A DNA stretch of 64,000 nucleotides from a candidate division FCPU426 bacterium (GTDB taxonomy: Bacteria; Oederibacteriota; Muellerivitia; Muellerivitales; Muellerivitaceae), in NCBI GenBank assembly GCA_963738405.1, contig CAVTWJ010000001.1, positions 128,001 to 192,000 on the forward strand, read 5' to 3'. The translations under genes and the position numbers were made by a program. The notes beneath the pieces are model-generated. The model was not told where the DNA came from. It did no database searches and saw only the letters and a list, made by a program, of their open reading frames with translations. Below are positions 1-64,000 of this stretch, piece after piece. The stretch's first letter is position 1, and every line of letters starts with the position of its first letter.

Positions 1-2
1 TG

Positions 3-167
3 GGGTTGATTCTTTTTCGGGTTTTCGATATTTGGAAACCCTTTCCCATTCAAAGGATCGAAAAGCTTCCGGGCGGATGGGGAATCATGCTGGATGACCT
101 GATGGCGGGGATCTACGCATGGGCATGGCTTCAAATAGGGTCTTATCTCATCCACTTGATCGCTTGA
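3..167 (+). CDS. pgpA: Phosphatidylglycerophosphatase A, C-terminal fragment (5' truncated by window)
   Basis: Manual translation from base 3: GLILFRVFDIWKPFPIQRIEKLPGGWGIMLDDLMAGIYAW...*; FRxFDIxKP and GGxGIMxDDxxAG are PgpA motifs; precedes cinA as is common. Confidence 0.9.
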   Translation, partial: GLILFRVFDIWKPFPIQRIEKLPGGWGIMLDDLMAGIYAWAWLQIGSYLIHLIA

Positions 168-195
168 GGATGGATGGGCATAGGAGCATTACGAA

Positions 196-1449
196 ATGAA
201 CGTAGAAATCGTCGCCATTGGCACCGAACTCCTCCTGGGCCAAAATGTGGATACCAATTCGGCATGGCTGGCCAAGGAAATGGCCCAACTGGGCATCGAC
301 CTCTATTCTTTCCAGGCGGTCGGGGACAACGAAAAAAGAATCGAAACCGCCCTGAAGGGGGCTTGTGAACGAAGCCAAGTCGTTTTAACCACCGGTGGCT
401 TGGGCCCGACGGTGGATGACGTGACCCGCAAGGTCGCCGCCAAGCTGGCTTCCCGGACGCTTGTTTACCACGAAAATCTGGCTAAGGAAATTGAGGCGCG
501 ATTTGCACGAAACAAACTGCCTTTCCCCAAGTCGAACCTAAACCAGGCCTTCATTCCACAAGGCGCCACGCTGATCCCTAACCCGGTGGGGACGGCCCCC
601 GGTTTTATTGTGAAAGTCGGCAAGTCCCACCTGGCCTGCATGCCGGGGGTGCCTGCCGAGATGAAGGCCATGTTTGAGGCTACCGTGAAGCCCTTTTTGA
701 AAGGCTTGAACCCCACGGGAAGCCTGATCAAGTCGCGGGTTTACCGCACGACGGGCATTTCTGAATCCCACTTGAACGAGACCATCCGCGAGATTTTCGA
801 GAAATCCACCAACCCCACTATCGGTGTTTTGGCCCATAAGGAAGGGGTGGATGTGAGGCTGACCGCCAAGGCGGCGACCGAGGGGGAAGCGGATCACCTT
901 TTGGAAGGGCTTGGAAAGACCCTGACCCAGCTGTTGCCGAACTATATATATGGTTTGGATCAGGATGACCTGGAAGCCATTGTGGGGCGGATGCTGACCA
1001 CCCGGGGCTTGAGCCTGAGCTTGGCCGAGTCCTGCACGGGGGGGCTGATCGCCCACCGTATTACCCGCGTTCCCGGAAGCTCCAAATACTTCAAGGCGGG
1101 ATATGTTTCCTACAGCAACGAGGCCAAGACCGATTTGTTCGGAGTGGAACCGCATCTTTTTCAAACAAAGGGGGCCGTTAGCGCCGAAGTGGCGGTAAAG
1201 ATGGCCGAGGGGGCGCTGAAGCGGTCGGGGGCTTCGATGGCCCTTTCGACCACCGGCATTGCCGGACCCGATGGGGGGACCGCCGAAAAACCGGTGGGGC
1301 TGGTTTGGATGGGCCTGGCCGACGAAGCGGGAAGCCAAGCGCTGGAATACCGTTTTTTTGGAAGCCGGGACAACGTGCAGTTTCGCGCGAGCCAAACAGC
1401 TCTGGAGCTTTTGCGGAGGCATATCCTGGGTATGACGCTCAAGGGTTGA
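196..1449 (+). CDS. cinA: Competence/damage-inducible protein CinA (MoCF-like domain + PncC NMN deamidase)
   Basis: IGTELLLGQ.VDTNS, GGLGPT.DD.T, AESCTGG, STTGIAGPDGG motifs; GGAG SD upstream. Confidence 0.95.
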   Translation: MNVEIVAIGTELLLGQNVDTNSAWLAKEMAQLGIDLYSFQAVGDNEKRIETALKGACERSQVVLTTGGLGPTVDDVTRKVAAKLASRTLVYHENLAKEIEARFARNKLPFPKSNLNQAFIPQGATLIPNPVGTAPGFIVKVGKSHLACMPGVPAEMKAMFEATVKPFLKGLNPTGSLIKSRVYRTTGISESHLNETIREIFEKSTNPTIGVLAHKEGVDVRLTAKAATEGEADHLLEGLGKTLTQLLPNYIYGLDQDDLEAIVGRMLTTRGLSLSLAESCTGGLIAHRITRVPGSSKYFKAGYVSYSNEAKTDLFGVEPHLFQTKGAVSAEVAVKMAEGALKRSGASMALSTTGIAGPDGGTAEKPVGLVWMGLADEAGSQALEYRFFGSRDNVQFRASQTALELLRRHILGMTLKG

Positions 1450-1459
1450 TTTTTCGGGG

Positions 1460-2026
1460 TTGGACATGAGGCTATTCACCGCCATTTCAGTGGAGGGGCC
1501 GCCCTTGGAAGGCTTGAAGGGTTTTTTGGCCTTCGCCCAAGGGTTGGATTTGCCGGTTAAGTGGACCCCGCCGGAAAATTTGCACGTGACCTTGGTGTTC
1601 CTCGGGGACACGAAAGAAGAACAACTGACGAATTTAAAGGCGGCTTTAAAGATGGCGGCCCATGATGCTGACCCTTTTAAGTTGGAAGTAGGGGGCTTGG
1701 GCGCTTTTCCGAAACCTCAAAAACCAAAGACCTTGTTCATGGGTTTGTTGGCGGGCAGGGAAAATGTTGAAAGCCTTTTTCAAAAGATGACGGGGCCCTT
1801 GGTAAACGCCGGTTTCAAGATGGAAGACCGTATGTTTCAACCCCACCTGACCCTGGGAAGGTTGAGGGAAGAGCCTCTTCCCCCCGCCGATTGGGAGCGG
1901 TTGAAAAAAGCCGCCCCCGCGACCCTTGGAACCTTTTCCGTCGCGCAACTTCATTTGATGGAAAGCCGGTTGACTCCCGGAGGATCGATTTATAAAGTCA
2001 TTGAGAGTTATCCCCTGGGCCGTTAA
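1460..2026 (+). CDS. thpR: RNA 2',3'-cyclic phosphodiesterase (2H family)
   Basis: MRLF start (ATG 1466 is an alternative start), two HxT motifs (LHVTL, PHLTL), follows cinA. Confidence 0.9.
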   Translation: MDMRLFTAISVEGPPLEGLKGFLAFAQGLDLPVKWTPPENLHVTLVFLGDTKEEQLTNLKAALKMAAHDADPFKLEVGGLGAFPKPQKPKTLFMGLLAGRENVESLFQKMTGPLVNAGFKMEDRMFQPHLTLGRLREEPLPPADWERLKKAAPATLGTFSVAQLHLMESRLTPGGSIYKVIESYPLGR

Positions 2027-2049
2027 GCCCGGAAAATTTAAGGAAATCC

Positions 2050-2538
2050 ATGAGCGACCTATCCCCCGAGACCCCCGAACCCCAGCTGAGCGAAAAGGAA
2101 ATGCAGGAACAGATCGAGAGGTTCCAGGAACAGCAACGGCTCTTTCTGGAGCGGGAATTCGAGTGGCTCATCAAGTTCGTGGCCAGCTATTTCCCCGAGG
2201 ACAAATTGGCCCTGGAAGACGCCATGTCGGACGTCCATTTCATCCACCTGGTCGCGGAGGGGGGCAAACCCCTGGGTGCCCTGGTGTATCGGTTTCCGAA
2301 GGTGCTGGATAAGGCGGCCTATTTTTCCGAAATCGGGGAGGACTACCGAGGGGGATTGGAAGTGCCCGAGGTTTTATTTGTGGACTCGCAAACCACCAAG
2401 TTCGAGGCCCCGGCGAGCCTGGAGGTGGAAGGAAACCTTTTGGAGATTCCCCGCGAGAAATTGACCGGAAAAATCAGGGAACTGCGTGAAGAGTTGAAAC
2501 GGCGTGGACGTTTGCGGCAGTTGAGGGAGAGCCTGTAA
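2050..2538 (+). CDS. Hypothetical acidic protein with coiled-coil ends
   Basis: AAGGA SD, ATG, fills gap between thpR and next gene; no recognised family. Confidence 0.7.
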   Translation: MSDLSPETPEPQLSEKEMQEQIERFQEQQRLFLEREFEWLIKFVASYFPEDKLALEDAMSDVHFIHLVAEGGKPLGALVYRFPKVLDKAAYFSEIGEDYRGGLEVPEVLFVDSQTTKFEAPASLEVEGNLLEIPREKLTGKIRELREELKRRGRLRQLRESL

Positions 2539-2567
2539 AGCTTTTCGCTGGTCAAAATCCGGATAAA

Positions 2568-4616
2568 ATGGATCGAATGAAAAGCAAACCCACACAGGCC
2601 CCTTCGATCCATCTCCTTTGGCTGATATCAGGTTGGGCGGCGCTGATCCTTCTCGCTTACGGCACCCTCCTATTGCATCCCTCCTTGCACACTGCCTGCC
2701 CCGAAAACGACACCTGGAATTTTCCCATCCGCTGGTCGGTGTTGTCCTCGCTTCGGGAAGGAAGGATTCCCCTTTGGAACTCTCTATTAGCATTCGGAAT
2801 TCCCTGGCTGGCGACCTGGCAGACCGAGACCTTTTACCCCGGCACTTTGTTGTTTGTGTGGAAGGGCCTGGAGGCCTGGAATTTTTCTGGGATCCTTCAC
2901 CTGCTTATTTTTTCTTCGGGGGTTTACACTTTTCTGAGGGCATCGAAGGTGGGCGCTTTCTGGTCTTTCTTTAGCGCCGCCATCGCCTTATTAAACGCCT
3001 GCGCATTCAATCATCTGGGCAGTAATTCCTCAATGGACACCATGGCCTGGATGCCCTGGATGTTTTTGGCGACAAGGGAATGCGTGGAGGGGAAGCCCTT
3101 CGGGACCTTGAAATGGGCCTTATTTCTGGCCCTGCAGGTCTTTGCGGGTTACCCCCAAATCATTTTTTACACCCTGGCGGGCTGCGCCGCATTCGCTATT
3201 TTTTTAGCCAGTTGGAATTCACCTGCGAAACTTTTGAAACCGCTGGGATGGGGCCTTCTGTTTTCAGCGGCTCAATGGATGCCTTCAATCGAATATTTTC
3301 TATTCAATTCGGTCCGGCTTCCGGCTGTGTCGAATAATCCCCATTTTTTTCTGCCCCTTGAAAATCTGGAGACCTTTTTCAATTGGAACGCTTTGGCTGG
3401 GAATGGCGTTCCTGATTATGTGAATTCACCTACCTTCTTCTATTTTAATTTTTACAGCGGAATTGTCCCCTTATTGGTTCTGGCGGCAGGTGTGGCGGGC
3501 TTCAAACGGCTGAAGAAAAACAGTCTTTTCTTTCTTGGCGCCTTTTTATTTGTTCTTATGGGGACAGTTGGTTTTTTGATCGGGCCCCTCCTTCCCGCCT
3601 CATTCGCACTCCCTTCCTTTTTGGAACCGGCTAAAGCTTGGGTATTGGTCAACCTGATGGAACTCTTCGCCCTTGGTTTTCTTTTGGAAGACTTGGTGCC
3701 GAATCCGGGGAAATGGAAATGGGTTGTTCTTTCGGCGGGTGTTTTGAATTTGCTCTACCCGATTTGGATCCATCCCTATGAACACAATTTCACGCCTCCC
3801 CATGAAACCCTTGAACGCTACGCCCGGGAAATCACCGGCTCCTTAGGATCGGGACGGGTTTTGATTCTTCCTAACGAGCGGGAACATCAGGCCCTTTACA
3901 CCCCGCTTCCAGATCCCGGAGAAAGGCCCTTTTTTAAGCATTTCGTTCCGGACTCCAATCTCTATGTTTCGCTCCCTCTGGCGAATTTTTATGGTTCCAC
4001 CTGGCCTTCTTGGGGCGCGCTGGACGCCAACCAATATTTCAAATTGGGGTTTCCCTATGGGACTGGGAAGTTATTGGATTTGTTGGGAGTGGATCTTCTT
4101 GTATTGCCGGAGGACCATATGCCGCCCAACTTTAGAAAGAAATGGAAGTACGATGTTTGGGTGCTTTGGAAAAATCCATCGTCCCTCGGCGGTTCCTTTA
4201 CCTTCATCGGCCAACCACAGGTCGCGGGCCGAAGGGACATTTTTTCGGCTTTTGCGTCTGGAACAGCGGACCCAAGGCGCATCTTGTATTTGGACCCGGC
4301 GCCTGTTTCCAAGGCTCCGTTGAGTTTTCAACCGCCTCTTTCCGCCATGTCGTTTCAAGGCGAGGGCGAATACCGGGTGATCACCCAAAACGCCATGCCT
4401 GGATGGCGCGCCTGGGTAGATGGGAAACCGCAACATATTTACACGGCCGATGGGATCTTTGTGTGTGTGCCGATACTAAAGCACTCTGGACAGGTTCAAA
4501 TTTCCTATGAACCGACAAGCTTCCGCATGGGCCTTTTTATCAGTTTGCTGTTTTGGGGCTGGGGTTTGGGCTGGAGCGGTTTTCTTTGGGGCCGGTTAAA
4601 ACCGGCTTCAAACTAG
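2568..4616 (+). CDS. YfhO-like polytopic membrane protein (putative GT-C glycosyltransferase)
   Basis: GRIPLWN...G.P..A...FYP N-terminal motif, many TM segments, C-terminal PGWRAWVDGK...ISYEP.SFR.G motif typical of YfhO family. Confidence 0.75.
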   Translation: MDRMKSKPTQAPSIHLLWLISGWAALILLAYGTLLLHPSLHTACPENDTWNFPIRWSVLSSLREGRIPLWNSLLAFGIPWLATWQTETFYPGTLLFVWKGLEAWNFSGILHLLIFSSGVYTFLRASKVGAFWSFFSAAIALLNACAFNHLGSNSSMDTMAWMPWMFLATRECVEGKPFGTLKWALFLALQVFAGYPQIIFYTLAGCAAFAIFLASWNSPAKLLKPLGWGLLFSAAQWMPSIEYFLFNSVRLPAVSNNPHFFLPLENLETFFNWNALAGNGVPDYVNSPTFFYFNFYSGIVPLLVLAAGVAGFKRLKKNSLFFLGAFLFVLMGTVGFLIGPLLPASFALPSFLEPAKAWVLVNLMELFALGFLLEDLVPNPGKWKWVVLSAGVLNLLYPIWIHPYEHNFTPPHETLERYAREITGSLGSGRVLILPNEREHQALYTPLPDPGERPFFKHFVPDSNLYVSLPLANFYGSTWPSWGALDANQYFKLGFPYGTGKLLDLLGVDLLVLPEDHMPPNFRKKWKYDVWVLWKNPSSLGGSFTFIGQPQVAGRRDIFSAFASGTADPRRILYLDPAPVSKAPLSFQPPLSAMSFQGEGEYRVITQNAMPGWRAWVDGKPQHIYTADGIFVCVPILKHSGQVQISYEPTSFRMGLFISLLFWGWGLGWSGFLWGRLKPASN

Positions 4617-4630
4617 GTTAGGGTGCATCC

Positions 4631-6568
4631 ATGTCCACTCTCCGAGATCGCTTGCTCCTCACGATGGCGATTTTTGGCGCCGGCATTTTAACCGGATTCA
4701 TCTTTTGGGACCGCCTGAGCCTGCCTTTTGAGAATCCGTTTGGCATCATCGGCTATTGTTCCCAAATCCGGTTCAATCCCCAAAACGACGTATGGCGGTT
4801 CCTTTTTTTTATATTGTTGCCCTCACTTTTCCTAACCCTTTTTTGTGCCTGGGGCGGGGGAAAGGGGCGGCACTTCCTTTTTGGCGGTAAGCGGGAGGTT
4901 TCCGAGCCTCCAATGGAGGGGAGTGAAGTCCGGCTTTCCTGGCGGGGCCTGGTTTTCCTACCGGCATACGCCGTTCTGCTGGCCCTGAATGTACCGACCT
5001 ATCACGCTTCGGGGATATTTGACGCTTATCACGAAGGGGAAGCTCTGGGAACCAGCGTTTCGTACCTGGCGGGGGAACGGCCTTACCGTGACTTCTTTTT
5101 CTATCACGGTTTGTTTCAGGACCCCTTGCGGGCCGCTGTGGCCTTCCGTCTTTTCGGGCGCTCGATTGGGGCGGTCCGGACGTTGGAATCGGCCTTGAAG
5201 TTATCGGCCTGGGTTTTTCTGGCCCTTTTTTTGGGAAGGTTTTTTAAGCGAAGAATCCACCTGGCTTTTGGGCTGCTGACCTTGTTGGCCCTGGTGCACG
5301 TCAGTTTTCTGTTCAACCTTTATTCCGCTTGGGACGCGCCTGCGGTGACGCCGGCAGGGATATTGTCGGAGTTCAACCTGCACCGTTTTTTTTTCGAAGG
5401 CATCAATTTTCTGATCATCCGTTCCGACGATCTGTGCACTTTCCTTTTCGCTTGGGCCTTGGCAGGGGTGGTCCAGTCGGGGAAAAATCCCGGATACGGC
5501 GCCGCGGTGTGGACACTGGGTGTAAACTCGTTTGTTTTTGGCTTCGCGTCCACGGCGGCCCTAGCCTATTCCGCCGACCGGGGGGTCTACCTGACGGCCG
5601 CATTCCTTGTTTTGGCGGTGCTTTTCCATTTCATTTATTTCCGAGGCCATCCTGCGGGGAACCAGTACCGGTTTTTTTGCGTCCTCGGGGGGATCGGCGG
5701 ATGGCTGTTCTTGGGAGTGCTCCTGGGGTGGGACTATGGAAGTTTTTTCCAATTCCTGTTCCTGCGGATGCCTTCATACAAGGAGCTCTCCGAAAAGGTT
5801 CCCTACCCCATTCATTCCCCGATGTTCGGTTTGGTGTTGGCCGTTTTCGCAGCCGAATGCTTTTGGCTGGTCCGGGACGGGTGGAAGGAGGCCCACTTCA
5901 GTTTAGGGATGCCTTGGCTGCGCGCTTGGCTGGGGCGGCGGGGATTGGAGATTTCACTCCTATTATTATCGGTGTTTTATTTCCGGAGCGCGCTGACGCG
6001 TTGCGATTGGCAGCATGTCATCTACAGCATAGCTTTCCTGCTGATACTTTCGTTTTGGATAATCGTGGAGGGGGAACCGGGGTGGTTTTTCGCCCGAAGG
6101 ACATTGATTTGGTCTCTTTGCGCGGTCACGGTTCTCTTTTGCGTCTGGCGGACCGTACGGGAGCCCGTTTGGAAAAGAAATTTTCCGCTCAAGGTTTCCG
6201 ACAGCGTATTTCTGTCTTCCCCGCAAAAGCAAACCCTAGGTTTCTTGAAGTGGGTACGCAAGCCGGGGGATGTTTTTTTTTCCTTATCCTCAAATGCTTG
6301 CTGGTATTACCTGCTCAATCAGCCCGCTCCCACCCGTTTCCCCTATATCTGGATCGCCGCCCTTCCTGTGTTCCAGGAAGAAGTTGTCAGGGATCTTTCG
6401 GAGAAAAAGGTGAAATGGGTCCTTTACCGGCAGGCCGAATGGTACGACAACATCGACGGGATTCCAAACCAAAGGAAGTTACCCATTATTTCCGCCTATA
6501 TCCGCGGCCATTTCCATCCCTTCGCAAAAGTGGGAGGGGACGAAATATGGATTCGGGACGGCTCTTGA
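4631..6568 (+). CDS. Polytopic membrane protein, putative GT-C glycosyltransferase
   Basis: D.YHEGE..G......G..PYRDFF.YHG loop motif, many TM helices, C-terminal YYLL..PAPTRF soluble domain. Confidence 0.6.
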   Translation: MSTLRDRLLLTMAIFGAGILTGFIFWDRLSLPFENPFGIIGYCSQIRFNPQNDVWRFLFFILLPSLFLTLFCAWGGGKGRHFLFGGKREVSEPPMEGSEVRLSWRGLVFLPAYAVLLALNVPTYHASGIFDAYHEGEALGTSVSYLAGERPYRDFFFYHGLFQDPLRAAVAFRLFGRSIGAVRTLESALKLSAWVFLALFLGRFFKRRIHLAFGLLTLLALVHVSFLFNLYSAWDAPAVTPAGILSEFNLHRFFFEGINFLIIRSDDLCTFLFAWALAGVVQSGKNPGYGAAVWTLGVNSFVFGFASTAALAYSADRGVYLTAAFLVLAVLFHFIYFRGHPAGNQYRFFCVLGGIGGWLFLGVLLGWDYGSFFQFLFLRMPSYKELSEKVPYPIHSPMFGLVLAVFAAECFWLVRDGWKEAHFSLGMPWLRAWLGRRGLEISLLLLSVFYFRSALTRCDWQHVIYSIAFLLILSFWIIVEGEPGWFFARRTLIWSLCAVTVLFCVWRTVREPVWKRNFPLKVSDSVFLSSPQKQTLGFLKWVRKPGDVFFSLSSNACWYYLLNQPAPTRFPYIWIAALPVFQEEVVRDLSEKKVKWVLYRQAEWYDNIDGIPNQRKLPIISAYIRGHFHPFAKVGGDEIWIRDGS

Positions 6569-6714
6569 AGGGTTCGTTTCCGTGGCGGGCTCCCTCGAAG
6601 GATTCATCCTCCCAATACCGCAAGCCCCGTTGCTTAATTTTTGAGGTGAATTTATGATTTGGTCCGGCAGGTGAGGATCGTTGGGGCACCATTTAATAAA
6701 ATTAAGGAGAAAAC

Positions 6715-7218
6715 ATGAAATCGATAGGAATATTGACGATTGTTTTGGCCACTGTTTTGGCGCTATTGCCTGGGTTATCAGGGGCTGAGAAGGCGGACGC
6801 GAGTTCCGCACCCGTTCCCGGCGGCGGGCCAATCGGTTTGGGACTGGAACTGGGGGACCCGGGTGTTTGGGGCGCGGTAGGTAAAATATGGATCGACAAG
6901 GAGAACGCATTTCAACCCGCGTTAAAGCTGGGCGACGGCTTGACCCTGCTTCAGTTGGATTACCTTTGGCACGATTACGATGTTATCCACCCCAAAGAAG
7001 GCTTGATGCCCTTGTATTTCGGCGTGGGCGGGGATTTATCCCTCCAGAGCAGTGTGGCGGTCGGAGCCCGAGGCGTGGTCGGGATTTCCTATCTGTTCAA
7101 CCGGGAAAACGTGCCGGTGGATATTTACATACAAGCCGTTCCTGAGATTTGGTTCTACAGCGGCGGGGTTTCCACCTTTTACCTCTATGGCGAGCTGGGG
7201 TCGAGATACTACTTCTAG
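6715..7218 (+). CDS. Small outer-membrane beta-barrel protein (DUF3996-like)
   Basis: AAGGAG SD, signal peptide, amphipathic beta strands (IGLGLELG, LYFGVGG, GVVGISYLF), terminal aromatic RYYF. Confidence 0.7.
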   Translation: MKSIGILTIVLATVLALLPGLSGAEKADASSAPVPGGGPIGLGLELGDPGVWGAVGKIWIDKENAFQPALKLGDGLTLLQLDYLWHDYDVIHPKEGLMPLYFGVGGDLSLQSSVAVGARGVVGISYLFNRENVPVDIYIQAVPEIWFYSGGVSTFYLYGELGSRYYF

Positions 7219-7252
7219 GATAAAAATCGCGGGCCTCTGAAAGGGTGAATTT

Positions 7253-8398
7253 GTGCCAACCTTGAGCCGAAAAAAAAGTCCGGCATTGATGATGTACGGC
7301 GCGAGTGAGTCCGACTCGAACCTCTATTACGCCGTGAAATTCGTGGTGCCGGACCCCTTTCCCTTTTTCCAGATTGGAAACAAGAAGATCATCCTGATGA
7401 GCGACCTGGAATTGGGACGCGCCCAAAAGCAGGCCAAGGTGGATGAAATTCTTTCCTATTCGGACCTTCAGATAAAAACCATGCGGCAGGGAATCGAGAA
7501 GCCGCGGGTGGCCGATGTGACCGCCTTTTTTCTCAAAAAAAACAAAATCAAAAAGGTTCAGGTGCCGGACAATTTCAATCTGGGGCTGGCGGACGCTTTG
7601 CGACAGAGGGGCATCCAGGTTGAGAGTAAGGCCGATCCATTTTTCGAGGAGCGGGTTTACAAGTCGAAGGAAGAAGTGAGGATGATCACCGACTCTCTCC
7701 GGCACACGGAAGCGGCGATCCACAAGTTGGAAGATGTGCTGCGCCAATCGAAAATCGTCGGAAAGAAATTATCCTACCGGGGCCACTGGGTGACTTCCGA
7801 ATCCCTTAAAAAAGTCCTAAATGTGTCGATGATGGAAAACAACTGTATTGGGAACCATACCATTGTGGCAAGCGGGAACCAGGGGTGCGACCCCCACCAG
7901 GAAGGGACAGGGTTTGTTTGGGCCCACCAGTCTTTGATCGTGGACGTCTTTCCCCGATCGGGCGACACCCTCTATTTCGCCGATATCACCCGAACCTTCG
8001 TGAAGGGGAAGGCCTCCAGCGCCTTGAAAGTCCAGTACGAGGCGGTACGGACGGCGCAGGAAAAGGGAATCCGAATGGTAGCTCCCGGGGTGAACGGGCG
8101 GGATGTGCATCAAGCGATCAAAAAGGACATGGAAAGCCGGGGATATAGAACTGAAAGGCGCAAGGGAGTGATGGTGGGCTTTTTCCATGGGACAGGACAC
8201 GGTCTGGGGTTGGATGTTCACGAACCCCCGAGGGTAAATTCTTCGGACCACGTTCTCAAAAAGGGAGAGGTAGTTACGGTGGAGCCGGGACTCTATTACC
8301 CAGGGCAGGGGGCGGTGCGGATTGAGGACCTTTTAGTCGTTACCGAAAAGGGAAATCAGAATCTGACGGTCTATCCCAAAAAACTGGAAATCGCTTAA
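7253..8398 (+). CDS. Xaa-Pro aminopeptidase family (M24) peptidase
   Basis: DVFP, ADITRT, HGTGHGLGLDVHE, TVEPGLY, VRIED metal-ligand motifs. Confidence 0.9.
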   Translation: MPTLSRKKSPALMMYGASESDSNLYYAVKFVVPDPFPFFQIGNKKIILMSDLELGRAQKQAKVDEILSYSDLQIKTMRQGIEKPRVADVTAFFLKKNKIKKVQVPDNFNLGLADALRQRGIQVESKADPFFEERVYKSKEEVRMITDSLRHTEAAIHKLEDVLRQSKIVGKKLSYRGHWVTSESLKKVLNVSMMENNCIGNHTIVASGNQGCDPHQEGTGFVWAHQSLIVDVFPRSGDTLYFADITRTFVKGKASSALKVQYEAVRTAQEKGIRMVAPGVNGRDVHQAIKKDMESRGYRTERRKGVMVGFFHGTGHGLGLDVHEPPRVNSSDHVLKKGEVVTVEPGLYYPGQGAVRIEDLLVVTEKGNQNLTVYPKKLEIA

Positions 8399-8407
8399 AG
8401 CCTTGTT

Positions 8408-8680
8408 TTAGGGTTGGATGGTGGGAGTGGGGGTTGGCTCTGGAGGGGTGGCTTGGGACTGTTGGTCGGGCGCTTGTTCGGAAAGGCCCGGCATGAGGGT
8501 ATTTACCATTTTTTTGGAATCTTCGTCGTTACTCCCGCCTGAAAACAAAAAGTAGGAAAGAACGATCAATACCCCGCCCCAAAGCATCATTTTGGGTTCT
8601 TGAATTTTTTTTCCGCGGTAAAGCAGATAGCCCCCGATGGTTCCCATCAACACCGAGAGGGCCGTTTCCAACCAAAACAT
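8408..8680 (-). CDS. Small two-TM membrane protein with Pro/Thr-rich tail
   Basis: GGAAGG SD, two hydrophobic segments, directly downstream of the PBP gene. Confidence 0.7.
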   Translation of the reverse strand: MFWLETALSVLMGTIGGYLLYRGKKIQEPKMMLWGGVLIVLSYFLFSGGSNDEDSKKMVNTLMPGLSEQAPDQQSQATPPEPTPTPTIQP

Positions 8681-8691
8681 ACCTTCCCCCT

Positions 8692-10518
8692 TTATTTTTT
8701 CTCGTTATCGGATGACAGGTCCATGAATTCCATGATGCCCTCAAGCACCTTTTTGGCGATGGGCGCGGCCACGTCTTTTCCGGTGCCGCCGTTTTCGGCG
8801 AGGATGGCCATGGCGATCTTGGGGTTTTCGACCGGGGCAAAACAGATAAACCAGGCATGGAAATTGGGGTCTCGGGAGCCGGAAGTGCCGGTTTTGCCCG
8901 CGATTTTGAGGCCCTTGATTCGCGCTTTTACCCCGATGCCTCGTTCCACGTCATTGAGCATCATGGTGGTGAGGAACTGAGCCGTTTGCCGACTGATGGT
9001 GTTTTTGTAGACTGTGGGTTTATTTTCCTCGAGCGTAATGCCGTTGATGTTCGTGAGCTTATCCACCAGGTAGGGGGACATCATGACGCCGTCGTCGGCG
9101 ATGGCCGAGGCGATGAGGGCGGCGTTAAGAGGCGTGATGCGAAATTCTTTGCCCAGTCCCGTGGCCGATTCAGCCAACTCATAGTGGGACAAACCCAGCT
9201 TGGGAGAAAAACCCATGGAAACCGGAATGTTGAGTGATTTGGGAACGGAATTGAAGCCGAACCGGTTATTGAATTCAAAGAGGGTGTCCTCTCCAAGCGC
9301 CATGCCCAATTTGGCATAGGCCACGTTGCAGGAATCGTCGAAGGCTTCCTCCAGACTTCGGACGGCCTTATGTTTTTCCCAGTCATAAAAGAATTGCCCG
9401 TCGATATTGACGTAGCCCTTGCAATAGAGGGGAAAAACCGTGTTGAGATTGAGATTTTTTTCGACCGCGGCGGCGGAACTGACGATTTTGATAATGGAAC
9501 CGGGCTCGTACAAACCCTCAAAGGCACGGTTTTTAAGGGGGGTGTTTTTGTTGCCGATATAATCCCACCAACCTTCATGGATTTTTTCAGGGGTGAAGGT
9601 GGGTTGGGAAACGCAGCCCAAAATTTCACCGGTGCGGGGATCTAAAACCACAATAGCGCCTTTTTCCCACCCCATGGCTTTGGAGAGCACCCGTTGGATG
9701 CGGCTGTCGATGGTGAGGTAAAGCTTGTTTCCTGGGAAATATTTTTGGTAAACCGATTCTAAACCCGCCGAACCCCGGTTGTTCGTGGCGGCCTGGTCCA
9801 CATAGCCGATGAGGTGGGCGAATTCCTTGCCCATGGGATATCCTTTGGCGCCGTTTTTGACCCATTGAAGCGCCAGGGGAACCCCGTTGCGGTCATAGAT
9901 GTAATAGACCGAACCGCGGTCTTTTTCTTCCCGAGCTTGATCCAAGAGGGTTTGTAATTTCTTGTTTTTGGGATCAAGTGTTAGGGCTTTTTCGTAGGAC
10001 TTTTCACCGTTCACGACTTCGCCGAGCGCCCGTTGGGTGGTTCCCAAGGCGATGTAAATCTCAGGGTTGTTGGGTTGAAGATCTTGCGCATGTTGAATTT
10101 CCAATTCAGCTTGGCCGTAGAGGCCCTGATCAATGAAGGATTGGCCGAATTTGAGATGATCAAATCTTTGACTGAAGGCGAGGCCCGCATTCATGGCCTG
10201 AGAGTATTTTTCCTTCGCTTTATCGAGATTCCCGGCCTTGAGCTCGACCAAACCAAGACCGTCAATGGCCCTGGCATTGCCCGGATTTCGGTCCAAAACC
10301 TTGTTGAATTCCATTCGGGATAATTCCAAATCCCCGGTTTTCCAATATTTAAGGCCTTTGAAATAGTTGTACTGGTTTAAAAGATAGGTTTTGGACGTTA
10401 CAACCCCGCTGACGACTAGGGCTACCAGGACTACTGTTCTAAAGGAAGGCAGTTTGGTTCTGCGCTTTCGTGAGAGGGGTATGGGTTTGTATTTGCTAAA
10501 GGGATCGTATTGCGCCAA
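8692..10518 (-). CDS. Class B-like penicillin-binding transpeptidase with N-terminal TM and TPR repeats
   Basis: SxxK (PGSIIK), SxN (SCN), KTG (GKTGT); IYDRNG and LTIDS.IQ class B motifs; TPR-like repeats about aa 50-195; TTG start after AAGGAG. Confidence 0.85.
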   Translation of the reverse strand: MAQYDPFSKYKPIPLSRKRRTKLPSFRTVVLVALVVSGVVTSKTYLLNQYNYFKGLKYWKTGDLELSRMEFNKVLDRNPGNARAIDGLGLVELKAGNLDKAKEKYSQAMNAGLAFSQRFDHLKFGQSFIDQGLYGQAELEIQHAQDLQPNNPEIYIALGTTQRALGEVVNGEKSYEKALTLDPKNKKLQTLLDQAREEKDRGSVYYIYDRNGVPLALQWVKNGAKGYPMGKEFAHLIGYVDQAATNNRGSAGLESVYQKYFPGNKLYLTIDSRIQRVLSKAMGWEKGAIVVLDPRTGEILGCVSQPTFTPEKIHEGWWDYIGNKNTPLKNRAFEGLYEPGSIIKIVSSAAAVEKNLNLNTVFPLYCKGYVNIDGQFFYDWEKHKAVRSLEEAFDDSCNVAYAKLGMALGEDTLFEFNNRFGFNSVPKSLNIPVSMGFSPKLGLSHYELAESATGLGKEFRITPLNAALIASAIADDGVMMSPYLVDKLTNINGITLEENKPTVYKNTISRQTAQFLTTMMLNDVERGIGVKARIKGLKIAGKTGTSGSRDPNFHAWFICFAPVENPKIAMAILAENGGTGKDVAAPIAKKVLEGIMEFMDLSSDNEKK

Positions 10519-10642
10519 TGGAGGCTCCTTAAAGAGAAGGCATTCTAATGGTTGAATCAGAATTTATATTTAAGATTTTGCGGTTAAATTATGGAAAAAA
10601 TCGAAAATGAAATCCTGAATGGTGCTGGTTATAAATGGCATA

Positions 10643-10672
10643 TTGACCTGTTTTAACGTTTTTTTCTATAAT
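10643..10672 (+). promoter_or_regulatory. Putative sigma70 promoter for the phosphodiesterase gene
   Basis: TTGACC-N18-TATAAT in AT-rich divergent intergenic region. Confidence 0.55.
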
Positions 10673-10796
10673 TTATTTACGTGTTGGAAGCGAGAAAAGA
10701 TTGAAACATGAGTAAATCCACTACTTGCTGACACGCGATGTTTGACTCCCTGAAAACGGATTTAACCGCTTAGTAAGGAAAGCCAAGGAGATAACC

Positions 10797-13016
10797 ATGC
10801 AAATCACCGCCCTCGCCCCGGGATGCTTTCACTTGGAAGGCCCGCAAACCAGCGCTTTGTTGGGCAGCCCCCCCGAAATACTTAAAGTTCTCCTGAAGAA
10901 AAAGAAACAGGTTCCTCAAGTCGGCATTTTGCCTGATCTTTCTCATCGAAACGGCGTTTCTCAAATGGCGTTTGAGTTTTTGGGTTACTGGTTTCTTTTT
11001 GTGGAGCAAGGGTATCAGAGGAATCTGAAATTTAGGGTTCTGGGAACCAAGGCCATGTGTGAAAGGCTTTATGCCATCCTGCGGATCACCTTACTTGGGC
11101 CCGGCCGGGAGGATTTGAAGGAATGGGGAGTCAGCAAAAGCCGGTCCGAAATGCTCGTGAAAATGTCCGAAGGGCTGGCCCTTAAAAGGAACGGCCTCGT
11201 CCTAAAAATTGAAGATCTATTCGAATTTATCCATCTTCCTGAGGAGGAAGGCGAAGTCTCCGTCCCGGTTTTCGCGGATTCAAACCAAACACTCATTAAA
11301 CGTTTAGGCGGGAATAGGTACGAGATTGTTCACGAAGACCAAAGAACACTTTTGGACCTGAACTTTGAGGGGGAGCAGCTTCCTCCACTGGTGGATCTTT
11401 CCGGAGAGGTGGAAAAGCCGCAAGGACTACGGTTGAAAGTTCTGGGCTGTTATACGGGCTTTGACCCGGAGGGACCCACGACCGGCATCCTGCTTTGGAT
11501 CAATGGAAACGCCTTTTTGGTGGATTCGCCCGCCGGGATTTCCAAATACCTGAAACAGGTCGGAGTTTCGAAAGATCGATTGACGGCTGTGATCCAGACC
11601 CATGTGCACGACGACCATTGCGCTTTAAGCGAGCTTCTTCTCTCCGAGCGCTCCATCAACCTTATCTCAACGAGGGAGATTTACGAATCCACCGTTTTGA
11701 AGGTGGCCAATATTATCGGTGAATCGGCCGAAATCGTCCGCCGGATGATGCCCTTTGTGGAAGTGATTCCCGGGAAAAGCTATTTCCTCTATGGGGCCGC
11801 TTGGGAATTCTTTTATACGGTCCATTCCATTCCCACTATTGGGTTTCGCGTAACGGTTCCGGATGAGACCGGGAAAAATCACACCCTGCTGCATTCCAGC
11901 GATTTGGACCATTTCAAAGGCATGGCCCAATTGGCGGCGGATGGAAGCATCAGCGTGGAGCATATGGAAAGGATGAAAAACCTTGTTCGCGGGGATGAGG
12001 ATTTGGCGATGATCGACGCGGGCGGTGGAATGATTCACGGCGAACCCTCGGACTGGGACCCTATTATCGCCAAGTTTCTGAAGACCGAATTTCTCTTTTA
12101 CCACATCAATCCCTCCAAGCTGGATACGGTCAAATACCAGGTGGCCCGCCCTGGCTGGGGAAAGACCTTCATCTCGGAAAAGCATTTTCCACAATCAGTG
12201 TTTAGCGGCGTGACCCAAGCCCTACAGCTATTTCAGGTGAAAGATTTAAGCTGGCTTAATATTCTTCTTTCCCAGGGGAATGTGGTGACATTGCCCGCTG
12301 GAAGTGAAGTGGTGAAAAAGGGAACCGAGGGTGATCATTTTTATTTCATTCTTTCAGGCACCTTGGATGTGCTGGATGTGGAAAACGGCCAAGAAAATCT
12401 TTTAGCCACATTGGAAGGCGGAGACTTTTTCGGGGAAATGTCGATCATTAACAAATCCAAAACGAACGCTACCGTTTTGGCTAAAACCCCGGTCATTCTT
12501 TTTTGCCTCGCGGGAGATCTTTTTTTGGAATTTGTTGAAAAAAACGAATTGCGTGAAAGTTTCGCCAGCCTTTGGAAAAGGCGGCCTTTGATTTCATCTG
12601 TCGCAATCTTCAGAAACCTGGACCCTACCGCCAAACATGAGATTTCTCTTTTGGCTCGCAATCAGGTTTTCGAGAAGGATGAGATTATTTTCAGGCAGGG
12701 GAGCAAGACGGAGGACTTTTTCGTTATATCCTCGGGTCGGGTGGGAATTTCGCGTAAAAACGACCATGGAAAGACCGTGGTTTTGTCTGAATTAAAAACC
12801 GGTGATTTTTTTGGAGAGAATGTGGCAATGGGGTATACGGACAAGCGAAACGCCACGGCTACCGCGATGTCTGAAGTGAGTACGCTGGTGATATCTTCAA
12901 AGGAACTTCGTGAATTGGCCAAGCGCATGCCGATTCTTCGCCATCAGTTGCACTTAATCATGAAACAACGCGGACTTCCGGAAGAGGTTTTTGAAAGAAG
13001 CCCGGTTAGTATTTAA
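10797..13016 (+). CDS. Metallo-beta-lactamase-fold cyclic nucleotide phosphodiesterase with two cNMP-binding domains
   Basis: THVHDDH (HxHxDH), HSIPT, two GDFFGE cNMP-binding motifs; AAGGAG SD. Confidence 0.8.
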   Translation: MQITALAPGCFHLEGPQTSALLGSPPEILKVLLKKKKQVPQVGILPDLSHRNGVSQMAFEFLGYWFLFVEQGYQRNLKFRVLGTKAMCERLYAILRITLLGPGREDLKEWGVSKSRSEMLVKMSEGLALKRNGLVLKIEDLFEFIHLPEEEGEVSVPVFADSNQTLIKRLGGNRYEIVHEDQRTLLDLNFEGEQLPPLVDLSGEVEKPQGLRLKVLGCYTGFDPEGPTTGILLWINGNAFLVDSPAGISKYLKQVGVSKDRLTAVIQTHVHDDHCALSELLLSERSINLISTREIYESTVLKVANIIGESAEIVRRMMPFVEVIPGKSYFLYGAAWEFFYTVHSIPTIGFRVTVPDETGKNHTLLHSSDLDHFKGMAQLAADGSISVEHMERMKNLVRGDEDLAMIDAGGGMIHGEPSDWDPIIAKFLKTEFLFYHINPSKLDTVKYQVARPGWGKTFISEKHFPQSVFSGVTQALQLFQVKDLSWLNILLSQGNVVTLPAGSEVVKKGTEGDHFYFILSGTLDVLDVENGQENLLATLEGGDFFGEMSIINKSKTNATVLAKTPVILFCLAGDLFLEFVEKNELRESFASLWKRRPLISSVAIFRNLDPTAKHEISLLARNQVFEKDEIIFRQGSKTEDFFVISSGRVGISRKNDHGKTVVLSELKTGDFFGENVAMGYTDKRNATATAMSEVSTLVISSKELRELAKRMPILRHQLHLIMKQRGLPEEVFERSPVSI

Positions 13017-13079
13017 GATTCTTCGTTTCTGCTCGCGCTACGTTCCGGGGCGGTAAAGTTCGCATCCTCGCTTTGGATA

Positions 13080-14988
13080 TTAAGACGAGGGAGCGCTTTC
13101 CAAGATCTGATGGGCCACGATGTTATTTGGATCGTCCGATAGAACCCGTTCCATGCAAAGTCTGGCTTCTGGATAGCGTTTGAGAATGTAATAAAATTGT
13201 CCCAAATTGTAATAAAACGCACTGAACTTTCCCCTGCTCCGGCGGATGGCCTCAAGGTAAAAGGCTTCCCCTGCTTGCGGGTGGCCAGTTAGGAAAAGGT
13301 AAACTCCCATCCGGGCCAGCCGGACGGGATAGATTTGTCGTTTGTAAAAGCCTTCAAGAAATGAATCCCAAGCCGATGGCGGCGATAATTTTAACAAAGT
13401 TGCTGCCTGACTCAGGATATTCTCCGGGACTCCTTCTGCTGCCATGAGACTCTGTGTCCCGGAAAGCAGTTATGGCAGGAGCGTATCCCCTGCGTAAATA
13501 AATTGCGGCTGTGCCATCAACGAAAACCGGCCTCCAGTTTTCTGTTTTTTGAAGGTCGGACACCCATTGATTGGGAAGAGTAAAGAATAAAATATCCACA
13601 TGGTATTGTTCTGCGAGGGAGAGAAGCCCCCCGGGTTGCCGTGAGGATAAATATTGAGAAAACAAACTTTCTCCGATTACTTCCAAGCGGCCGTCAATGA
13701 ATGCCTTTTGGGGCCCCTTCCAGTCCAACCAGTCACCACAACTTAACTCGCAGAGAATTGTTCTATCCAATCGGTTTCGTGACAGAAAATCTGTGGCGGC
13801 ATCGGGAAGTCTTTCTTGGTTGATTCCAAGGCCGAAAACCTCCTGCCGTTTGTCCGAATAGTAATAGGCATTGGTGAAAATTCTAACCCCGAGGCACAAA
13901 AGCAAGGCTGAGAGGGCCCAGGCAAGCGTAGGGCGCGTCAGAAAGCGCTCCTGATATTTGCGAAATTGGGGCCAGGGCAGGTCCTTCCAGCAGACGCCGA
14001 CTACTGGCAAGCAGGCGAGTAGAAAGAGCGGGATATTGCGAAGGGCCGTGGCGGATAAGTAAAAGAAAAATGACGCTAACAGGAATTCATGTGCCTTTCG
14101 ACGGTGTAAGGTTGCAAGAAAAAGGAACAAGAAGAAAAAACAAAAGCATTTATATCCCCAAAACGGATTCGAAAGTAAATCGTTGTTGGCGGGGTTCCAC
14201 GGCGACAGGAATTCCATAATGTTGTTTTTGAAAATATCCGTGTGGATGGTTTTTAGGATAACAAGGGGATGAAGGAAACCTCTAATTCCATAGGGGTTTA
14301 ATAGACAAGCGGCACCTGCCAATATTCCATTTGAGGTCAGTTTGTAATCGATTTTTCTTTTATGTATTAACTGGGAGATGAGAAAAATGCCTATCACGGC
14401 TAGCCCGATTGGGAAAATCCCTTCGGTATTGACCCAGATGAGTTGAAGAATCGGAAGTAACCAAAGTCGGTTTCTGTCTTCAATTACCCATGTTTCGAGA
14501 ACCCAAAGCATCATCCCCAACAGCGACCAACTGAGTATTTCTGGACGGATAATGAAGCGAAACTCACAGATCGAAATGGCCGCCGCCATTAAGGGCACTC
14601 CCATCCAAATGGGGCATCGTGTTTGCCTGAGCCGCCCCCAGGTGATGAAGAAAGCGGTTAAAATTAAAACGACGTTAAAAATAGAAAGAAGGGAGTAACT
14701 TCCCGCGAGGAAAACCAGGTGGAGAACGAAATCATAAAACCATTCGATGTCCAAGAATGGATGGTCAGGGACGGTATAGGTAAAGGTATCATTAGATGGG
14801 ATTTGATGATTTTGCAGAATCCATTGCCCGGTTTTCAAATGAAAACCCAGATCCGGATCCCAATTTTTACGACACGCCAGAAGCGCGAGTATTAGAAAAC
14901 ACGAAGCTAAGGTAAAAAACCAGGGCCGGGAAAAAGAAGCGTTCTGAATCGTGCGAAGGGGTGGATTGGAAAGCGTTGGGTACTGCAT
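13080..14988 (-). pseudogene. Polytopic membrane protein (GT-C-like) with C-terminal TPR, split by a frameshift near 13450
   Basis: ORF 13354-14988 (DPDLGFHLKTG.WI, RPE, FIDGR.E motifs) loses plausible sequence after GYAPAITAFRD; overlapping ORF 13080-13445 in another frame supplies a TPR tail (YYNLGQFYY...EARLCMERVL..DPNN). Confidence 0.6.
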
Positions 14989-15055
14989 GGGATAATTATA
15001 AACCCGATTTTAAGGATATGTGTTTTGAATGCCTCAGCTTAGGTCTTCGCCAAAT

Positions 15056-15643
15056 CTATTTACCGAACTGTAATTCCATTTGCTGCAGAATGTATATGAG
15101 TTCGTTATCCGTTGGAAGGTCATTCGGATTCTCCCCGATAATCTTATACCGAACTATTTTTTGGGGATCCAGAACGATGATGGCGGGATATGCGATGTCG
15201 TGAATCCCATGCCCTTTAATGTGCTGAGCCCCAAAGGCGGAAATCAGACTAAGGTGCGGATCGGAAAGGAGGGGAAAAGGAAACCGCCATTGGTGATTAA
15301 CGATTGAGGAATCTTCGAAGCTATCTGTGCTGATCGCCATGATTGCGGCATGCATTGGGAGGAATTGGGGGAAATCTTCTTTTAATTTAAAGAGCTGGTC
15401 CTTACAGGCGTTACACCAAAAGCCTCGGTACAAAACGATAACCGTGTACCAACCGGAAGGAACAACAGATAACTTGGTGATATTCCCGTTGTCGTCGATT
15501 AATGGAAAATCTTGCGCCTTGTCTCCAATTTGGAGCCCATTGGGATTAGACGCTGGGACAGGGACGGAACAGCTTTGGGTAAGCCAAACCATTGAAATCA
15601 GAATGAATAGAAAAAAACTTTGTCTTTTAATCGGATTATTCAA
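15056..15643 (-). CDS. AhpC/TSA-family peroxiredoxin-like protein, probable lipoprotein
   Basis: GDKAQDFPL, YRGFWCNAC (CxxC), AISTD, FPLLSD; signal peptide ending LTQSC. Confidence 0.8.
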   Translation of the reverse strand: MNNPIKRQSFFLFILISMVWLTQSCSVPVPASNPNGLQIGDKAQDFPLIDDNGNITKLSVVPSGWYTVIVLYRGFWCNACKDQLFKLKEDFPQFLPMHAAIMAISTDSFEDSSIVNHQWRFPFPLLSDPHLSLISAFGAQHIKGHGIHDIAYPAIIVLDPQKIVRYKIIGENPNDLPTDNELIYILQQMELQFGK

Positions 15644-15966
15644 AATTGATTTCCTGTTGAAAGGGTTTCAAAGCGATCCGCAGGGAGTCATGAGTTATTC
15701 ACAACAAATTATGGGTTTTGGCGTCACTTGAATAGGAATAAGATAAAGGTGCTAAAAAAGATTAAAACCTCTATGATTTAAATGAAATCAAAAACCCTTT
15801 GTTTTTAATGTTTTATATTGAAGATTGTCAGAACTGCTGTTTTTTTGTCGGAAGTTTAACCAAAAAAATGATTTAACGGGAAACTGGTAAATGGGGGTAT
15901 TGGAAATAAATACCACAAAATGTTGAAGTTATCGATAAACTGATAGCGCATGAAAACGTTTTTTTG

Positions 15967-15982
15967 GGGCATGAAAATTGCA
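15967..15982 (+). promoter_or_regulatory. Putative sigma54 (-24/-12) promoter for the expansin-like gene
   Basis: GGGCATGAAAATTGCA versus consensus TGGCACGNNNNTTGCW; GG(15968-69)-N10-GC(15980-81). Confidence 0.6.
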
Positions 15983-16037
15983 CTTTTGAGACAAAGAAGG
16001 TAATTTTAATGATGATTTGGGCTTATAAATTGCGGAT

Positions 16038-19000
16038 ATGCGAAAGGCGATCGCAAAAACCATGAAGAAAATCCAATTATCGCTCATCCTTTTTTTGACC
16101 GGTTTCTTTTTCGGCTTGTCCCCCCTTAAGTTGCTAGCCGTAACTTATAGCTATACTAATTATGTTCCCATTCCAACTTTAATGGCGACACCGCAATATT
16201 GTCCCAGTGATGCTGCGATTACCTACCAAGAAAACCAACCTACGACTTACCCCTTACCGACATGGGAAACCGCTTGCGGTTATGCCCAGGGGAGCTACGA
16301 TCCAAATAATTTTGCGGCCATTGATAGCGATAGTTTTGGGGATACGGCTGCAAAGAATGCGGTGGGAGGAGGACTTGGAGGCTTTCCTTGTGGAGCATGT
16401 GCAGCGTTGCATAATTCCAGCAATGGTGTTGGGGTGACGCTTGTTATTATCGATGAATGTCCCCAGGGCTCAGGGGGTGGTAATAATAATACATATAACT
16501 GTTGGGTTGGGTCTTATCACTTAGATATGTCTCAACAAGCCTATACGACCTTGGCGGGGGGAGGATCCTTCCCGTCGAATAATGCGGTTTCCAATTTGAC
16601 GGGTTCAACCGTAACGTGGCGTTTTGTTCAGTGTCCCAATAGTTTGTTAACACATAATAGCTCTTCTGGTGATATCTCCTACTATTGGCAAAACGGAGCA
16701 AAATCCACTTATAACCCGCTGATGTTTTTAGATTTTGCTTTCCCGCTTAAGTCGGTTTATTACAGCACCAGTTCTACAGGACCTTTTACGACTTCCCTTC
16801 CAAGGGATACTCCCAGTACGCAAAACTTTTGGGGAGGGAATAGCAATCCTACTTTTCCATCCGGCAACCTATATTTTCAGCTGAATAGTTACGAAACGAG
16901 CGTAGGTCCTGTAACTGTAAATGTTAATAATACTGGGGGCTATACTCCCCAGACCTCAGCAAATTCTGGAAATCCGGCTCCTGCGGTGTCCAACCAGCAG
17001 TTCCCAAATTGTATGACCGGTCCCACCTACACATTTACAAACACCCCAACAATTGGTTCACCCACGGCGACACCTACAAAAACACTGACTGTAACACCGA
17101 CTGCCACTAATACTGCGGTTGGTCCGCCCCCAGGTTGCCCCTATTACATTTATAACGGGGCTTCACCCCATGCCCTAGCCAATATAAAGGGTTGGTATTC
17201 GGCTAATGGCCCGGTTTCATCGCTTGTTGAAAATGCCACTGCGGCCCTGGATGGGGAATCGGTTGGGTTGGATTTTGGCGCTTCCGTGACCGCAAATGGT
17301 TATTACGCTGGTTTTGGTCTTAATTGGGCCAACTATTCTGGAGCCCCTGCTTCGCCTTACCAACCATTAGTGAACATTGGCAGTGGAAGTATTTATACGA
17401 CTTTGGTGTTCTATATTGAGAATCCAAACGCATCAGCAACTACCTTAATAGCCACGTTGGCGGATTATGAAGGCGGCGCCGCTTATTCATCTGTTCCCGT
17501 TACCTTTACGATTGGCGCAGGTTCCAATGTCGAGCAAATACCCTTGTCGAAATTTACCGCAAGCGGAGCAAGTTTCACGGCGGCGAATATAGGCGAACTT
17601 GATATACAAGAAACGAGCATGAGTGCTGCGGCTCAGTCGGTGTCCTTGTATTTCGGCGGATTCTCTTTCTATGGAACTTGTCCCACCTCTACGCCCACAT
17701 CCTCGCCAACGCCACTTTTTTCACCGACTCCTACTGGCACTCCCACGCCTATCCCCGGTTGTGAGTATCTTTTCTATAGCGGATCTTCTCCCCATGCTAT
17801 GGCCAATGGTTCGATTGGGACTTCGGTTCCGGCTGGTGGGACCGGAACAGTGGTTGAAAACACTACGGCTAAATTGAATGGTGAGACTAATGGCTTGGAC
17901 TTCCAGGCGGCTATTCCAGCGAGTGGATTTTATGCCGAAATGATGTTCAATTGGGCGGGTTACAACGCAGTACCCGTTTCGCCTCTCCAACCCCTTGTGA
18001 ATTTAAACAGCGGTCTTACCTATCTCGAGTTTTATATTGAAAATACTACCGCCGCCGATTCTCCCATGACTTGGAGCGTGGATTTGGCTGATTATGGTGG
18101 GGGTGGAGCTTCTGGCGTAACTGCTTCCGTTCCAGTGACTTTTGTCGTTACGGGGACAGGTGTCCAAAAAATTGATTTGCCCCTCTCCGATTTTGCGACA
18201 GGTGGAGCGAGTTATAGCGTTTCGCAAATTGGAGAAATAGATCTTGAATGGCATTCTTCGGCGGCAGCCCAAAACGCTACGGTTTATGTTGGCGGCATAG
18301 GGTTTTATGGAACGTGTCCGACTAATACACCAACCCCTACCGCGACATCCACAGCGACCCGCACATCAACACCAACACCAAGCCCTACTGCCACAGCCAC
18401 TGGAACACCGACGCCTTCCTTTACCGCAACGCCGACCAAAACGAGTACACCTACCGGAACACCAACCTCGTCACCCACCGCAACCCCTACTTCTACCGCC
18501 ACTGGAACGCCTACTCCTTCGTTTACGGGTACCCCCACCAAAACAAACTCTCCTACGGGGACTCCCACAACCTCTTCTACCAGCACCCCTACCGGAGCCT
18601 TTACGGCAACATCCACTCCCAGCTTTACAGTTACAAATACTAGAACATCAACCTCCACCAACACGGCGACGACAGTAGCTACATCCACCCCAACCTCTAC
18701 CCCAAGCCTTACTGGTACCAGCACTAAAACCTCAACCCCTTTGAATACGGCGACGAGCACGGCTACTGGTGCCTCCACTTCCACCTCTACACCCACTCCT
18801 CAATTTACTTTCACTGGAACTCCGATCTCGACTGCTACTGGAACTAGTACGAAAACCTCGACCCCGACTAGTACCGCTACCAGCGTTTCGACTTCTACGC
18901 CTACACCCATATTCACCGCGACTTCTACACGAACTTCAACCGCCATTCCCACCGCAACCTCAACACCTACCGGCACCAATACCCCAAGCTTAACATTTAC

Positions 19001-20384
19001 GGGAACCCCCACTAGAACCCCGACTAGCACCAGCACTAAGACTCCAACCCCCACGTCAACATGGACTTATACTTCCACGTTTACTTCAACCGACACAATC
19101 ACACAAACCCCCACCATTACCTCAACGCCAACGATCACTGATACGCCCCAACCGGGTGCCGTTACGATTATCTTTGCCCCTGGCCCGAGCCAACCCTCAA
19201 ATGCGACTACCTTGGCCGGTTCTACAAATGTGGCTGATCTTCAATTTGTCTTAACAAATACTGGTGCCACATCGGTGACCGTGACCAATTTAACCGTTAC
19301 CGATTCAGGTTCTGGAAATGTTTCAACCGGGGTCTCAAACATCACGTTCACCCAAAACGGGTCATCGTTGGGTAATGCCACCTTCTCAGGGAGTAACGCA
19401 ACCCTAGGGTTGGCGGATATTATTCCCGCGGGTGGAAGCGTAACGATCCTTGTCTCTTATAACTATACGAATTCTGCGGTTGGAAACTATATCGGGACCC
19501 TGACAGGCGCGACTGCCTCGAACGGAGTTCCGGCGGTTATTAATAATCTTCCGATTACAGGGGCTACTATTACCGTACTACAGCCGACGAACACACCTAC
19601 GAACACCTCTACTCCCACGGCAACATCGACGGTTACTAATACGCCTAGCTTTACTGCAACGCCGACCTCCACCTCTACTTCCAGCTATACCAATACTCCT
19701 GCCAATACGGCCACAGCTACCTTTACGGGAGTATTTACTAGCACTGTGACCAAAACACCAACCGCAACGCTTACCGCTTCATCTACGGGTACTCCTACAT
19801 CCTCTAACACAGCTACCAACACGCCGACCATCACGTCCACTCCCCAGTTCAGCTATACGCCTTCTTATTCGCCGACGGCCACCAACACTCCGGTCTTTAC
19901 GGCCACATCCACATGGACTGGGACCTCTACGGCTACAGGAACATCTACCTCCAGCCCCACTCACACCACTTCACCTACCTTTACCTTCACACCAACCATA
20001 ACCAACACCCCGACTTTGACGGGAACCTCCACCTTTACGCCTTCTCCTACTACTTCCCCTACTCCTACGGCCTCTTTTACACCGACCCCCATTCTTATAC
20101 CTGTGGTTCTAAATCCTTTCCCGAATCCAACTACTGGTCAACCCATTGAATTGGATGTCGCACTTCCGGGCGCCTCGACCGTGAGATATACGGTTTACAC
20201 CCTAGCCTTCCGAAAAATCGCTTGGGGAGGACCTTCGGGCCAAGTTTCGAACTCTGTGGCCTTAAAATGGAATCTTCAGGACAATTACGGGTTCAAGGTG
20301 GCTGACGGACTCTACTATGTCAGGGTCGAAATCATAGGCCCGCAAAATGCCACGAAGATATTTAAAGTGATAGTTCTGCGCTAA
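16038..20384 (+). CDS. Large secreted modular protein: expansin-like domain, two CBM-like repeats, Thr/Pro-rich linkers, Ig-like domain, T9SS/FlgD-like C-terminal domain
   Basis: Signal peptide (start may be ATG 16062); ACGY, CGAC, DECP, HLDMS, WRFVQCP expansin/DPBB motifs; C-terminal PFPNP...KWNLQDNYGFKVADGLYYVRV...KVIVLR. Confidence 0.8.
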   Translation: MRKAIAKTMKKIQLSLILFLTGFFFGLSPLKLLAVTYSYTNYVPIPTLMATPQYCPSDAAITYQENQPTTYPLPTWETACGYAQGSYDPNNFAAIDSDSFGDTAAKNAVGGGLGGFPCGACAALHNSSNGVGVTLVIIDECPQGSGGGNNNTYNCWVGSYHLDMSQQAYTTLAGGGSFPSNNAVSNLTGSTVTWRFVQCPNSLLTHNSSSGDISYYWQNGAKSTYNPLMFLDFAFPLKSVYYSTSSTGPFTTSLPRDTPSTQNFWGGNSNPTFPSGNLYFQLNSYETSVGPVTVNVNNTGGYTPQTSANSGNPAPAVSNQQFPNCMTGPTYTFTNTPTIGSPTATPTKTLTVTPTATNTAVGPPPGCPYYIYNGASPHALANIKGWYSANGPVSSLVENATAALDGESVGLDFGASVTANGYYAGFGLNWANYSGAPASPYQPLVNIGSGSIYTTLVFYIENPNASATTLIATLADYEGGAAYSSVPVTFTIGAGSNVEQIPLSKFTASGASFTAANIGELDIQETSMSAAAQSVSLYFGGFSFYGTCPTSTPTSSPTPLFSPTPTGTPTPIPGCEYLFYSGSSPHAMANGSIGTSVPAGGTGTVVENTTAKLNGETNGLDFQAAIPASGFYAEMMFNWAGYNAVPVSPLQPLVNLNSGLTYLEFYIENTTAADSPMTWSVDLADYGGGGASGVTASVPVTFVVTGTGVQKIDLPLSDFATGGASYSVSQIGEIDLEWHSSAAAQNATVYVGGIGFYGTCPTNTPTPTATSTATRTSTPTPSPTATATGTPTPSFTATPTKTSTPTGTPTSSPTATPTSTATGTPTPSFTGTPTKTNSPTGTPTTSSTSTPTGAFTATSTPSFTVTNTRTSTSTNTATTVATSTPTSTPSLTGTSTKTSTPLNTATSTATGASTSTSTPTPQFTFTGTPISTATGTSTKTSTPTSTATSVSTSTPTPIFTATSTRTSTAIPTATSTPTGTNTPSLTFTGTPTRTPTSTSTKTPTPTSTWTYTSTFTSTDTITQTPTITSTPTITDTPQPGAVTIIFAPGPSQPSNATTLAGSTNVADLQFVLTNTGATSVTVTNLTVTDSGSGNVSTGVSNITFTQNGSSLGNATFSGSNATLGLADIIPAGGSVTILVSYNYTNSAVGNYIGTLTGATASNGVPAVINNLPITGATITVLQPTNTPTNTSTPTATSTVTNTPSFTATPTSTSTSSYTNTPANTATATFTGVFTSTVTKTPTATLTASSTGTPTSSNTATNTPTITSTPQFSYTPSYSPTATNTPVFTATSTWTGTSTATGTSTSSPTHTTSPTFTFTPTITNTPTLTGTSTFTPSPTTSPTPTASFTPTPILIPVVLNPFPNPTTGQPIELDVALPGASTVRYTVYTLAFRKIAWGGPSGQVSNSVALKWNLQDNYGFKVADGLYYVRVEIIGPQNATKIFKVIVLR
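17133..18320 (+). repeat. Two diverged intragenic domain repeats (about 185 aa each; 17133-17684 and 17757-18320)
   Basis: Shared motifs GC.Y..Y.G.SPHA.AN, VEN.TA.L.GE..GLDF, NWA.Y...P.SP.QPLVN, FYIEN, LADY.GG, SVPVTF, IGE.D, GG..FYGTCP. Confidence 0.9.
18321..20090 (+). repeat. Low-complexity Thr/Pro/Ser (TPT/TST/TAT) repeat tracts interrupted by one Ig-like domain (about 19155-19580)
   Basis: Translation dominated by T, P, S; ACN/CCN codon periodicity. Confidence 0.9.
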
Positions 20385-20415
20385 TTGAAATAAGAAAATC
20401 TCGAAATCATTTTTT

Positions 20416-20448
20416 AAAAGAGCGCTCCTTAGCTGGGGCGCTTTTTTT
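20416..20448 (+). terminator. Rho-independent terminator after the expansin-like gene
   Basis: Stem AGCGCTCC/GGGGCGCT (20421-28/20435-42), loop TTAGCT, followed by T run. Confidence 0.85.
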
Positions 20449-20567
20449 GTTTTGAAGCGCACCGTGAATCTTCGGAGAGTAAGGTTTCCATGATTTTGCT
20501 CCGGCTTTAATTCTTGAGAACAAGCATCTCCGGCAATTGGCACTAGCGACAGGCTATAATGGTTTAT

Positions 20568-21563
20568 ATGAAAAAAAAACTACCTGTTCGAATGGGTGTC
20601 ATTGGATTGGGTCAAATAGCCCTCAAGGCCCATCTACCGGGTTATTCCAAAACCCAAAATTGTGTTCTTGCTGCCGTCTACTCAAAAAGGATCGACCATG
20701 CCCGTGAAGTGGCGGTCCAATACGGCATTCCTCAAATTTTTACCAATTGGAAAAGAATGCTTGAGTCAAAAGAATTAGATGCGGTTTCCATCTGCACCCC
20801 TAATTTCACTCATATGCCCATTGCCATAACGGCTCTCGCCAATGGAAAACATGTATTGGTTGAAAAACCAATGGCTTTGAATCGTCTGGAGTGCCGAAGA
20901 ATGGTGATAGAGGCAACGCGAAACAAACGAGTTCTAATGGTTCATCACAACATGCGATTTGACCCGGCGGTTCGGACCGCAAAAAAAATTTTGGACCGGG
21001 GGGCCATTGGAAAGGTAGTGGCTTTTAAAACAAACTTAACGCATCGGGGCCCAAGGGCTTGGAGCCGAAACGCGGATTGGTTTTTTGACCAACCTAAATC
21101 GGGAGGGGGCGCTCTGATGGATCTTGGATCGCATCCCTTTGACACCCTTCGGTTTCTTCTGGGAAAAGAGGGTATCGTAAAGGGAACTTTGGCTACTCCC
21201 AGCCAAAAAAGAAACCCGAAATCCCCAGAATTTCATTGTTCCTGCTTGGTCGAGTTTACAGGCGGTATTATCGGAAGTGTGACCGTGGGGTGGTTAGATG
21301 CTGTTTATCACAACCACTTTATCTTTTATGGTTCCAAAGGAACCTTGGCCATCAATCTCTCCAAAGGGGATTCCATTACCCTTTCACGATTGGACAAAAG
21401 AGGCGTAGTTCATCCTGGGATCGAACCACAAAGTTTTTCCCCAACGATTTATGAACAGTTTGTGCAGTGCATTCAACAAGAAGTCGAAGCCATACCTTCT
21501 GGAAAAGACGGGCTGGAGGTACTTCGGATGATTGAGGAGGGATACCGTTTTTTACGCGGGTAA
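20568..21563 (+). CDS. Gfo/Idh/MocA family oxidoreductase
   Basis: GVIGLGQIA, DAVSICTPN, GKHVLVEKP, GGGALMDLGSH; ATG 20568 preferred (ORF open from 20559). Confidence 0.9.
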   Translation: MKKKLPVRMGVIGLGQIALKAHLPGYSKTQNCVLAAVYSKRIDHAREVAVQYGIPQIFTNWKRMLESKELDAVSICTPNFTHMPIAITALANGKHVLVEKPMALNRLECRRMVIEATRNKRVLMVHHNMRFDPAVRTAKKILDRGAIGKVVAFKTNLTHRGPRAWSRNADWFFDQPKSGGGALMDLGSHPFDTLRFLLGKEGIVKGTLATPSQKRNPKSPEFHCSCLVEFTGGIIGSVTVGWLDAVYHNHFIFYGSKGTLAINLSKGDSITLSRLDKRGVVHPGIEPQSFSPTIYEQFVQCIQQEVEAIPSGKDGLEVLRMIEEGYRFLRG

Positions 21564-22956
21564 TGGTTCAAATCTAAGGCGTTTCTTGCTGATTGAGGTT
21601 GTTTTAATCATTCCGCTTTGTTCTGTGAAACTGTTTGCCGCCCCCATTGATTTAAACCCAACTAAAAATATTGATTTGGAGGCGATTGCCTCCCAAAAGA
21701 GCCAAGAAGAAATAGCCCGGGAAGCCGATGAAATTCTTCGCGAATTAGCATCTATCAAGGGTATTTCCGTTAAGAAAAAAGTGAAAGTGGCTTTTGTCGA
21801 AAGAGAATATTTAGGACGCTATTACCTTAGTCACCTTCAAGCCCAATACCCTCCCCAGGAAAAAGAGGCTTACGAGACGGCTTTCCAGGCATTAGGGCTA
21901 ATGGGAAAAGGGGAGGATCTTTTTTCGAGTTACTTAAGCGTATTTCTTTCGGTTGTAAGGGGACTTTACGACCCTGAATCCAAAACCTTGTATTTGCTTA
22001 AGGACGCCTCATCGGATGATCAGGAAAGGGTATTAGCCCATGAATTGGTTCATGCTCTCCAAGACCAACAATTTGACTTAAAGGCCTTTCTCGAGAGCAA
22101 CCGAGGTTTGACCCTGGATGAACAATTTGCACGGATGAGCCTGATTGAGGGTGAGGCCGAGGGCCTTTCTCTTGATTTGCGTTTGAGAGGGGATGGGAAA
22201 GATTTCACTCGGATGGCTGATATCGCTCCTTGGATTGAACAAGAAAATGCGTATGTAAAGGAGGGGTTAAAGGCATTTGGCAAAAGCGATTTTTCTTCGG
22301 ACGCTATCAATTTTCCGTATGTTTATGGAGTTACCTTTTTTCAACGTTGGGTTCGTCAAAATGGTTGGAAAAGTGTTGGGGGTATTTATCTTCATCCGCC
22401 TCGCACAACGCAGCAAATTATGAATACGGCGAGTTATTTTCCGAATCCACTCGCCTTTGCGCGTGTAAATCTTTCTGACCTTTCTGGGAATCCCCTTCGA
22501 AATTATCGCCTAATTTGGAAAAACTCCTTGGGGGAATATGGGTGGGAAACAGTCCTCTTAAATTATTTGGGGGATGAGGAGTCGGTTAAGGCCGTTGCGG
22601 GCTGGGAAGGGGACGGAGTTCAGATCTACAGCGAAAACGGTACTTCTTCGTGGCTTTTAACAGCCTTTCTTGTCTTCCGGGACGAGAAATCGTCTAAACT
22701 TTTTTTTAACGCCGCCAAGAGTTGTTGGACAAAAAAGATGAAAATACAAAGCTGGATCCGATCTGACGACACCATCAATTGGGCAACTTTGGCCGATTCT
22801 AAGGAAGCCTATCTGGAAAGATACGGAAGAAGGGTTGTTTGGCTGGAAGAAATTCCTGAAGGGTTTACTCCCCCCATCAGGTCCTCCTTATGGGATTTTC
22901 AGCGACTCAACAAGACGCCTAATTCCCGGGGTCAAACTTGCCTTGGCAGTCCTTGA
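21532..22956 (+). CDS. Secreted putative zinc metallopeptidase (HELxH, Hvo_1808/DUF6782-like)
   Basis: GLYDP..K.LYL, LAHELVHALQDQQF, LIEGEA, FPYVYG..F, PP.TT.QI, AGWEGD motifs; true start probably slightly downstream. Confidence 0.7.
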   Translation: MRRDTVFYAGNGSNLRRFLLIEVVLIIPLCSVKLFAAPIDLNPTKNIDLEAIASQKSQEEIAREADEILRELASIKGISVKKKVKVAFVEREYLGRYYLSHLQAQYPPQEKEAYETAFQALGLMGKGEDLFSSYLSVFLSVVRGLYDPESKTLYLLKDASSDDQERVLAHELVHALQDQQFDLKAFLESNRGLTLDEQFARMSLIEGEAEGLSLDLRLRGDGKDFTRMADIAPWIEQENAYVKEGLKAFGKSDFSSDAINFPYVYGVTFFQRWVRQNGWKSVGGIYLHPPRTTQQIMNTASYFPNPLAFARVNLSDLSGNPLRNYRLIWKNSLGEYGWETVLLNYLGDEESVKAVAGWEGDGVQIYSENGTSSWLLTAFLVFRDEKSSKLFFNAAKSCWTKKMKIQSWIRSDDTINWATLADSKEAYLERYGRRVVWLEEIPEGFTPPIRSSLWDFQRLNKTPNSRGQTCLGSP

Positions 22957-22981
22957 CAGTGCCAGATATGGTTCCTAAACT
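22953..22981 (+). promoter_or_regulatory. Putative sigma70 promoter for trxA
   Basis: TTGACA-N17-TAAACT. Confidence 0.6.
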
Positions 22982-23041
22982 TACTTTCTCGCTAACAAGG
23001 GCTTAAGAACACGCCCTAAAGACGCAAATCTGGAGGAGAAA

Positions 23042-23368
23042 ATGGGCGCTTCTGTTCATACTACTGATGGAAATTTCAAAAAGGATGTCTTGGATTCCAA
23101 GGAACCCGTTTTAGTCGATTTTTGGGCTGAATGGTGCGGTCCCTGCCGTATGGTAGCCCCGGTTTTGGATGAACTGGCTAAAGAATATGAGGGTAAAATC
23201 AAGATTGCTAAGGTAAATGTGGATGAAAATCAGCAGGTTTCAATGGATTACCATATTCGAAGCATTCCAACCCTTTTGTTTTTTAAAAATGGCCAGATGG
23301 TTAAGCAATTAGTGGGAGCCCATCCTAAATCGAAATTGATTACGGAAATCCAAGAAGTTTTGGGTTAA
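23042..23368 (+). CDS. trxA: Thioredoxin
   Basis: [25 protein letters not shown]. Confidence 0.97.
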
Positions 23369-23381
23369 GGTTTTTCGATTC

Positions 23382-23831
23382 TTGTTAATGATCGAGAGGT
23401 GTTTTTTGCTATTCATAAAAAATATTTTGTTTTTGTTGATTCTGCTCATTCCATCCCTTTCGGTCAGTCAAGTAATTGTCACAACGGATCAGAGTTTTCA
23501 AAAGGATGTCCTTGATTCGAAGGTTCCTGTTTTAATGGATTTTTGGGCGACTTGGTGCGGGCCTTGCCGGATGTACGGGCCGGTGGTGGACCAAATTTCT
23601 AAACAATACGGTAAAAAACTGAAGGTGTGTCGGGTGAATGTGGATGACAATCCATCGTTAAGCCAGCAGTTCAAAATCCAGGCTATTCCAGCTTCATTTG
23701 TTGTTGAAAAAGGCAATATTGTTGATTCTTGGGTTGGGGTTGTGCCTCTCTCGGTGGTTCAGGAAAGATTAAAGCCCTTTCTCAAAGTATCTGCGCCAAA
23801 GAGTCAAATAACAACTCCTACTCAACCGTAA
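23382..23831 (+). CDS. Thioredoxin paralogue with N-terminal signal peptide
   Basis: MDFWATWCGPC, IQAIP; hydrophobic leader ILFLLILLIPSLSVS. Confidence 0.85.
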   Translation: MLMIERCFLLFIKNILFLLILLIPSLSVSQVIVTTDQSFQKDVLDSKVPVLMDFWATWCGPCRMYGPVVDQISKQYGKKLKVCRVNVDDNPSLSQQFKIQAIPASFVVEKGNIVDSWVGVVPLSVVQERLKPFLKVSAPKSQITTPTQP

Positions 23832-23901
23832 TAAATCCTGAAAATCTTAAAATTTATCCAAAGGGTTTGTTAACCCTGGAATGTTTTTTCCCCTGATTTC
23901 A

Positions 23902-23930
23902 TTGGCAGTTTTTGGTTTTTTTTTCTATAC
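23902..23930 (+). promoter_or_regulatory. Putative sigma70 promoter for secDF
   Basis: TTGGCA-N17-TATACT. Confidence 0.55.
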
Positions 23931-24007
23931 TGCCCCGGTTTTTCGCTGTAAAGAGACCGCTTTCGACTATTGTCTTGTGATAAATCCCATCCCTTGAAAG
24001 GTTTTCC

Positions 24008-25309
24008 GTGACTGCTCAAAAGATGATGGCCATCTTGGTGTTGCTTTTGGTTTTTGGATGTATTTATGCCCTCTACCCGCCTTCCCAAAAGCTTAAGCTG
24101 GGATTGGATATTCGGGGTGGGTTACATATGAACCTGACCGTTGACCGGGACAAAATGCAGGGAAAAACCGAGCAGGAAATCTCGGACGCGGCCGACAGGG
24201 CCTTGGAAATTCTGAGAAATCGAGTTGATGGCCTGGGTGTCAGCGAACCTGTTCTTGAAAGGGATGGAACAGATGGAATCGTTATCCAATTACCGGGATT
24301 GACCGATTTTAAACGCGCCAGGGAGGTTATCCTTTCAACCGCCCAGTTGGAATTCCGCCTCGTTTCAAACCTTCGGGAAGAAGATTACACTGACAAAGAT
24401 GGGAAAATCGTTACTTCCAAACTTCCTAAGGGGATCACCTATTTCCCCGGTAAGGATGAGGGAAGCTATTTATGCGAGGACGTGCTTTTGACGGGAGCCT
24501 CTCTGGTAGAGGCCAAGGTTACAACCGATTCTTACGGACGGCCTGTTATTTCTTTCAAAATGGACGCAGAGGGCGGGCATAAGTTTGGAGTCATAACAGG
24601 TGAAAATATCAATCGACGGCTTGCCATCATTTTGGATAACAAGGTTTACTCTGCTCCCAATATTCAGACTCGTATACCTGGAGGACAGGGACAAATTACT
24701 GGAAGTTTTACAGATGAAGAAGCAAGAGATTTAGCCCTTATTTTACAGGCTGGCGCATTGCCTGCGCCCTTAAAGGTGACGGGACAGTTTCAAGTGGGCC
24801 CGACCTTGGGAGCTGATTCGGTCAAAAAGGGAACCTGGGCGGCTGTTTATGGTTTGGTCCTAGTGCTGATATTTATGGCGCTTTATTACCAATTGTCCGG
24901 GGTTATTGCTAATGTTGGTCTTTTGGTCAACTTGATATTTTTGATGGGAAGCTTGGCTCTCCTGAAGGCAACCCTGACCCTGCCTGGTATCGCAGGCATC
25001 ATTCTTACATTAGGGTTATCAGTTGATTCGAACGTTCTGATATTTGAACGCATTCGTGAGGAACTTAAAGCAGGAAAAACCATAAGATCCGCCATTGATG
25101 CGGGTTATAACCGAGCCTTGGTCGCTATTATCGATACTCATGTTACGACCTTGATTTCAGCGGCGGTTCTTTTCCAATTCGGAACGGGTCCCATTAAGGG
25201 ATTTGCCGTTACGCTAAGTTTGGGCGTGGCCTTAAGTCTTTTTACCGCCGTCGTTATTACCAAAATGATTTTTGATGCCCGCAAAGAATACCAAAGCTTA
25301 AGTATTTAA
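24008..25309 (+). CDS. secD: Protein translocase subunit SecD
   Basis: LGLDIRGG, RVDGLGVSEP, AIILDN, GALPAPL, VDSNVLIFERIREE. Confidence 0.97.
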   Translation: MTAQKMMAILVLLLVFGCIYALYPPSQKLKLGLDIRGGLHMNLTVDRDKMQGKTEQEISDAADRALEILRNRVDGLGVSEPVLERDGTDGIVIQLPGLTDFKRAREVILSTAQLEFRLVSNLREEDYTDKDGKIVTSKLPKGITYFPGKDEGSYLCEDVLLTGASLVEAKVTTDSYGRPVISFKMDAEGGHKFGVITGENINRRLAIILDNKVYSAPNIQTRIPGGQGQITGSFTDEEARDLALILQAGALPAPLKVTGQFQVGPTLGADSVKKGTWAAVYGLVLVLIFMALYYQLSGVIANVGLLVNLIFLMGSLALLKATLTLPGIAGIILTLGLSVDSNVLIFERIREELKAGKTIRSAIDAGYNRALVAIIDTHVTTLISAAVLFQFGTGPIKGFAVTLSLGVALSLFTAVVITKMIFDARKEYQSLSI

Positions 25310-25322
25310 AGAACGGAAAGGC

Positions 25323-26264
25323 ATGACGATGATGCTTCAATGGTTTAAAGAACCCAAAATCGACTTTATGAAGTTTCGCAGATTTTTCCTTGCGCTTTCA
25401 GCCCTGGCTTGTTTGGCCGGGTGTTACGCTATCGTTTTGCTTTACCAAGGCAAGGCCAATTTGGGAACGGATTTCGGGGCAGGTGTATTATTAAGGATGT
25501 CATCCCAAACGAGCGTCGATCTCGATCCTATCCGGCAAACGTTAAAGGGGGATGGGTTTCCTGAAGCGCAGATACAGCAAGTGAAAGATGACAGTTCGAA
25601 CGCATTTAAGCTGATCATCAAGATTAAACATGATCCCTCAAAAGCTGTTGGAAGCATTGGAGACGAGGTTTTAACGGTATTTAACAAGAATTTCCCGAAT
25701 GCGCATTTCGTGTTAGATGGGAGTGATGAGGTTGGCCCTGCGGTTTCCCAAAAGCTTCGGGAGGATGCAACCAATGCCTTCATGATCGCCATGTTTGGGA
25801 TATTAATCTATATCGCCTGGCGTTTTGACTTCAAATTCGCAGTGGCCGCTATTATCACGACCTTCCACGACATCCTGGTTATTTTGGGATTTGTCATATT
25901 GACAGGTAGGGAATTCAATCTCTTACAGGTTACGGCCTTATTAACCTTGGCCGGTTATTCACTGAACGATACTGTGGTGAATTTTGACCGAATTCGTGAA
26001 AATATGAAGCTATTGCTCAAGGATAGGTCATTTGCCGATCTCGTGAACTTGAGTATCAATGAAACCTTAAGCCGGACGATCAACACAAGTTTGACTGTAT
26101 TCCTGACCCTTTTGCCCCTCTGCATTATGGGGAGTGACACCTTGAAGGATTTTGCCATGACTCTTTTAGCGGGTGTGATTGTAGGTACCTATTCTTCTGT
26201 ATTTGTCGCGAGCCCCATCTTGGTGGAATGGAACCTTTTTTCAGGCCCAAAAAAGAAGCCCTGA
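25323..26264 (+). CDS. secF: Protein translocase subunit SecF
   Basis: IDFMK, G.DF..G, VGP.V, HD, GYSLNDTVV.FDRIRE, GTYSSVFVA. Confidence 0.97.
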   Translation: MTMMLQWFKEPKIDFMKFRRFFLALSALACLAGCYAIVLLYQGKANLGTDFGAGVLLRMSSQTSVDLDPIRQTLKGDGFPEAQIQQVKDDSSNAFKLIIKIKHDPSKAVGSIGDEVLTVFNKNFPNAHFVLDGSDEVGPAVSQKLREDATNAFMIAMFGILIYIAWRFDFKFAVAAIITTFHDILVILGFVILTGREFNLLQVTALLTLAGYSLNDTVVNFDRIRENMKLLLKDRSFADLVNLSINETLSRTINTSLTVFLTLLPLCIMGSDTLKDFAMTLLAGVIVGTYSSVFVASPILVEWNLFSGPKKKP

Positions 26265-26310
26265 CCCCATCGCATTGGCGGTTTTTCCTGCCGCCCAAAG
26301 GAAATTCCTG

Positions 26311-26982
26311 GTGAGTTTCGCCCAGAGATTCAGCGAGATACGCGGTCGAATTGCTGAAGCGGCCGTTCGGTCAGGCCGAAATCCTGAAGGAGTAACCCTT
26401 TTAGGGGTCACGAAGTCCTTTCCACCTCCCGTGATTCAGGAAGCCTATGATGGCGGGCTTCGGCTTTTTGGCGAGAATCGCGTTCAGGAATTCTTGGAAA
26501 AAGTTTCGCATTTGCCCTCCGACATCCATTGGCATTTCATAGGGCAACTTCAAACCAATAAAATTAATAAAATTATAGGTCAGGTTGAATTAGTCCATTC
26601 CATCGATTCAATGGAAATGGCCCAAGCATTATCCAAAAGGTTGTTAGGAACAACCCAGGATATTTTGTTAGAGGTGAATACTTCAGGTGAAACGACAAAA
26701 TCAGGGGTCAAACCTGAAGAGACCTTAAGTCTTATGAGGGGAATCATAGGGTTGCCAGGAATTCATTTAAGGGGTCTCATGACGGTTGGCCCTTTGACAG
26801 AAAATAAAACTAAACAGAATGAAGCGTTTAAAGTTTTGAAGGGTCTGTTCGAACAAGCCTCCGCAGAAATGGGTCCTGGGTTGGATACCCTTTCCATGGG
26901 AATGAGCGGGGATTTTGAAATGGCTATCGAAGAAGGCTCCACGCTGGTTAGGCTAGGTAGCGCATTGTTTGGAAAGAGATGA
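26311..26982 (+). CDS. yggS: PLP homeostasis protein YggS
   Basis: VTK, FGENRVQE, WHFIGQLQTNK, GLMT, LSMGMSGD, VRLGSALFG; GTG 26311 after AAGGA. Confidence 0.93.
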   Translation: MSFAQRFSEIRGRIAEAAVRSGRNPEGVTLLGVTKSFPPPVIQEAYDGGLRLFGENRVQEFLEKVSHLPSDIHWHFIGQLQTNKINKIIGQVELVHSIDSMEMAQALSKRLLGTTQDILLEVNTSGETTKSGVKPEETLSLMRGIIGLPGIHLRGLMTVGPLTENKTKQNEAFKVLKGLFEQASAEMGPGLDTLSMGMSGDFEMAIEEGSTLVRLGSALFGKR

Positions 26983-27043
26983 TAAAAATCGGTTCTTTTC
27001 TTGTTCTGTGGGCTATTAGAATGTCTTTCATTGGGAAAGGTTT

Positions 27044-27868
27044 ATGAAAAACAAACAAAAAACAGTTGTTTTGGGATTTGGGGCAATGGGAAGCGCCTTG
27101 GTCAAGGGGTGGGTCAGTAAGAGGTTATTGTCATCTTCCCAAATTACAGCAGTTGATATCGATCGGGAAAAACTGAATAAAATAGCTAAACCACTAAAAG
27201 TAAAAACTCAAACCGATCCCGGTAAGGCGCTGATCAATGCATCCCTCGTTCTCCTTGCGGTAAAGCCTCAACAAATGAAGCAACTCCTCGCTGAAAATGG
27301 GACGGCGTTTCCACCAAATGCTTTAGTTGTCTCCATTGCCGCTGGAGTTTCCACGCGACAGATTGAAATGGCTCTCCCGCAGGGATGTCCCGTCGTGCGA
27401 GTCATGCCCAATACTCCCGCTTTGCTAGGCGAGGGTATGGCTGCGGTGGCTGGAGGCAAACGAGCAAAAAAAGAGAATATTCAACATGTTCTGAACCTGT
27501 TTTCTGCCGTGGGAAAAGCTGTTGAGGTAAGGGAAGACCAAATGGACATGGTGACAGCGGTTTCGGGAAGTGGACCCGCATACTTTTTTCATATGGTTGA
27601 GGTTATGACCGAGGCAGGGATTAAAGGCGGTTTGAGCCCTGAGATTTCCCAATTATTAGTTTCGCAAACCGCGTTGGGCGCTGCCCGGATGATTTTAGAA
27701 TCTCATAAAACCCCTACGGAATTGCGAATTCAGGTTACTTCGCCAGGCGGAACGACTCAGGTCGCTCTTGAGACAATGACCAAGAGAGGCTTTAGTAAAA
27801 TAGTGGAAGAGGCTATTCAAGCGGCGGCTCGTCGTGGCGGGGAACTTCGAAGGATGAGTGAATCGTGA
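27044..27868 (+). CDS. proC: Pyrroline-5-carboxylate reductase
   Basis: G.G.MG, AVKPQ, SIAAG, RVMPNTP, SGSGPAY, VTSPGGTT. Confidence 0.97.
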   Translation: MKNKQKTVVLGFGAMGSALVKGWVSKRLLSSSQITAVDIDREKLNKIAKPLKVKTQTDPGKALINASLVLLAVKPQQMKQLLAENGTAFPPNALVVSIAAGVSTRQIEMALPQGCPVVRVMPNTPALLGEGMAAVAGGKRAKKENIQHVLNLFSAVGKAVEVREDQMDMVTAVSGSGPAYFFHMVEVMTEAGIKGGLSPEISQLLVSQTALGAARMILESHKTPTELRIQVTSPGGTTQVALETMTKRGFSKIVEEAIQAAARRGGELRRMSES

Positions 27869-28137
27869 GCTTATTCGCTCTTATTTTGATTCTGCTGTGT
27901 TACGGTTATGCTTTTATTTTAATGTTGGAGTGGCTTTTGCATGCGCTCCCCGGAAGATATCTAAATGCCTCTCGGCGAATTTTCTTTTTCTTAGGTTTTC
28001 CTTTACTGCAAACAGGCTGGGGTTGGTTTTCGTTCCAATGGTTAGGCTTTGAAAGCCGCGGATTGGGGTTAGCTTTCACGCTTTGGATCATCGGGCGATT
28101 TGCTGTTCCTTGGTTTGTTTTGTGGGTTTTCGCCTGA
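27865..28137 (+). CDS. Small membrane protein, YggT-like by position
   Basis: Hydrophobic 90 aa, GTGA overlap with proC stop, lies in the yggS-proC-yggT-yggU slot; sequence is divergent. Confidence 0.5.
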   Translation: MSLFALILILLCYGYAFILMLEWLLHALPGRYLNASRRIFFFLGFPLLQTGWGWFSFQWLGFESRGLGLAFTLWIIGRFAVPWFVLWVFA

Positions 28138-28149
28138 AAGGAGGATGAA

Positions 28150-28470
28150 TTGGATTTTGAAGGTGTTTTGCGACAAAAGGACGATAAATGTTTTTTGTCC
28201 ATAAAAATAATACCAAGATCTTCTCTGAATAAATTGATAGGTATTGAAAACAGAGAATTGAAGATAAAAGTTAAGGCTCCGCCCGTGGAGGGCGCGGCCA
28301 ACGAAATGATCTTGGAGTTTCTGTCGGAAATGTTGGGGCTGCCAACAAACAAATTATCGGTAGAGCGAGGGAAAACATCTCGGCACAAGGTAATACAAAT
28401 CAGTGGTATGGGCCTCCAACAAATTTTAAAAACCTTCGAAAAATTGCTGAAAAAGGTTGAGGGAGAATAA
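28150..28470 (+). CDS. yggU: DUF167/YggU family protein
   Basis: LKIKVKAPPVEGAAN, G.TSR.K; GGAGG SD with TTG start. Confidence 0.9.
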   Translation: MDFEGVLRQKDDKCFLSIKIIPRSSLNKLIGIENRELKIKVKAPPVEGAANEMILEFLSEMLGLPTNKLSVERGKTSRHKVIQISGMGLQQILKTFEKLLKKVEGE

Positions 28471-28473
28471 CAA

Positions 28474-29298
28474 ATGGAACTTTTTGAACAAATTCAAGAA
28501 TCGACAAAAACGATTAAGGAAAATATCAAAGCCTCCCCTAAAGTGGGAATTATTTTGGGAACAGGTTTAGGGGCGCTGGCCAAGGAGATCAAGAATCCAA
28601 AAGTCATAGAATATGAAAAAATCCCCCATTTCCCCTTATCCACAGTTGAGTCCCATGCTGGAGAATTGGTGTTTGGTCTTTTAGGAAATACGGAAGTGGT
28701 TGCAATGAGAGGAAGGTTCCATCGGTATGAAGGCTATAGCCTGCAACAGGTGACTTTTCCAGTGAGAGTCATGAAAGAATTAGGTGTGAAATTTCTGTTG
28801 GTTTCAAATGCATGCGGAGGCATGAACCGTAGGTATCGACCGGGAGACCTCATGATTATTGAGGATCACATCAATATGATGGGGGACAACCCTCTTTTGG
28901 GAAAAAATGATGATCGATTGGGCCCCCGTTGGCCGGACATGATTGAGCCTTATTCCATGGAACTGATCGCTTTAACTGAAAAAATTGCTTGGGAAAAGCG
29001 GATTCCAGTCCGAAAAGGGGTCTATGTAGCTGTTACAGGCCCCAATCTTGAGACTCGGGCGGAATACCGATGGCTTTCAACAATGGCAGATGTAGTAGGC
29101 ATGTCGACTGTGCCAGAGGTAATCGTAGCCGTGCACGCGGGGTTGAAGGTTTTAGGCATATCTGTTGTAACGGATAAATGTGTGGCAGATACCTTAGAAC
29201 CTGCTGATATTACTCAAATTATTAAACATGCCCAGGAAGCCGAACCTAAGTTGACTGTTTTAATGAAGGAAGTTGCTATTGCATTGGAAAACAAGTGA
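28474..29298 (+). CDS. punA: Purine nucleoside phosphorylase (trimeric PNP/MTAP family)
   Basis: GIILGTGLG, GRFH.YEG, NACGG, DHIN, GPNLET.AE, VGMSTVPE. Confidence 0.9.
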   Translation: MELFEQIQESTKTIKENIKASPKVGIILGTGLGALAKEIKNPKVIEYEKIPHFPLSTVESHAGELVFGLLGNTEVVAMRGRFHRYEGYSLQQVTFPVRVMKELGVKFLLVSNACGGMNRRYRPGDLMIIEDHINMMGDNPLLGKNDDRLGPRWPDMIEPYSMELIALTEKIAWEKRIPVRKGVYVAVTGPNLETRAEYRWLSTMADVVGMSTVPEVIVAVHAGLKVLGISVVTDKCVADTLEPADITQIIKHAQEAEPKLTVLMKEVAIALENK

Positions 29299-29316
29299 AT
29301 AAGTTGAGGAAAAATT

Positions 29317-30387
29317 ATGCCTGAGGCCCTTAAACCCATCCGATGGAAAAACGGTGTTTTGTATCTTTTGGAGCAAAGACTGCTGCCTTTTAAAGAAGTT
29401 TGGGTTAAGTGCAATACGGTTGAAAAAACCGCAAGGGCCATAGAGGAAATGACGGTTCGAGGCGCACCGGCCATTGGAATAACAGCCGCGTACGGTGTGG
29501 CCGTCGGGGCATGGCTTATTCGAACATCTTCCCCCGGAATGTTTGTAAATAAAGTTGGAAAAGATATAGTCCGGTTAAGGAAGACACGGCCTACCGCCGT
29601 CAATCTTTTTTGGGCTTTGGATCGAATGCAAAATTGTTTATCCGGAAACGCAAGAGAGCCTGTGTGGATTCAAAAAAATGCCCTGGAACAAGTTGCTCTG
29701 GCTATTCATAGCGAAGATCAAGCATTGTGTAATCATTTGGGCCGCATTGGCGCTTCGGCTTTGAAGGGCTGTAACCAAGTTTTGACCCATTGTAATACCG
29801 GGGCGCTGGCAACGGGCGGACAAGGAACGGCCTTGGCGGGTATTCTGCAAGCGGCAAAACGAAACAAAAGATTTCATGTTTGGGTCGATGAAACGAGACC
29901 CTATTTACAAGGCGCACGATTGACGGCTTTTGAGTTAGCCCATGCTAAAATTCCTTTCCATCTCATTACAGATAATATGTCCGCTTTTTTGATGAAAAAG
30001 AAAATGGTAGATGCGGTTATTGTCGGCGCGGATCGAATTGTTGAAAACGGGGATACGGCTAACAAAATTGGCACCTATGCCCTGGCGGTTTTAGCACAAG
30101 CTCACGGCATTCCTTTTTTCGTCTCCGCGCCTACGACTACCTTGGACTTAACAAAAAAAACGGGTGAAGAAATTGTCATCGAACAACGCAACCCTAGAGA
30201 GGTAACTCATCCTCAGGGTTATCCGATCGCTAAGGCGGAGTATCCAGTTTATAACCCGGCCTTTGATGTGACTCCTGGAAACCTTATCACGGGAATTATC
30301 CTTGAAACGGGAATTTGTCGACGGCCCTATATTTCATCTCTTCGATCAGCTTTTAACCGAGCGCAATTGAAAAAACGACCAATATGA
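29317..30387 (+). CDS. mtnA: S-methyl-5-thioribose-1-phosphate isomerase
   Basis: VRGAPAIG, RPTAVNL, THCNTGALAT, ETRPYLQGARLT, GADRI, NKIGTY, NPAFDVTP. Confidence 0.96.
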   Translation: MPEALKPIRWKNGVLYLLEQRLLPFKEVWVKCNTVEKTARAIEEMTVRGAPAIGITAAYGVAVGAWLIRTSSPGMFVNKVGKDIVRLRKTRPTAVNLFWALDRMQNCLSGNAREPVWIQKNALEQVALAIHSEDQALCNHLGRIGASALKGCNQVLTHCNTGALATGGQGTALAGILQAAKRNKRFHVWVDETRPYLQGARLTAFELAHAKIPFHLITDNMSAFLMKKKMVDAVIVGADRIVENGDTANKIGTYALAVLAQAHGIPFFVSAPTTTLDLTKKTGEEIVIEQRNPREVTHPQGYPIAKAEYPVYNPAFDVTPGNLITGIILETGICRRPYISSLRSAFNRAQLKKRPI

Positions 30388-30800
30388 ATTTGGAGAACAA
30401 GAAGACGGCTCGATTTTTTCAAGACGAGCGGTATTGTATTTGTTGCGGTGAGCGAAACCCATGGGGTTTTAAAATGAGTTTTAGATTTGTGGATGAGCGA
30501 GTATTGTCCGAAGTGATTATCCCTAAAGAATTTCAGGGTTTTTCGAATGTTGTTCATGGGGGGGTGGGTGTTTTGTTGGACGAAATGATGGTTAATCTGC
30601 ATTGGTTGAAAGGGATCAAGGTTGTGACGGCAGAGTATCAGGTACGCTTGAAGGCCCCTTGCCCAGTTCATCAGAAGATCCATCTTTCGGCTTGGAGTTT
30701 GGAAAAGCGAAGAAAGATATACATGACTGCTGCCGAGGCACATCTTGACGATGGAACGCAAGTAGCTGAAGCTCAAGCGAAATGCATGGTTTTTGATTAA
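30384..30800 (+). CDS. PaaI/hot-dog fold thioesterase
   Basis: C..CG..NP.G, FQGF..VVHGG...LLDE motifs. Confidence 0.85.
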   Translation: MNLENKKTARFFQDERYCICCGERNPWGFKMSFRFVDERVLSEVIIPKEFQGFSNVVHGGVGVLLDEMMVNLHWLKGIKVVTAEYQVRLKAPCPVHQKIHLSAWSLEKRRKIYMTAAEAHLDDGTQVAEAQAKCMVFD

Positions 30801-30899
30801 ACATTTTCAATTATTTTTCTTTTCTTAAAGAGATTCCTGTTAAACTATGGGCGAAAAAAAGGCCCTGGCCTATCGTCAATTCGACTTGGAGGATTTGTA

Positions 30900-31004
30900 A
30901 TGCCTTGTGGTAAGAAACGGCACCGCGCCAAAATTAAAACTCACAAACGTAAGAAACATCGCCGCAAGATGCGGGCCTTGCTGCGTCGGCAAGGCAGACT
31001 GTAA
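30900..31004 (+). CDS. Small basic protein, bS22 (AURKAIP1/COX24-like) ribosomal protein family
   Basis: Manual translation MPCGKKRHRAKIKTHKRKKHRRKMRALLRRQGRL*; GGAGG SD at 30888-92; MP.GKKR...K..THKRKK pattern; below the 60-aa cutoff of the ORF track. Confidence 0.85.
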   Translation: MPCGKKRHRAKIKTHKRKKHRRKMRALLRRQGRL

Positions 31005-31015
31005 ACTTTTTCCTT

Positions 31016-33163
31016 GTGCAAAAATCCAAAAACGCATGGTTGCTTTCTGGGCTAAGATTTTGCTTTGTTGCTTTAGCCTTACTACTGGCGGCAAGCGGCG
31101 TTTGTGTTAGACCTTTGGAGGATGTTTTTTCTTTCTGGCTGGTGCTTGCTTGGGCGGGATCTTTTTCTAGTGTTTTTTTATTGATGCGGTTGAAATTACT
31201 GGGGGGATCCCAAGCCCATCCCTTGTTTTGGGTTTTGTCTACCACCCTTCTTTTGGAATTGTTGACCCAATCCACCGGCGGTAATCAATCGCCCCTTCTT
31301 TTTTCATTTTTTTTGATGATGGGTGTGGCGTCGTGGGAAGGGAAAAGCTTTTATGCCTTTGCGGTCGCATTTGTTTATTGTCTTTGCGACGCTTTAGCCC
31401 TACGACATTCCATTTCGTTTGATAGTTATTCCCTCTATCTCCGATGGATTGCCTTTTTTATCACGGCCTTTTTTCTGTCTAAAATTGTACAAATTCGAAG
31501 CGATAAAGAAAAACTAAATCAAAAACTTGTGGCGTTGAAGACCGAAGCGGATCAGTTGGCGCTTTCTTCCGAACCCGGAGCTTTTGAAATTTCTTCAAAC
31601 CAAACCTTCGCCATGGAAAATCGCATGAGTGCGAGGGTGGGCACGGTTATGGAGTTAGAAAATTCCCTGGAGCGTCAACTTACTCTTTTTAGGTTAGAAA
31701 GTGGGGTCCAGACCGCGGCTTGTTTTCTGTTAACATCCATTGAGGAAAAGGATGTATTGCGGTTGAAGGCCTATTCCAGCGTTTCTGCTGATGTGGCATC
31801 GGATATTACCCTGTTTCCAGGCGAGACTTTGATTGGGTTAGCGGTTAAAGAAAAACGTAAAGTGCTATTAAATCAAATGCCTTTGGATAGCGCTAAGGCT
31901 CTGCCCTATTACCTTAAACATCAACCCGTCGGGTCCTTTTTATCCGTTCCGTTATTTATCAAATTTGACCTCGATCCATCCAAAACTTCGGGGGACGGGG
32001 AATTGCTAGGTGTGTTGGTTCTGGATCACACGGCACCCAATTTTTTTAATGAGGATCGTCTTCGTTCGATAGAACTTTTGAGTCGGTTATTGGCTGATAT
32101 GGTTCAAAACTTACGGGTTCTTCATTTTTCTAAGACTAAAACGAGCAATCTTCATGCTCTTTATGAGGTTTCTCGTATTTTTTCAACTTCAGTTGATTTG
32201 GAACCTACTTTGGAAGCCACTGTGAAAATGGCGGCTGAAATCGTTCATTGCGATATGGTTTACATTGCACTTCGCGATGGCGAATCTGAAAAGTTTAACA
32301 TTGCTAGTTATTTGGCGCCTAGCCGAGGTGGTTTAAAGCCGTTAGGTCTTGAGGAAGAATTAGCAACATGGATCTGTCGAAATAAAAAACCCATTCGTTA
32401 TACCAGAGGTCAAAGAGAAAAATGGTTTCCTTCGTTTGAAAGACAAGAAGGAATTCTTGGATCAGTTCAATCTTTCCTAATTCTCCCACTCATGGTGGAA
32501 GGAAGATTATTAGGTGTATTAAGACTAAATAGCCATAAAACACGAGCTTATGGGGAATACGAACAAGATGTCCTGGAAACGCTTGCTAACCAAACTGCCC
32601 TGGCATTAGACAAAGTAAACAAAGTACAACAAATCAAAGAACTCGCTGTCCGCGATGGATTGACGAGTCTTTATAATCATCGGTATTTTCAGGAAAGACT
32701 TTCTGAAGAACTAGTGAAAGCCGAACGTTACAACAAAGACATCAGTTTGATTCTGACCGATGTCGATCACTTCAAAAAATTTAATGATACCTATGGACAT
32801 CAGGAGGGGGATAAGGTTTTGCGGGGGGTCAGTCAAATTTTATTGGAAACGGTAAGGGCAAAAGTTGACACCGTTGCCCGTTATGGGGGAGAGGAGTTCG
32901 CGGTTATTCTTCCTGAAACGGATGGTAATGCCGCATATGATTTGGGAGAAAGAATACGCAAAAACATTGAAAGCCATCTCTTCGAATGCGATAGCAAAAA
33001 AATATACAGGGTGACCCTTTCCTTGGGAATATCCTGTTATCCTTTTGATGCCAGTGAAAAAAAATTGTTAATTCAATGCTCTGATTTGGCGTTGTACGAA
33101 GCAAAGAAAAATGGTCGCAACTGTGTAAAAAGGTTTAAGCCTGGTATTTCTAAAATGTCTTAA
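31016..33163 (+). CDS. Membrane-bound diguanylate cyclase (TM-GAF-GAF-GGDEF)
   Basis: N-terminal TMs, two GAF-like domains, D.LT.LYN, DVDHFKKFNDTYGHQEGD, ARYGGEEF. Confidence 0.93.
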   Translation: MQKSKNAWLLSGLRFCFVALALLLAASGVCVRPLEDVFSFWLVLAWAGSFSSVFLLMRLKLLGGSQAHPLFWVLSTTLLLELLTQSTGGNQSPLLFSFFLMMGVASWEGKSFYAFAVAFVYCLCDALALRHSISFDSYSLYLRWIAFFITAFFLSKIVQIRSDKEKLNQKLVALKTEADQLALSSEPGAFEISSNQTFAMENRMSARVGTVMELENSLERQLTLFRLESGVQTAACFLLTSIEEKDVLRLKAYSSVSADVASDITLFPGETLIGLAVKEKRKVLLNQMPLDSAKALPYYLKHQPVGSFLSVPLFIKFDLDPSKTSGDGELLGVLVLDHTAPNFFNEDRLRSIELLSRLLADMVQNLRVLHFSKTKTSNLHALYEVSRIFSTSVDLEPTLEATVKMAAEIVHCDMVYIALRDGESEKFNIASYLAPSRGGLKPLGLEEELATWICRNKKPIRYTRGQREKWFPSFERQEGILGSVQSFLILPLMVEGRLLGVLRLNSHKTRAYGEYEQDVLETLANQTALALDKVNKVQQIKELAVRDGLTSLYNHRYFQERLSEELVKAERYNKDISLILTDVDHFKKFNDTYGHQEGDKVLRGVSQILLETVRAKVDTVARYGGEEFAVILPETDGNAAYDLGERIRKNIESHLFECDSKKIYRVTLSLGISCYPFDASEKKLLIQCSDLALYEAKKNGRNCVKRFKPGISKMS

Positions 33164-33339
33164 TGAACCCTATATGTTGTAGTTGGGAGAAGCGTCCCAC
33201 TAAAATAGGTGGTTTTAAGATGAAAAAAATAATATTTTTCTTTAAAACGCGCTTTTCGCTTGGTTGCCTATAAAGACGGCCTAAAGTGTTGATATCAGCA
33301 GGCTGAGTCGATAGTTATCAACCTTTGTTAAGGTTTGAA

Positions 33340-33624
33340 ATGTTCTTATCCATCCGTGAAATCGCCAACAAAATTAGAGTCCATGAGCAAACCCTGCGGC
33401 ATTGGGAGAAATTGGGCTTGTTGAAGGTTTCACGTTTAGGGACCAATAGAACAAGGGTTTATAGTGAAGAGGACCTAGACCTTTGTCGAAAAATTTCAGA
33501 TTTTTCAGAACAAGGAATCAATTTGCGAGGGATAAAGGCACTATTGACATTAGAGAAAAACGAGGAAAGGCTCCGGGTAAAGTCTGTGGTTTCAATTCGA
33601 CGTTCAAGGAAAAAGTTTAAATAA
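33340..33624 (+). CDS. MerR-family HTH transcriptional regulator (short, HspR/GlnR-sized)
   Basis: SIREIA..I.VHEQTLRHWEKLGLL...R....R.YS..D; ATG 33340 (ORF open from 33325). Confidence 0.88.
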   Translation: MFLSIREIANKIRVHEQTLRHWEKLGLLKVSRLGTNRTRVYSEEDLDLCRKISDFSEQGINLRGIKALLTLEKNEERLRVKSVVSIRRSRKKFK

Positions 33625-33689
33625 TAATCGGTGCAAATTTTCGGGAAAGGAAAAACGTGGTAATTGAAGGCTTTTAAACTGATTCGTTC

Positions 33690-33717
33690 TTGACAGTGAA
33701 AAAACCTTTGTCATAAT
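33690..33717 (+). promoter_or_regulatory. Putative sigma70 promoter of the flagellar operon
   Basis: TTGACA-N16-CATAAT with extended -10 TG. Confidence 0.6.
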
Positions 33718-33837
33718 GACATTAATTTTTCGCCAATGATGAAATTTAGACTACTTTTTCTGTAAACGTTGCTGATAGGTTTCGGCTAAGTAACTAACCT
33801 TTTGACTTAGATCTTTTTGAAAAGGCGAGGCACAAGC

Positions 33838-34260
33838 GTGATTAATCCAGTCAGTTTTCCCGATCCGCTCATGATTCTTCAGAAAAGCCTTGATTCTCTT
33901 TCAACACAACACCAAGTCATCGCCAATAATCTTGCAAATATTGATACTCCGAACTTTAAACGCTCCGTAGTTTCCTTTCAGGATAAATTGCGCTTAGCTC
34001 TTGATCAGAACCAAGGTTCGCCTCTGTGGCGGACAAATCCGTTGCATTTTCCTCTTCCGCAATCAGGTTCCCTTAATGATTTTCAACCAGACGTAAAAAA
34101 TATTTCGGATACCATCGGACGCAATGATGGAAATAATGTTGATCTGGAAATGGAATCGGGTCTTTTGGCGGAAAACAATCTTTTGTACAACAGTTTGACG
34201 GATGTCACCGGTCGATATATTGCTAACCTACGGCATGCTATCAGTGAAGGGAGGCAATAA
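33838..34260 (+). CDS. flgB: Flagellar basal-body rod protein FlgB
   Basis: VIANNLANIDTPNFK, DGNNVDLE.E; GTG 33838 after GAGG. Confidence 0.95.
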   Translation: MINPVSFPDPLMILQKSLDSLSTQHQVIANNLANIDTPNFKRSVVSFQDKLRLALDQNQGSPLWRTNPLHFPLPQSGSLNDFQPDVKNISDTIGRNDGNNVDLEMESGLLAENNLLYNSLTDVTGRYIANLRHAISEGRQ

Positions 34261-34262
34261 TC

Positions 34263-34721
34263 ATGGGCGCTCTTTCTGGAGTGTTTGCCCCTTTTGCGAT
34301 TAGTGCCTCCGCATTAACAGCAGAACGCCTGCGCATGGATGTTATTTCAAACAACATCGCAAATGCTAATACCACTCGTACTATTTCGGGAGGACCCTAT
34401 ATTCGTGAAAGGGTTGTTTTTTCGCCCCGGTTTGATCCTGCTCCCGGCTTTGCGCCTCTTTTGGCAACAATGACCAGTGAGGGTTTGCCAGTAGGTGTGC
34501 GGGTAACGGGAATACAAAAAGATCCTTCTCCCCCGAAAATGGTTTACGATCCTGGCCATCCCGATGCAAATGCTGAGGGTTATGTGGCTTATCCAAACGT
34601 TAATGTGGTTAATGAAATGGTAGATATGATTTCGGCTACAAGGGCCTATGAAGCTAATATTACGGCGTTCAATGCGACTAAATCGATGGCGCTTTCGGCT
34701 TTAAGTATTGGAAAATCTTAA
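34263..34721 (+). CDS. flgC: Flagellar basal-body rod protein FlgC
   Basis: SNNIANANTT, YDPGHPDA, PNVN...EMVDMISA.RAYEAN. Confidence 0.97.
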   Translation: MGALSGVFAPFAISASALTAERLRMDVISNNIANANTTRTISGGPYIRERVVFSPRFDPAPGFAPLLATMTSEGLPVGVRVTGIQKDPSPPKMVYDPGHPDANAEGYVAYPNVNVVNEMVDMISATRAYEANITAFNATKSMALSALSIGKS

Positions 34722-34777
34722 GGTTTAAGCAGTGATAAGACCGAAAATCGTTTTTTTAAGGGAGCCTTTCAAATTTT

Positions 34778-35104
34778 ATGGAAATCCAACCTATTCAAAT
34801 GCCGATTTCTTTGACCCAGGGTTCGATTCAACCTATTGCAACTTTTACAATGGATATGGTTCAAAATTCAACAGAAGTTTCCCCATCCAATTTTAAAGAT
34901 CTATTGAAAAAGGCCTTAAATGATTTAAATGCTAGTCAGGTAGGAGCTAATGAGTCCATAAAAAGTTTAGCGACCGGGGGAGAGGACAATCTTCACGATG
35001 TGATTATTTCTATGGAAAAAGCTAGCATGACGTTGCAGTACGCGATTCAAATCCGAAATAAAGTTTTAGAAGCTTATCAATCAGTTATTCAAATGCAGAT
35101 ATAG
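34778..35104 (+). CDS. fliE: Flagellar hook-basal body protein FliE
   Basis: LHDVII..EKA...Q...QIRNKVLEAYQ...MQI. Confidence 0.95.
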   Translation: MEIQPIQMPISLTQGSIQPIATFTMDMVQNSTEVSPSNFKDLLKKALNDLNASQVGANESIKSLATGGEDNLHDVIISMEKASMTLQYAIQIRNKVLEAYQSVIQMQI

Positions 35105-35167
35105 AGTTTAAGTTTGGTAGTTGAAAGGGTGCTTAATTGATTAAGGCCCATAAAAAACGAGGGAAAA

Positions 35168-36820
35168 TTGAACAATTTCATTCAACAACTCGTTCAGCAA
35201 TTTAGGGAAGTTTGGGGCCGTCTTAATTCCTGGCAAAAGGGTTTATTGATTGGGATTCCGACCCTTTTGTTTGCGGGATTATTACTGTTTATCCTGCTTT
35301 CTTCAAGAGCGCGGTACGAAGTCCTTTACTCTCATTTGGAAGAAAAGGATGCCGCTGAAGTTGCGGCTGAACTTAAGAAAGAAAATATTCCCTACAAAAT
35401 TTCTTCAAAAGATAATTTTGTTATGGTTTTGGTGCCGACCGAAAAAGTATATGACACTCGTTTAAGTCTGGCTGGACAAGGCCTTCCACACGGAAGTGGT
35501 GTTGGATACGAGATTTTTGACCAGCCAAAATGGGGAACAACCGATTTCACCCAGAAAGTTAATTACAAAAGGGCATTGGAAGGGGAACTTCAGCGAACGA
35601 TTGGCAATTTGCAACAGATTCAAACCGCTCGGGTAAGCATCGTCATCCCTGAGCCTGAACTATTTACAGAACAAGAAAAACCTACAACGGCTTCGGTTGT
35701 ATTGGATATGAAGGCTGACGAAGTTCTTAAAAAGGAACAGGTTCGAGGAATTGTACACTTAGTTGCCGCTAGCGTGGAAGGTTTAAAGCCGGAAAATGTA
35801 GAGGTCATTGATAGCAAAGGAAATATCCTTTCTGGCTTTATTGAAGAAGAGGCCGAAGACAATAATCAAGAGAGCTTGAACGGAGGAAGTAATCTTACTC
35901 AACAGGCGAAATTAACTCTTCATGAAATGGAAATTCAACAAAATTTCGAGAAGGATGTTGAGCGTAAAGTTACAGCTATGCTGACGAAGGTTATGGGCGG
36001 AAATAATCGAATCGCTGTTTCGGTTTCCGCAGAATTGAATTTTGATAAAACAGAAGCTGATTCAGAAGTTTTTGAACCAGTAGTTGATGGGCAGGGAATA
36101 GCTCGATCCACGCAATCAAAGAAGGAACAATATGTGGGGGATGGAGGATTCCCGTCAAATGTGGTTGGCGGAGTTCCGGGGACTGACACAAACATTCCTG
36201 GTTATCAAGCGATCTCTGGTTCGAACGCCCAGTATTCTAAAGAAGAAAATACTACGAATTATGAAATTAATCGCACGGTTAAACATAACGTTATCGCACC
36301 AGGTTCTCCTAAGAGAATTTCAATCGGTGTTTTTGTGGACAATCTACAGCCCCAACAAGTTGTGGCCATAAAGTCTGCGGTCGTAGCTGCTGCAGGGTTG
36401 GATTTGAATCGCGGTGATCAAGTTGATGTAGAAAACATGCCGTTTGACAACTCCCAGGAAGTGGCCAGCTTGAAGGAGACGCAGATGGAAACACAGCAAA
36501 ATTTTGTTATGACGCTTTTGAAAATTGGTCTGTTGGTTTTGATGGCTTTTGGCGTATTGCTTTTCCTTCGGTCGTTATTGAAACCGCGCAGGGAAAAGAA
36601 ATACGTGGAAGCTATGGATGATATTGGCGATGAACCGGTGGTGGTGCCGCAGGTTGAAGATATTATCACGACGGATGTAACGGCAGAAGATTTGGCAAGG
36701 GCTGAATCGGCTCGTGAGGCTAAAAAACGCGAAGCTGTCCGAAAAGAAGTTTTTGAAATGGCGAATCGCAATCCCGAGAATGTCGCCCAAATTATTAAGA
36801 AATGGCTTTCTGAGGAGTAG
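35168..36820 (+). CDS. fliF: Flagellar M-ring protein FliF
   Basis: GYEIFD, RALEGEL.RTI, ASVVL, LVAASVEGL, NYEI, RGD, NPE.VAQIIKKWL. Confidence 0.97.
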   Translation: MNNFIQQLVQQFREVWGRLNSWQKGLLIGIPTLLFAGLLLFILLSSRARYEVLYSHLEEKDAAEVAAELKKENIPYKISSKDNFVMVLVPTEKVYDTRLSLAGQGLPHGSGVGYEIFDQPKWGTTDFTQKVNYKRALEGELQRTIGNLQQIQTARVSIVIPEPELFTEQEKPTTASVVLDMKADEVLKKEQVRGIVHLVAASVEGLKPENVEVIDSKGNILSGFIEEEAEDNNQESLNGGSNLTQQAKLTLHEMEIQQNFEKDVERKVTAMLTKVMGGNNRIAVSVSAELNFDKTEADSEVFEPVVDGQGIARSTQSKKEQYVGDGGFPSNVVGGVPGTDTNIPGYQAISGSNAQYSKEENTTNYEINRTVKHNVIAPGSPKRISIGVFVDNLQPQQVVAIKSAVVAAAGLDLNRGDQVDVENMPFDNSQEVASLKETQMETQQNFVMTLLKIGLLVLMAFGVLLFLRSLLKPRREKKYVEAMDDIGDEPVVVPQVEDIITTDVTAEDLARAESAREAKKREAVRKEVFEMANRNPENVAQIIKKWLSEE

Positions 36821-36825
36821 GGTTC

Positions 36826-37845
36826 ATGCCAGAGACCAAGAAAAAAATGATCTTATCAGGCGAGCAAAAAGCTGCAGCCCTTCTTATCTCGTTGGGGCCG
36901 GAATTAGCCGCCAAGATCTATCAACATTTAAAAGAAGAAACGGTTGAGCAGGTAACACTGCAAATCGCCAATCTGCGTAAAATCACCCCTGAAGAAAAAG
37001 ATTCGGTAATGCAGGAGGTGCTAAATATTGCTGCTGCCCAGGAATATATTTCCCAGGGTGGCGTAGAATACGCCCACGAAATTCTCGAAAAGGCCTTGGG
37101 GGCAAACAAGGCCATGGAGATTATCAATCGTTTGCAAGGTTCGCTGCAAATGACCCCTTTTGATTACATCAAAAGAACTGATCCCCAGCAATTGCTGAAC
37201 TTTATTCAATCGGAACATCCGCAAACAATAGCGTTGATATTGGCGCATCTGACTCCGGAACATTCCGCGACCATTTTGGGCGCATTGCCAGCGGACGTTC
37301 AGGTGGATGTTGCGACCCGTATTGCTGTTTTGGACCGTGCCGCTCCCGACGTGGTGATGGAAATTGAGCGTGTTTTGGAAAGGCGGATTTCATCCATCTT
37401 TACCCAGGAATTTACTGCGGCGGGTGGTGTTCGCGCACTGGCGGAGGTTCTAAACCGTGCGGACCGTTCTACGGAAAAGGCAATTATGGAAAAGTTGGAA
37501 GAATCTAACCCCGAGTTAGCTGAAGAAGTCAAACGTCTCATGTTTGTGTTCGATGACTTGATTAACCTCGACAATCGCACAATCCAACAGGTGCTGCGGG
37601 AAGTTGATGCTAAAGATTTGGCTTTGGCGTTAAAGGGTGCAAAAGAAGAAGTGAAAGAACATTTGCTGAAAAACATGTCTAGCCGTGCCAAAGCAATGAT
37701 CCTCGAGGATATGGAGGTAATGGGACCTGTTCGGTTAAAGCATGCGGAAGAAGCCCAGCAAAAAATTGTCAACGTGGTCAGACAATTGGAGGAAATGGGC
37801 GAAATTGTGGTTGCTCGTGGCGGTGAAGAAGAAGTGATGATCTAA
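36826..37845 (+). CDS. fliG: Flagellar motor switch protein FliG
   Basis: QKAAALL, GGVEYA, EHPQTIA, MFVFDD, NMSSRA, GPVRL. Confidence 0.98.
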   Translation: MPETKKKMILSGEQKAAALLISLGPELAAKIYQHLKEETVEQVTLQIANLRKITPEEKDSVMQEVLNIAAAQEYISQGGVEYAHEILEKALGANKAMEIINRLQGSLQMTPFDYIKRTDPQQLLNFIQSEHPQTIALILAHLTPEHSATILGALPADVQVDVATRIAVLDRAAPDVVMEIERVLERRISSIFTQEFTAAGGVRALAEVLNRADRSTEKAIMEKLEESNPELAEEVKRLMFVFDDLINLDNRTIQQVLREVDAKDLALALKGAKEEVKEHLLKNMSSRAKAMILEDMEVMGPVRLKHAEEAQQKIVNVVRQLEEMGEIVVARGGEEEVMI

Positions 37846-37872
37846 ATTGTCTGAAAGAAATCGGAGTCAACT

Positions 37873-38787
37873 TTGAGTAGAGAAGTATTGACGCAGGGGG
37901 ATTACGATTTGGTTCAGAGTGGATATTTACTTGATAATTCGCTTTGGCAAGCAGAAATTCATCGTCGGTTAGAAGTTGAGAGGAAAACCAGTCCAGTTCA
38001 ATCTTGGCTTTTGGGTGCGGGGACGGTTCAACTTCAATCATTTGAGTTGGGAAGCTTTGAGGAAGTTCCGATTGCTTCGAATTCAAATGACTCGACTGTG
38101 GAACCAACTGAGGATGAAATTAAGGCTCGGATGCTGGAAATAGCTGAGGCCGAGGCGCGGAAGATCAAGGAAGCGGCTCGAAAAACAGGACTTGAAATTA
38201 CTGAACAAGCTCATTGGGAAGCTCAAGAAATATTGTCAAAAGCAAAAGAGGAAGCGCGTCAAGAATCGTTGAAGATATGGGATGAAACTAAAAGCAAAGC
38301 CAGGCTTGAAGGTATAGCGGAAGGCAATCGAGAAGGATTACTGAAAGGTCAAGAAGAGGGGTCGAAATCGTTTGAAGCTTCAGTGCGAAAATGGGACGGA
38401 ATGGCACAACAGTTATTAGTCGAACGGAATGAAGTTTTGTCTGACATGAAGCCGCTCTTGGCCGAATTGTTAGAGGAGGCTTTGAAGCGATGTCTTCAAA
38501 GTGAAGCAGTTGTAAATAAACAAATGGTGATTGGTTTTGCAGAAGAAGCGATTCAAAAAGCTCATGATCGTCTTCTTTTGAAATTACATGTGAATCCTTT
38601 GGATTTAACAGAGTTTGAGGCAAACCGGCAAAAACTACAATTGATAGTGGGATCTGCTCCTTTGGAATTGGTGGCGGATGCTAGAATCGAACGCGGTGGT
38701 TGCCTTCTTGAGACGGAGGCGGGCTCAATTGATGCCCGGATTAATTCAATCGTTGCCCAGGTTAAGAAATCCTTGGAATTGGTTTAG
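37873..38787 (+). CDS. fliH: Flagellar assembly protein FliH
   Basis: GxxxG repeats, VNP.D, D.RIERGGCLLET..G.IDA; position fliG-fliI. Confidence 0.9.
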   Translation: MSREVLTQGDYDLVQSGYLLDNSLWQAEIHRRLEVERKTSPVQSWLLGAGTVQLQSFELGSFEEVPIASNSNDSTVEPTEDEIKARMLEIAEAEARKIKEAARKTGLEITEQAHWEAQEILSKAKEEARQESLKIWDETKSKARLEGIAEGNREGLLKGQEEGSKSFEASVRKWDGMAQQLLVERNEVLSDMKPLLAELLEEALKRCLQSEAVVNKQMVIGFAEEAIQKAHDRLLLKLHVNPLDLTEFEANRQKLQLIVGSAPLELVADARIERGGCLLETEAGSIDARINSIVAQVKKSLELV

Positions 38788-38815
38788 TTGATAATTGTGA
38801 AAGAGGGAGATTATT

Positions 38816-40156
38816 TTGAACCCGGTTTTGAACGATATATTACCGTCTCTTGAACAACTAAAGGATCGGCTTCAAAATTCGGATATCCTTCGAGTCAATG
38901 GTCGTGTGGAACAGATAGTTGGCCTTGTTATTGAGTCATCTGGTCCGATGGTAAGCGTTGGGGAAGCTTGTTGGATTACTCCGGTTGAGGGGCAAGGTCC
39001 ACCAGTTTTGGCTGAGGCGGTGGGTTTTCGACAAAACAGGGTGCTTTTGATGCCGCTGGGAGAAATGAGGGGCTTGGGCCCGGGTAGTGAGGTGGTGCGA
39101 ACGGGTGCCCCATTTCGCATTCCTGTAGGACTAGGACTTTTGGGACGAGTCGTTGATGCAATGGGTGAGCCGATAGATGGAAAAGGTCCATTAAGGGGAC
39201 TGAATGATCTTTATCCGATTCATCGTGAGCCGCCACCAGCTATGGAACGGCGTAGGATTCAAGAGCCTGTATCGACTGGTGTGAGGGCTTTGGATGCGCT
39301 TTTGACCTTGGGGGAAGGACAAAGACTTGGAATCTTTTCAGGCTCAGGGGTTGGGAAAAGCACACTCTTGGGAATGATAGCAAGAGATACGAACGCCGAT
39401 ATAAATGTAATTGCTTTGGTTGGAGAGCGTGGGAGAGAGGTTAGAGATTTTCTGGAAAGAGATTTGGGGGATAAAGGTTTGACACGCAGTGTGGTGGTTG
39501 TGGCCACATCGGATCAACCCTCTTTGCTGAGGATTCAAGCGGCGCTGGTGGCAACGGCGGTGGCAGAATATTTCAGGGATCAGGGCAAAAGAGTTATGCT
39601 AATGATGGATTCAATTACCCGCTTTGCGATGGCCCAAAGAGAAGTCGGGTTGGCAATAGGCGAGCCCCCTACGACAAAGGGATATACACCTTCAGTATTT
39701 GCCTTGTTGCCCAAACTACTTGAACGTGCTGGCACGACGGCGCATCAAGGAAGTATTACCGGCCTCTATACCATACTTGTAGAGGCGGACGATATGAATG
39801 AACCCGTTGCGGATTCCTGTCGAGCGATTTTGGATGGACATGTGGTGCTTTCTCGAGAATTGGCTTCTCAGAATCACTATCCTGCCATCGATGTTCTAAA
39901 CAGCGTTTCTCGTGTTATGGGAGATATAGTGTCTCCAAGTCATTTAGAGGCGGCCAGTAAAATTCGGTCTGTGCTTTCGACCTATAAAAGTGTTGAAGAT
40001 TTAATTGCTATTGGAGCTTATGTGAAGGGGAGTAATTCCAAAGTCGATCAAGCTTTGGCAAGGTTGGAAGGGGTTCAGACTTTTTTGAAACAGGGTCGAA
40101 ATGAAGACTCTCGTTGGGAAGAAACCTTGGATAAGTTAAAAGCATTTTTAAATTAG
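38816..40156 (+). CDS. fliI: Flagellar export ATPase FliI
   Basis: GSGVGKST, LVGERGREV, DSITRFAMAQRE, LDGHVVLSR, YPAID. Confidence 0.98.
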   Translation: MNPVLNDILPSLEQLKDRLQNSDILRVNGRVEQIVGLVIESSGPMVSVGEACWITPVEGQGPPVLAEAVGFRQNRVLLMPLGEMRGLGPGSEVVRTGAPFRIPVGLGLLGRVVDAMGEPIDGKGPLRGLNDLYPIHREPPPAMERRRIQEPVSTGVRALDALLTLGEGQRLGIFSGSGVGKSTLLGMIARDTNADINVIALVGERGREVRDFLERDLGDKGLTRSVVVVATSDQPSLLRIQAALVATAVAEYFRDQGKRVMLMMDSITRFAMAQREVGLAIGEPPTTKGYTPSVFALLPKLLERAGTTAHQGSITGLYTILVEADDMNEPVADSCRAILDGHVVLSRELASQNHYPAIDVLNSVSRVMGDIVSPSHLEAASKIRSVLSTYKSVEDLIAIGAYVKGSNSKVDQALARLEGVQTFLKQGRNEDSRWEETLDKLKAFLN

Positions 40157-40162
40157 GAACCT

Positions 40163-40651
40163 ATGGCACACCGATTTCGCTTTAGATTAGAACAGGTGTT
40201 GGACCTTCGAAAGCAGATTGAAGATTCAAAAGCTAGAGAATTGTCTATAGCTAAAGGCGAGTTAATAAAATTGGAGGAATTGATCCAGTCTCATGGCACA
40301 GAAGAAGAGTCATTTCTTTTGGCTTTTAGCAATATGGAAAAAACAGGGTCTTTTGATGTGGAACAGGGAATGGCATTCAGTGATTATAAGAATCACCTGA
40401 TCTTTCGGGAAAAAACTCTTAAAAAACGAGAGATTGAGTGGCGGAATGAAGTGGAGCGTCGAAGAGTTATTGCTGTAAAGGCTTCTCGTGAACGGAAACT
40501 TTTGGATAATCTTAAAGAAAAACAGCAAAAGATGCATGAGTCGGCGGTGGCGACTGAAGAACAAAAATTCCTAGATGAAATTTCCTCGATATCTTTTGTC
40601 CGTCGGGAACGAGCATTAAAGCTCAGGCTGGCGGTGCCGCATGGGGTTTAA
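40163..40651 (+). CDS. fliJ: Flagellar export protein FliJ
   Basis: FRFRLEQVLDLR start, LKEK....EQKFLDE; follows fliI. Confidence 0.9.
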   Translation: MAHRFRFRLEQVLDLRKQIEDSKARELSIAKGELIKLEELIQSHGTEEESFLLAFSNMEKTGSFDVEQGMAFSDYKNHLIFREKTLKKREIEWRNEVERRRVIAVKASRERKLLDNLKEKQQKMHESAVATEEQKFLDEISSISFVRRERALKLRLAVPHGV

Positions 40652-40679
40652 AACGACTTTATCTTGAGGAGGTGAAATT

Positions 40680-41492
40680 GTGGATATTGCAACTTGGTTA
40701 GGGTTGGGCTTGGGTATTTTGGGCGTTTTTGGTGGAGCTCTCCTTGATGGGACTCCTCTCGGAGCTCTTTTTCAATTTGCCGCCTTCGTCATCATATTTT
40801 TTGGCACATTAGGTGCCACGATGATGAGTTTTCCGTACGACACAATGAAAGAAATCATTCCGGTTCTAAAGAAAGCATTTCAACGTCAGGAATTAGATCC
40901 TTCTGCCATTGTTACGCAGTTGGTCGGGTTTGCCACTAAAGCTCGGCGTGAAGGTCTGCTTGGCTTGGAAGAAGAAGCGGAAGCAGTAGCCGATCCTTTT
41001 CTAAAAAAAGGCCTTCAGTTGGTTGTGGATGGTACTGATATTGAAATGATACGCAATATTATGGAAACCGACATCGCGTTCTTAGAGTCTAGACATAAAG
41101 TGGGTGAAAGCATTTTTGGAACCTTTGGCGGTTTTTGTCCTACTCTGGGAATTATCGGAACAGTTATTGGACTAGTACACGCCTTATCCGCATTCGGTTC
41201 TGGTGAAGCGGATCCCGTTGCTCTAGTAGCAGCTATTGCTACGGCGTTTATTGCAACATTGTATGGTATTGGATTTGCAAACCTCTTTTTTCTTCCAATA
41301 TCATTTAAATTGAAGCAAAACAGTCAACAAGAAGTACTTCTTCGCGAGGTAATGCTTGAGGGTATTCTTGCCATATCTGCGGGAGATAACCCCCGCATCG
41401 TAGAAGAAAAACTTAAAGCTTTCTTGCCGCCTAAGTTGAAATTAAATATGGACGCCCAAAAGGCTGAGGGTGAAGGAAAGCCAGAAGAATGA
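40680..41492 (+). CDS. motA: Flagellar stator protein MotA
   Basis: ARREGLLGLE, FLKKGLQLVVDG, PTLGIIGTVIGL, AFIATLYG, GDNPR. Confidence 0.96.
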   Translation: MDIATWLGLGLGILGVFGGALLDGTPLGALFQFAAFVIIFFGTLGATMMSFPYDTMKEIIPVLKKAFQRQELDPSAIVTQLVGFATKARREGLLGLEEEAEAVADPFLKKGLQLVVDGTDIEMIRNIMETDIAFLESRHKVGESIFGTFGGFCPTLGIIGTVIGLVHALSAFGSGEADPVALVAAIATAFIATLYGIGFANLFFLPISFKLKQNSQQEVLLREVMLEGILAISAGDNPRIVEEKLKAFLPPKLKLNMDAQKAEGEGKPEE

Positions 41493-41552
41493 AAAAAAAA
41501 ATATATATCGAATATTTTATAAGTTTGTGCAGTTTAGTTAAGGGAGCATCAA

Positions 41553-42332
41553 ATGCCTAAACGTCGTAAGGGTGGCCACGAGGCGGGATTGGAGATGGAA
41601 TCCGGCGGGATGATGCGTTGGCTATTAACCTATGCCGACTTGATCACCTTGCTTTTGGCTACTTTTATTATTCTTTTCGCGACTGCAACACAGAGTAAGG
41701 CGATCGTTCAGGAAATAAAGGCTCAAATTCGCGCTGTCTTTGGACCGATAGTTGGAAATACATCGATTCTCCAGAGTTCTGCCGCCAATTCTGGTGAACA
41801 CTACAAAGTATTACCGGGGGAACCGGAAGAAGGTGGCCCTGGGGGAATACAAAAACCAACCCGCGCAGAGGGGACTGGTGGTGAAATTAATGCCAAGGAA
41901 CTTTCTAAAATCCTTCAAAAACAATTGGGCGCAAACAAAGTTCAAATTCGAAAGGAAGCCAGAGGATTGGTAGTTAGTTTGTTGACGGACAAAGTTCTCT
42001 TTGATTTGGGAGATATTCATATTAAAAAAGAAATGATCCCTGTGTTGGATCAAATTGGGGACTTTTTACAACGCAATCCCCAGAATAGGATAGCGGTTGA
42101 AGGGCATACGGATGATTTAACCATTCATTCTGCTAAGTTCCCGGGTAATTGGGAACTTTCAGCTCTTCGTGCAACGTCAGTAGTTAAGTTTTTTGTAACG
42201 CAGCGCGGATTGGATCCAAGCCGTTTTTCGGCGGCGGGTTATGCCGAATACCAACCCTTGGTGCCAAACATCAGCGAAGCGAACCGTCGAATGAATCGTC
42301 GGGTTGATATAGTTATTTTGAAGTTGAACTAA
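41553..42332 (+). CDS. motB: Flagellar stator protein MotB
   Basis: WLLTYADLITLLL, VEGHTD, NWELSALRA, NRRVDI. Confidence 0.96.
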   Translation: MPKRRKGGHEAGLEMESGGMMRWLLTYADLITLLLATFIILFATATQSKAIVQEIKAQIRAVFGPIVGNTSILQSSAANSGEHYKVLPGEPEEGGPGGIQKPTRAEGTGGEINAKELSKILQKQLGANKVQIRKEARGLVVSLLTDKVLFDLGDIHIKKEMIPVLDQIGDFLQRNPQNRIAVEGHTDDLTIHSAKFPGNWELSALRATSVVKFFVTQRGLDPSRFSAAGYAEYQPLVPNISEANRRMNRRVDIVILKLN

Positions 42333-42348
42333 ACTAGGAGGATCGAAC

Positions 42349-42822
42349 ATGGCAGATCAAGGAGAGAGAGGCTCTCGCGGGGTATTAACCATCATTCTGG
42401 CTATCACCGGAGCATCGCTTCTCTTGCTTATTTTGATGGGAGGCGGAATGTTCATGCTTTGGTCTTCTAAGACGGAATCAAAAGAAGCCAAAATAATTGA
42501 ACAGAAACCCGAACCGGGCAAAATATTCAACTTGGGAAGTTTTATCGTCAATTTGGCTGATGAGGAAGCTTCGAGATATGTAAATGCTGAAGTCCAACTT
42601 GAATATAGCAAGGTCAATAAAGAATTGGATGTGGAAATTAAGGAGAGGGCGCCACAATTTCAAGATTTGGTGAACACCCTTTTAAACGATCGTAAGGCCG
42701 CAGAATTATCTACAGCGGAAGGTAAGGAACGCTTTAGAAGAGATCTTCAATTAAAGATCAATGAAACCCTTAAGTTTGGGACTGTCACCAACGTGTTCCT
42801 CACAAAATTCGCCATTCAGTAA
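42349..42822 (+). CDS. fliL: Flagellar basal-body protein FliL
   Basis: Single TM, FIVNLAD, EGKE, V.NVFLT.F.IQ. Confidence 0.92.
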   Translation: MADQGERGSRGVLTIILAITGASLLLLILMGGGMFMLWSSKTESKEAKIIEQKPEPGKIFNLGSFIVNLADEEASRYVNAEVQLEYSKVNKELDVEIKERAPQFQDLVNTLLNDRKAAELSTAEGKERFRRDLQLKINETLKFGTVTNVFLTKFAIQ

Positions 42823-42854
42823 TTTAATGGCGCTGGGGAAAGAAGGATTCAAAC

Positions 42855-43889
42855 ATGGATGACCTTTTAAGCGACGGTGAGGTAAGCGCTCTTCTTTCGG
42901 AACTTGATGTCGACATGTCCGGAAGCAGTTCTCCGGCCGCTTCGGAGATGGCTTCCGTGTCCGCACCTGAAAGTGGCGTAACGGTCGATGAGCAAGGCCG
43001 TAAAATCAAAACGTACGATTTTAATCGCCCCAACCGTTTTTCCAAGGATCATATGAGAACCTTGGAAATGCTTCATGAGATATTTTCTAGAGGGTTCACG
43101 GCTTCTGTAGCAGCTTATTTACGAACTGTTGCGGAAATTAAGGTTGTTTCGGTGGTTCAACTCCCTTTTCGTGAATACACGATGTCCCTTCCGCGACCCG
43201 ATTGTATTTTCGTTGTTAAAATGGAACCACTCGATGGATCGTTTTTGTTGGAAATTAATCCTGAGTTGGTTTTGCTTTTAATTGACAGAATTCTTGGTGG
43301 CCCTGGCAAGGCCCCTACTGCTGCGAGGGAGTTAACATTAATTGAACAATCGGTCATTGAAAAAATAATCAACCGAGGAATGGAAAATCTTCAAGAAGCC
43401 TGGCTCAAAGTGGGCCATTTTCAACCGAAATTAAGTGGTTATGAAACAACCGCGCAATTTGTCCAAATCGTTGCGCCCAGTGAAATTTCAGCGGTTATAG
43501 AGTTTGAAGTAAGGGTAAATGATGTGGCCGGAAAGATGTCCATGTGTATTCCTTACGTGGTTTTGGAACCGATCATTGGTGATTTGTCCGCTCAAAAGTG
43601 GTTTACAGTTGGAAAAAAGGAGTCCACTTCGGAGACTGTTGAGAGCCTGACGAAGGTTATGAAAGAAACGAAGGTGCCGTTTGTTGTTGAAGTGGGAGCA
43701 GCCCAAATTACGGTTCAAGATCTTTTACGGCTTAAAGCGGGGGACGTCGTTCGTTTAAACACAAGTCCGAACAATGAAATTGACGTTCATATCGAAAGCT
43801 TGGTTAAATTCAAAGGTCGGCCTGGAGTTTCGTCCAAGAAAAAGGCTATTCAAGTAACAAGAATAATTTCACGAGATGAAAAAAGTTAG
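42855..43889 (+). CDS. fliM: Flagellar motor switch protein FliM
   Basis: YDFNRPNRFSKD, ILGGPG, RELT.IE, CIPY..LEPI, C-terminal SpoA domain. Confidence 0.96.
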   Translation: MDDLLSDGEVSALLSELDVDMSGSSSPAASEMASVSAPESGVTVDEQGRKIKTYDFNRPNRFSKDHMRTLEMLHEIFSRGFTASVAAYLRTVAEIKVVSVVQLPFREYTMSLPRPDCIFVVKMEPLDGSFLLEINPELVLLLIDRILGGPGKAPTAARELTLIEQSVIEKIINRGMENLQEAWLKVGHFQPKLSGYETTAQFVQIVAPSEISAVIEFEVRVNDVAGKMSMCIPYVVLEPIIGDLSAQKWFTVGKKESTSETVESLTKVMKETKVPFVVEVGAAQITVQDLLRLKAGDVVRLNTSPNNEIDVHIESLVKFKGRPGVSSKKKAIQVTRIISRDEKS

Positions 43890-43904
43890 GATCAAGGTGA
43901 AGTA

Positions 43905-44861
43905 ATGTCAGATATTTCTGCTCTTGAAGCCTTGGCAAATGATATTGCCGGGAAATGGACCCAAACATTAACGTCTTTGTTGGGCCGTGATGTCGTTGTT
44001 AATGCGCCTGTCGTAAAACCTGAGGATGCGAATGCATTCTTATCAGGGTTAACAGGTTCATGGCTTGTCACGACACTTAAAGGTATGGGCGGTTTTCCGG
44101 GTTCAGCCTTATTATTAACCGGCGAAAAGAATTCGGCAATAATTGCAGACTTATTGATTGGGCAAGATGGTACTAGCGCCCCTGAGAGAGTTACTGAGTT
44201 GCATCTATCAGCGTTTGGAGAAGTCGTTCAACAATTAATTGATGCAATTAATGGTGGAATTCAACAATCAGTAGGTTCAAATGCAGGTTATACGGTTTTG
44301 TCAACAGAGTCAAAGACTGCGGGTGATTTAGCGATTCTGATTAAGCCATTGGGTTCCCCTCTTGTGTTTGTTTCTTTTGCATTAGCTGTTCCGGGCCTTA
44401 TTGCCGGTGAGTTTTGGATTTGCTTACCCGATTCAGCAGTCGCAAGACTGTCTAATCCAACGGGAAAACCTTTGGCAACTCAGTTGCCGAAGGAGACCCC
44501 CGTTCAACCAAGAGGTGTTAGTAATAACGCCCAAATGAACGCAGGAGGTGCTTTAATGCAACAATTTGAACAGGATTTTTCAGGTTCGGCTCGTCAGGGC
44601 GGTAACATCGGCCTACTTTTAGACGTTCCTTTGAAACTAACCGTAGAACTAGGCAGGACAACGAAACTTGTCAAAGAAATCTTGGCACTTGCGCCTGGTT
44701 CGGTTGTGGAACTGGATAAATTGGCGGGAGAAGCTGTAGATATATTAGTGAATGAAAAGCCCATTGCAAAAGGTGAAGTCGTTGTAATTGACGAGAATTT
44801 CGGTGTTCGGATAACGGAAATATTGAATCCGGAGGAACGGCTTACAGCTGTCCAAGCCTGA
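43905..44861 (+). CDS. fliY: FliY-type switch protein (CheC-like domain + FliN domain)
   Basis: C-terminal LLDVPL.LTVELGRT...GEVVVIDENFGVRIT; N-terminal CheC-like region (IADLLIG, ELHLSAFGE). Confidence 0.85.
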   Translation: MSDISALEALANDIAGKWTQTLTSLLGRDVVVNAPVVKPEDANAFLSGLTGSWLVTTLKGMGGFPGSALLLTGEKNSAIIADLLIGQDGTSAPERVTELHLSAFGEVVQQLIDAINGGIQQSVGSNAGYTVLSTESKTAGDLAILIKPLGSPLVFVSFALAVPGLIAGEFWICLPDSAVARLSNPTGKPLATQLPKETPVQPRGVSNNAQMNAGGALMQQFEQDFSGSARQGGNIGLLLDVPLKLTVELGRTTKLVKEILALAPGSVVELDKLAGEAVDILVNEKPIAKGEVVVIDENFGVRITEILNPEERLTAVQA

Positions 44862-44883
44862 CACGGCTTTAGCAAAGTTTTTT

Positions 44884-45576
44884 ATGCGCCACCACCCCAT
44901 TAATGATAATGGTTTTTTTCGATATTTTATTTATCTAGCCTTTTTGGTATGGGCTAGCGGGTTTATTTTGCCAAATCGGTCGATGGGAATCGAACCTGAT
45001 TCTCCACTTTTTGAAACCAATTCAATTACGACAACAGGTAATGGATCTCAAAATCTTCCTTTGCCTTTGTCGCAAGAATTGCCAAGCGCAACCCCCAGTC
45101 TTTTAGATACTTTAGGCCGTGTTCTCGCGGCATTAACTTTGATAATCGTTTTAATAGTCGCAACTGTATGGGGCCTCAAACTAATTTGGGAAAAGAGGGG
45201 TTTGACCCTGAAGGGAGAAGATGGAAAATCGCTTCGAATACTTTCCTCCATATTCATTGCTCCGAGAAAAACGATACATTTAGTTGAGGTGGGAAAAAGA
45301 ATACTGGTGGTAGGGGTGGGAAATGAGGAGATTCACCCTTTAGATGTTATTGCTGATCCGGTTGAAGTAGAGGCACTCAAAAGAAATTCTACTCAGGGTT
45401 TCCCTGTTCTGTTGGAAAAAATACTTCATAAATCCGATGGGCCTGCCGTTGTCGCTGACACTGAAAAAATAGTCGCGGAAAGTAAAAAAACTTTGGACGG
45501 GTATATCGAACGCCTTAAAAAAGCATCGCCAAAAAAGAAAAAGGACTCCGGCGAAAGTGACGGATTGGATTTATGA
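44884..45576 (+). CDS. fliO: Flagellar biosynthesis protein FliO/FliZ
   Basis: TM followed by IHLVEVGKRILVVGV; position before fliP. Confidence 0.82.
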   Translation: MRHHPINDNGFFRYFIYLAFLVWASGFILPNRSMGIEPDSPLFETNSITTTGNGSQNLPLPLSQELPSATPSLLDTLGRVLAALTLIIVLIVATVWGLKLIWEKRGLTLKGEDGKSLRILSSIFIAPRKTIHLVEVGKRILVVGVGNEEIHPLDVIADPVEVEALKRNSTQGFPVLLEKILHKSDGPAVVADTEKIVAESKKTLDGYIERLKKASPKKKKDSGESDGLDL

Positions 45577-46325
45577 AAAAGGCATTGCTGAGGGTTTATT
45601 TAAGTCTGATCTTTTTATTGCTTACGACGGAATTTATTGGAGCCGCGGATTTTCCGTTTCCGGCGCTTAAATTTGGCGTGGAACAGGCAAAAACCCCGCA
45701 AGATGTTGCTTTAAGTCTACAAATTATTTTAGTTTTAACTGTTCTTTCGCTTGCGCCCGCCATTTTGATTTTGATGACTTCGTTTACTAGAATCGTAATA
45801 GTGTTGGCGTTCTTGAGGCAGGCTTTGGGGACACAGCAAGTCCCCCCCAATCAAGTTCTTGTAGGATTGGCATTGTTTCTTACTTTTTTTACCATGCAGC
45901 CAACTTTCAATCTGATCGACAAAGAATCCCTTACGCCTTACTTAGCTGGAAAACTAAGCACATCGGAGGCGTTTAAAAAAGGGGAAGGCCCATTACGGCA
46001 ATTTATGTTCAAACAAACTCGCGAAAAAGATTTGGCTTTATTTGTGGCGCTTTCAAAATCGAGTCGGCCCCGAACACCTGCGGACATATCCACCTGGGTT
46101 CTAATTCCTGCGTTTGTAATTAGCGAACTCAAAAAGGCTTTTGAGATGGGGTTCATTATTTTTATCCCATTTTTGGTTATCGATATGGTGGTTTCTTCTG
46201 TCTTAATGTCGATGGGAATGTTGATGCTCCCGCCCGTATTGATATCGTTGCCGTTTAAAATACTTCTTTTCATCATGGTCGATGGATGGAATTTAATTGT
46301 CCGATCCATTGCACTCAGCTTTTAA
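45573..46325 (+). CDS. fliP: Flagellar export gate FliP
   Basis: TSFTRIVIVL, QQVPPNQVL, PAFVISEL, PFKILLF..VDGW. Confidence 0.98.
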   Translation: MKKALLRVYLSLIFLLLTTEFIGAADFPFPALKFGVEQAKTPQDVALSLQIILVLTVLSLAPAILILMTSFTRIVIVLAFLRQALGTQQVPPNQVLVGLALFLTFFTMQPTFNLIDKESLTPYLAGKLSTSEAFKKGEGPLRQFMFKQTREKDLALFVALSKSSRPRTPADISTWVLIPAFVISELKKAFEMGFIIFIPFLVIDMVVSSVLMSMGMLMLPPVLISLPFKILLFIMVDGWNLIVRSIALSF

Positions 46326-46339
46326 GGGAAGGAAATAAC

Positions 46340-46609
46340 TTGAGTGTCGAGTTTATATCTGATCTTGCGACAAGAGCTCTGTGGGTTACTCTTCTTGTTT
46401 CCGCGCCCATTCTTGGACTTGGGTTAGCGGTTGGCGTCGCTGTTTCAATTTTTCAAGCAGTTACCCAAATTCAAGAAATGACTCTTACCTTTATTCCTAA
46501 GGTAATCGCAATATTTTTGGCAATTCTTATATTTGGGAAATGGATGATTTTGATTCTCCTGAATTTTACTTCCAATCTTTGGAGCAATTTACCTCAATAC
46601 GTCAAGTGA
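46340..46609 (+). CDS. fliQ: Flagellar export gate FliQ
   Basis: SIFQAVTQIQEMTLTFIPK; TTG 46340 after GGAAGG. Confidence 0.96.
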   Translation: MSVEFISDLATRALWVTLLVSAPILGLGLAVGVAVSIFQAVTQIQEMTLTFIPKVIAIFLAILIFGKWMILILLNFTSNLWSNLPQYVK

Positions 46610-46615
46610 GCAACC

Positions 46616-47410
46616 TTGCCAACAAATCCATTTGATTTTAATTCCAAAGATGTGGTTGCTTTCGTTCTGATCTTGGTAAGATTGGCGGGCCTTTTTATTA
46701 CGGCACCCGTTTTTTCCAGCCGAAATATTCCTCCTCAATTGAAAGCCGCTTGGGTTTTGCTTATGACCCTTCTCGTTTTCCCTGTCGTTTCCTATCAACC
46801 CATTGCGATTCCAACCCCGGGGTTGGCTTTGGGTTTGGCGGTTGTTAAGGAGGCAGCAATAGGTATGTGTTTGGGGTTTGGGGCTTTGCTTTTATTTACT
46901 GGCATCCAAATGGCGGGCCAAATAATTGACATTCAGATGGGACTTGGAATGGTGAATATTATAGACCCCGTTACAAATGCTCAAATTTCAGTAATGGGAC
47001 AGTTTTACTTTATGATTGCCACCTTAGTATTTTTGGCAGTGGATGGCCACCATATTCTTATCAGAGCTGTGGTTGATAGTTTCTCTGTAATCCCTTTAGG
47101 GGAGGCTCATTTCACGGCAGCGCTGGGAACAGAAATGATGCATTTATTTTCTAGGGTGTTTTTTATTGCTTTTCGTGTTGGGGCTCCCGTTATAGGCGCA
47201 TTGTTTATTACAAACCTTGCTTTGGGAGTGGTGGCGAGAACTGTGCCTCAAATGAATGTTTTTATTGTTGGAATGCCTTTAAATATGGGAGTGGGTCTTT
47301 TAATCGTTGCTGTTTCAATGAGTTTCTTTGTTTATATATTGCAAGATATGTTTCAGGGGAAACATGGACTGGGGTGGGATTTAGCTATTTTGATTAAATC
47401 TTTAAAATAA
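46616..47410 (+). CDS. fliR: Flagellar export gate FliR
   Basis: AGQIIDIQMG, DGHH, RTVPQMNVF..G.P. Confidence 0.96.
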   Translation: MPTNPFDFNSKDVVAFVLILVRLAGLFITAPVFSSRNIPPQLKAAWVLLMTLLVFPVVSYQPIAIPTPGLALGLAVVKEAAIGMCLGFGALLLFTGIQMAGQIIDIQMGLGMVNIIDPVTNAQISVMGQFYFMIATLVFLAVDGHHILIRAVVDSFSVIPLGEAHFTAALGTEMMHLFSRVFFIAFRVGAPVIGALFITNLALGVVARTVPQMNVFIVGMPLNMGVGLLIVAVSMSFFVYILQDMFQGKHGLGWDLAILIKSLK

Positions 47411-47430
47411 ATACAAAAGGAATCTAGGCA

Positions 47431-48483
47431 TTGCCTGACCCATCAAAAACAGAAAAACCTACCCCACATCGAATAAAAGAGGCTAGGGAAAGGGGCCAGG
47501 TCGCTCGTTCGGTCGAAATAAATTCTGTAGTTGTTTTATTGGCTGGGTTATTGACTCTGCGATATGCCGGACCTTACATGGTGGATTCCCTCCGAGACGT
47601 AACGGTTTTTTTCTACCAAAACATGAATACGACCCTTGGGACAGAAAATATTTACACGTATGGAATTTTTTTGATGGGGAAAACTTTTCTTATTTTAGCC
47701 CCGGTTTTGGGAGTCATTTTGATGGTGGGCCTTTTGGCTAACTATCTTCAAGTAGGTGTTCTTTTTTCTTTAAAGCCAATGACCCCTAAATTCAACAACA
47801 TAAATCCAATAAATGGTTTTCAGCGATTGTTTTCGCGCAGATCCTTGGTGGAATTTATTAAATCAATATTAAAGCTTTTGATTATAGGTTGGATAGCGTT
47901 TGGTGGGGTCAAGGCGGCATTGCCGCAATTGGTACCAGCGATGGATATGGAGGGAACAGAAGCTTTGGGGTTGATTGGAACCTTGGCTATAAACATTATC
48001 AATCGAATCATTTTGGTCCTGGTAGTCTTGGCTATTTTAGATTACCTCTATCAAAAATGGGATTACGAGGATAATTTACGCATGTCAAAACAAGAAATAA
48101 GGGACGAGTTTAGGCAAGCAGAAGGCGACCCGATGATTAAGGCGAGAATCCGCCAAATTCAGAGGGAAATGACAAGAAGGCGCATGTTTGATGCGATCCC
48201 TCGAGCGGATGTGGTGATTACCAATCCCACTCACGTGGCAGTAGCTTTGGAATATAAAGAAGGAATGCAGGCACCCGTCGTTTTAGCAAAAGGCGAAAGA
48301 GTTGTTGCAGAGAGAATCAGGGATATGGCTGTTAAAAACAGGGTACCCATTGTTCAAAATCCACCTCTTGCTCGAGCTCTTTTGAAGTCCTGCCCGGTTG
48401 GAGCTCCTATATCACCTGATTTATTTGAAGCGGTTGCGGAGGTATTGGCCTTTGTTTACCGATTGAACAAACAGCACAGATAA
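47431..48483 (+). CDS. flhB: Flagellar export switch FlhB
   Basis: KTEKPT, INPING, EGDP.IK, NPTH autocleavage motif, VAEVLA. Confidence 0.97.
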   Translation: MPDPSKTEKPTPHRIKEARERGQVARSVEINSVVVLLAGLLTLRYAGPYMVDSLRDVTVFFYQNMNTTLGTENIYTYGIFLMGKTFLILAPVLGVILMVGLLANYLQVGVLFSLKPMTPKFNNINPINGFQRLFSRRSLVEFIKSILKLLIIGWIAFGGVKAALPQLVPAMDMEGTEALGLIGTLAINIINRIILVLVVLAILDYLYQKWDYEDNLRMSKQEIRDEFRQAEGDPMIKARIRQIQREMTRRRMFDAIPRADVVITNPTHVAVALEYKEGMQAPVVLAKGERVVAERIRDMAVKNRVPIVQNPPLARALLKSCPVGAPISPDLFEAVAEVLAFVYRLNKQHR

Positions 48484-48573
48484 AACCGGCAATTGGGGAA
48501 AAAGGAAGCATGACCGCAAAGCTTTTTGCGGTTAAAATATCGGTTCCTGATCACATGTGAAGTAGAGGAAAAA

Positions 48574-50649
48574 ATGGCTGAAACAACTACAATCACCAAT
48601 ATCCAAAAGAATAGCGATTTATTTATCGCCTTCGCCCTGGTTATGGTGATCTTAATGTTGTTTATTCCGCTCCCGCCTATTGTTTTGGATCTTTTGATCT
48701 CTGTCAATATCACCATGGCTTTGGTAGTTGTACTCATAACCATGTATACCCTAGAACCGCTCCAGTTTTCGATATTTCCAACCTTACTTCTCATTACTAC
48801 ATTGTTTAGGTTGGCCCTTAATGTTTCGGCAACTCGCTTGATACTGTTGCATGGAAGCGAAAGCACCAGTGCGGCTGGAAAGGTTATTGAGGCAATTGGC
48901 GCCATTGTCGTTGGTGGGAACACTTGGGTTGGGCTGGTAGTTTTCTTGATTTTAGTCATTATCCAGTTTGTTGTTATTACCAACGGTGCTCAGAGGGTGG
49001 CAGAAGTGGCGGCTCGATTTACCTTGGATGCGATGCCTGGAAAACAAATGGCCATAGATGCGGATTTAAACTCCGGTTTAATTACCGATGACCAAGCTCG
49101 AAAGCGTCGAAAAGAAGTTGAAAGGGAGGCGGATTTTTACGGTGCGATGGATGGAGCGAGTAAATTTGTACGCGGCGATGCGATAGCTGCGATTATCATC
49201 GTTATCATTAATATTCTTGGCGGATTTGCCGTTGGAGTTTTGACGGGGGGGTTGGGAATTTTGGAAGTTTTTCAACGATATACCCTACTAACCGTTGGAG
49301 ATGGTTTGGCCACACAAATTCCAGCTCTAATGTTATCGACAGCCACTGGTATTGTAGTTACGCGTGCCGCATCAGACAGTAATCTTGGAACAGATTTAGT
49401 CAAACAAATTATAGCTCAACCTCGCGCTCTTTGGATTGCATCGGGTGTCATTGCGATGATTGGAATCTACATGTTCAATATTCCATTGCTTTTTATTTCT
49501 TTTGTGACGGGGGGGGTGGCCTATTTCATTCAGCGTGGAATAACAATGGAAGACTTGGAGACGGAGAAAGCCAAGAGTCAGGCCCCTGAAAAGAAAAAAG
49601 AACCAGAAAATGTAACTTCACTTCTATCGGTTGATCCTTTAGAGGTAGAAATCGGATACAGCTTGATTCCGCTGGTGGATGAAGCCCAAGGTGGGGATTT
49701 ATTGGAAAGAATTACGGGTATTCGGAGACAAATGGCGGGAGATTTAGGATTGGTTATTCCACCCATTCGGATACGCGATAATATGCAACTTCAACCCTCA
49801 GAATATATGATCAAATTAAAGGGTGTGGAAGTGGCCCGATGGAAGATCATGCCTGGACATTTATTAGCCATGTCCACCGGTCCTGATATGGTGAAGATCC
49901 CCGGCATACCTACTAAAGAACCTACCTTTAATTTGGCAGCATTTTGGATTACCGATGAAGAGAAAGCCCAAGCCGAACAAGCTGGGTACTCGGTTGTGGA
50001 CGCTTCCACAGTGATTGCAACTCATCTTACTGAAGTGATAAGAAATCAGGCTCACGAATTCTTGACGCGCCAGAGTGTTTCGAAGCTTTTGGATCAAGTC
50101 AAAAAGGAATCTCCGGCAGTCGTGGATGAGATGATACCCAGTCAATTGTCTATAGGGGACATGCAAAAAATACTCCAAAACCTGTTAAAAGAGCATCTCC
50201 CAATTCGAGATATGGAAAGTATTCTTGAGGCGGTTGCCGATCATGTGAAGGAAACAAAAGATACTCAAATATTAACTGAATACGCCAGACGATCATTGGC
50301 AAGATCTATTACGAAGCAGCATATTTCTGCGGAAGGGAAGGTTTATGCTTTGACATTAGAACCGAAGTTTGAAAAAACCATTATGGATTCCGTTCAGGCT
50401 GCTGAATCTGGAGCTTCGGCGGCTCTTGATCCCCGTATTCTTCAAACGATGTTTAGGAGTCTTTCAACTGGAATAGAAAAAATGGCCCAACAAAATCGAC
50501 AACCTTTAGTTCTTTGTTCGGCAAATGTTCGCCCTTATTTTAAAAGAATGATTGAAAGGTTTATTCCACATTTAACCGTACTGTCCTTTAACGAATTACT
50601 TCCGCGTACCGAAATCCAATCGGTAGGACTTATCGAGGCAAATGGATGA
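48574..50649 (+). CDS. flhA: Flagellar export protein FlhA
   Basis: RVAEVAARFTLDAMPGKQMAIDADL, FYGAMDGASKFVRGDA; ATG 48574 after GAGG. Confidence 0.98.
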   Translation: MAETTTITNIQKNSDLFIAFALVMVILMLFIPLPPIVLDLLISVNITMALVVVLITMYTLEPLQFSIFPTLLLITTLFRLALNVSATRLILLHGSESTSAAGKVIEAIGAIVVGGNTWVGLVVFLILVIIQFVVITNGAQRVAEVAARFTLDAMPGKQMAIDADLNSGLITDDQARKRRKEVEREADFYGAMDGASKFVRGDAIAAIIIVIINILGGFAVGVLTGGLGILEVFQRYTLLTVGDGLATQIPALMLSTATGIVVTRAASDSNLGTDLVKQIIAQPRALWIASGVIAMIGIYMFNIPLLFISFVTGGVAYFIQRGITMEDLETEKAKSQAPEKKKEPENVTSLLSVDPLEVEIGYSLIPLVDEAQGGDLLERITGIRRQMAGDLGLVIPPIRIRDNMQLQPSEYMIKLKGVEVARWKIMPGHLLAMSTGPDMVKIPGIPTKEPTFNLAAFWITDEEKAQAEQAGYSVVDASTVIATHLTEVIRNQAHEFLTRQSVSKLLDQVKKESPAVVDEMIPSQLSIGDMQKILQNLLKEHLPIRDMESILEAVADHVKETKDTQILTEYARRSLARSITKQHISAEGKVYALTLEPKFEKTIMDSVQAAESGASAALDPRILQTMFRSLSTGIEKMAQQNRQPLVLCSANVRPYFKRMIERFIPHLTVLSFNELLPRTEIQSVGLIEANG

Positions 50650-51839
50650 GAATCAAACGGTATGAAGCTCCCACGATTCAAGAGGCTCTTATGAAAGTTA
50701 AGAAAGATTTGGGCCCTGAAGCGGTAATTCTTTACACGAAAACGTTCCGTAAGGGAGGGGTTTTGGGACTGTTTGGGAAACCGGTGGCGGAGATTACTGC
50801 GGGAGTAGAGCTGAATCTTATGGACGATATGGCTCGCCGCAAAGGATCTTCCTCGAATATTCCACCAATTTTGGAGCGGAGCGAGGTTACTTTACCACAG
50901 AATATTTTATCGCCCGCTGGACGTACGGTTGGAACGCTTGATCCTGCAAGAACAAAGGTTAAGGCTCTCCAAAGAGAATTAAACGAAATGAAAACTTCAA
51001 GCGTCGCAAGTTTAATCAAGGAAATGCAACGCCCCGAAAATGGTGCGATTTTGTCTGAAGGATTTAATAAATTAAAAAAGAAACTCGCCAAACAGGAAGT
51101 CGAAGAATTTTTGGTACAAAAAATTATTAAAGGGATGATTAATGAAAAAATAGATCCTGATCGTCCTGATGAGGTTCAATTGTGGATCAACAAACAAGTT
51201 GCGGCCTCTCTGAAAACGGCTCCTCCTATTTCCTTGGGTGGTTTTCAAAAAGTTATCGCTTTTGTTGGGCCAACCGGAGTTGGGAAAACTACCACCCTTG
51301 CAAAATTGGCAGCACGATTTAGTTTGATGGAAGGTAAAAAGGTTGCGATGGTTACGGCAGATACATACAGAATTGCCGCAACGGAACAATTAAGGACTTA
51401 TGGGCGAATCATGGGAATCCCAGTAGAGGTGGCAAATGGTTCGGACGAGATTATTTCTGTGCTTAATCGGCACAAGGGGGCAGATTTGATTTTGGTGGAT
51501 ACCGCAGGCCGTAGCCCTTCGAACGAAGAGCAATTGGAAGAGTTGAAAGAGTTTATCGCAAAAAGTCACGCAGATGAAATTCATTTAGTCTTGTCTGCCA
51601 CAACGAAATACTTAGATATGATTCGTATTATTGAACGATTTGGTATGGCTGCACCCATAAACAGGATGATATTTACTAAGTTGGATGAAACGCGTTTCTA
51701 CGGTGCGTTTTTAAATCTGATGAATAATTTCCAAATTCCACTGGCATATTATTCTACGGGTCAAAATGTTCCAGATGACTTGGAAGTGGCTGATGTCCCG
51801 TTGCTTGCGGAAAGAATCACAAAGGCTCTTTTAGGTTGA
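50646..51839 (+). CDS. flhF: SRP-type GTPase FlhF
   Basis: LGPEAVIL, GPTGVGKTTT, DTYRIAA.EQL, DTAG, TKLDE, GQNVPDD. Confidence 0.96.
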   Translation: MRIKRYEAPTIQEALMKVKKDLGPEAVILYTKTFRKGGVLGLFGKPVAEITAGVELNLMDDMARRKGSSSNIPPILERSEVTLPQNILSPAGRTVGTLDPARTKVKALQRELNEMKTSSVASLIKEMQRPENGAILSEGFNKLKKKLAKQEVEEFLVQKIIKGMINEKIDPDRPDEVQLWINKQVAASLKTAPPISLGGFQKVIAFVGPTGVGKTTTLAKLAARFSLMEGKKVAMVTADTYRIAATEQLRTYGRIMGIPVEVANGSDEIISVLNRHKGADLILVDTAGRSPSNEEQLEELKEFIAKSHADEIHLVLSATTKYLDMIRIIERFGMAAPINRMIFTKLDETRFYGAFLNLMNNFQIPLAYYSTGQNVPDDLEVADVPLLAERITKALLG

Positions 51840-51852
51840 GGAAAGGCTTTTA

Positions 51853-52758
51853 ATGCAGGATCAAGCGGAAAAGCTACGGCAATTAGTTGGAAAAATTAAT
51901 TCTCAGGAACTAACTGATTCTGTTTCTGATGTTAAGAAAGCGTGTCGAGTTGTTGCCGTTACAAGCGGAAAAGGTGGTGTCGGTAAAACTAATATTTCCG
52001 TAAACTTTGGACTGGCTTTGGCAAAAAAAGGGCGAAAAGTGTTGCTAATGGATGCTGATATGGGATTGGCAAATGTGGATGTCATGATGGGAATCATTCC
52101 CGCCAATACACTTATGAATGTTTTGAATGGCGATAAACGGCTTTCGGAAATCATAATTGAAGGGCCGCTCGGATTGAGATTGGTCGCATCAGGATCTGGT
52201 GGTGTACAAGAACTGGCAGAGTTGAACGAGGTGCAAAGAAATCGATTTCTACAGGATTTGTTTGATCTTCAAAATCAAGAAGAAGTCATACTGATTGATA
52301 CTGGCGCGGGTTTGCATCGTAATGTTTTGGCATTTGTTTTAGCGTCGGAAGAAGTGATTGTAGTTACAACCCCTGAGCCCACCGCTTTAATGGACGCTTA
52401 TGGAATGATCAAAACAATATTTCGCGAAAAAAAAGATCCAATTATCTCAATTGTTGTGAACATGGCCTCTACTCCAGCCGAGGGGGATGAGGCTGGGCGG
52501 AAATTAGTAATTCTTTCTAAAAGGTTTTTGTCGTTAGAAATTAATTATTTAGGTTCTATTCCACGGGATATGGGAATGGTAAGAGCAGTCAAAGAACAAC
52601 ATCCTATTCTTTTATCTTCTCCAATGAGTCCGGCCGCCCTTAGTTTAAGCCGAATCGCCGAGGCTTATTTTTCTGGAAAAGTTCAATCAAACGCGGGAAA
52701 TCTTAGTCAGTTTTTTAAAAAGGTTACTTTGCTTTTTGGGAGACGCGTGCAGGACTGA
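51853..52758 (+). CDS. flhG: MinD-like ATPase FlhG
   Basis: DQAEKLR, SGKGGVGKTN, DADMGLAN, DTGAG, TPEPTA..DAY. Confidence 0.95.
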   Translation: MQDQAEKLRQLVGKINSQELTDSVSDVKKACRVVAVTSGKGGVGKTNISVNFGLALAKKGRKVLLMDADMGLANVDVMMGIIPANTLMNVLNGDKRLSEIIIEGPLGLRLVASGSGGVQELAELNEVQRNRFLQDLFDLQNQEEVILIDTGAGLHRNVLAFVLASEEVIVVTTPEPTALMDAYGMIKTIFREKKDPIISIVVNMASTPAEGDEAGRKLVILSKRFLSLEINYLGSIPRDMGMVRAVKEQHPILLSSPMSPAALSLSRIAEAYFSGKVQSNAGNLSQFFKKVTLLFGRRVQD

Positions 52759-52898
52759 CCGTAAAAAAATACGAAGTTGGAGTTTTTAAAATTTTAAATT
52801 GTTATTTTTTAAGAACTTTAAGACTTTTTTTGCCTGTTTAAATGCTTTGATTTGTGAAAAGAGAAGATTTTAATAAAACGACTTATTAGGAGAAGCCG

Positions 52899-53309
52899 AT
52901 GGTAGATAACGCAAAGGGGAAAAAATATTATGAATTAACCCGAGAAAAGCCATACGGTCTTTTTCACATGATTCTTGTGGGAGGCACCGCATGCTCTGTA
53001 TTGGCATTTTTAATTGTATCTCTTGTTGGTGCTTACGAAGGCATGCCGATGGATTCTATTATATTGGCTTTTTTGACAGCTGTTTTACTCGGATTCTTAT
53101 TTGGAGGTTCCATAACATGGTTGGCTGTTCACTATCTGGGCCCCGTGATTGATAAAAATGAACCAAATAATGGAACAAATTCCGCTCAAGTATCTGTTAG
53201 TGAGGTTGAATCTTCAGAAGTCTCGCCTGAAATAACGGAACCTGTAGAGGAAAAGGGACAAACGATTGATTTTGTTTTTCCGGAGATTTCTCCCGACCAA
53301 CAAGGTTAA
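52899..53309 (+). CDS. Hypothetical two-TM membrane protein with acidic tail
   Basis: AGGAG SD, two hydrophobic helices, Glu/Ser-rich C-terminus; directly upstream of fliA. Confidence 0.75.
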   Translation: MVDNAKGKKYYELTREKPYGLFHMILVGGTACSVLAFLIVSLVGAYEGMPMDSIILAFLTAVLLGFLFGGSITWLAVHYLGPVIDKNEPNNGTNSAQVSVSEVESSEVSPEITEPVEEKGQTIDFVFPEISPDQQG

Positions 53310-53320
53310 CGTGATTTCCG

Positions 53321-54160
53321 ATGACTAAAGAAGATGATTTAAGGAGGCGTTGGGAAAAATTTCTGAAAAATAAAAAGGACATAGTCAATAGAGATTTTTT
53401 AGCCCTACACTATCTTTTTCTTGTTGATGCTGAAAATAGACGACTTCTTGCCCGTTTGCCCGCTAGGATTTATTGGGAGAAGAAAGACGATTTAGCGTCT
53501 GCGGGGGCAATTGGACTTTTGAAAGCTTTAGATCTTTTTGTTCCTCCCGTGGACAAACAAGCTTCGCCGGGAAGGGCCTTTGAGGCATATGCAAGGTATA
53601 GAATTCGCGGTCAAATGGTGGATGAATTACGGGGAATGGATTTTGCGCGGCGAAATCTACGAAAACAAGCTCGAATGATTCAGGAGGCTGAACGTAAAAT
53701 TGAATCAAAGCTTCAAAGGATTCCTAGAGCGGAGGAGACGGCAAAAGCTTTGGGGGTGAGTTTAGAAGAATTTTATGATTGGGTAGCTGAAATAAATATG
53801 TTGAATCTTTTATCCCTAGATGCGGAGAGGATCAAACCGGGGGATGGAAGTACCTGGGCAGAATCCTTAGTTGATGACAAGGCGGAGAATCCGCTTGATA
53901 AAGTCGAGATTAAGGAGAAAATTGAACAGATCAAAGAAGCCTTAAAAGATTTGGGTGATTCCGAGCGAAATGTTCTACAGCTTTATTATATGGAAACATT
54001 AACTTTTAAGGAAATAGGGAGAGTTCTCCACATCAGCGAATCTAGGGTTTGTCAAATACATCACATGGCGATTTTTCGTTTGCAAGAATTTGTCGAAGGA
54101 GGGACATATGGTCGGCTCAAAGGATCAGAACGGCTACACGACTATCACTACCGAAAATGA
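53321..54160 (+). CDS. fliA: FliA/WhiG family sigma factor (sigma28)
   Basis: DL...G.IGL, F..YA..RIRG.M.DELR..D, LYY...LT.KEIG.VL.ISESRV.QIH. Confidence 0.92.
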   Translation: MTKEDDLRRRWEKFLKNKKDIVNRDFLALHYLFLVDAENRRLLARLPARIYWEKKDDLASAGAIGLLKALDLFVPPVDKQASPGRAFEAYARYRIRGQMVDELRGMDFARRNLRKQARMIQEAERKIESKLQRIPRAEETAKALGVSLEEFYDWVAEINMLNLLSLDAERIKPGDGSTWAESLVDDKAENPLDKVEIKEKIEQIKEALKDLGDSERNVLQLYYMETLTFKEIGRVLHISESRVCQIHHMAIFRLQEFVEGGTYGRLKGSERLHDYHYRK

Positions 54161-55802
54161 TGGAGTTTATTTGACTGTTTTCCCTCCCTCGGGAAAAGGC
54201 ATAAAAGTCACGCTAGAAGATGTGAAAAAGGAGCTTTTTAAATATAAAGCTAATCCTGATAATCCGGTCATTTTGACACAGATCGTTGCACAGTCTACCG
54301 GGACTCCCCAAAAAATAATAAGTAAAAAGGCACCTTCCACACCGGGTCAGGATCAGGTTTTTGTAGAAATAAGTGACGATGAAATGTCGGCCAAATTGAC
54401 AATCGTCCCACCACAATCAGATACGGGACATTTCTCAACCATTGACGATGTTCGAGAATCTCTCAAGAGAAGAACTGTAGTTTATGGTATCGACGAAAAT
54501 CGAATGGCTGAAATTTCGGAAAAATTATCCCAAATGGCTTTGTCTAAAAACATATCCGAACCGATTGAAATGGAAGTGGCCTTTGGAACGGCTGTAACAA
54601 ATGGAGAAGACGCACGGGTTGAATATCTATATAAAGCGAAGACGGAAGAGACGGATCAACCCATTGCGGTTCCGGAAGAGACTGAAGATGGAAGAGTGGA
54701 TTATCGGGCGGTCCATAAGATCGACAACATTCTTAAGGGTACTTTACTAGCTAGAAAAATCCCTCCTTCAAAAGGTGTTCCTGGGATGACCGTTACTGGC
54801 AAAGCTATCGAGGCCAAAGACGGTCAAGATATCGAAGTGTTGGCGGGAAAGGGAGTGGTGGTTTCTCCCAATAATAAAGATGAGTGGATTGCAGATAGTG
54901 ACGGTCAGGTTATTATAAAAGACAACAAGATATCGATCATGGCATTATATGAAATTCCTGGAGATGTGAATTTATCAACCGGAAATCTTGATTTTATTGG
55001 AACAATCATTGTTCGTGGGGATGTTAAGGATGGGTTTAAGGTTTTTGCAGGTGAAGACCTGATAGTGAACGGCGTGGTTGAAGGAGCCGAATTGAAATGC
55101 GGGGGAAAGTTGACCATCGCTGGTGGAGTAAGTGGAAACGATAAAGCGAAAATTGTTTGCCAAAGTGATGGGAATATAAAATATATCCGCAACGCAATTG
55201 TGGAAATTGGCGGAAATTTGTCCACGTCACAAGCGATCATGCACAGTAAGGTTACCGTTGGTGGGAAGGTGACTGTGGCGGGCAAAAAGGGTGTAATTGT
55301 CGGGGGGCAAGTTATTGCGGGCCTTGAGGTAAACGCCGCATCCATGGGATCGAATTTTGCGACTCCGACCGAGATCATAGTTGGTGAAGCTATCGGACTC
55401 CGGGACGAGATCCAAAAGACAGATACCGAACTAAAGGCTTCCGTTGAAAATCTTGATAAAACTAAAAAGGGGATTCAGTTTCTTAAGGAACTCCAAATAA
55501 AAATGGGGGGTAATCTCCCGCCTGATAAAAAAGAATTGTTGACCAAGCTCACTCGAGCTCAATTTAAACTTATGGCTGATACAAAGACTCTCGTTGAGAA
55601 AAAACAAGAACTTGAGAAAATCGACCAGGAAGGCGCTGTTGAAAGACATCGGATGGCAAAGGTGACTTGTATGGGAATCATTCATACTGGTGTTAAGATA
55701 ACAATTAATAAGGCTTCCAGGCAGGTTTCTGAAGAATTGAAGTACTGCACGCTAACCGAGTCGGATGGCGAAGTGAAGGTAGGCCCTTTCAGGGGTAATT
55801 AA
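54108..55802 (+). CDS. fapA: DUF342/FapA family flagellar assembly protein
   Basis: GRVDYR, G.TVTG, GDVNLSTGNLDFIG, beta-helix GG repeats; ATG 54108 after AGGAGGG. Confidence 0.88.
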   Translation: MVGSKDQNGYTTITTENDGVYLTVFPPSGKGIKVTLEDVKKELFKYKANPDNPVILTQIVAQSTGTPQKIISKKAPSTPGQDQVFVEISDDEMSAKLTIVPPQSDTGHFSTIDDVRESLKRRTVVYGIDENRMAEISEKLSQMALSKNISEPIEMEVAFGTAVTNGEDARVEYLYKAKTEETDQPIAVPEETEDGRVDYRAVHKIDNILKGTLLARKIPPSKGVPGMTVTGKAIEAKDGQDIEVLAGKGVVVSPNNKDEWIADSDGQVIIKDNKISIMALYEIPGDVNLSTGNLDFIGTIIVRGDVKDGFKVFAGEDLIVNGVVEGAELKCGGKLTIAGGVSGNDKAKIVCQSDGNIKYIRNAIVEIGGNLSTSQAIMHSKVTVGGKVTVAGKKGVIVGGQVIAGLEVNAASMGSNFATPTEIIVGEAIGLRDEIQKTDTELKASVENLDKTKKGIQFLKELQIKMGGNLPPDKKELLTKLTRAQFKLMADTKTLVEKKQELEKIDQEGAVERHRMAKVTCMGIIHTGVKITINKASRQVSEELKYCTLTESDGEVKVGPFRGN

Positions 55803-55834
55803 TAGTCAATTTGAGAATTACTTAATGGTGAACT

Positions 55835-56455
55835 GTGAACGTTTTAAATGTACTTCAAATTCTTTTTGATGCGGTTTTCCTTTTTGGAATTTTATTTTTA
55901 TTTAACTTTTCAATCAGTCAAACTCGAAAAAGGAATGACGATTTGGATTTGTTAAAAACGGCTCACAATCAAGAAACTAAAGAGCAATTACAAGAATTAC
56001 TCCTTACCTTAAAACAGCTTGGAAATGAAGTGTCTGAAAACGTTCAGAAGGAAGTCCGCATAGCAGAAGAAAAAACTGATGAGATGCAGCGATTGATGCG
56101 GAAAGTACAACGTGAAATAGAAAGAACATCCCAATCGAGCCATATCCTTAAGGCTGAGAAAAACAGATTAGGCGAAAGAACTTATGCCGAAGTCCCGAAA
56201 TTAAACAAAAGCTCAACGTTTAAAAATAAAAGTCTGAAAAATAAAAAAGAAAACCTCGGCTCTCCGGGAGGGGAGCCCTCGAAAATTAATAAAACCAGTA
56301 TGCTTGGCCTTTCATCCAAAATAGTTCAGGAAGTTTATCGTTTAGCGGATGCAGAGAATGATTCGAAAATGATATGTGAGAAAACTCAGTTGAGTCTTGC
56401 TGAGATTCAACTGATTTTGAATTTAAGAGGGAATCGATTCACTACGCCGAATTAA
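55835..56455 (+). CDS. Membrane-anchored coiled-coil protein with C-terminal HTH-like domain (DUF2802/DUF6115-like)
   Basis: N-terminal TM, coiled coil, VYRLAD...I...QLS.AEIQLILNL. Confidence 0.65.
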   Translation: MNVLNVLQILFDAVFLFGILFLFNFSISQTRKRNDDLDLLKTAHNQETKEQLQELLLTLKQLGNEVSENVQKEVRIAEEKTDEMQRLMRKVQREIERTSQSSHILKAEKNRLGERTYAEVPKLNKSSTFKNKSLKNKKENLGSPGGEPSKINKTSMLGLSSKIVQEVYRLADAENDSKMICEKTQLSLAEIQLILNLRGNRFTTPN

Positions 56456-56480
56456 ACGGTTGATTTCTGGGATTTGAAAA

Positions 56481-57125
56481 ATGGATAAAATTATTCCCTC
56501 AAATCCTAAATTAGTGCCTCCTGTTTCGGGTTTAATGAACAATAGGTCTAAAGGGTTTGACGAGGGAGAAACGGCCTTAATTGAGAAAGTGTTATCAAAA
56601 GGAGTTTATTTGGCAACGTTTCAAGGCGGAAACAGTGTCAAGGTGAAGGGGCCTGTAGGGTTAGACGTTGGGGTTCCTGTAAGGGTTTTTTGTTCGAATA
56701 AAGTGAATTCAGACTATGTGATTGGAAATGCTTTAGAAAATGCCTGGTTGTTAGAAAACGAAGCCGTATTAGCTCTAACAGCAGTTTTGCCTTTGGGGTT
56801 TGGAGGCAAAGGGGCGAAAGCAAAATTAGAAGTTTATACCCCTAAAGAAAAAAGGGGGATAAACAAAAATAAACTAATTTACTTTATTATTACACTCTCC
56901 ACGGAAGGTTTTGGGGATTTACAATGGATCATACATTTATGGAGAAGAATTGCGGAGGTCCAACTTTACGGAGGGGTGGTTAAAAAAGAAGGTGAAATCC
57001 AGAAAATTATTGAAGATGTTGAGAAGTGTATTTTGAGAGCAGGTTTTACTTTGTCGGGTCCTATCATCAGAATTAAAGAACCTTTTCAGATTCCGCAAGG
57101 TTTGCGGCTTGATTGGAGGGGTTAA
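56481..57125 (+). CDS. Short protein with FliK-C (T3S4)-like C-terminal region (YlqG-like position)
   Basis: LPL...KLEVY, I.LSTEGFGDL, terminal LDWRG resemble FliK-like C-termini; directly upstream of a FlhB-C homologue. Confidence 0.5.
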   Translation: MDKIIPSNPKLVPPVSGLMNNRSKGFDEGETALIEKVLSKGVYLATFQGGNSVKVKGPVGLDVGVPVRVFCSNKVNSDYVIGNALENAWLLENEAVLALTAVLPLGFGGKGAKAKLEVYTPKEKRGINKNKLIYFIITLSTEGFGDLQWIIHLWRRIAEVQLYGGVVKKEGEIQKIIEDVEKCILRAGFTLSGPIIRIKEPFQIPQGLRLDWRG

Positions 57126-57127
57126 TT

Positions 57128-57427
57128 TTGAGCCCGGCATCTAGGAAACGAAATACTCGCAAAGCCGCTGTGGCTCTGAAATATGACCGCGAATCAATGC
57201 CCGCCCCGAGGGTTGTGGCCAAAGGAAGAGGGCTCGTTGCTGACCGCTTAATCGATTTGGCAAGGAAAAATGGTATTCCGATTGTTGAAGACAAATTGTT
57301 AGTTGATGTGTTGGATTCTTTAAACGTAAATCAGGATATTCCTGGGGAACTTTATCAGGTTATTGCTGAGATTTTGGTGGCTGTTTACCGCGCTGAATCC
57401 GCCAAAAAAGACAAGCCGAAAGTATGA
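57128..57427 (+). CDS. Stand-alone FlhB C-terminal domain homologue (FlhX/YlqH, EscU/YscU family)
   Basis: AVALKYD...APRVVAKGRG..A..I...A..NGIP, IP.ELYQVIAEIL. Confidence 0.9.
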   Translation: MSPASRKRNTRKAAVALKYDRESMPAPRVVAKGRGLVADRLIDLARKNGIPIVEDKLLVDVLDSLNVNQDIPGELYQVIAEILVAVYRAESAKKDKPKV

Positions 57428-57535
57428 ATATAATGCTTTTAAGAGAATGTTGCTTTCGGGTAAATTATTTTGGTTTGAGTTTTATTCGCGCCTGTTAAAT
57501 TAGTGGTGGCGGGAAGGGCAAAGAAAGTGGAGCCA

Positions 57536-59662
57536 ATGACAAAGGAAAATACCAAGTGGCGTAGCAAGTTTCTTACGTCTTATTTACTTAGGGTTGGTTT
57601 CGCTTTCGCGCTTTACATTTTATTTATCAGCGTGGTTTCTGCGCAAAACAACGAATTGATTTTTGCCCGCCCTGATAGTTTAGGGGTTGGCCCTCGAGCC
57701 ATGGGGATGGGAGGCGCTTTTGCGGCTATCGCTGATGATGCCTCCGCTGCTTATTGGAATGTTGCGGGATTATCCCAGCTATCTTCATATGAGCTCTCTC
57801 TCTCGAGCGCTCCGGTTTATTTTACTGAAAATTTAAATGGGAATCTGGCTTTTGGGTTTCCTTATTACGCTTCAATACAGTTCATTTTGCCCATTGCAAA
57901 AGAAAATACTCTAGGCATTTCTCTTTTTCGTCCCTTTCATCCTCAAATAGATTTTTTTGCGGGAAATACGACTTTAAGCTCTATTCAAAGGGGCGAGGCG
58001 AGTTATCTTTTAAATCCGAGTTTTCAGGAAAGTGAAATAGTTTTGTCTTATGCGGCCCGATTTTCTGCGATTCAGAACTTTTCTGTTGGAATCAATGTTA
58101 AGCGCGTGACTAACGACCAGTATTACATCCGTTATTTTGGAGGGGACGCTCCAACATCAATTGCTTTGGCCGATCCGACGCAGGTAGTTGGTTATGGTGT
58201 TGATATTGGGTTGCTTTTTAGAATCCCTGTATCAAAATACACGGAAGAATTCCGTTTGGGGGTTGCGTTAAATAACCTTGTGGGTCGGGTTCAATACACG
58301 AACGGCCTACAGTTTTCTGATGGAGCGGCACATGTTTCGTTTAGCGTTGGCCCCGGGTATGAAACTTCTCTTCCTCCGGAAATCATTCTTGGCGTAGCCT
58401 ATAAAAATAATTATCTCTTCAAAATCCGTAATATAACTGATTTGGATTTTGATCAGATTTCCGATCCTCGGTTCGATGATTCTTCGCTTGCTTTGGCAAA
58501 CAAATTCTTGCGTTTTGGGACGGAATTTTGGTTTTTCAAAGATGTTTTGGGCTTGCGGGCCGGTTATTCTACTCCTTTTATTAGTCCAGGTACGATCTCA
58601 TTGGGCCTGAGCGTTCGCGTTCTTAATGGGGATTTTCAATCTGATTTAGCTTATTTAATGCCAGTTGGCCCCGAGGCCGATATTCAAGCCGGGTCATCAC
58701 TCCAAACGATCGATCAAGGTGGAATAAATTATGAGCCGTTCCATATAGCCTTAGCATATAGGTTTGGGGGAGGTGAAGAATTACCGCCGCCCAAGGTTGA
58801 CGCTTATGTTCAACCGCCTTCATTTACTCCGTCGCAAGGGGAATCAACAACTTTCTATTTAGATACCACGGAAGATGTTCCGGTCCAACGCTGGAGTGTA
58901 TTGATTTATGATCAAAATAATCATCTGGTGAGAAGGTTGCAAGGACAGGGAACCCCTCCAACGAAAATAGTCTGGGGTGGCGAAGATGATTTATATCGCC
59001 CTTTGCCTGGGGGCGTTTATTCTTGGGCTTTTCAAGTGGAAGACCAACTTGACCACATTGGGTCAACGCCCGTTATGACAGTTGAATTAATTACCCCTCC
59101 GGCGCCTTTGGCGAAGGATGCATCAAAACTAATGGCCATTCGACAGCAAGAAGCGGCCCTTTTGACTCAGGAAAGGGCAAATCTCACTTCTTTGGCGCAG
59201 CAAACATTAAAGGCGCTTTTGGGCGAGAGTAATTCAAACACTTCATTGGCGGCATCCATGCCCACGCCGGTAGATAGTGCGGGTAATACCCAGTACCCGG
59301 AAACAGGGGGCGTCCCATCAATCGGATTCCCAACTCTCACTCCTGATCAGCCCTTAAACGCACATTTTGACAAGAATCCAAATGGAGATGAGATTATTGC
59401 AGTAAGTTATAAATCGCAACAAAGTTATGTCCCCTATTTATACCAAGAAGCGGCGGACGTTATTAAAACAACCGTCAATTCAGTAGGAACGGGTTTAAAA
59501 GAGATTTCGACTCGTGTATATTATGGAAAAAATGAATTGGATCTGGTGACGGCTACCCAAGCTGCCGCCAATTATGCTTCTGGTAAGATTAGTCAATTGC
59601 AACTTATGCAATTGTCAGACATCCATATCAATGGTGTGAAGGTGGGGCCGAATGGTTATTAG
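57536..59662 (+). CDS. PorV/PorQ (UPF0164)-like outer-membrane beta-barrel with FlgD-like Ig domain and unknown C-terminal domain
   Basis: Signal peptide; GVGPRAMGMGGAFAAIADDASAAYWNVAGL; G.DIGLL, LRAGY strands; WSVLIYD...VRRL.G.G.PP..IVW.G.D Ig motif; ATG 57536 after GGAG (ORF open from 57503). Confidence 0.75.
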   Translation: MTKENTKWRSKFLTSYLLRVGFAFALYILFISVVSAQNNELIFARPDSLGVGPRAMGMGGAFAAIADDASAAYWNVAGLSQLSSYELSLSSAPVYFTENLNGNLAFGFPYYASIQFILPIAKENTLGISLFRPFHPQIDFFAGNTTLSSIQRGEASYLLNPSFQESEIVLSYAARFSAIQNFSVGINVKRVTNDQYYIRYFGGDAPTSIALADPTQVVGYGVDIGLLFRIPVSKYTEEFRLGVALNNLVGRVQYTNGLQFSDGAAHVSFSVGPGYETSLPPEIILGVAYKNNYLFKIRNITDLDFDQISDPRFDDSSLALANKFLRFGTEFWFFKDVLGLRAGYSTPFISPGTISLGLSVRVLNGDFQSDLAYLMPVGPEADIQAGSSLQTIDQGGINYEPFHIALAYRFGGGEELPPPKVDAYVQPPSFTPSQGESTTFYLDTTEDVPVQRWSVLIYDQNNHLVRRLQGQGTPPTKIVWGGEDDLYRPLPGGVYSWAFQVEDQLDHIGSTPVMTVELITPPAPLAKDASKLMAIRQQEAALLTQERANLTSLAQQTLKALLGESNSNTSLAASMPTPVDSAGNTQYPETGGVPSIGFPTLTPDQPLNAHFDKNPNGDEIIAVSYKSQQSYVPYLYQEAADVIKTTVNSVGTGLKEISTRVYYGKNELDLVTATQAAANYASGKISQLQLMQLSDIHINGVKVGPNGY

Positions 59663-61220
59663 GTTTGCAACCTTATCGATTCTTATTGGGATATCCATTT
59701 TAGGGCGACCTGTCCAAGCGGCGTTTGATAAGGGGGGGGTGACAGGAGATGGGGCTCGACCGCTAGGTATGGGTGGTGCTTTTGCTAGTGTTGCGGATTC
59801 TTCCGATGCGGTTTTTTACAACCCTGCTGGTTTAGTCCAAGTATTGCGGCCAGAGATTACCGGAATGGGAGCTGTTCTTTTGAACGGTAAGGAAGATCTT
59901 TTTGATCTGACTTATGTTCAACCTTTTGCGGATCAAATGGCTTGGGCCTTATCCACTCAACAGCTTTTGTTTTCGGATGGCACAGAAAATGATCGAATTT
60001 ATATTGGATCTTTTGCGGCTCCTCTTGCAGTAGATAAATCGATTTCATTTGGTATCAGCGCCAAACTTTATGGGGTGGATTCGCCCACGCAACCGGGGTT
60101 TCAAGCCAGTGGATTTGGTTTGGATATGGGTTTTCTATATCATCTTCCCATTTATGACCCCCGATACGGAAAACAAATTAACATAGGGCTTTGCGCTCAA
60201 GATTTGGACACCTCCATCCAATGGCAAGCTGGAAACACTGATCCGGTGGCCTTGGCTGTTAAGGGGGGAGTCAGCTATGAATTTACAGATGATTTGGTTA
60301 CGGCCTGGGAATTCGAAACTATCAATGATCCCAATGTTGGCCAGCATACCCTTCTTCATGCCGGAATCGAAGGTTGGTTTTTTTCTGATCAATTAGGTTT
60401 GCGGACCGGTTATTCCGATTTCATGACATTGCCGGGCCAATTTACGGCTGGCATCAGTTACCGTTCTCATACATGGGGAATCGATTATGCTTACATTGGT
60501 CATGCGCAATATTTAGGTTCTTCCCACCGTATTTCAGCTAGTTGGCGATTTGGGGATTCGTTTTTGGGAAAGGTGAAAAGTTTTATACCCGAGGGAGTTA
60601 CTTCTTATGTCGATGGTGACATTATCACCCTTCGTTGGATCAATTCACCTTCCATTTCTCTAGCGGGTTACAATGTTTATTTTTCCAAAACCACCGGTAG
60701 TGGGTATATAAAGATAAATCAAAAGCCAATAAAAGCAAATTACTATTCCTTGCGAGGATTGGAAAAAAATACCCATTACTACTTTGTTGTAACTTCTATG
60801 ACAAATACCGTTCCCCCTGTTGAAAGCCAATACTCCCGAGAGGTTATTGCCGGAACAACATCTGCTCCTGGAGCTCCCATAGTGGTTCAAAGCGAGTTGC
60901 AAAATGAAGGGGTTATTGATATTGCACGACAAGCCGGAATGGCAGGGTTCCCAGATCCTAGTAAAAATGGTTTAAAAGGTTATAATATCTACGTTTCAGA
61001 GGTGTCTGGTGGACGTTTTGATAAGGTGAATGCCCAGCCGATAGCGAATGTGCCTACATATCTTGTCCGGAAATTGAAAGTTGGACAACGATATTTCTTT
61101 TCTTTCACATCTGTTGGGTCAGATGGAACAGAAAGTGCTAGATCTCGAGAGGTTTCTGTTGTTGCGTTGCCTTATAGTACCGTTATTCAACCAACTTCAA
61201 CGACCTCGACGTCTCATTAA
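59652..61220 (+). CDS. PorV/PorQ (UPF0164)-like outer-membrane beta-barrel with two fibronectin type III domains
   Basis: Signal peptide; GARPLGMGGAFASVADSSDAVFYNPAGL; IDYAY...LG.SHRIS..WRF barrel end; two GYN(V/I)Y...Y.F..TS...ES Fn3 motifs; 11-nt overlap with upstream gene. Confidence 0.78.
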   Translation: MVIRFATLSILIGISILGRPVQAAFDKGGVTGDGARPLGMGGAFASVADSSDAVFYNPAGLVQVLRPEITGMGAVLLNGKEDLFDLTYVQPFADQMAWALSTQQLLFSDGTENDRIYIGSFAAPLAVDKSISFGISAKLYGVDSPTQPGFQASGFGLDMGFLYHLPIYDPRYGKQINIGLCAQDLDTSIQWQAGNTDPVALAVKGGVSYEFTDDLVTAWEFETINDPNVGQHTLLHAGIEGWFFSDQLGLRTGYSDFMTLPGQFTAGISYRSHTWGIDYAYIGHAQYLGSSHRISASWRFGDSFLGKVKSFIPEGVTSYVDGDIITLRWINSPSISLAGYNVYFSKTTGSGYIKINQKPIKANYYSLRGLEKNTHYYFVVTSMTNTVPPVESQYSREVIAGTTSAPGAPIVVQSELQNEGVIDIARQAGMAGFPDPSKNGLKGYNIYVSEVSGGRFDKVNAQPIANVPTYLVRKLKVGQRYFFSFTSVGSDGTESARSREVSVVALPYSTVIQPTSTTSTSH

Positions 61221-61240
61221 ACTGATATTGGAGTAATTCA

Positions 61241-62026
61241 TTGCCTAGCGGTTTATACATTGCGGCATCGGGAATGAATGCGACTTTGGCCCGTCAAGAT
61301 GTCATTTCTAATAATTTGGCCAATGCGAACACGGTCGGCTTTAAACAAAATCGATCAGTTGATATCGCATTTCCAACATATCTTATTGCCCGGCTTCATG
61401 ATCAACGTCTAAAGGTTATGGATGGAACGGCTGAATTGCGACCCTCCATTGGCGTAATGGGTGGCGGAGTGATTCCTCAAACGGTTGCGACTGACTATTC
61501 ACAAGGGGCCCATCTTGAAACTCAAAGCCCGCTGGATTTTGCGCTAAATGGTCCGGGTTTTTTTTCCGTGCTGGGGACGAATGGGAAAACATTTCTAACT
61601 CGAGATGGAAATTTTAGCTTGGATTCAAATGGTCGTCTTGTGACGAAAGATGGGTTGCCCGTGTTGGGCCACAATGGCGAAATATATATCGATGGAACCC
61701 AGGTAACAGCTGACCAAGAAGGTAATTTGACAGTCGACGGAAAAGCTTTGGATCAACTTCTGATTGTTAAAGTGAAAAACGAGAATCAACTAACTAAGGT
61801 GGGGCATTCGTTGTTTCAGGTTGAAGCCAAAAATCAAGTTGAGTTAATGCCTGAAGATGTTCAAGTTCAACAGGGCTTTTTAGAACAATCGAATGTGAAT
61901 TCAATGTCGGAAATGGTTAATATGATTGATACCTACAGATCCTATGAACTGAATTCTCGAATCATTGCTTCATATGATCATTTAATGGGAGAGGCAGCTT
62001 CGCAAATTGGGTCGCTGAAAGTTTGA
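61241..62026 (+). CDS. flgF: Flagellar basal-body rod protein FlgF
   Basis: GLYIAASGM, SNNLANANTVGFK, DFAL.G.GFF, TRDG.F, LEQSNVN...EMV.MI. Confidence 0.88.
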   Translation: MPSGLYIAASGMNATLARQDVISNNLANANTVGFKQNRSVDIAFPTYLIARLHDQRLKVMDGTAELRPSIGVMGGGVIPQTVATDYSQGAHLETQSPLDFALNGPGFFSVLGTNGKTFLTRDGNFSLDSNGRLVTKDGLPVLGHNGEIYIDGTQVTADQEGNLTVDGKALDQLLIVKVKNENQLTKVGHSLFQVEAKNQVELMPEDVQVQQGFLEQSNVNSMSEMVNMIDTYRSYELNSRIIASYDHLMGEAASQIGSLKV

Positions 62027-62148
62027 TAATGGGTTAGTAGACGTTTAATTTTTACGGCCGGACTGCTTTTGCGGAGGCCGTTTTACCGCTGAACGATTGA
62101 GGCGGTATTGTTCAAGCTGATAGAGGGCTTGAAACCAAGGAGGCTTCC

Positions 62149-62949
62149 ATGATGCAGTCGCTTTACACGGCCGCGACAGGTATGGCCGCACAGCAGTTGA
62201 ATATCGATACGATTTCGAACAACCTCGCTAACGTCAGCACAACAGGCTTTAAAAAACAACGTGTTGATTTCCAAGATCTACTTTACATCAATCTGAAACC
62301 TTCCGGGACTCCAACTTCACCTGATACCAATACTCCGGTTGGACTGCAAATCGGCGAGGGAGTTAAGCCGGTTTCTACACAGCGCATATTCACTGAGGGC
62401 GCGATACAAAATACCAATAACCCATTGGATATTCTTATCGAAGGAAACGATAGTTTCTTTCAAGTGACCTTACCAAACGGTGAAACGGCCTATACCCGGG
62501 ACGGATCGTTCACTCAAGATGCGAACGGAAATATCGTTACCGCCGATGGATATTTTTTAAATCCGCCAACACAGCTTCCTGCAGACACATCCTCTATTCA
62601 AATTACCACCAATGGCCAGATCATGGTGCAAACAGCAAGCAGTGCCGGCCAATCAGTTCAAGTTGGGCAGTTGGAACTTACTCGGTTTGTAAATCCCGCA
62701 GGTTTGATGGCCACGGGGAACAATTTATTCCTTGCAACGGCGGCTTCGGGAGATCCAATTCAGGGTACGCCTGGATCGACGGGATTTCCTAACGTTCAGC
62801 AGGGTTCTTTGGAAGAATCAAACGTTGATGTTGTCGATGAAATGGTTAACCTCATCGTGGCTCAAAGGGCTTATGAACTTAATTCAAAAGCGGTCTCGAC
62901 CTCCGATTCCATGCTCTATGATATTACAACGATGAAGCAGTTCCCCTGA
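62149..62949 (+). CDS. flgG: Flagellar distal rod protein FlgG
   Basis: SLYTAATGM.AQQ, FQDLLY, YTRDGSF, FVNPAGL, LEESNVDVVDEMVNLI.AQRAYE.NSK. Confidence 0.96.
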   Translation: MMQSLYTAATGMAAQQLNIDTISNNLANVSTTGFKKQRVDFQDLLYINLKPSGTPTSPDTNTPVGLQIGEGVKPVSTQRIFTEGAIQNTNNPLDILIEGNDSFFQVTLPNGETAYTRDGSFTQDANGNIVTADGYFLNPPTQLPADTSSIQITTNGQIMVQTASSAGQSVQVGQLELTRFVNPAGLMATGNNLFLATAASGDPIQGTPGSTGFPNVQQGSLEESNVDVVDEMVNLIVAQRAYELNSKAVSTSDSMLYDITTMKQFP

Positions 62950-62961
62950 TGATTTAGCCGC

Positions 62962-63939
62962 ATGAGGATTTTGGTTTTAATGGGCCTGTTTGGGTGCGGA
63001 GTTTGCCATATGCCCCTGTTATGTGCTGAAAAAACAGTAACCATTCGTCTGGTTGATCAAGCTACCGTTGCGGGACCGAATATCGTTTTGGGTGACATAG
63101 CTGTGTTGGACGGTGAGGATAAAGTTGAGGTTGATCGCTTGGACCGAATGGTAGTGGAAAGGGCCGCGCCAATGGGGCAGAAGGTATCCGTTGCCCAAAC
63201 CGCTATAAAAATAGCTCTTAGTCGAGAAGGTTATTCCCCGAATGAGGTTCAACTTGTGGGCGCTGAATCATCCCTGGTTTTGACACAGACCCAGGAAGTG
63301 ACTCCCGGCCAATTGTTAGTGGCTGCTCAATCTTTTATTCTTTCCCAGACCGGGGAAGATCCGAGAAATTTGAAAATTAAGCTTTTGGGGCCGCTAAAAA
63401 ATCTGGTGATCCCAACTGGGAATTTGGGGATTCATTATCGTCCGGCCCTTGTTGGGCAATACGAAGGCGTGCAAATATTAACTGCTGAATTGACCGTTGA
63501 TGGTCGCAGTATTCGATTGGTTCCTGTTAGGTTGGATGCTCAGATTCTTCATGCCGTTGTTCAAACCACCAGGGCCATAAGCAAAGGGGATAAATTTACG
63601 GTTGATAATGTTTCGCTAGGGACGCTTCCCACCTCGCAAATTTTAAAGGGAACCCTTCAACACCTAGATGACGTCTTAGGCCGGAGCGCGGCCTTTGATC
63701 TAAAATCTGGGACTCCGGTTCGTTTTAGCGAAATAAATGACCCTCCGGTTATACGCCACGGTAGCATTGTTCAGGCATTTGTTGAAACCGGAAATATAGA
63801 AATCGTTGTTCATGCGCGGGCCGTCGCCGATGGAAAAGCCGGTGAAGAGATCCTTGTTGAAAACACTGATTCACATAAAATCTTGAAAGCCAAGGTTTTG
63901 GATGAAAACAGTGTTTTAATTGACCCGATGAAGCCGTGA
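62962..63939 (+). CDS. flgA: Flagellar P-ring formation chaperone FlgA
   Basis: Signal peptide, I.LGDIA, SAF domain, C-terminal A..DG..GE.I.VEN..S.KIL.A.V. Confidence 0.88.
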   Translation: MRILVLMGLFGCGVCHMPLLCAEKTVTIRLVDQATVAGPNIVLGDIAVLDGEDKVEVDRLDRMVVERAAPMGQKVSVAQTAIKIALSREGYSPNEVQLVGAESSLVLTQTQEVTPGQLLVAAQSFILSQTGEDPRNLKIKLLGPLKNLVIPTGNLGIHYRPALVGQYEGVQILTAELTVDGRSIRLVPVRLDAQILHAVVQTTRAISKGDKFTVDNVSLGTLPTSQILKGTLQHLDDVLGRSAAFDLKSGTPVRFSEINDPPVIRHGSIVQAFVETGNIEIVVHARAVADGKAGEEILVENTDSHKILKAKVLDENSVLIDPMKP

Positions 63940-63954
63940 GTTGCGGGAGGAAAT

Positions 63955-64000
63955 ATGTGTTATAAAATGTTAAGAATTTTGTGGTTCGGGATGATATGGC
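63955..64000 (+). CDS. Start of next gene (3' truncated); FlgH expected by synteny
   Basis: GGAGG SD then ATG; MCYKMLRILWFGMIW looks like a signal peptide start; identity inferred only from order after flgA. Confidence 0.45.
   Translation, partial: MCYKMLRILWFGMIW

Follow-up and report, generated by a model that had tools for sequence, protein, structure and literature searches.

PorV-related barrel genes inherited with a flagellar machine without detectable filament genes in FCPU426/Goldbacteria

Two adjacent genes, referred to here as A and B, code for relatives of the PorV/PorQ barrels and lie in a flagellar cluster, directly before the rod gene flgF, in the DNA analysed (the window, a stretch of 64,000 nucleotides). 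The linkage of this pair to the flagellar operon holds across the FCPU426/Goldbacteria lineage. What is new here is that the machine marked by the pair has no detectable filament, i.e., in this machine, known here from its genes alone, no flagellin, FlgL, FliD, FliS or FliW is detectable. The two barrels probably belong to a short organelle that rotates at the cell surface and serves a purpose other than ordinary swimming. In a literature search from which subscription journals were mostly absent, neither the pair nor the absence of the filament turned out to be described.

The barrel pair and its family

Gene A (57536..59662, on the forward strand like all the features given below) codes for 708 aa from an ATG, or for 719 aa from the alternative GTG located upstream at 57503, and gene B (59652..61220) codes for 522 aa. 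The overlap between the two genes is 11 nt, and a gap of 20 nt separates the end of B from the start of flgF at 61241. Both products have a signal peptide, the N-terminal motif G.R..GMGGAF...ADD/S.A..(W/Y)N.AGL and a PorV/FadL-type barrel predicted with 14 strands. In A the barrel with its N-terminal plug (57644..58777, residues 37–414) would be followed by an Ig domain (58778..59095, residues 415–520) of the fold class of the type IX C-terminal signal domains, a helix of 34 residues (59120..59221, residues 529–562), a disordered linker and a lineage-specific alpha/beta C-terminal domain (59303..59659, residues 590–708) that served as orthology marker. In B the barrel (about residues 24–302) precedes two Fn3 domains (about 310–403 and 419–505). 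The topology and contacts of A and B are inferred from models of moderate quality (mean pLDDT 77, pTM 0.55).

The NCBIfam profile PorV_fam (NF033709) matches A with E 2.7e-24 (86.4–88 bits) and B with E 4e-17 (about 63 bits, 62.7–62.8), in both cases below its cut-off of 90 bits, and the structural trait of this family, a FadL-like 14-strand barrel with an N-terminal plug, is found in both models (Z about 29 to 6h3i_F). The scores for PorV proper (NF033710, equivalog cut-off 250 bits) are far below the threshold, 30.8 bits for A and 14 for B. By sequence, A and B are therefore PorV/PorQ relatives at the edge of the family, with highly significant E-values although below the cut-off. The initial annotation had described them as two coupled PorV/PorQ-like barrels within the flagellar cluster, A with a FlgD-like Ig and an extra domain and B with two Fn3 domains, and this is confirmed by the gene arrangement, the shared motif, the family matches, the models and Pfam (fn3 in B, E 1.9e-8; FlgD_ig in A weak and below cut-off, E 0.017). 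As to the barrel type, the sequence profiles point to PorV for both. The top structural match of the A barrel is also PorV (6h3i_F, Z 29.4, rmsd 3.4 over 290 residues; FadL family Z 26.9), whereas the fold alone leaves B tied between PorV (Z 29.3) and a FadL homologue (Z 28.9). PF03349 (FadL/TodX) matched neither A nor B at E 0.05; a precomputed PF03349 label sits on some homologues of the barrels.

With PorV of the type IX secretion system (6h3i_F, 8gl6_F), the best structural match of the two, A and B share the plugged 14-strand barrel and the N-terminal motif. Unlike PorV they stay below the family cut-off, bear 220–290 extra C-terminal residues, belong to a flagellar operon and have no cargo gene adjoining; a secreted-cargo gene was present within 3 kb of 10 of the 17 barrel paralogues examined, and of neither A nor B. 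The barrel family has 18 genes in the source genome, and members with C-terminal tails are common and serve other loci. The Ig domain of A resembles the C-terminal region of PorU (Z 13.1) and weakly matches the cargo-tail profile of its own genome (E 0.0097; orthologues down to 3e-5). For the C-terminal domain of A there was no convincing Pfam family, nothing under E 0.15 in a PDB sequence search and no usable match in the Atlas. The families FlgO, FlgP and FlgT are absent from the Pfam and NCBIfam matches of A and B.

Linkage to the flagellar genes

The part of the cluster upstream of the pair (33817..57427) contains flgBC, fliEFGHIJ, motAB, fliL, fliM, fliY/N, fliOPQR, flhBAFG, fliA, fapA and a short flhB-like gene, all with open frames; the names of fliE, fliPQR and flhAFG come from their sequence and not from the profile scan. 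Downstream of B are found flgF (61241..62026, rod protein), flgG (62149..62949, distal rod, by profile scan), flgA (62962..63939, P-ring chaperone, 325 aa) and, past the end of the window, flgH, flgI, flgJ, flgM, flgN, flgK (785 aa), fliK (1048 aa), flgD and flgE (678 aa). Neither flgL, fliC nor fliD is among these genes downstream of flgA past the window end. Pfam matches above cut-off were obtained for MotA, MotB, FliG, FliM, FliN, FliF, FliI, FlgH, FlgI, FlgE, FlgD and FliK, so that stator, C-ring, export gate, rod, L and P rings and hook are all present, and the cluster keeps the transmembrane Asp of MotB and the cleavage motif of FlhB.

The sigma-28 gene fliA (53321..54160; TIGR02479 above cut-off) has been kept together with flgM, and no flagellin gene was found. 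Exact sigma-28-type sites followed by a gene occur only before flgM-flgN-flgK and flgD-flgE, and not before an effector. The lineage-type pattern gave 36 sites at one mismatch or less, with no shuffle control and no full weight-matrix search, so further late genes are possible; the scan with the canonical pattern (578 matches) was discarded as noise. No terminator was found between B and flgF in a scan that says little, since it gave 14 sites versus 13.5 in shuffles. In several families in which A opens the unit, a sigma-70-like site can be seen by eye just 5' of A.

With 18 barrel-family genes in the source genome, an adjacency to flagellar genes in this genome alone could be due to chance, but the conserved order in the relatives shows that it is not. 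B was located directly before flgF in 53 of the 54 FCPU426/Goldbacteria genomes that were readable at this place, and the order A-B was found in 55 of 56 readable genomes, the sole miss (G047) being a labelling error, as B is present there. A pair unlinked to flagellar genes, which the initial annotation had named as evidence against its proposal, was seen in one of the 54 genomes, the single-contig G035, where the pair is about 260 kb from flgF and riboflavin genes come next after it. A and B open, or lie within, the rod/ring operon. The upstream neighbours differ between genomes (the short flhB-like gene, icd-pyk, mutL-miaA or cargo genes), which shows that the pair has stayed with the rod and ring genes and not with the upstream context. 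B is as conserved as FlgF and FlgH, with identities to distant families of 38–43% for B, 38–44% for FlgF and 32–39% for FlgH. The marker domain of A was found in none of 21 genomes without flagellar marker, although such genomes (e.g., G036 and G078) hold many other barrels of the family. Of 11 conventional clusters examined, five of them in genomes with an additional pair-linked cluster, none had the pair in front of flgF. One match to the A domain (G073, E 4e-4, with an internal stop) was judged spurious and dropped from the count of 62, leaving a pair-carrying set of 61 genomes.

In the FlgI tree all pair-linked systems form one branch (40 rows versus 11; support 100/99). Presence of the pair and absence of the filament have to be taken, therefore, as one inherited state and not as many independent cases. 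The case for independent losses within the lineage is weak: two candidates (G015 and G017) are contig breaks, G024 retains an orphan flgK and flgD, and G007 (80% complete) retains an orphan flgE.

The missing filament and the enlarged FlgK

The Flagellin/FlgL domain (Flagellin_N) is absent in 55 of the 61 pair-carrying genomes. Five of the remaining six have it only in a second, conventional cluster, and the sixth has a fragment at a contig end (G047), where the match is the C-terminal part of FlgL in frame behind an epimerase, probably an assembly join, and was counted separately. When only pair genomes at least 90% complete are considered, 36 of 40 are without Flagellin_N and the other four have two systems. 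The pair-linked and the ordinary flagellum occur together in five genomes belonging to three families. FliD was found above cut-off in 12 of 93 genomes and FliW in 10 of 60, every one of them with a conventional cluster; weak matches to FliD_C, below cut-off, appeared in ten genomes of family f1, plus a second one in G054. Flagellin_C and FliS were found in none of the five genomes tested, including one single-contig genome, and the phylum's own conventional FliC and FlgL profiles gave nothing against the six frames of the source genome (best E 3 and 5.8). Control genomes gave signal in each filament-family search, and a flagellin too divergent for the profiles would escape them. In independent data, the columns for FliC, FliD, FliS and FlgL are also empty in the Goldbacteria row of Table S1 of PMC13277936.

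The machine retains motor, export gate, rings and hook, FliK in a long and FlgK in an enlarged form, as well as FliA/FlgM. Chemotaxis genes were detected in three of the four pair-lineage genomes tested; G035 has the machine and no CheW or chemoreceptor.

FlgK of the lineage has 697–821 aa, and the conventional FlgK found in this phylum has 463–471 aa; the two align end to end (TIGR02492, probability 100), and flgL follows flgK in no locus read. An insert of about 240 residues matches the outer domains of FliD (probability 98.4, E 4e-15) and, in 11 of 23 members, Flagellin_IN (PF07196). A FlgK-FliD chimera was considered and is kept as a possibility only, the insert being a general Flagellin_IN-type module found also in other FlgK and FlgE clusters, and no FliD match coming from a PDB sequence search. 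As the module is common to many axial proteins, the insert is no proof of a cap function. When sought in other lineages, it returned the query itself alone. Large FlgK is found also in filamented bacteria, an example being the 673-residue chain 4ut1_A, and this counts against reading the enlarged FlgK as a mark of a filament-less machine.

Possible roles of the pair

The reading that we prefer, and to which we would give an even chance, is that A and B form a collar or anchor in the outer membrane for a short rotary appendage with FlgK at its tip, i.e., dedicated parts of a filament-less machine native to FCPU426/Goldbacteria. The axial structure would end as a long hook capped by FlgK, and the additional outer domains of this protein may replace the missing junction and cap. 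The barrels would be placed next to the L-ring in the outer membrane and, with the 14 strands of the models, the Ig, Fn3 and helical tails would be periplasmic and in reach of the P-ring or the cell wall. The pair could then keep the bushing in place whenever the short appendage makes contact with a surface or exerts a pull on it, and the organelle would serve for surface contact (attachment, sensing or surface movement) and not for free swimming. Against the collar reading stand its restriction to one lineage, the closed genome G035 with its unlinked pair, and the many tailed barrels of the family that serve other loci.

The initial annotation had proposed either a collar or a type IX-like shuttle and could not have seen the absence of the filament; both proposals stand, with the collar somewhat ahead. 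As carriers, the main rival reading, which we consider possible but rather doubtful, A and B would receive a secreted protein at their outer loops from an SprA-like translocon and keep it next to the motor, the FlgK-tipped hook would bind or move this cargo, and a type IX-secreted adhesin or fibre would replace the lost filament. PorV is the nearest relative of A and B by profile and structure; it docks on SprA and binds the C-terminal domains of cargo with its extracellular loops (PMC10994853). The predicted outer loops of B also contain conserved residues, although several of them look family-wide. The source genome has an SprA-like gene (1,968 aa) and about 70 proteins (72 in the final iteration) with a common Ig signal at the C terminus. 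SprA-like frames of 1,851–2,178 aa were found in five of five genomes, in pieces that match TIGR04189 (best E 6e-33), each piece below cut-off; the GldM profile matched none of the five and gave no signal in any control genome either. Cargo genes adjoin flgE or flgK in several families and also surround orphan copies of both, but these neighbours differ in sequence and no conserved cargo accompanies the machine. The one cargo with a near-match sigma-28 site (C15) could not be tied to the machine: its close homologues are patchy in family f1 (including G007), and a query with it found nothing in G035, G038, G039, G034 and G041.

It seems unlikely that A and B are ordinary members of the barrel family, fixed once at the head of the rod/ring operon and merely co-transcribed. 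Operons can keep their gene order even when the products do not touch one another, and the single lineage, the numerous family members in the source genome and the unlinked pair of G035 would fit this explanation. However, the adjacency has outlived at least four changes of upstream context and a divergence to about 30–40% identity, and the pair occurs in none of the 21 genomes without flagellar markers. A machine working mainly as protein exporter or surface sensor appears quite improbable; in it the pair would not brace the motor but signal across the outer membrane, with the outer loops sensing and the periplasmic tails contacting stators or a kinase. Buchnera does retain basal bodies without flagellin, for which a secretion role is discussed (PMC8109811), but unlike Buchnera the lineage has retained MotA, MotB, FliL and the C-ring. 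The retention of FliA/FlgM and the G035 machine without CheW or chemoreceptor would suit a sensor or exporter; the chemotaxis genes of the other genomes tested, the absence of a kinase gene linked to the pair and the exact sigma-28-type sites, which precede no effector, speak against it. That A and B have nothing to do with the flagellum and take up hydrophobic molecules as FadL-type channels is very improbable. The B fold is tied and some homologues carry the precomputed label, but PorV ranked first for A and B by NCBIfam and Foldseek (more clearly for A), and to our knowledge FadL proteins are characterised neither by Ig or Fn3 tails at the C terminus nor by a constant position ahead of flgF.

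A bolder proposal, which we likewise consider possible but rather doubtful, is a flagellum turned into a new organelle, in which a full, often chemotaxis-linked rotary motor would drive only a long FlgK-tipped hook, joined at the outer membrane to type IX-like secretion via the PorV-derived barrel pair, with secreted adhesins replacing the filament. It would be the flagellar-motor counterpart of Bacteroidota gliding, kept beside the ordinary flagellum in five genomes of three families for a different job. If true, the pair would represent an integral-barrel route to motor anchoring and possibly a physical connection of the flagellum to type IX-like secretion.

The proteins of the Vibrio H-ring and the Campylobacter disk are lipoproteins or periplasmic, and brace high-torque swimming motors with filaments. 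The analogy with them made in the initial annotation fits only in part, given that the pair-linked system is without detectable filament genes: what holds is the role proposed for the pair, that of lineage-specific outer-membrane accessories with the L/P ring (a likeness of role only), and what does not is the context of a filamented swimming motor. Unlike the H-ring (FlgO, FlgP, FlgT) and basal disk (FlgP) proteins, which appear as outer-ring proteins in a table of PMC13277936, A and B are predicted integral barrels.

Few flagellar genes are kept as faithfully as flagellin, which is absent from about 2–5% of flagellated genomes (PMC13277936, section 9); UBA9089 and Cloacimonadota are phyla with high loss of flagellar genes in PMC13277936. 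In a deep lineage known from environmental genomes, the retention of motor, hook, late regulation and often chemotaxis in the absence of a filament implies that the flagellar motor is used for something other than swimming, and calling these bacteria motile from their flagellar genes would be unsafe. As the one non-canonical component found inherited with the machine throughout, the barrel pair is a natural handle on its job. With the canonical swimming flagellum the machine shares stator, C-ring, export gate, rod, rings and hook; the flagellin, FlgL, FliD cap and FliS chaperone were not detected. The filament-less comparison case is Buchnera aphidicola, a reduced endosymbiont that has kept the basal body, export gate and hook genes and FlgK, and has lost flagellin and also the motor (motA and motB; PMC8109811). 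Unlike Buchnera, the lineage keeps stators, FliL, FlhFG, FliA/FlgM and usually chemotaxis genes in genomes of 1.6–5 Mb, and in it FlgK and FliK have been enlarged and the barrel pair added.

Conservation and distribution of the barrel pair

The PorV/PorQ-like barrel family is numerous in this genome (18 genes, 21 matches), so that one such gene near flagellar genes could be chance if judged on a single genome. Here two of them, A (57536-59662) and B (59652-61220), overlap by 11 nt and are followed 20 nt downstream by flgF, which bears out the gene positions, overlap and spacing reported in the initial annotation. Loci were read in 58 genomes of the FCPU426/Goldbacteria set (genomes, contigs, loci and families are denoted G, C, L and f) and adjacency was counted where the contig allowed. 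B came next after A in 55 of 56 genomes, the sole miss (G047) being a labelling error with B present, and flgF came next after B in 53 of 54. The exception was the single-contig genome G035, in which the pair lies ~260 kb from flgF, ahead of riboflavin genes. In families f1 and f2 the two genes typically overlap by 11 nt. The genes upstream of A vary: f1, f2 and f9 have a short flhB-like gene there, f3 has icd-pyk, f8, f11 and f13 have mutL-miaA, and f5 has genes for cargo-like proteins (secreted, with the C-terminal Ig signal of the lineage). Despite these changes the order A-B-flgF-flgG-flgA-flgH-flgI-flgJ-flgM-flgN-flgK is kept, and B matches FlgF and FlgH in degree of conservation. In several families with a changed upstream context a sigma-70-like site, read by eye, precedes A, which there looks like the first gene of the unit. 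In Goldbacteria-like families a conserved leader element, possibly a regulator site, lies between this site and the start of A (L039, L040, L041, L045, L091, L092, L095, L096, L101, L102, L105-L108). The G+C content across 12000-62000, the flagellar region of the window, is 42-47% against ~52% genome-wide; the cluster order is nevertheless common to relatives.

Of 93 genomes with a completeness of 80% or more, 61 carried the C-terminal domain of A once one spurious match had been removed, almost always at one locus. A search of 1.84 billion representatives retrieved no more than 39 proteins with this domain, 26 of them at E up to 1e-10, so that it appears confined to the FCPU426/Goldbacteria lineage; the source names of the homologues were "candidate division FCPU426" and "Candidatus Goldbacteria", one carrying a Spirochaetia label. 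Among the 32 genomes without the domain, 21 show no flagellar marker, seven have a conventional flagellum, two (G015, G017) are broken inside the flagellar cluster and two (G024, G007) retain orphan axial genes only. The pair is real and conserved, and in the literature searched we found no description of it or of this filament-less system (among supplements, that of PMC13277936 was covered). A figure legend in PMC7031533 gives flagellar genes as missing from sibling clades, implying that Goldbacteria have them; in the excerpts considered, type IX secretion appears in that paper only in a reference, and those of PMC10434106 contain nothing on flagella.

A flagellar machine without detectable filament

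A flagellin control search of this genome was empty, and the phylum was therefore tested. Flagellin_N, a profile that picks up FliC as well as FlgL in conventional clusters (flgK-flgL-fliW-csrA-fliC), was found in 13 of 93 genomes, 12 of which have such a cluster. The thirteenth has only a contig-end fragment (L124, G047:C141:142-2412), in which the C-terminal part of an FlgL follows an epimerase in the same reading frame; this probably reflects contamination or a join made in assembly. FliD above cut-off was confined to the same 12 genomes, and FliW to 10 of the 60 genomes at least 90% complete, all with conventional clusters. Neither Flagellin_C nor FliS was found in the five genomes searched for them, of which four are assembled into 1-5 contigs, and profiles of the phylum's own FliC and FlgL retrieved nothing from this genome; positive-control genomes gave matches in every filament-gene search. 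By these searches a filament gene is absent from 55 of the 61 pair-carrying genomes, and in five more is confined to a second cluster. In the supplement of PMC13277936 the one Goldbacteria row is empty for FliC, FliD, FliS and FlgL, in agreement with this absence; the loss rate given there for FCPU426 is near 35%. We regard the absence of these genes as genuine with high confidence.

The machine keeps stators with the MotB Asp, the C-ring, an export gate with the FlhB cleavage motif, rings, hook and FliA/FlgM, and judging by sequence these parts look functional. In Buchnera, by contrast, motA and motB were lost together with fliC, according to PMC8109811. By a count made by eye and without shuffle control, ~30 of 47 loci of the pair lineage have a sigma-28-type site ahead of flgM; in this genome one also lies ahead of flgD-flgE. 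Of the four pair-lineage genomes tested, three have chemotaxis genes and G035 lacks them. In family f5 there are three fliL genes in tandem (L139 in G034, L140 in G041).

The outer axial proteins are enlarged in the pair lineage: FlgK has 697-821 aa (27 genomes) against 463-471 aa in nine conventional clusters, FliK 743-1079 aa (11 loci) against about 454-492 aa in two conventional genes assigned by position, and FlgE 496-873 aa (15 loci) against 407 aa. Hook length scales with the FliK ruler at roughly 0.17-0.2 nm per residue, which would put the hook at about 110-180 nm, well below the length of a propeller. The insert in FlgK resembles the outer domains of FliD but gave no match to the FliC, FlgL or FlgE found in the same phylum; it is, however, a general module.

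A FlgI tree of 51 rows (one partial locus with N omitted) split 40 pair-lineage rows from 11 conventional ones with support 100/99, with a long-branch warning within the conventional side. On this tree, presence of the pair and loss of the filament count as one inherited state, but two findings still carry weight. The A-B-flgF adjacency has outlived repeated rearrangement, and in five genomes of three families the filament-less machine coexists with a conventional flagellum lacking the pair; this coexistence suggests that the two do different jobs. As read from its genes, the machine would be a flagellum variant with a barrel pair and without detectable filament; that it is a categorically new rotary surface organelle is doubtful.

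Possible roles of the pair

Both proteins match the PorV/PorQ profile strongly, though below its cut-off. AlphaFold2 models of A and B, built on alignments of 35-36 orthologues (mean pLDDT 77), each have a 14-strand barrel with an N-terminal plug, followed in A by an Ig domain, a 34-residue helix, a disordered linker and an alpha/beta domain, and in B by two Fn3 domains. With an even number of strands both ends of a barrel should face the periplasm, which would place the C-terminal tails there. We consider an outer-membrane collar or anchor, close to the collar or scaffold of the initial annotation, the most likely role, with middling confidence. The barrels would adjoin the L-ring in the outer membrane, their tails would extend to the P-ring or wall, and the pair would steady a short FlgK-tipped appendage in contact with surfaces.

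The other initial proposal was a type IX-like shuttle. The 18 barrel-family genes, an SprA-like gene (1,968 aa, G000:C20:75216-81122) and a C-terminal Ig signal common to about 70 proteins make a type IX-like export route likely in this genome, and point to such a system outside Bacteroidota. PorV is described as holding cargo via its outer loops (PMC10994853), and a cargo-like gene lies at most 3 kb from 10 of 17 barrel paralogues examined. However, none was found within 3 kb of A and B, nor was a conserved cargo, and that the pair are dedicated carriers delivering cargo to the motor, the reading next in rank, is unlikely. That A and B are merely co-transcribed with the rod and ring genes seems rather improbable, and a service in sensing or export is less probable still. 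FadL-type uptake channels are a very improbable reading, PorV being the top structural match for both proteins, even if for B a FadL homologue is level with it (Z 28.9 vs 29.3 for PorV).

Additional axial and cargo-like genes

The longest hook proteins (742-873 aa) are in family f5 (L139 G034, L140 G041, L166 G057). Unlinked extra flgE copies occur in G000, G002, G003 and G007, that of G000 (L167, C23:27974-29980) coding for 668 aa with 47% identity to the cluster copy, and G015 has two flgE in tandem at a contig end. In G002, G007 and G015, cargo-like genes and a barrel gene lie downstream of these flgE copies. Orphan flgK and flgD lie outside the flagellar cluster at L159 (G024:C20), L160 (G014:C7) and L161 (G091:C26), interleaved with cargo-like genes in G014 and G024; in G014 the orphan flgK is whole and the cluster flgK matched as separate pieces. 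Such flgE and flgK copies might be expected of exposed, variable surface parts. At L130 (G001:C7) flgE is in four pieces, by assembly errors or decay. In f1 and f2 a cargo-like gene and two barrel-only PorV-family genes lie downstream of flgE (G000:C1:205872-209482), and in G035 and G039 cargo and barrel genes lie downstream of flgK; the cargo genes near flgE and flgK differ in sequence. A Thr/Pro-rich cargo-like gene (L144, G000:C15:4122-6587), with patchy homologues, has a one-mismatch sigma-28-type site just before its likely start. In the window, 16038-20384 encodes a 1,448-aa secreted protein with the C-terminal Ig signal and a weak DPBB match.
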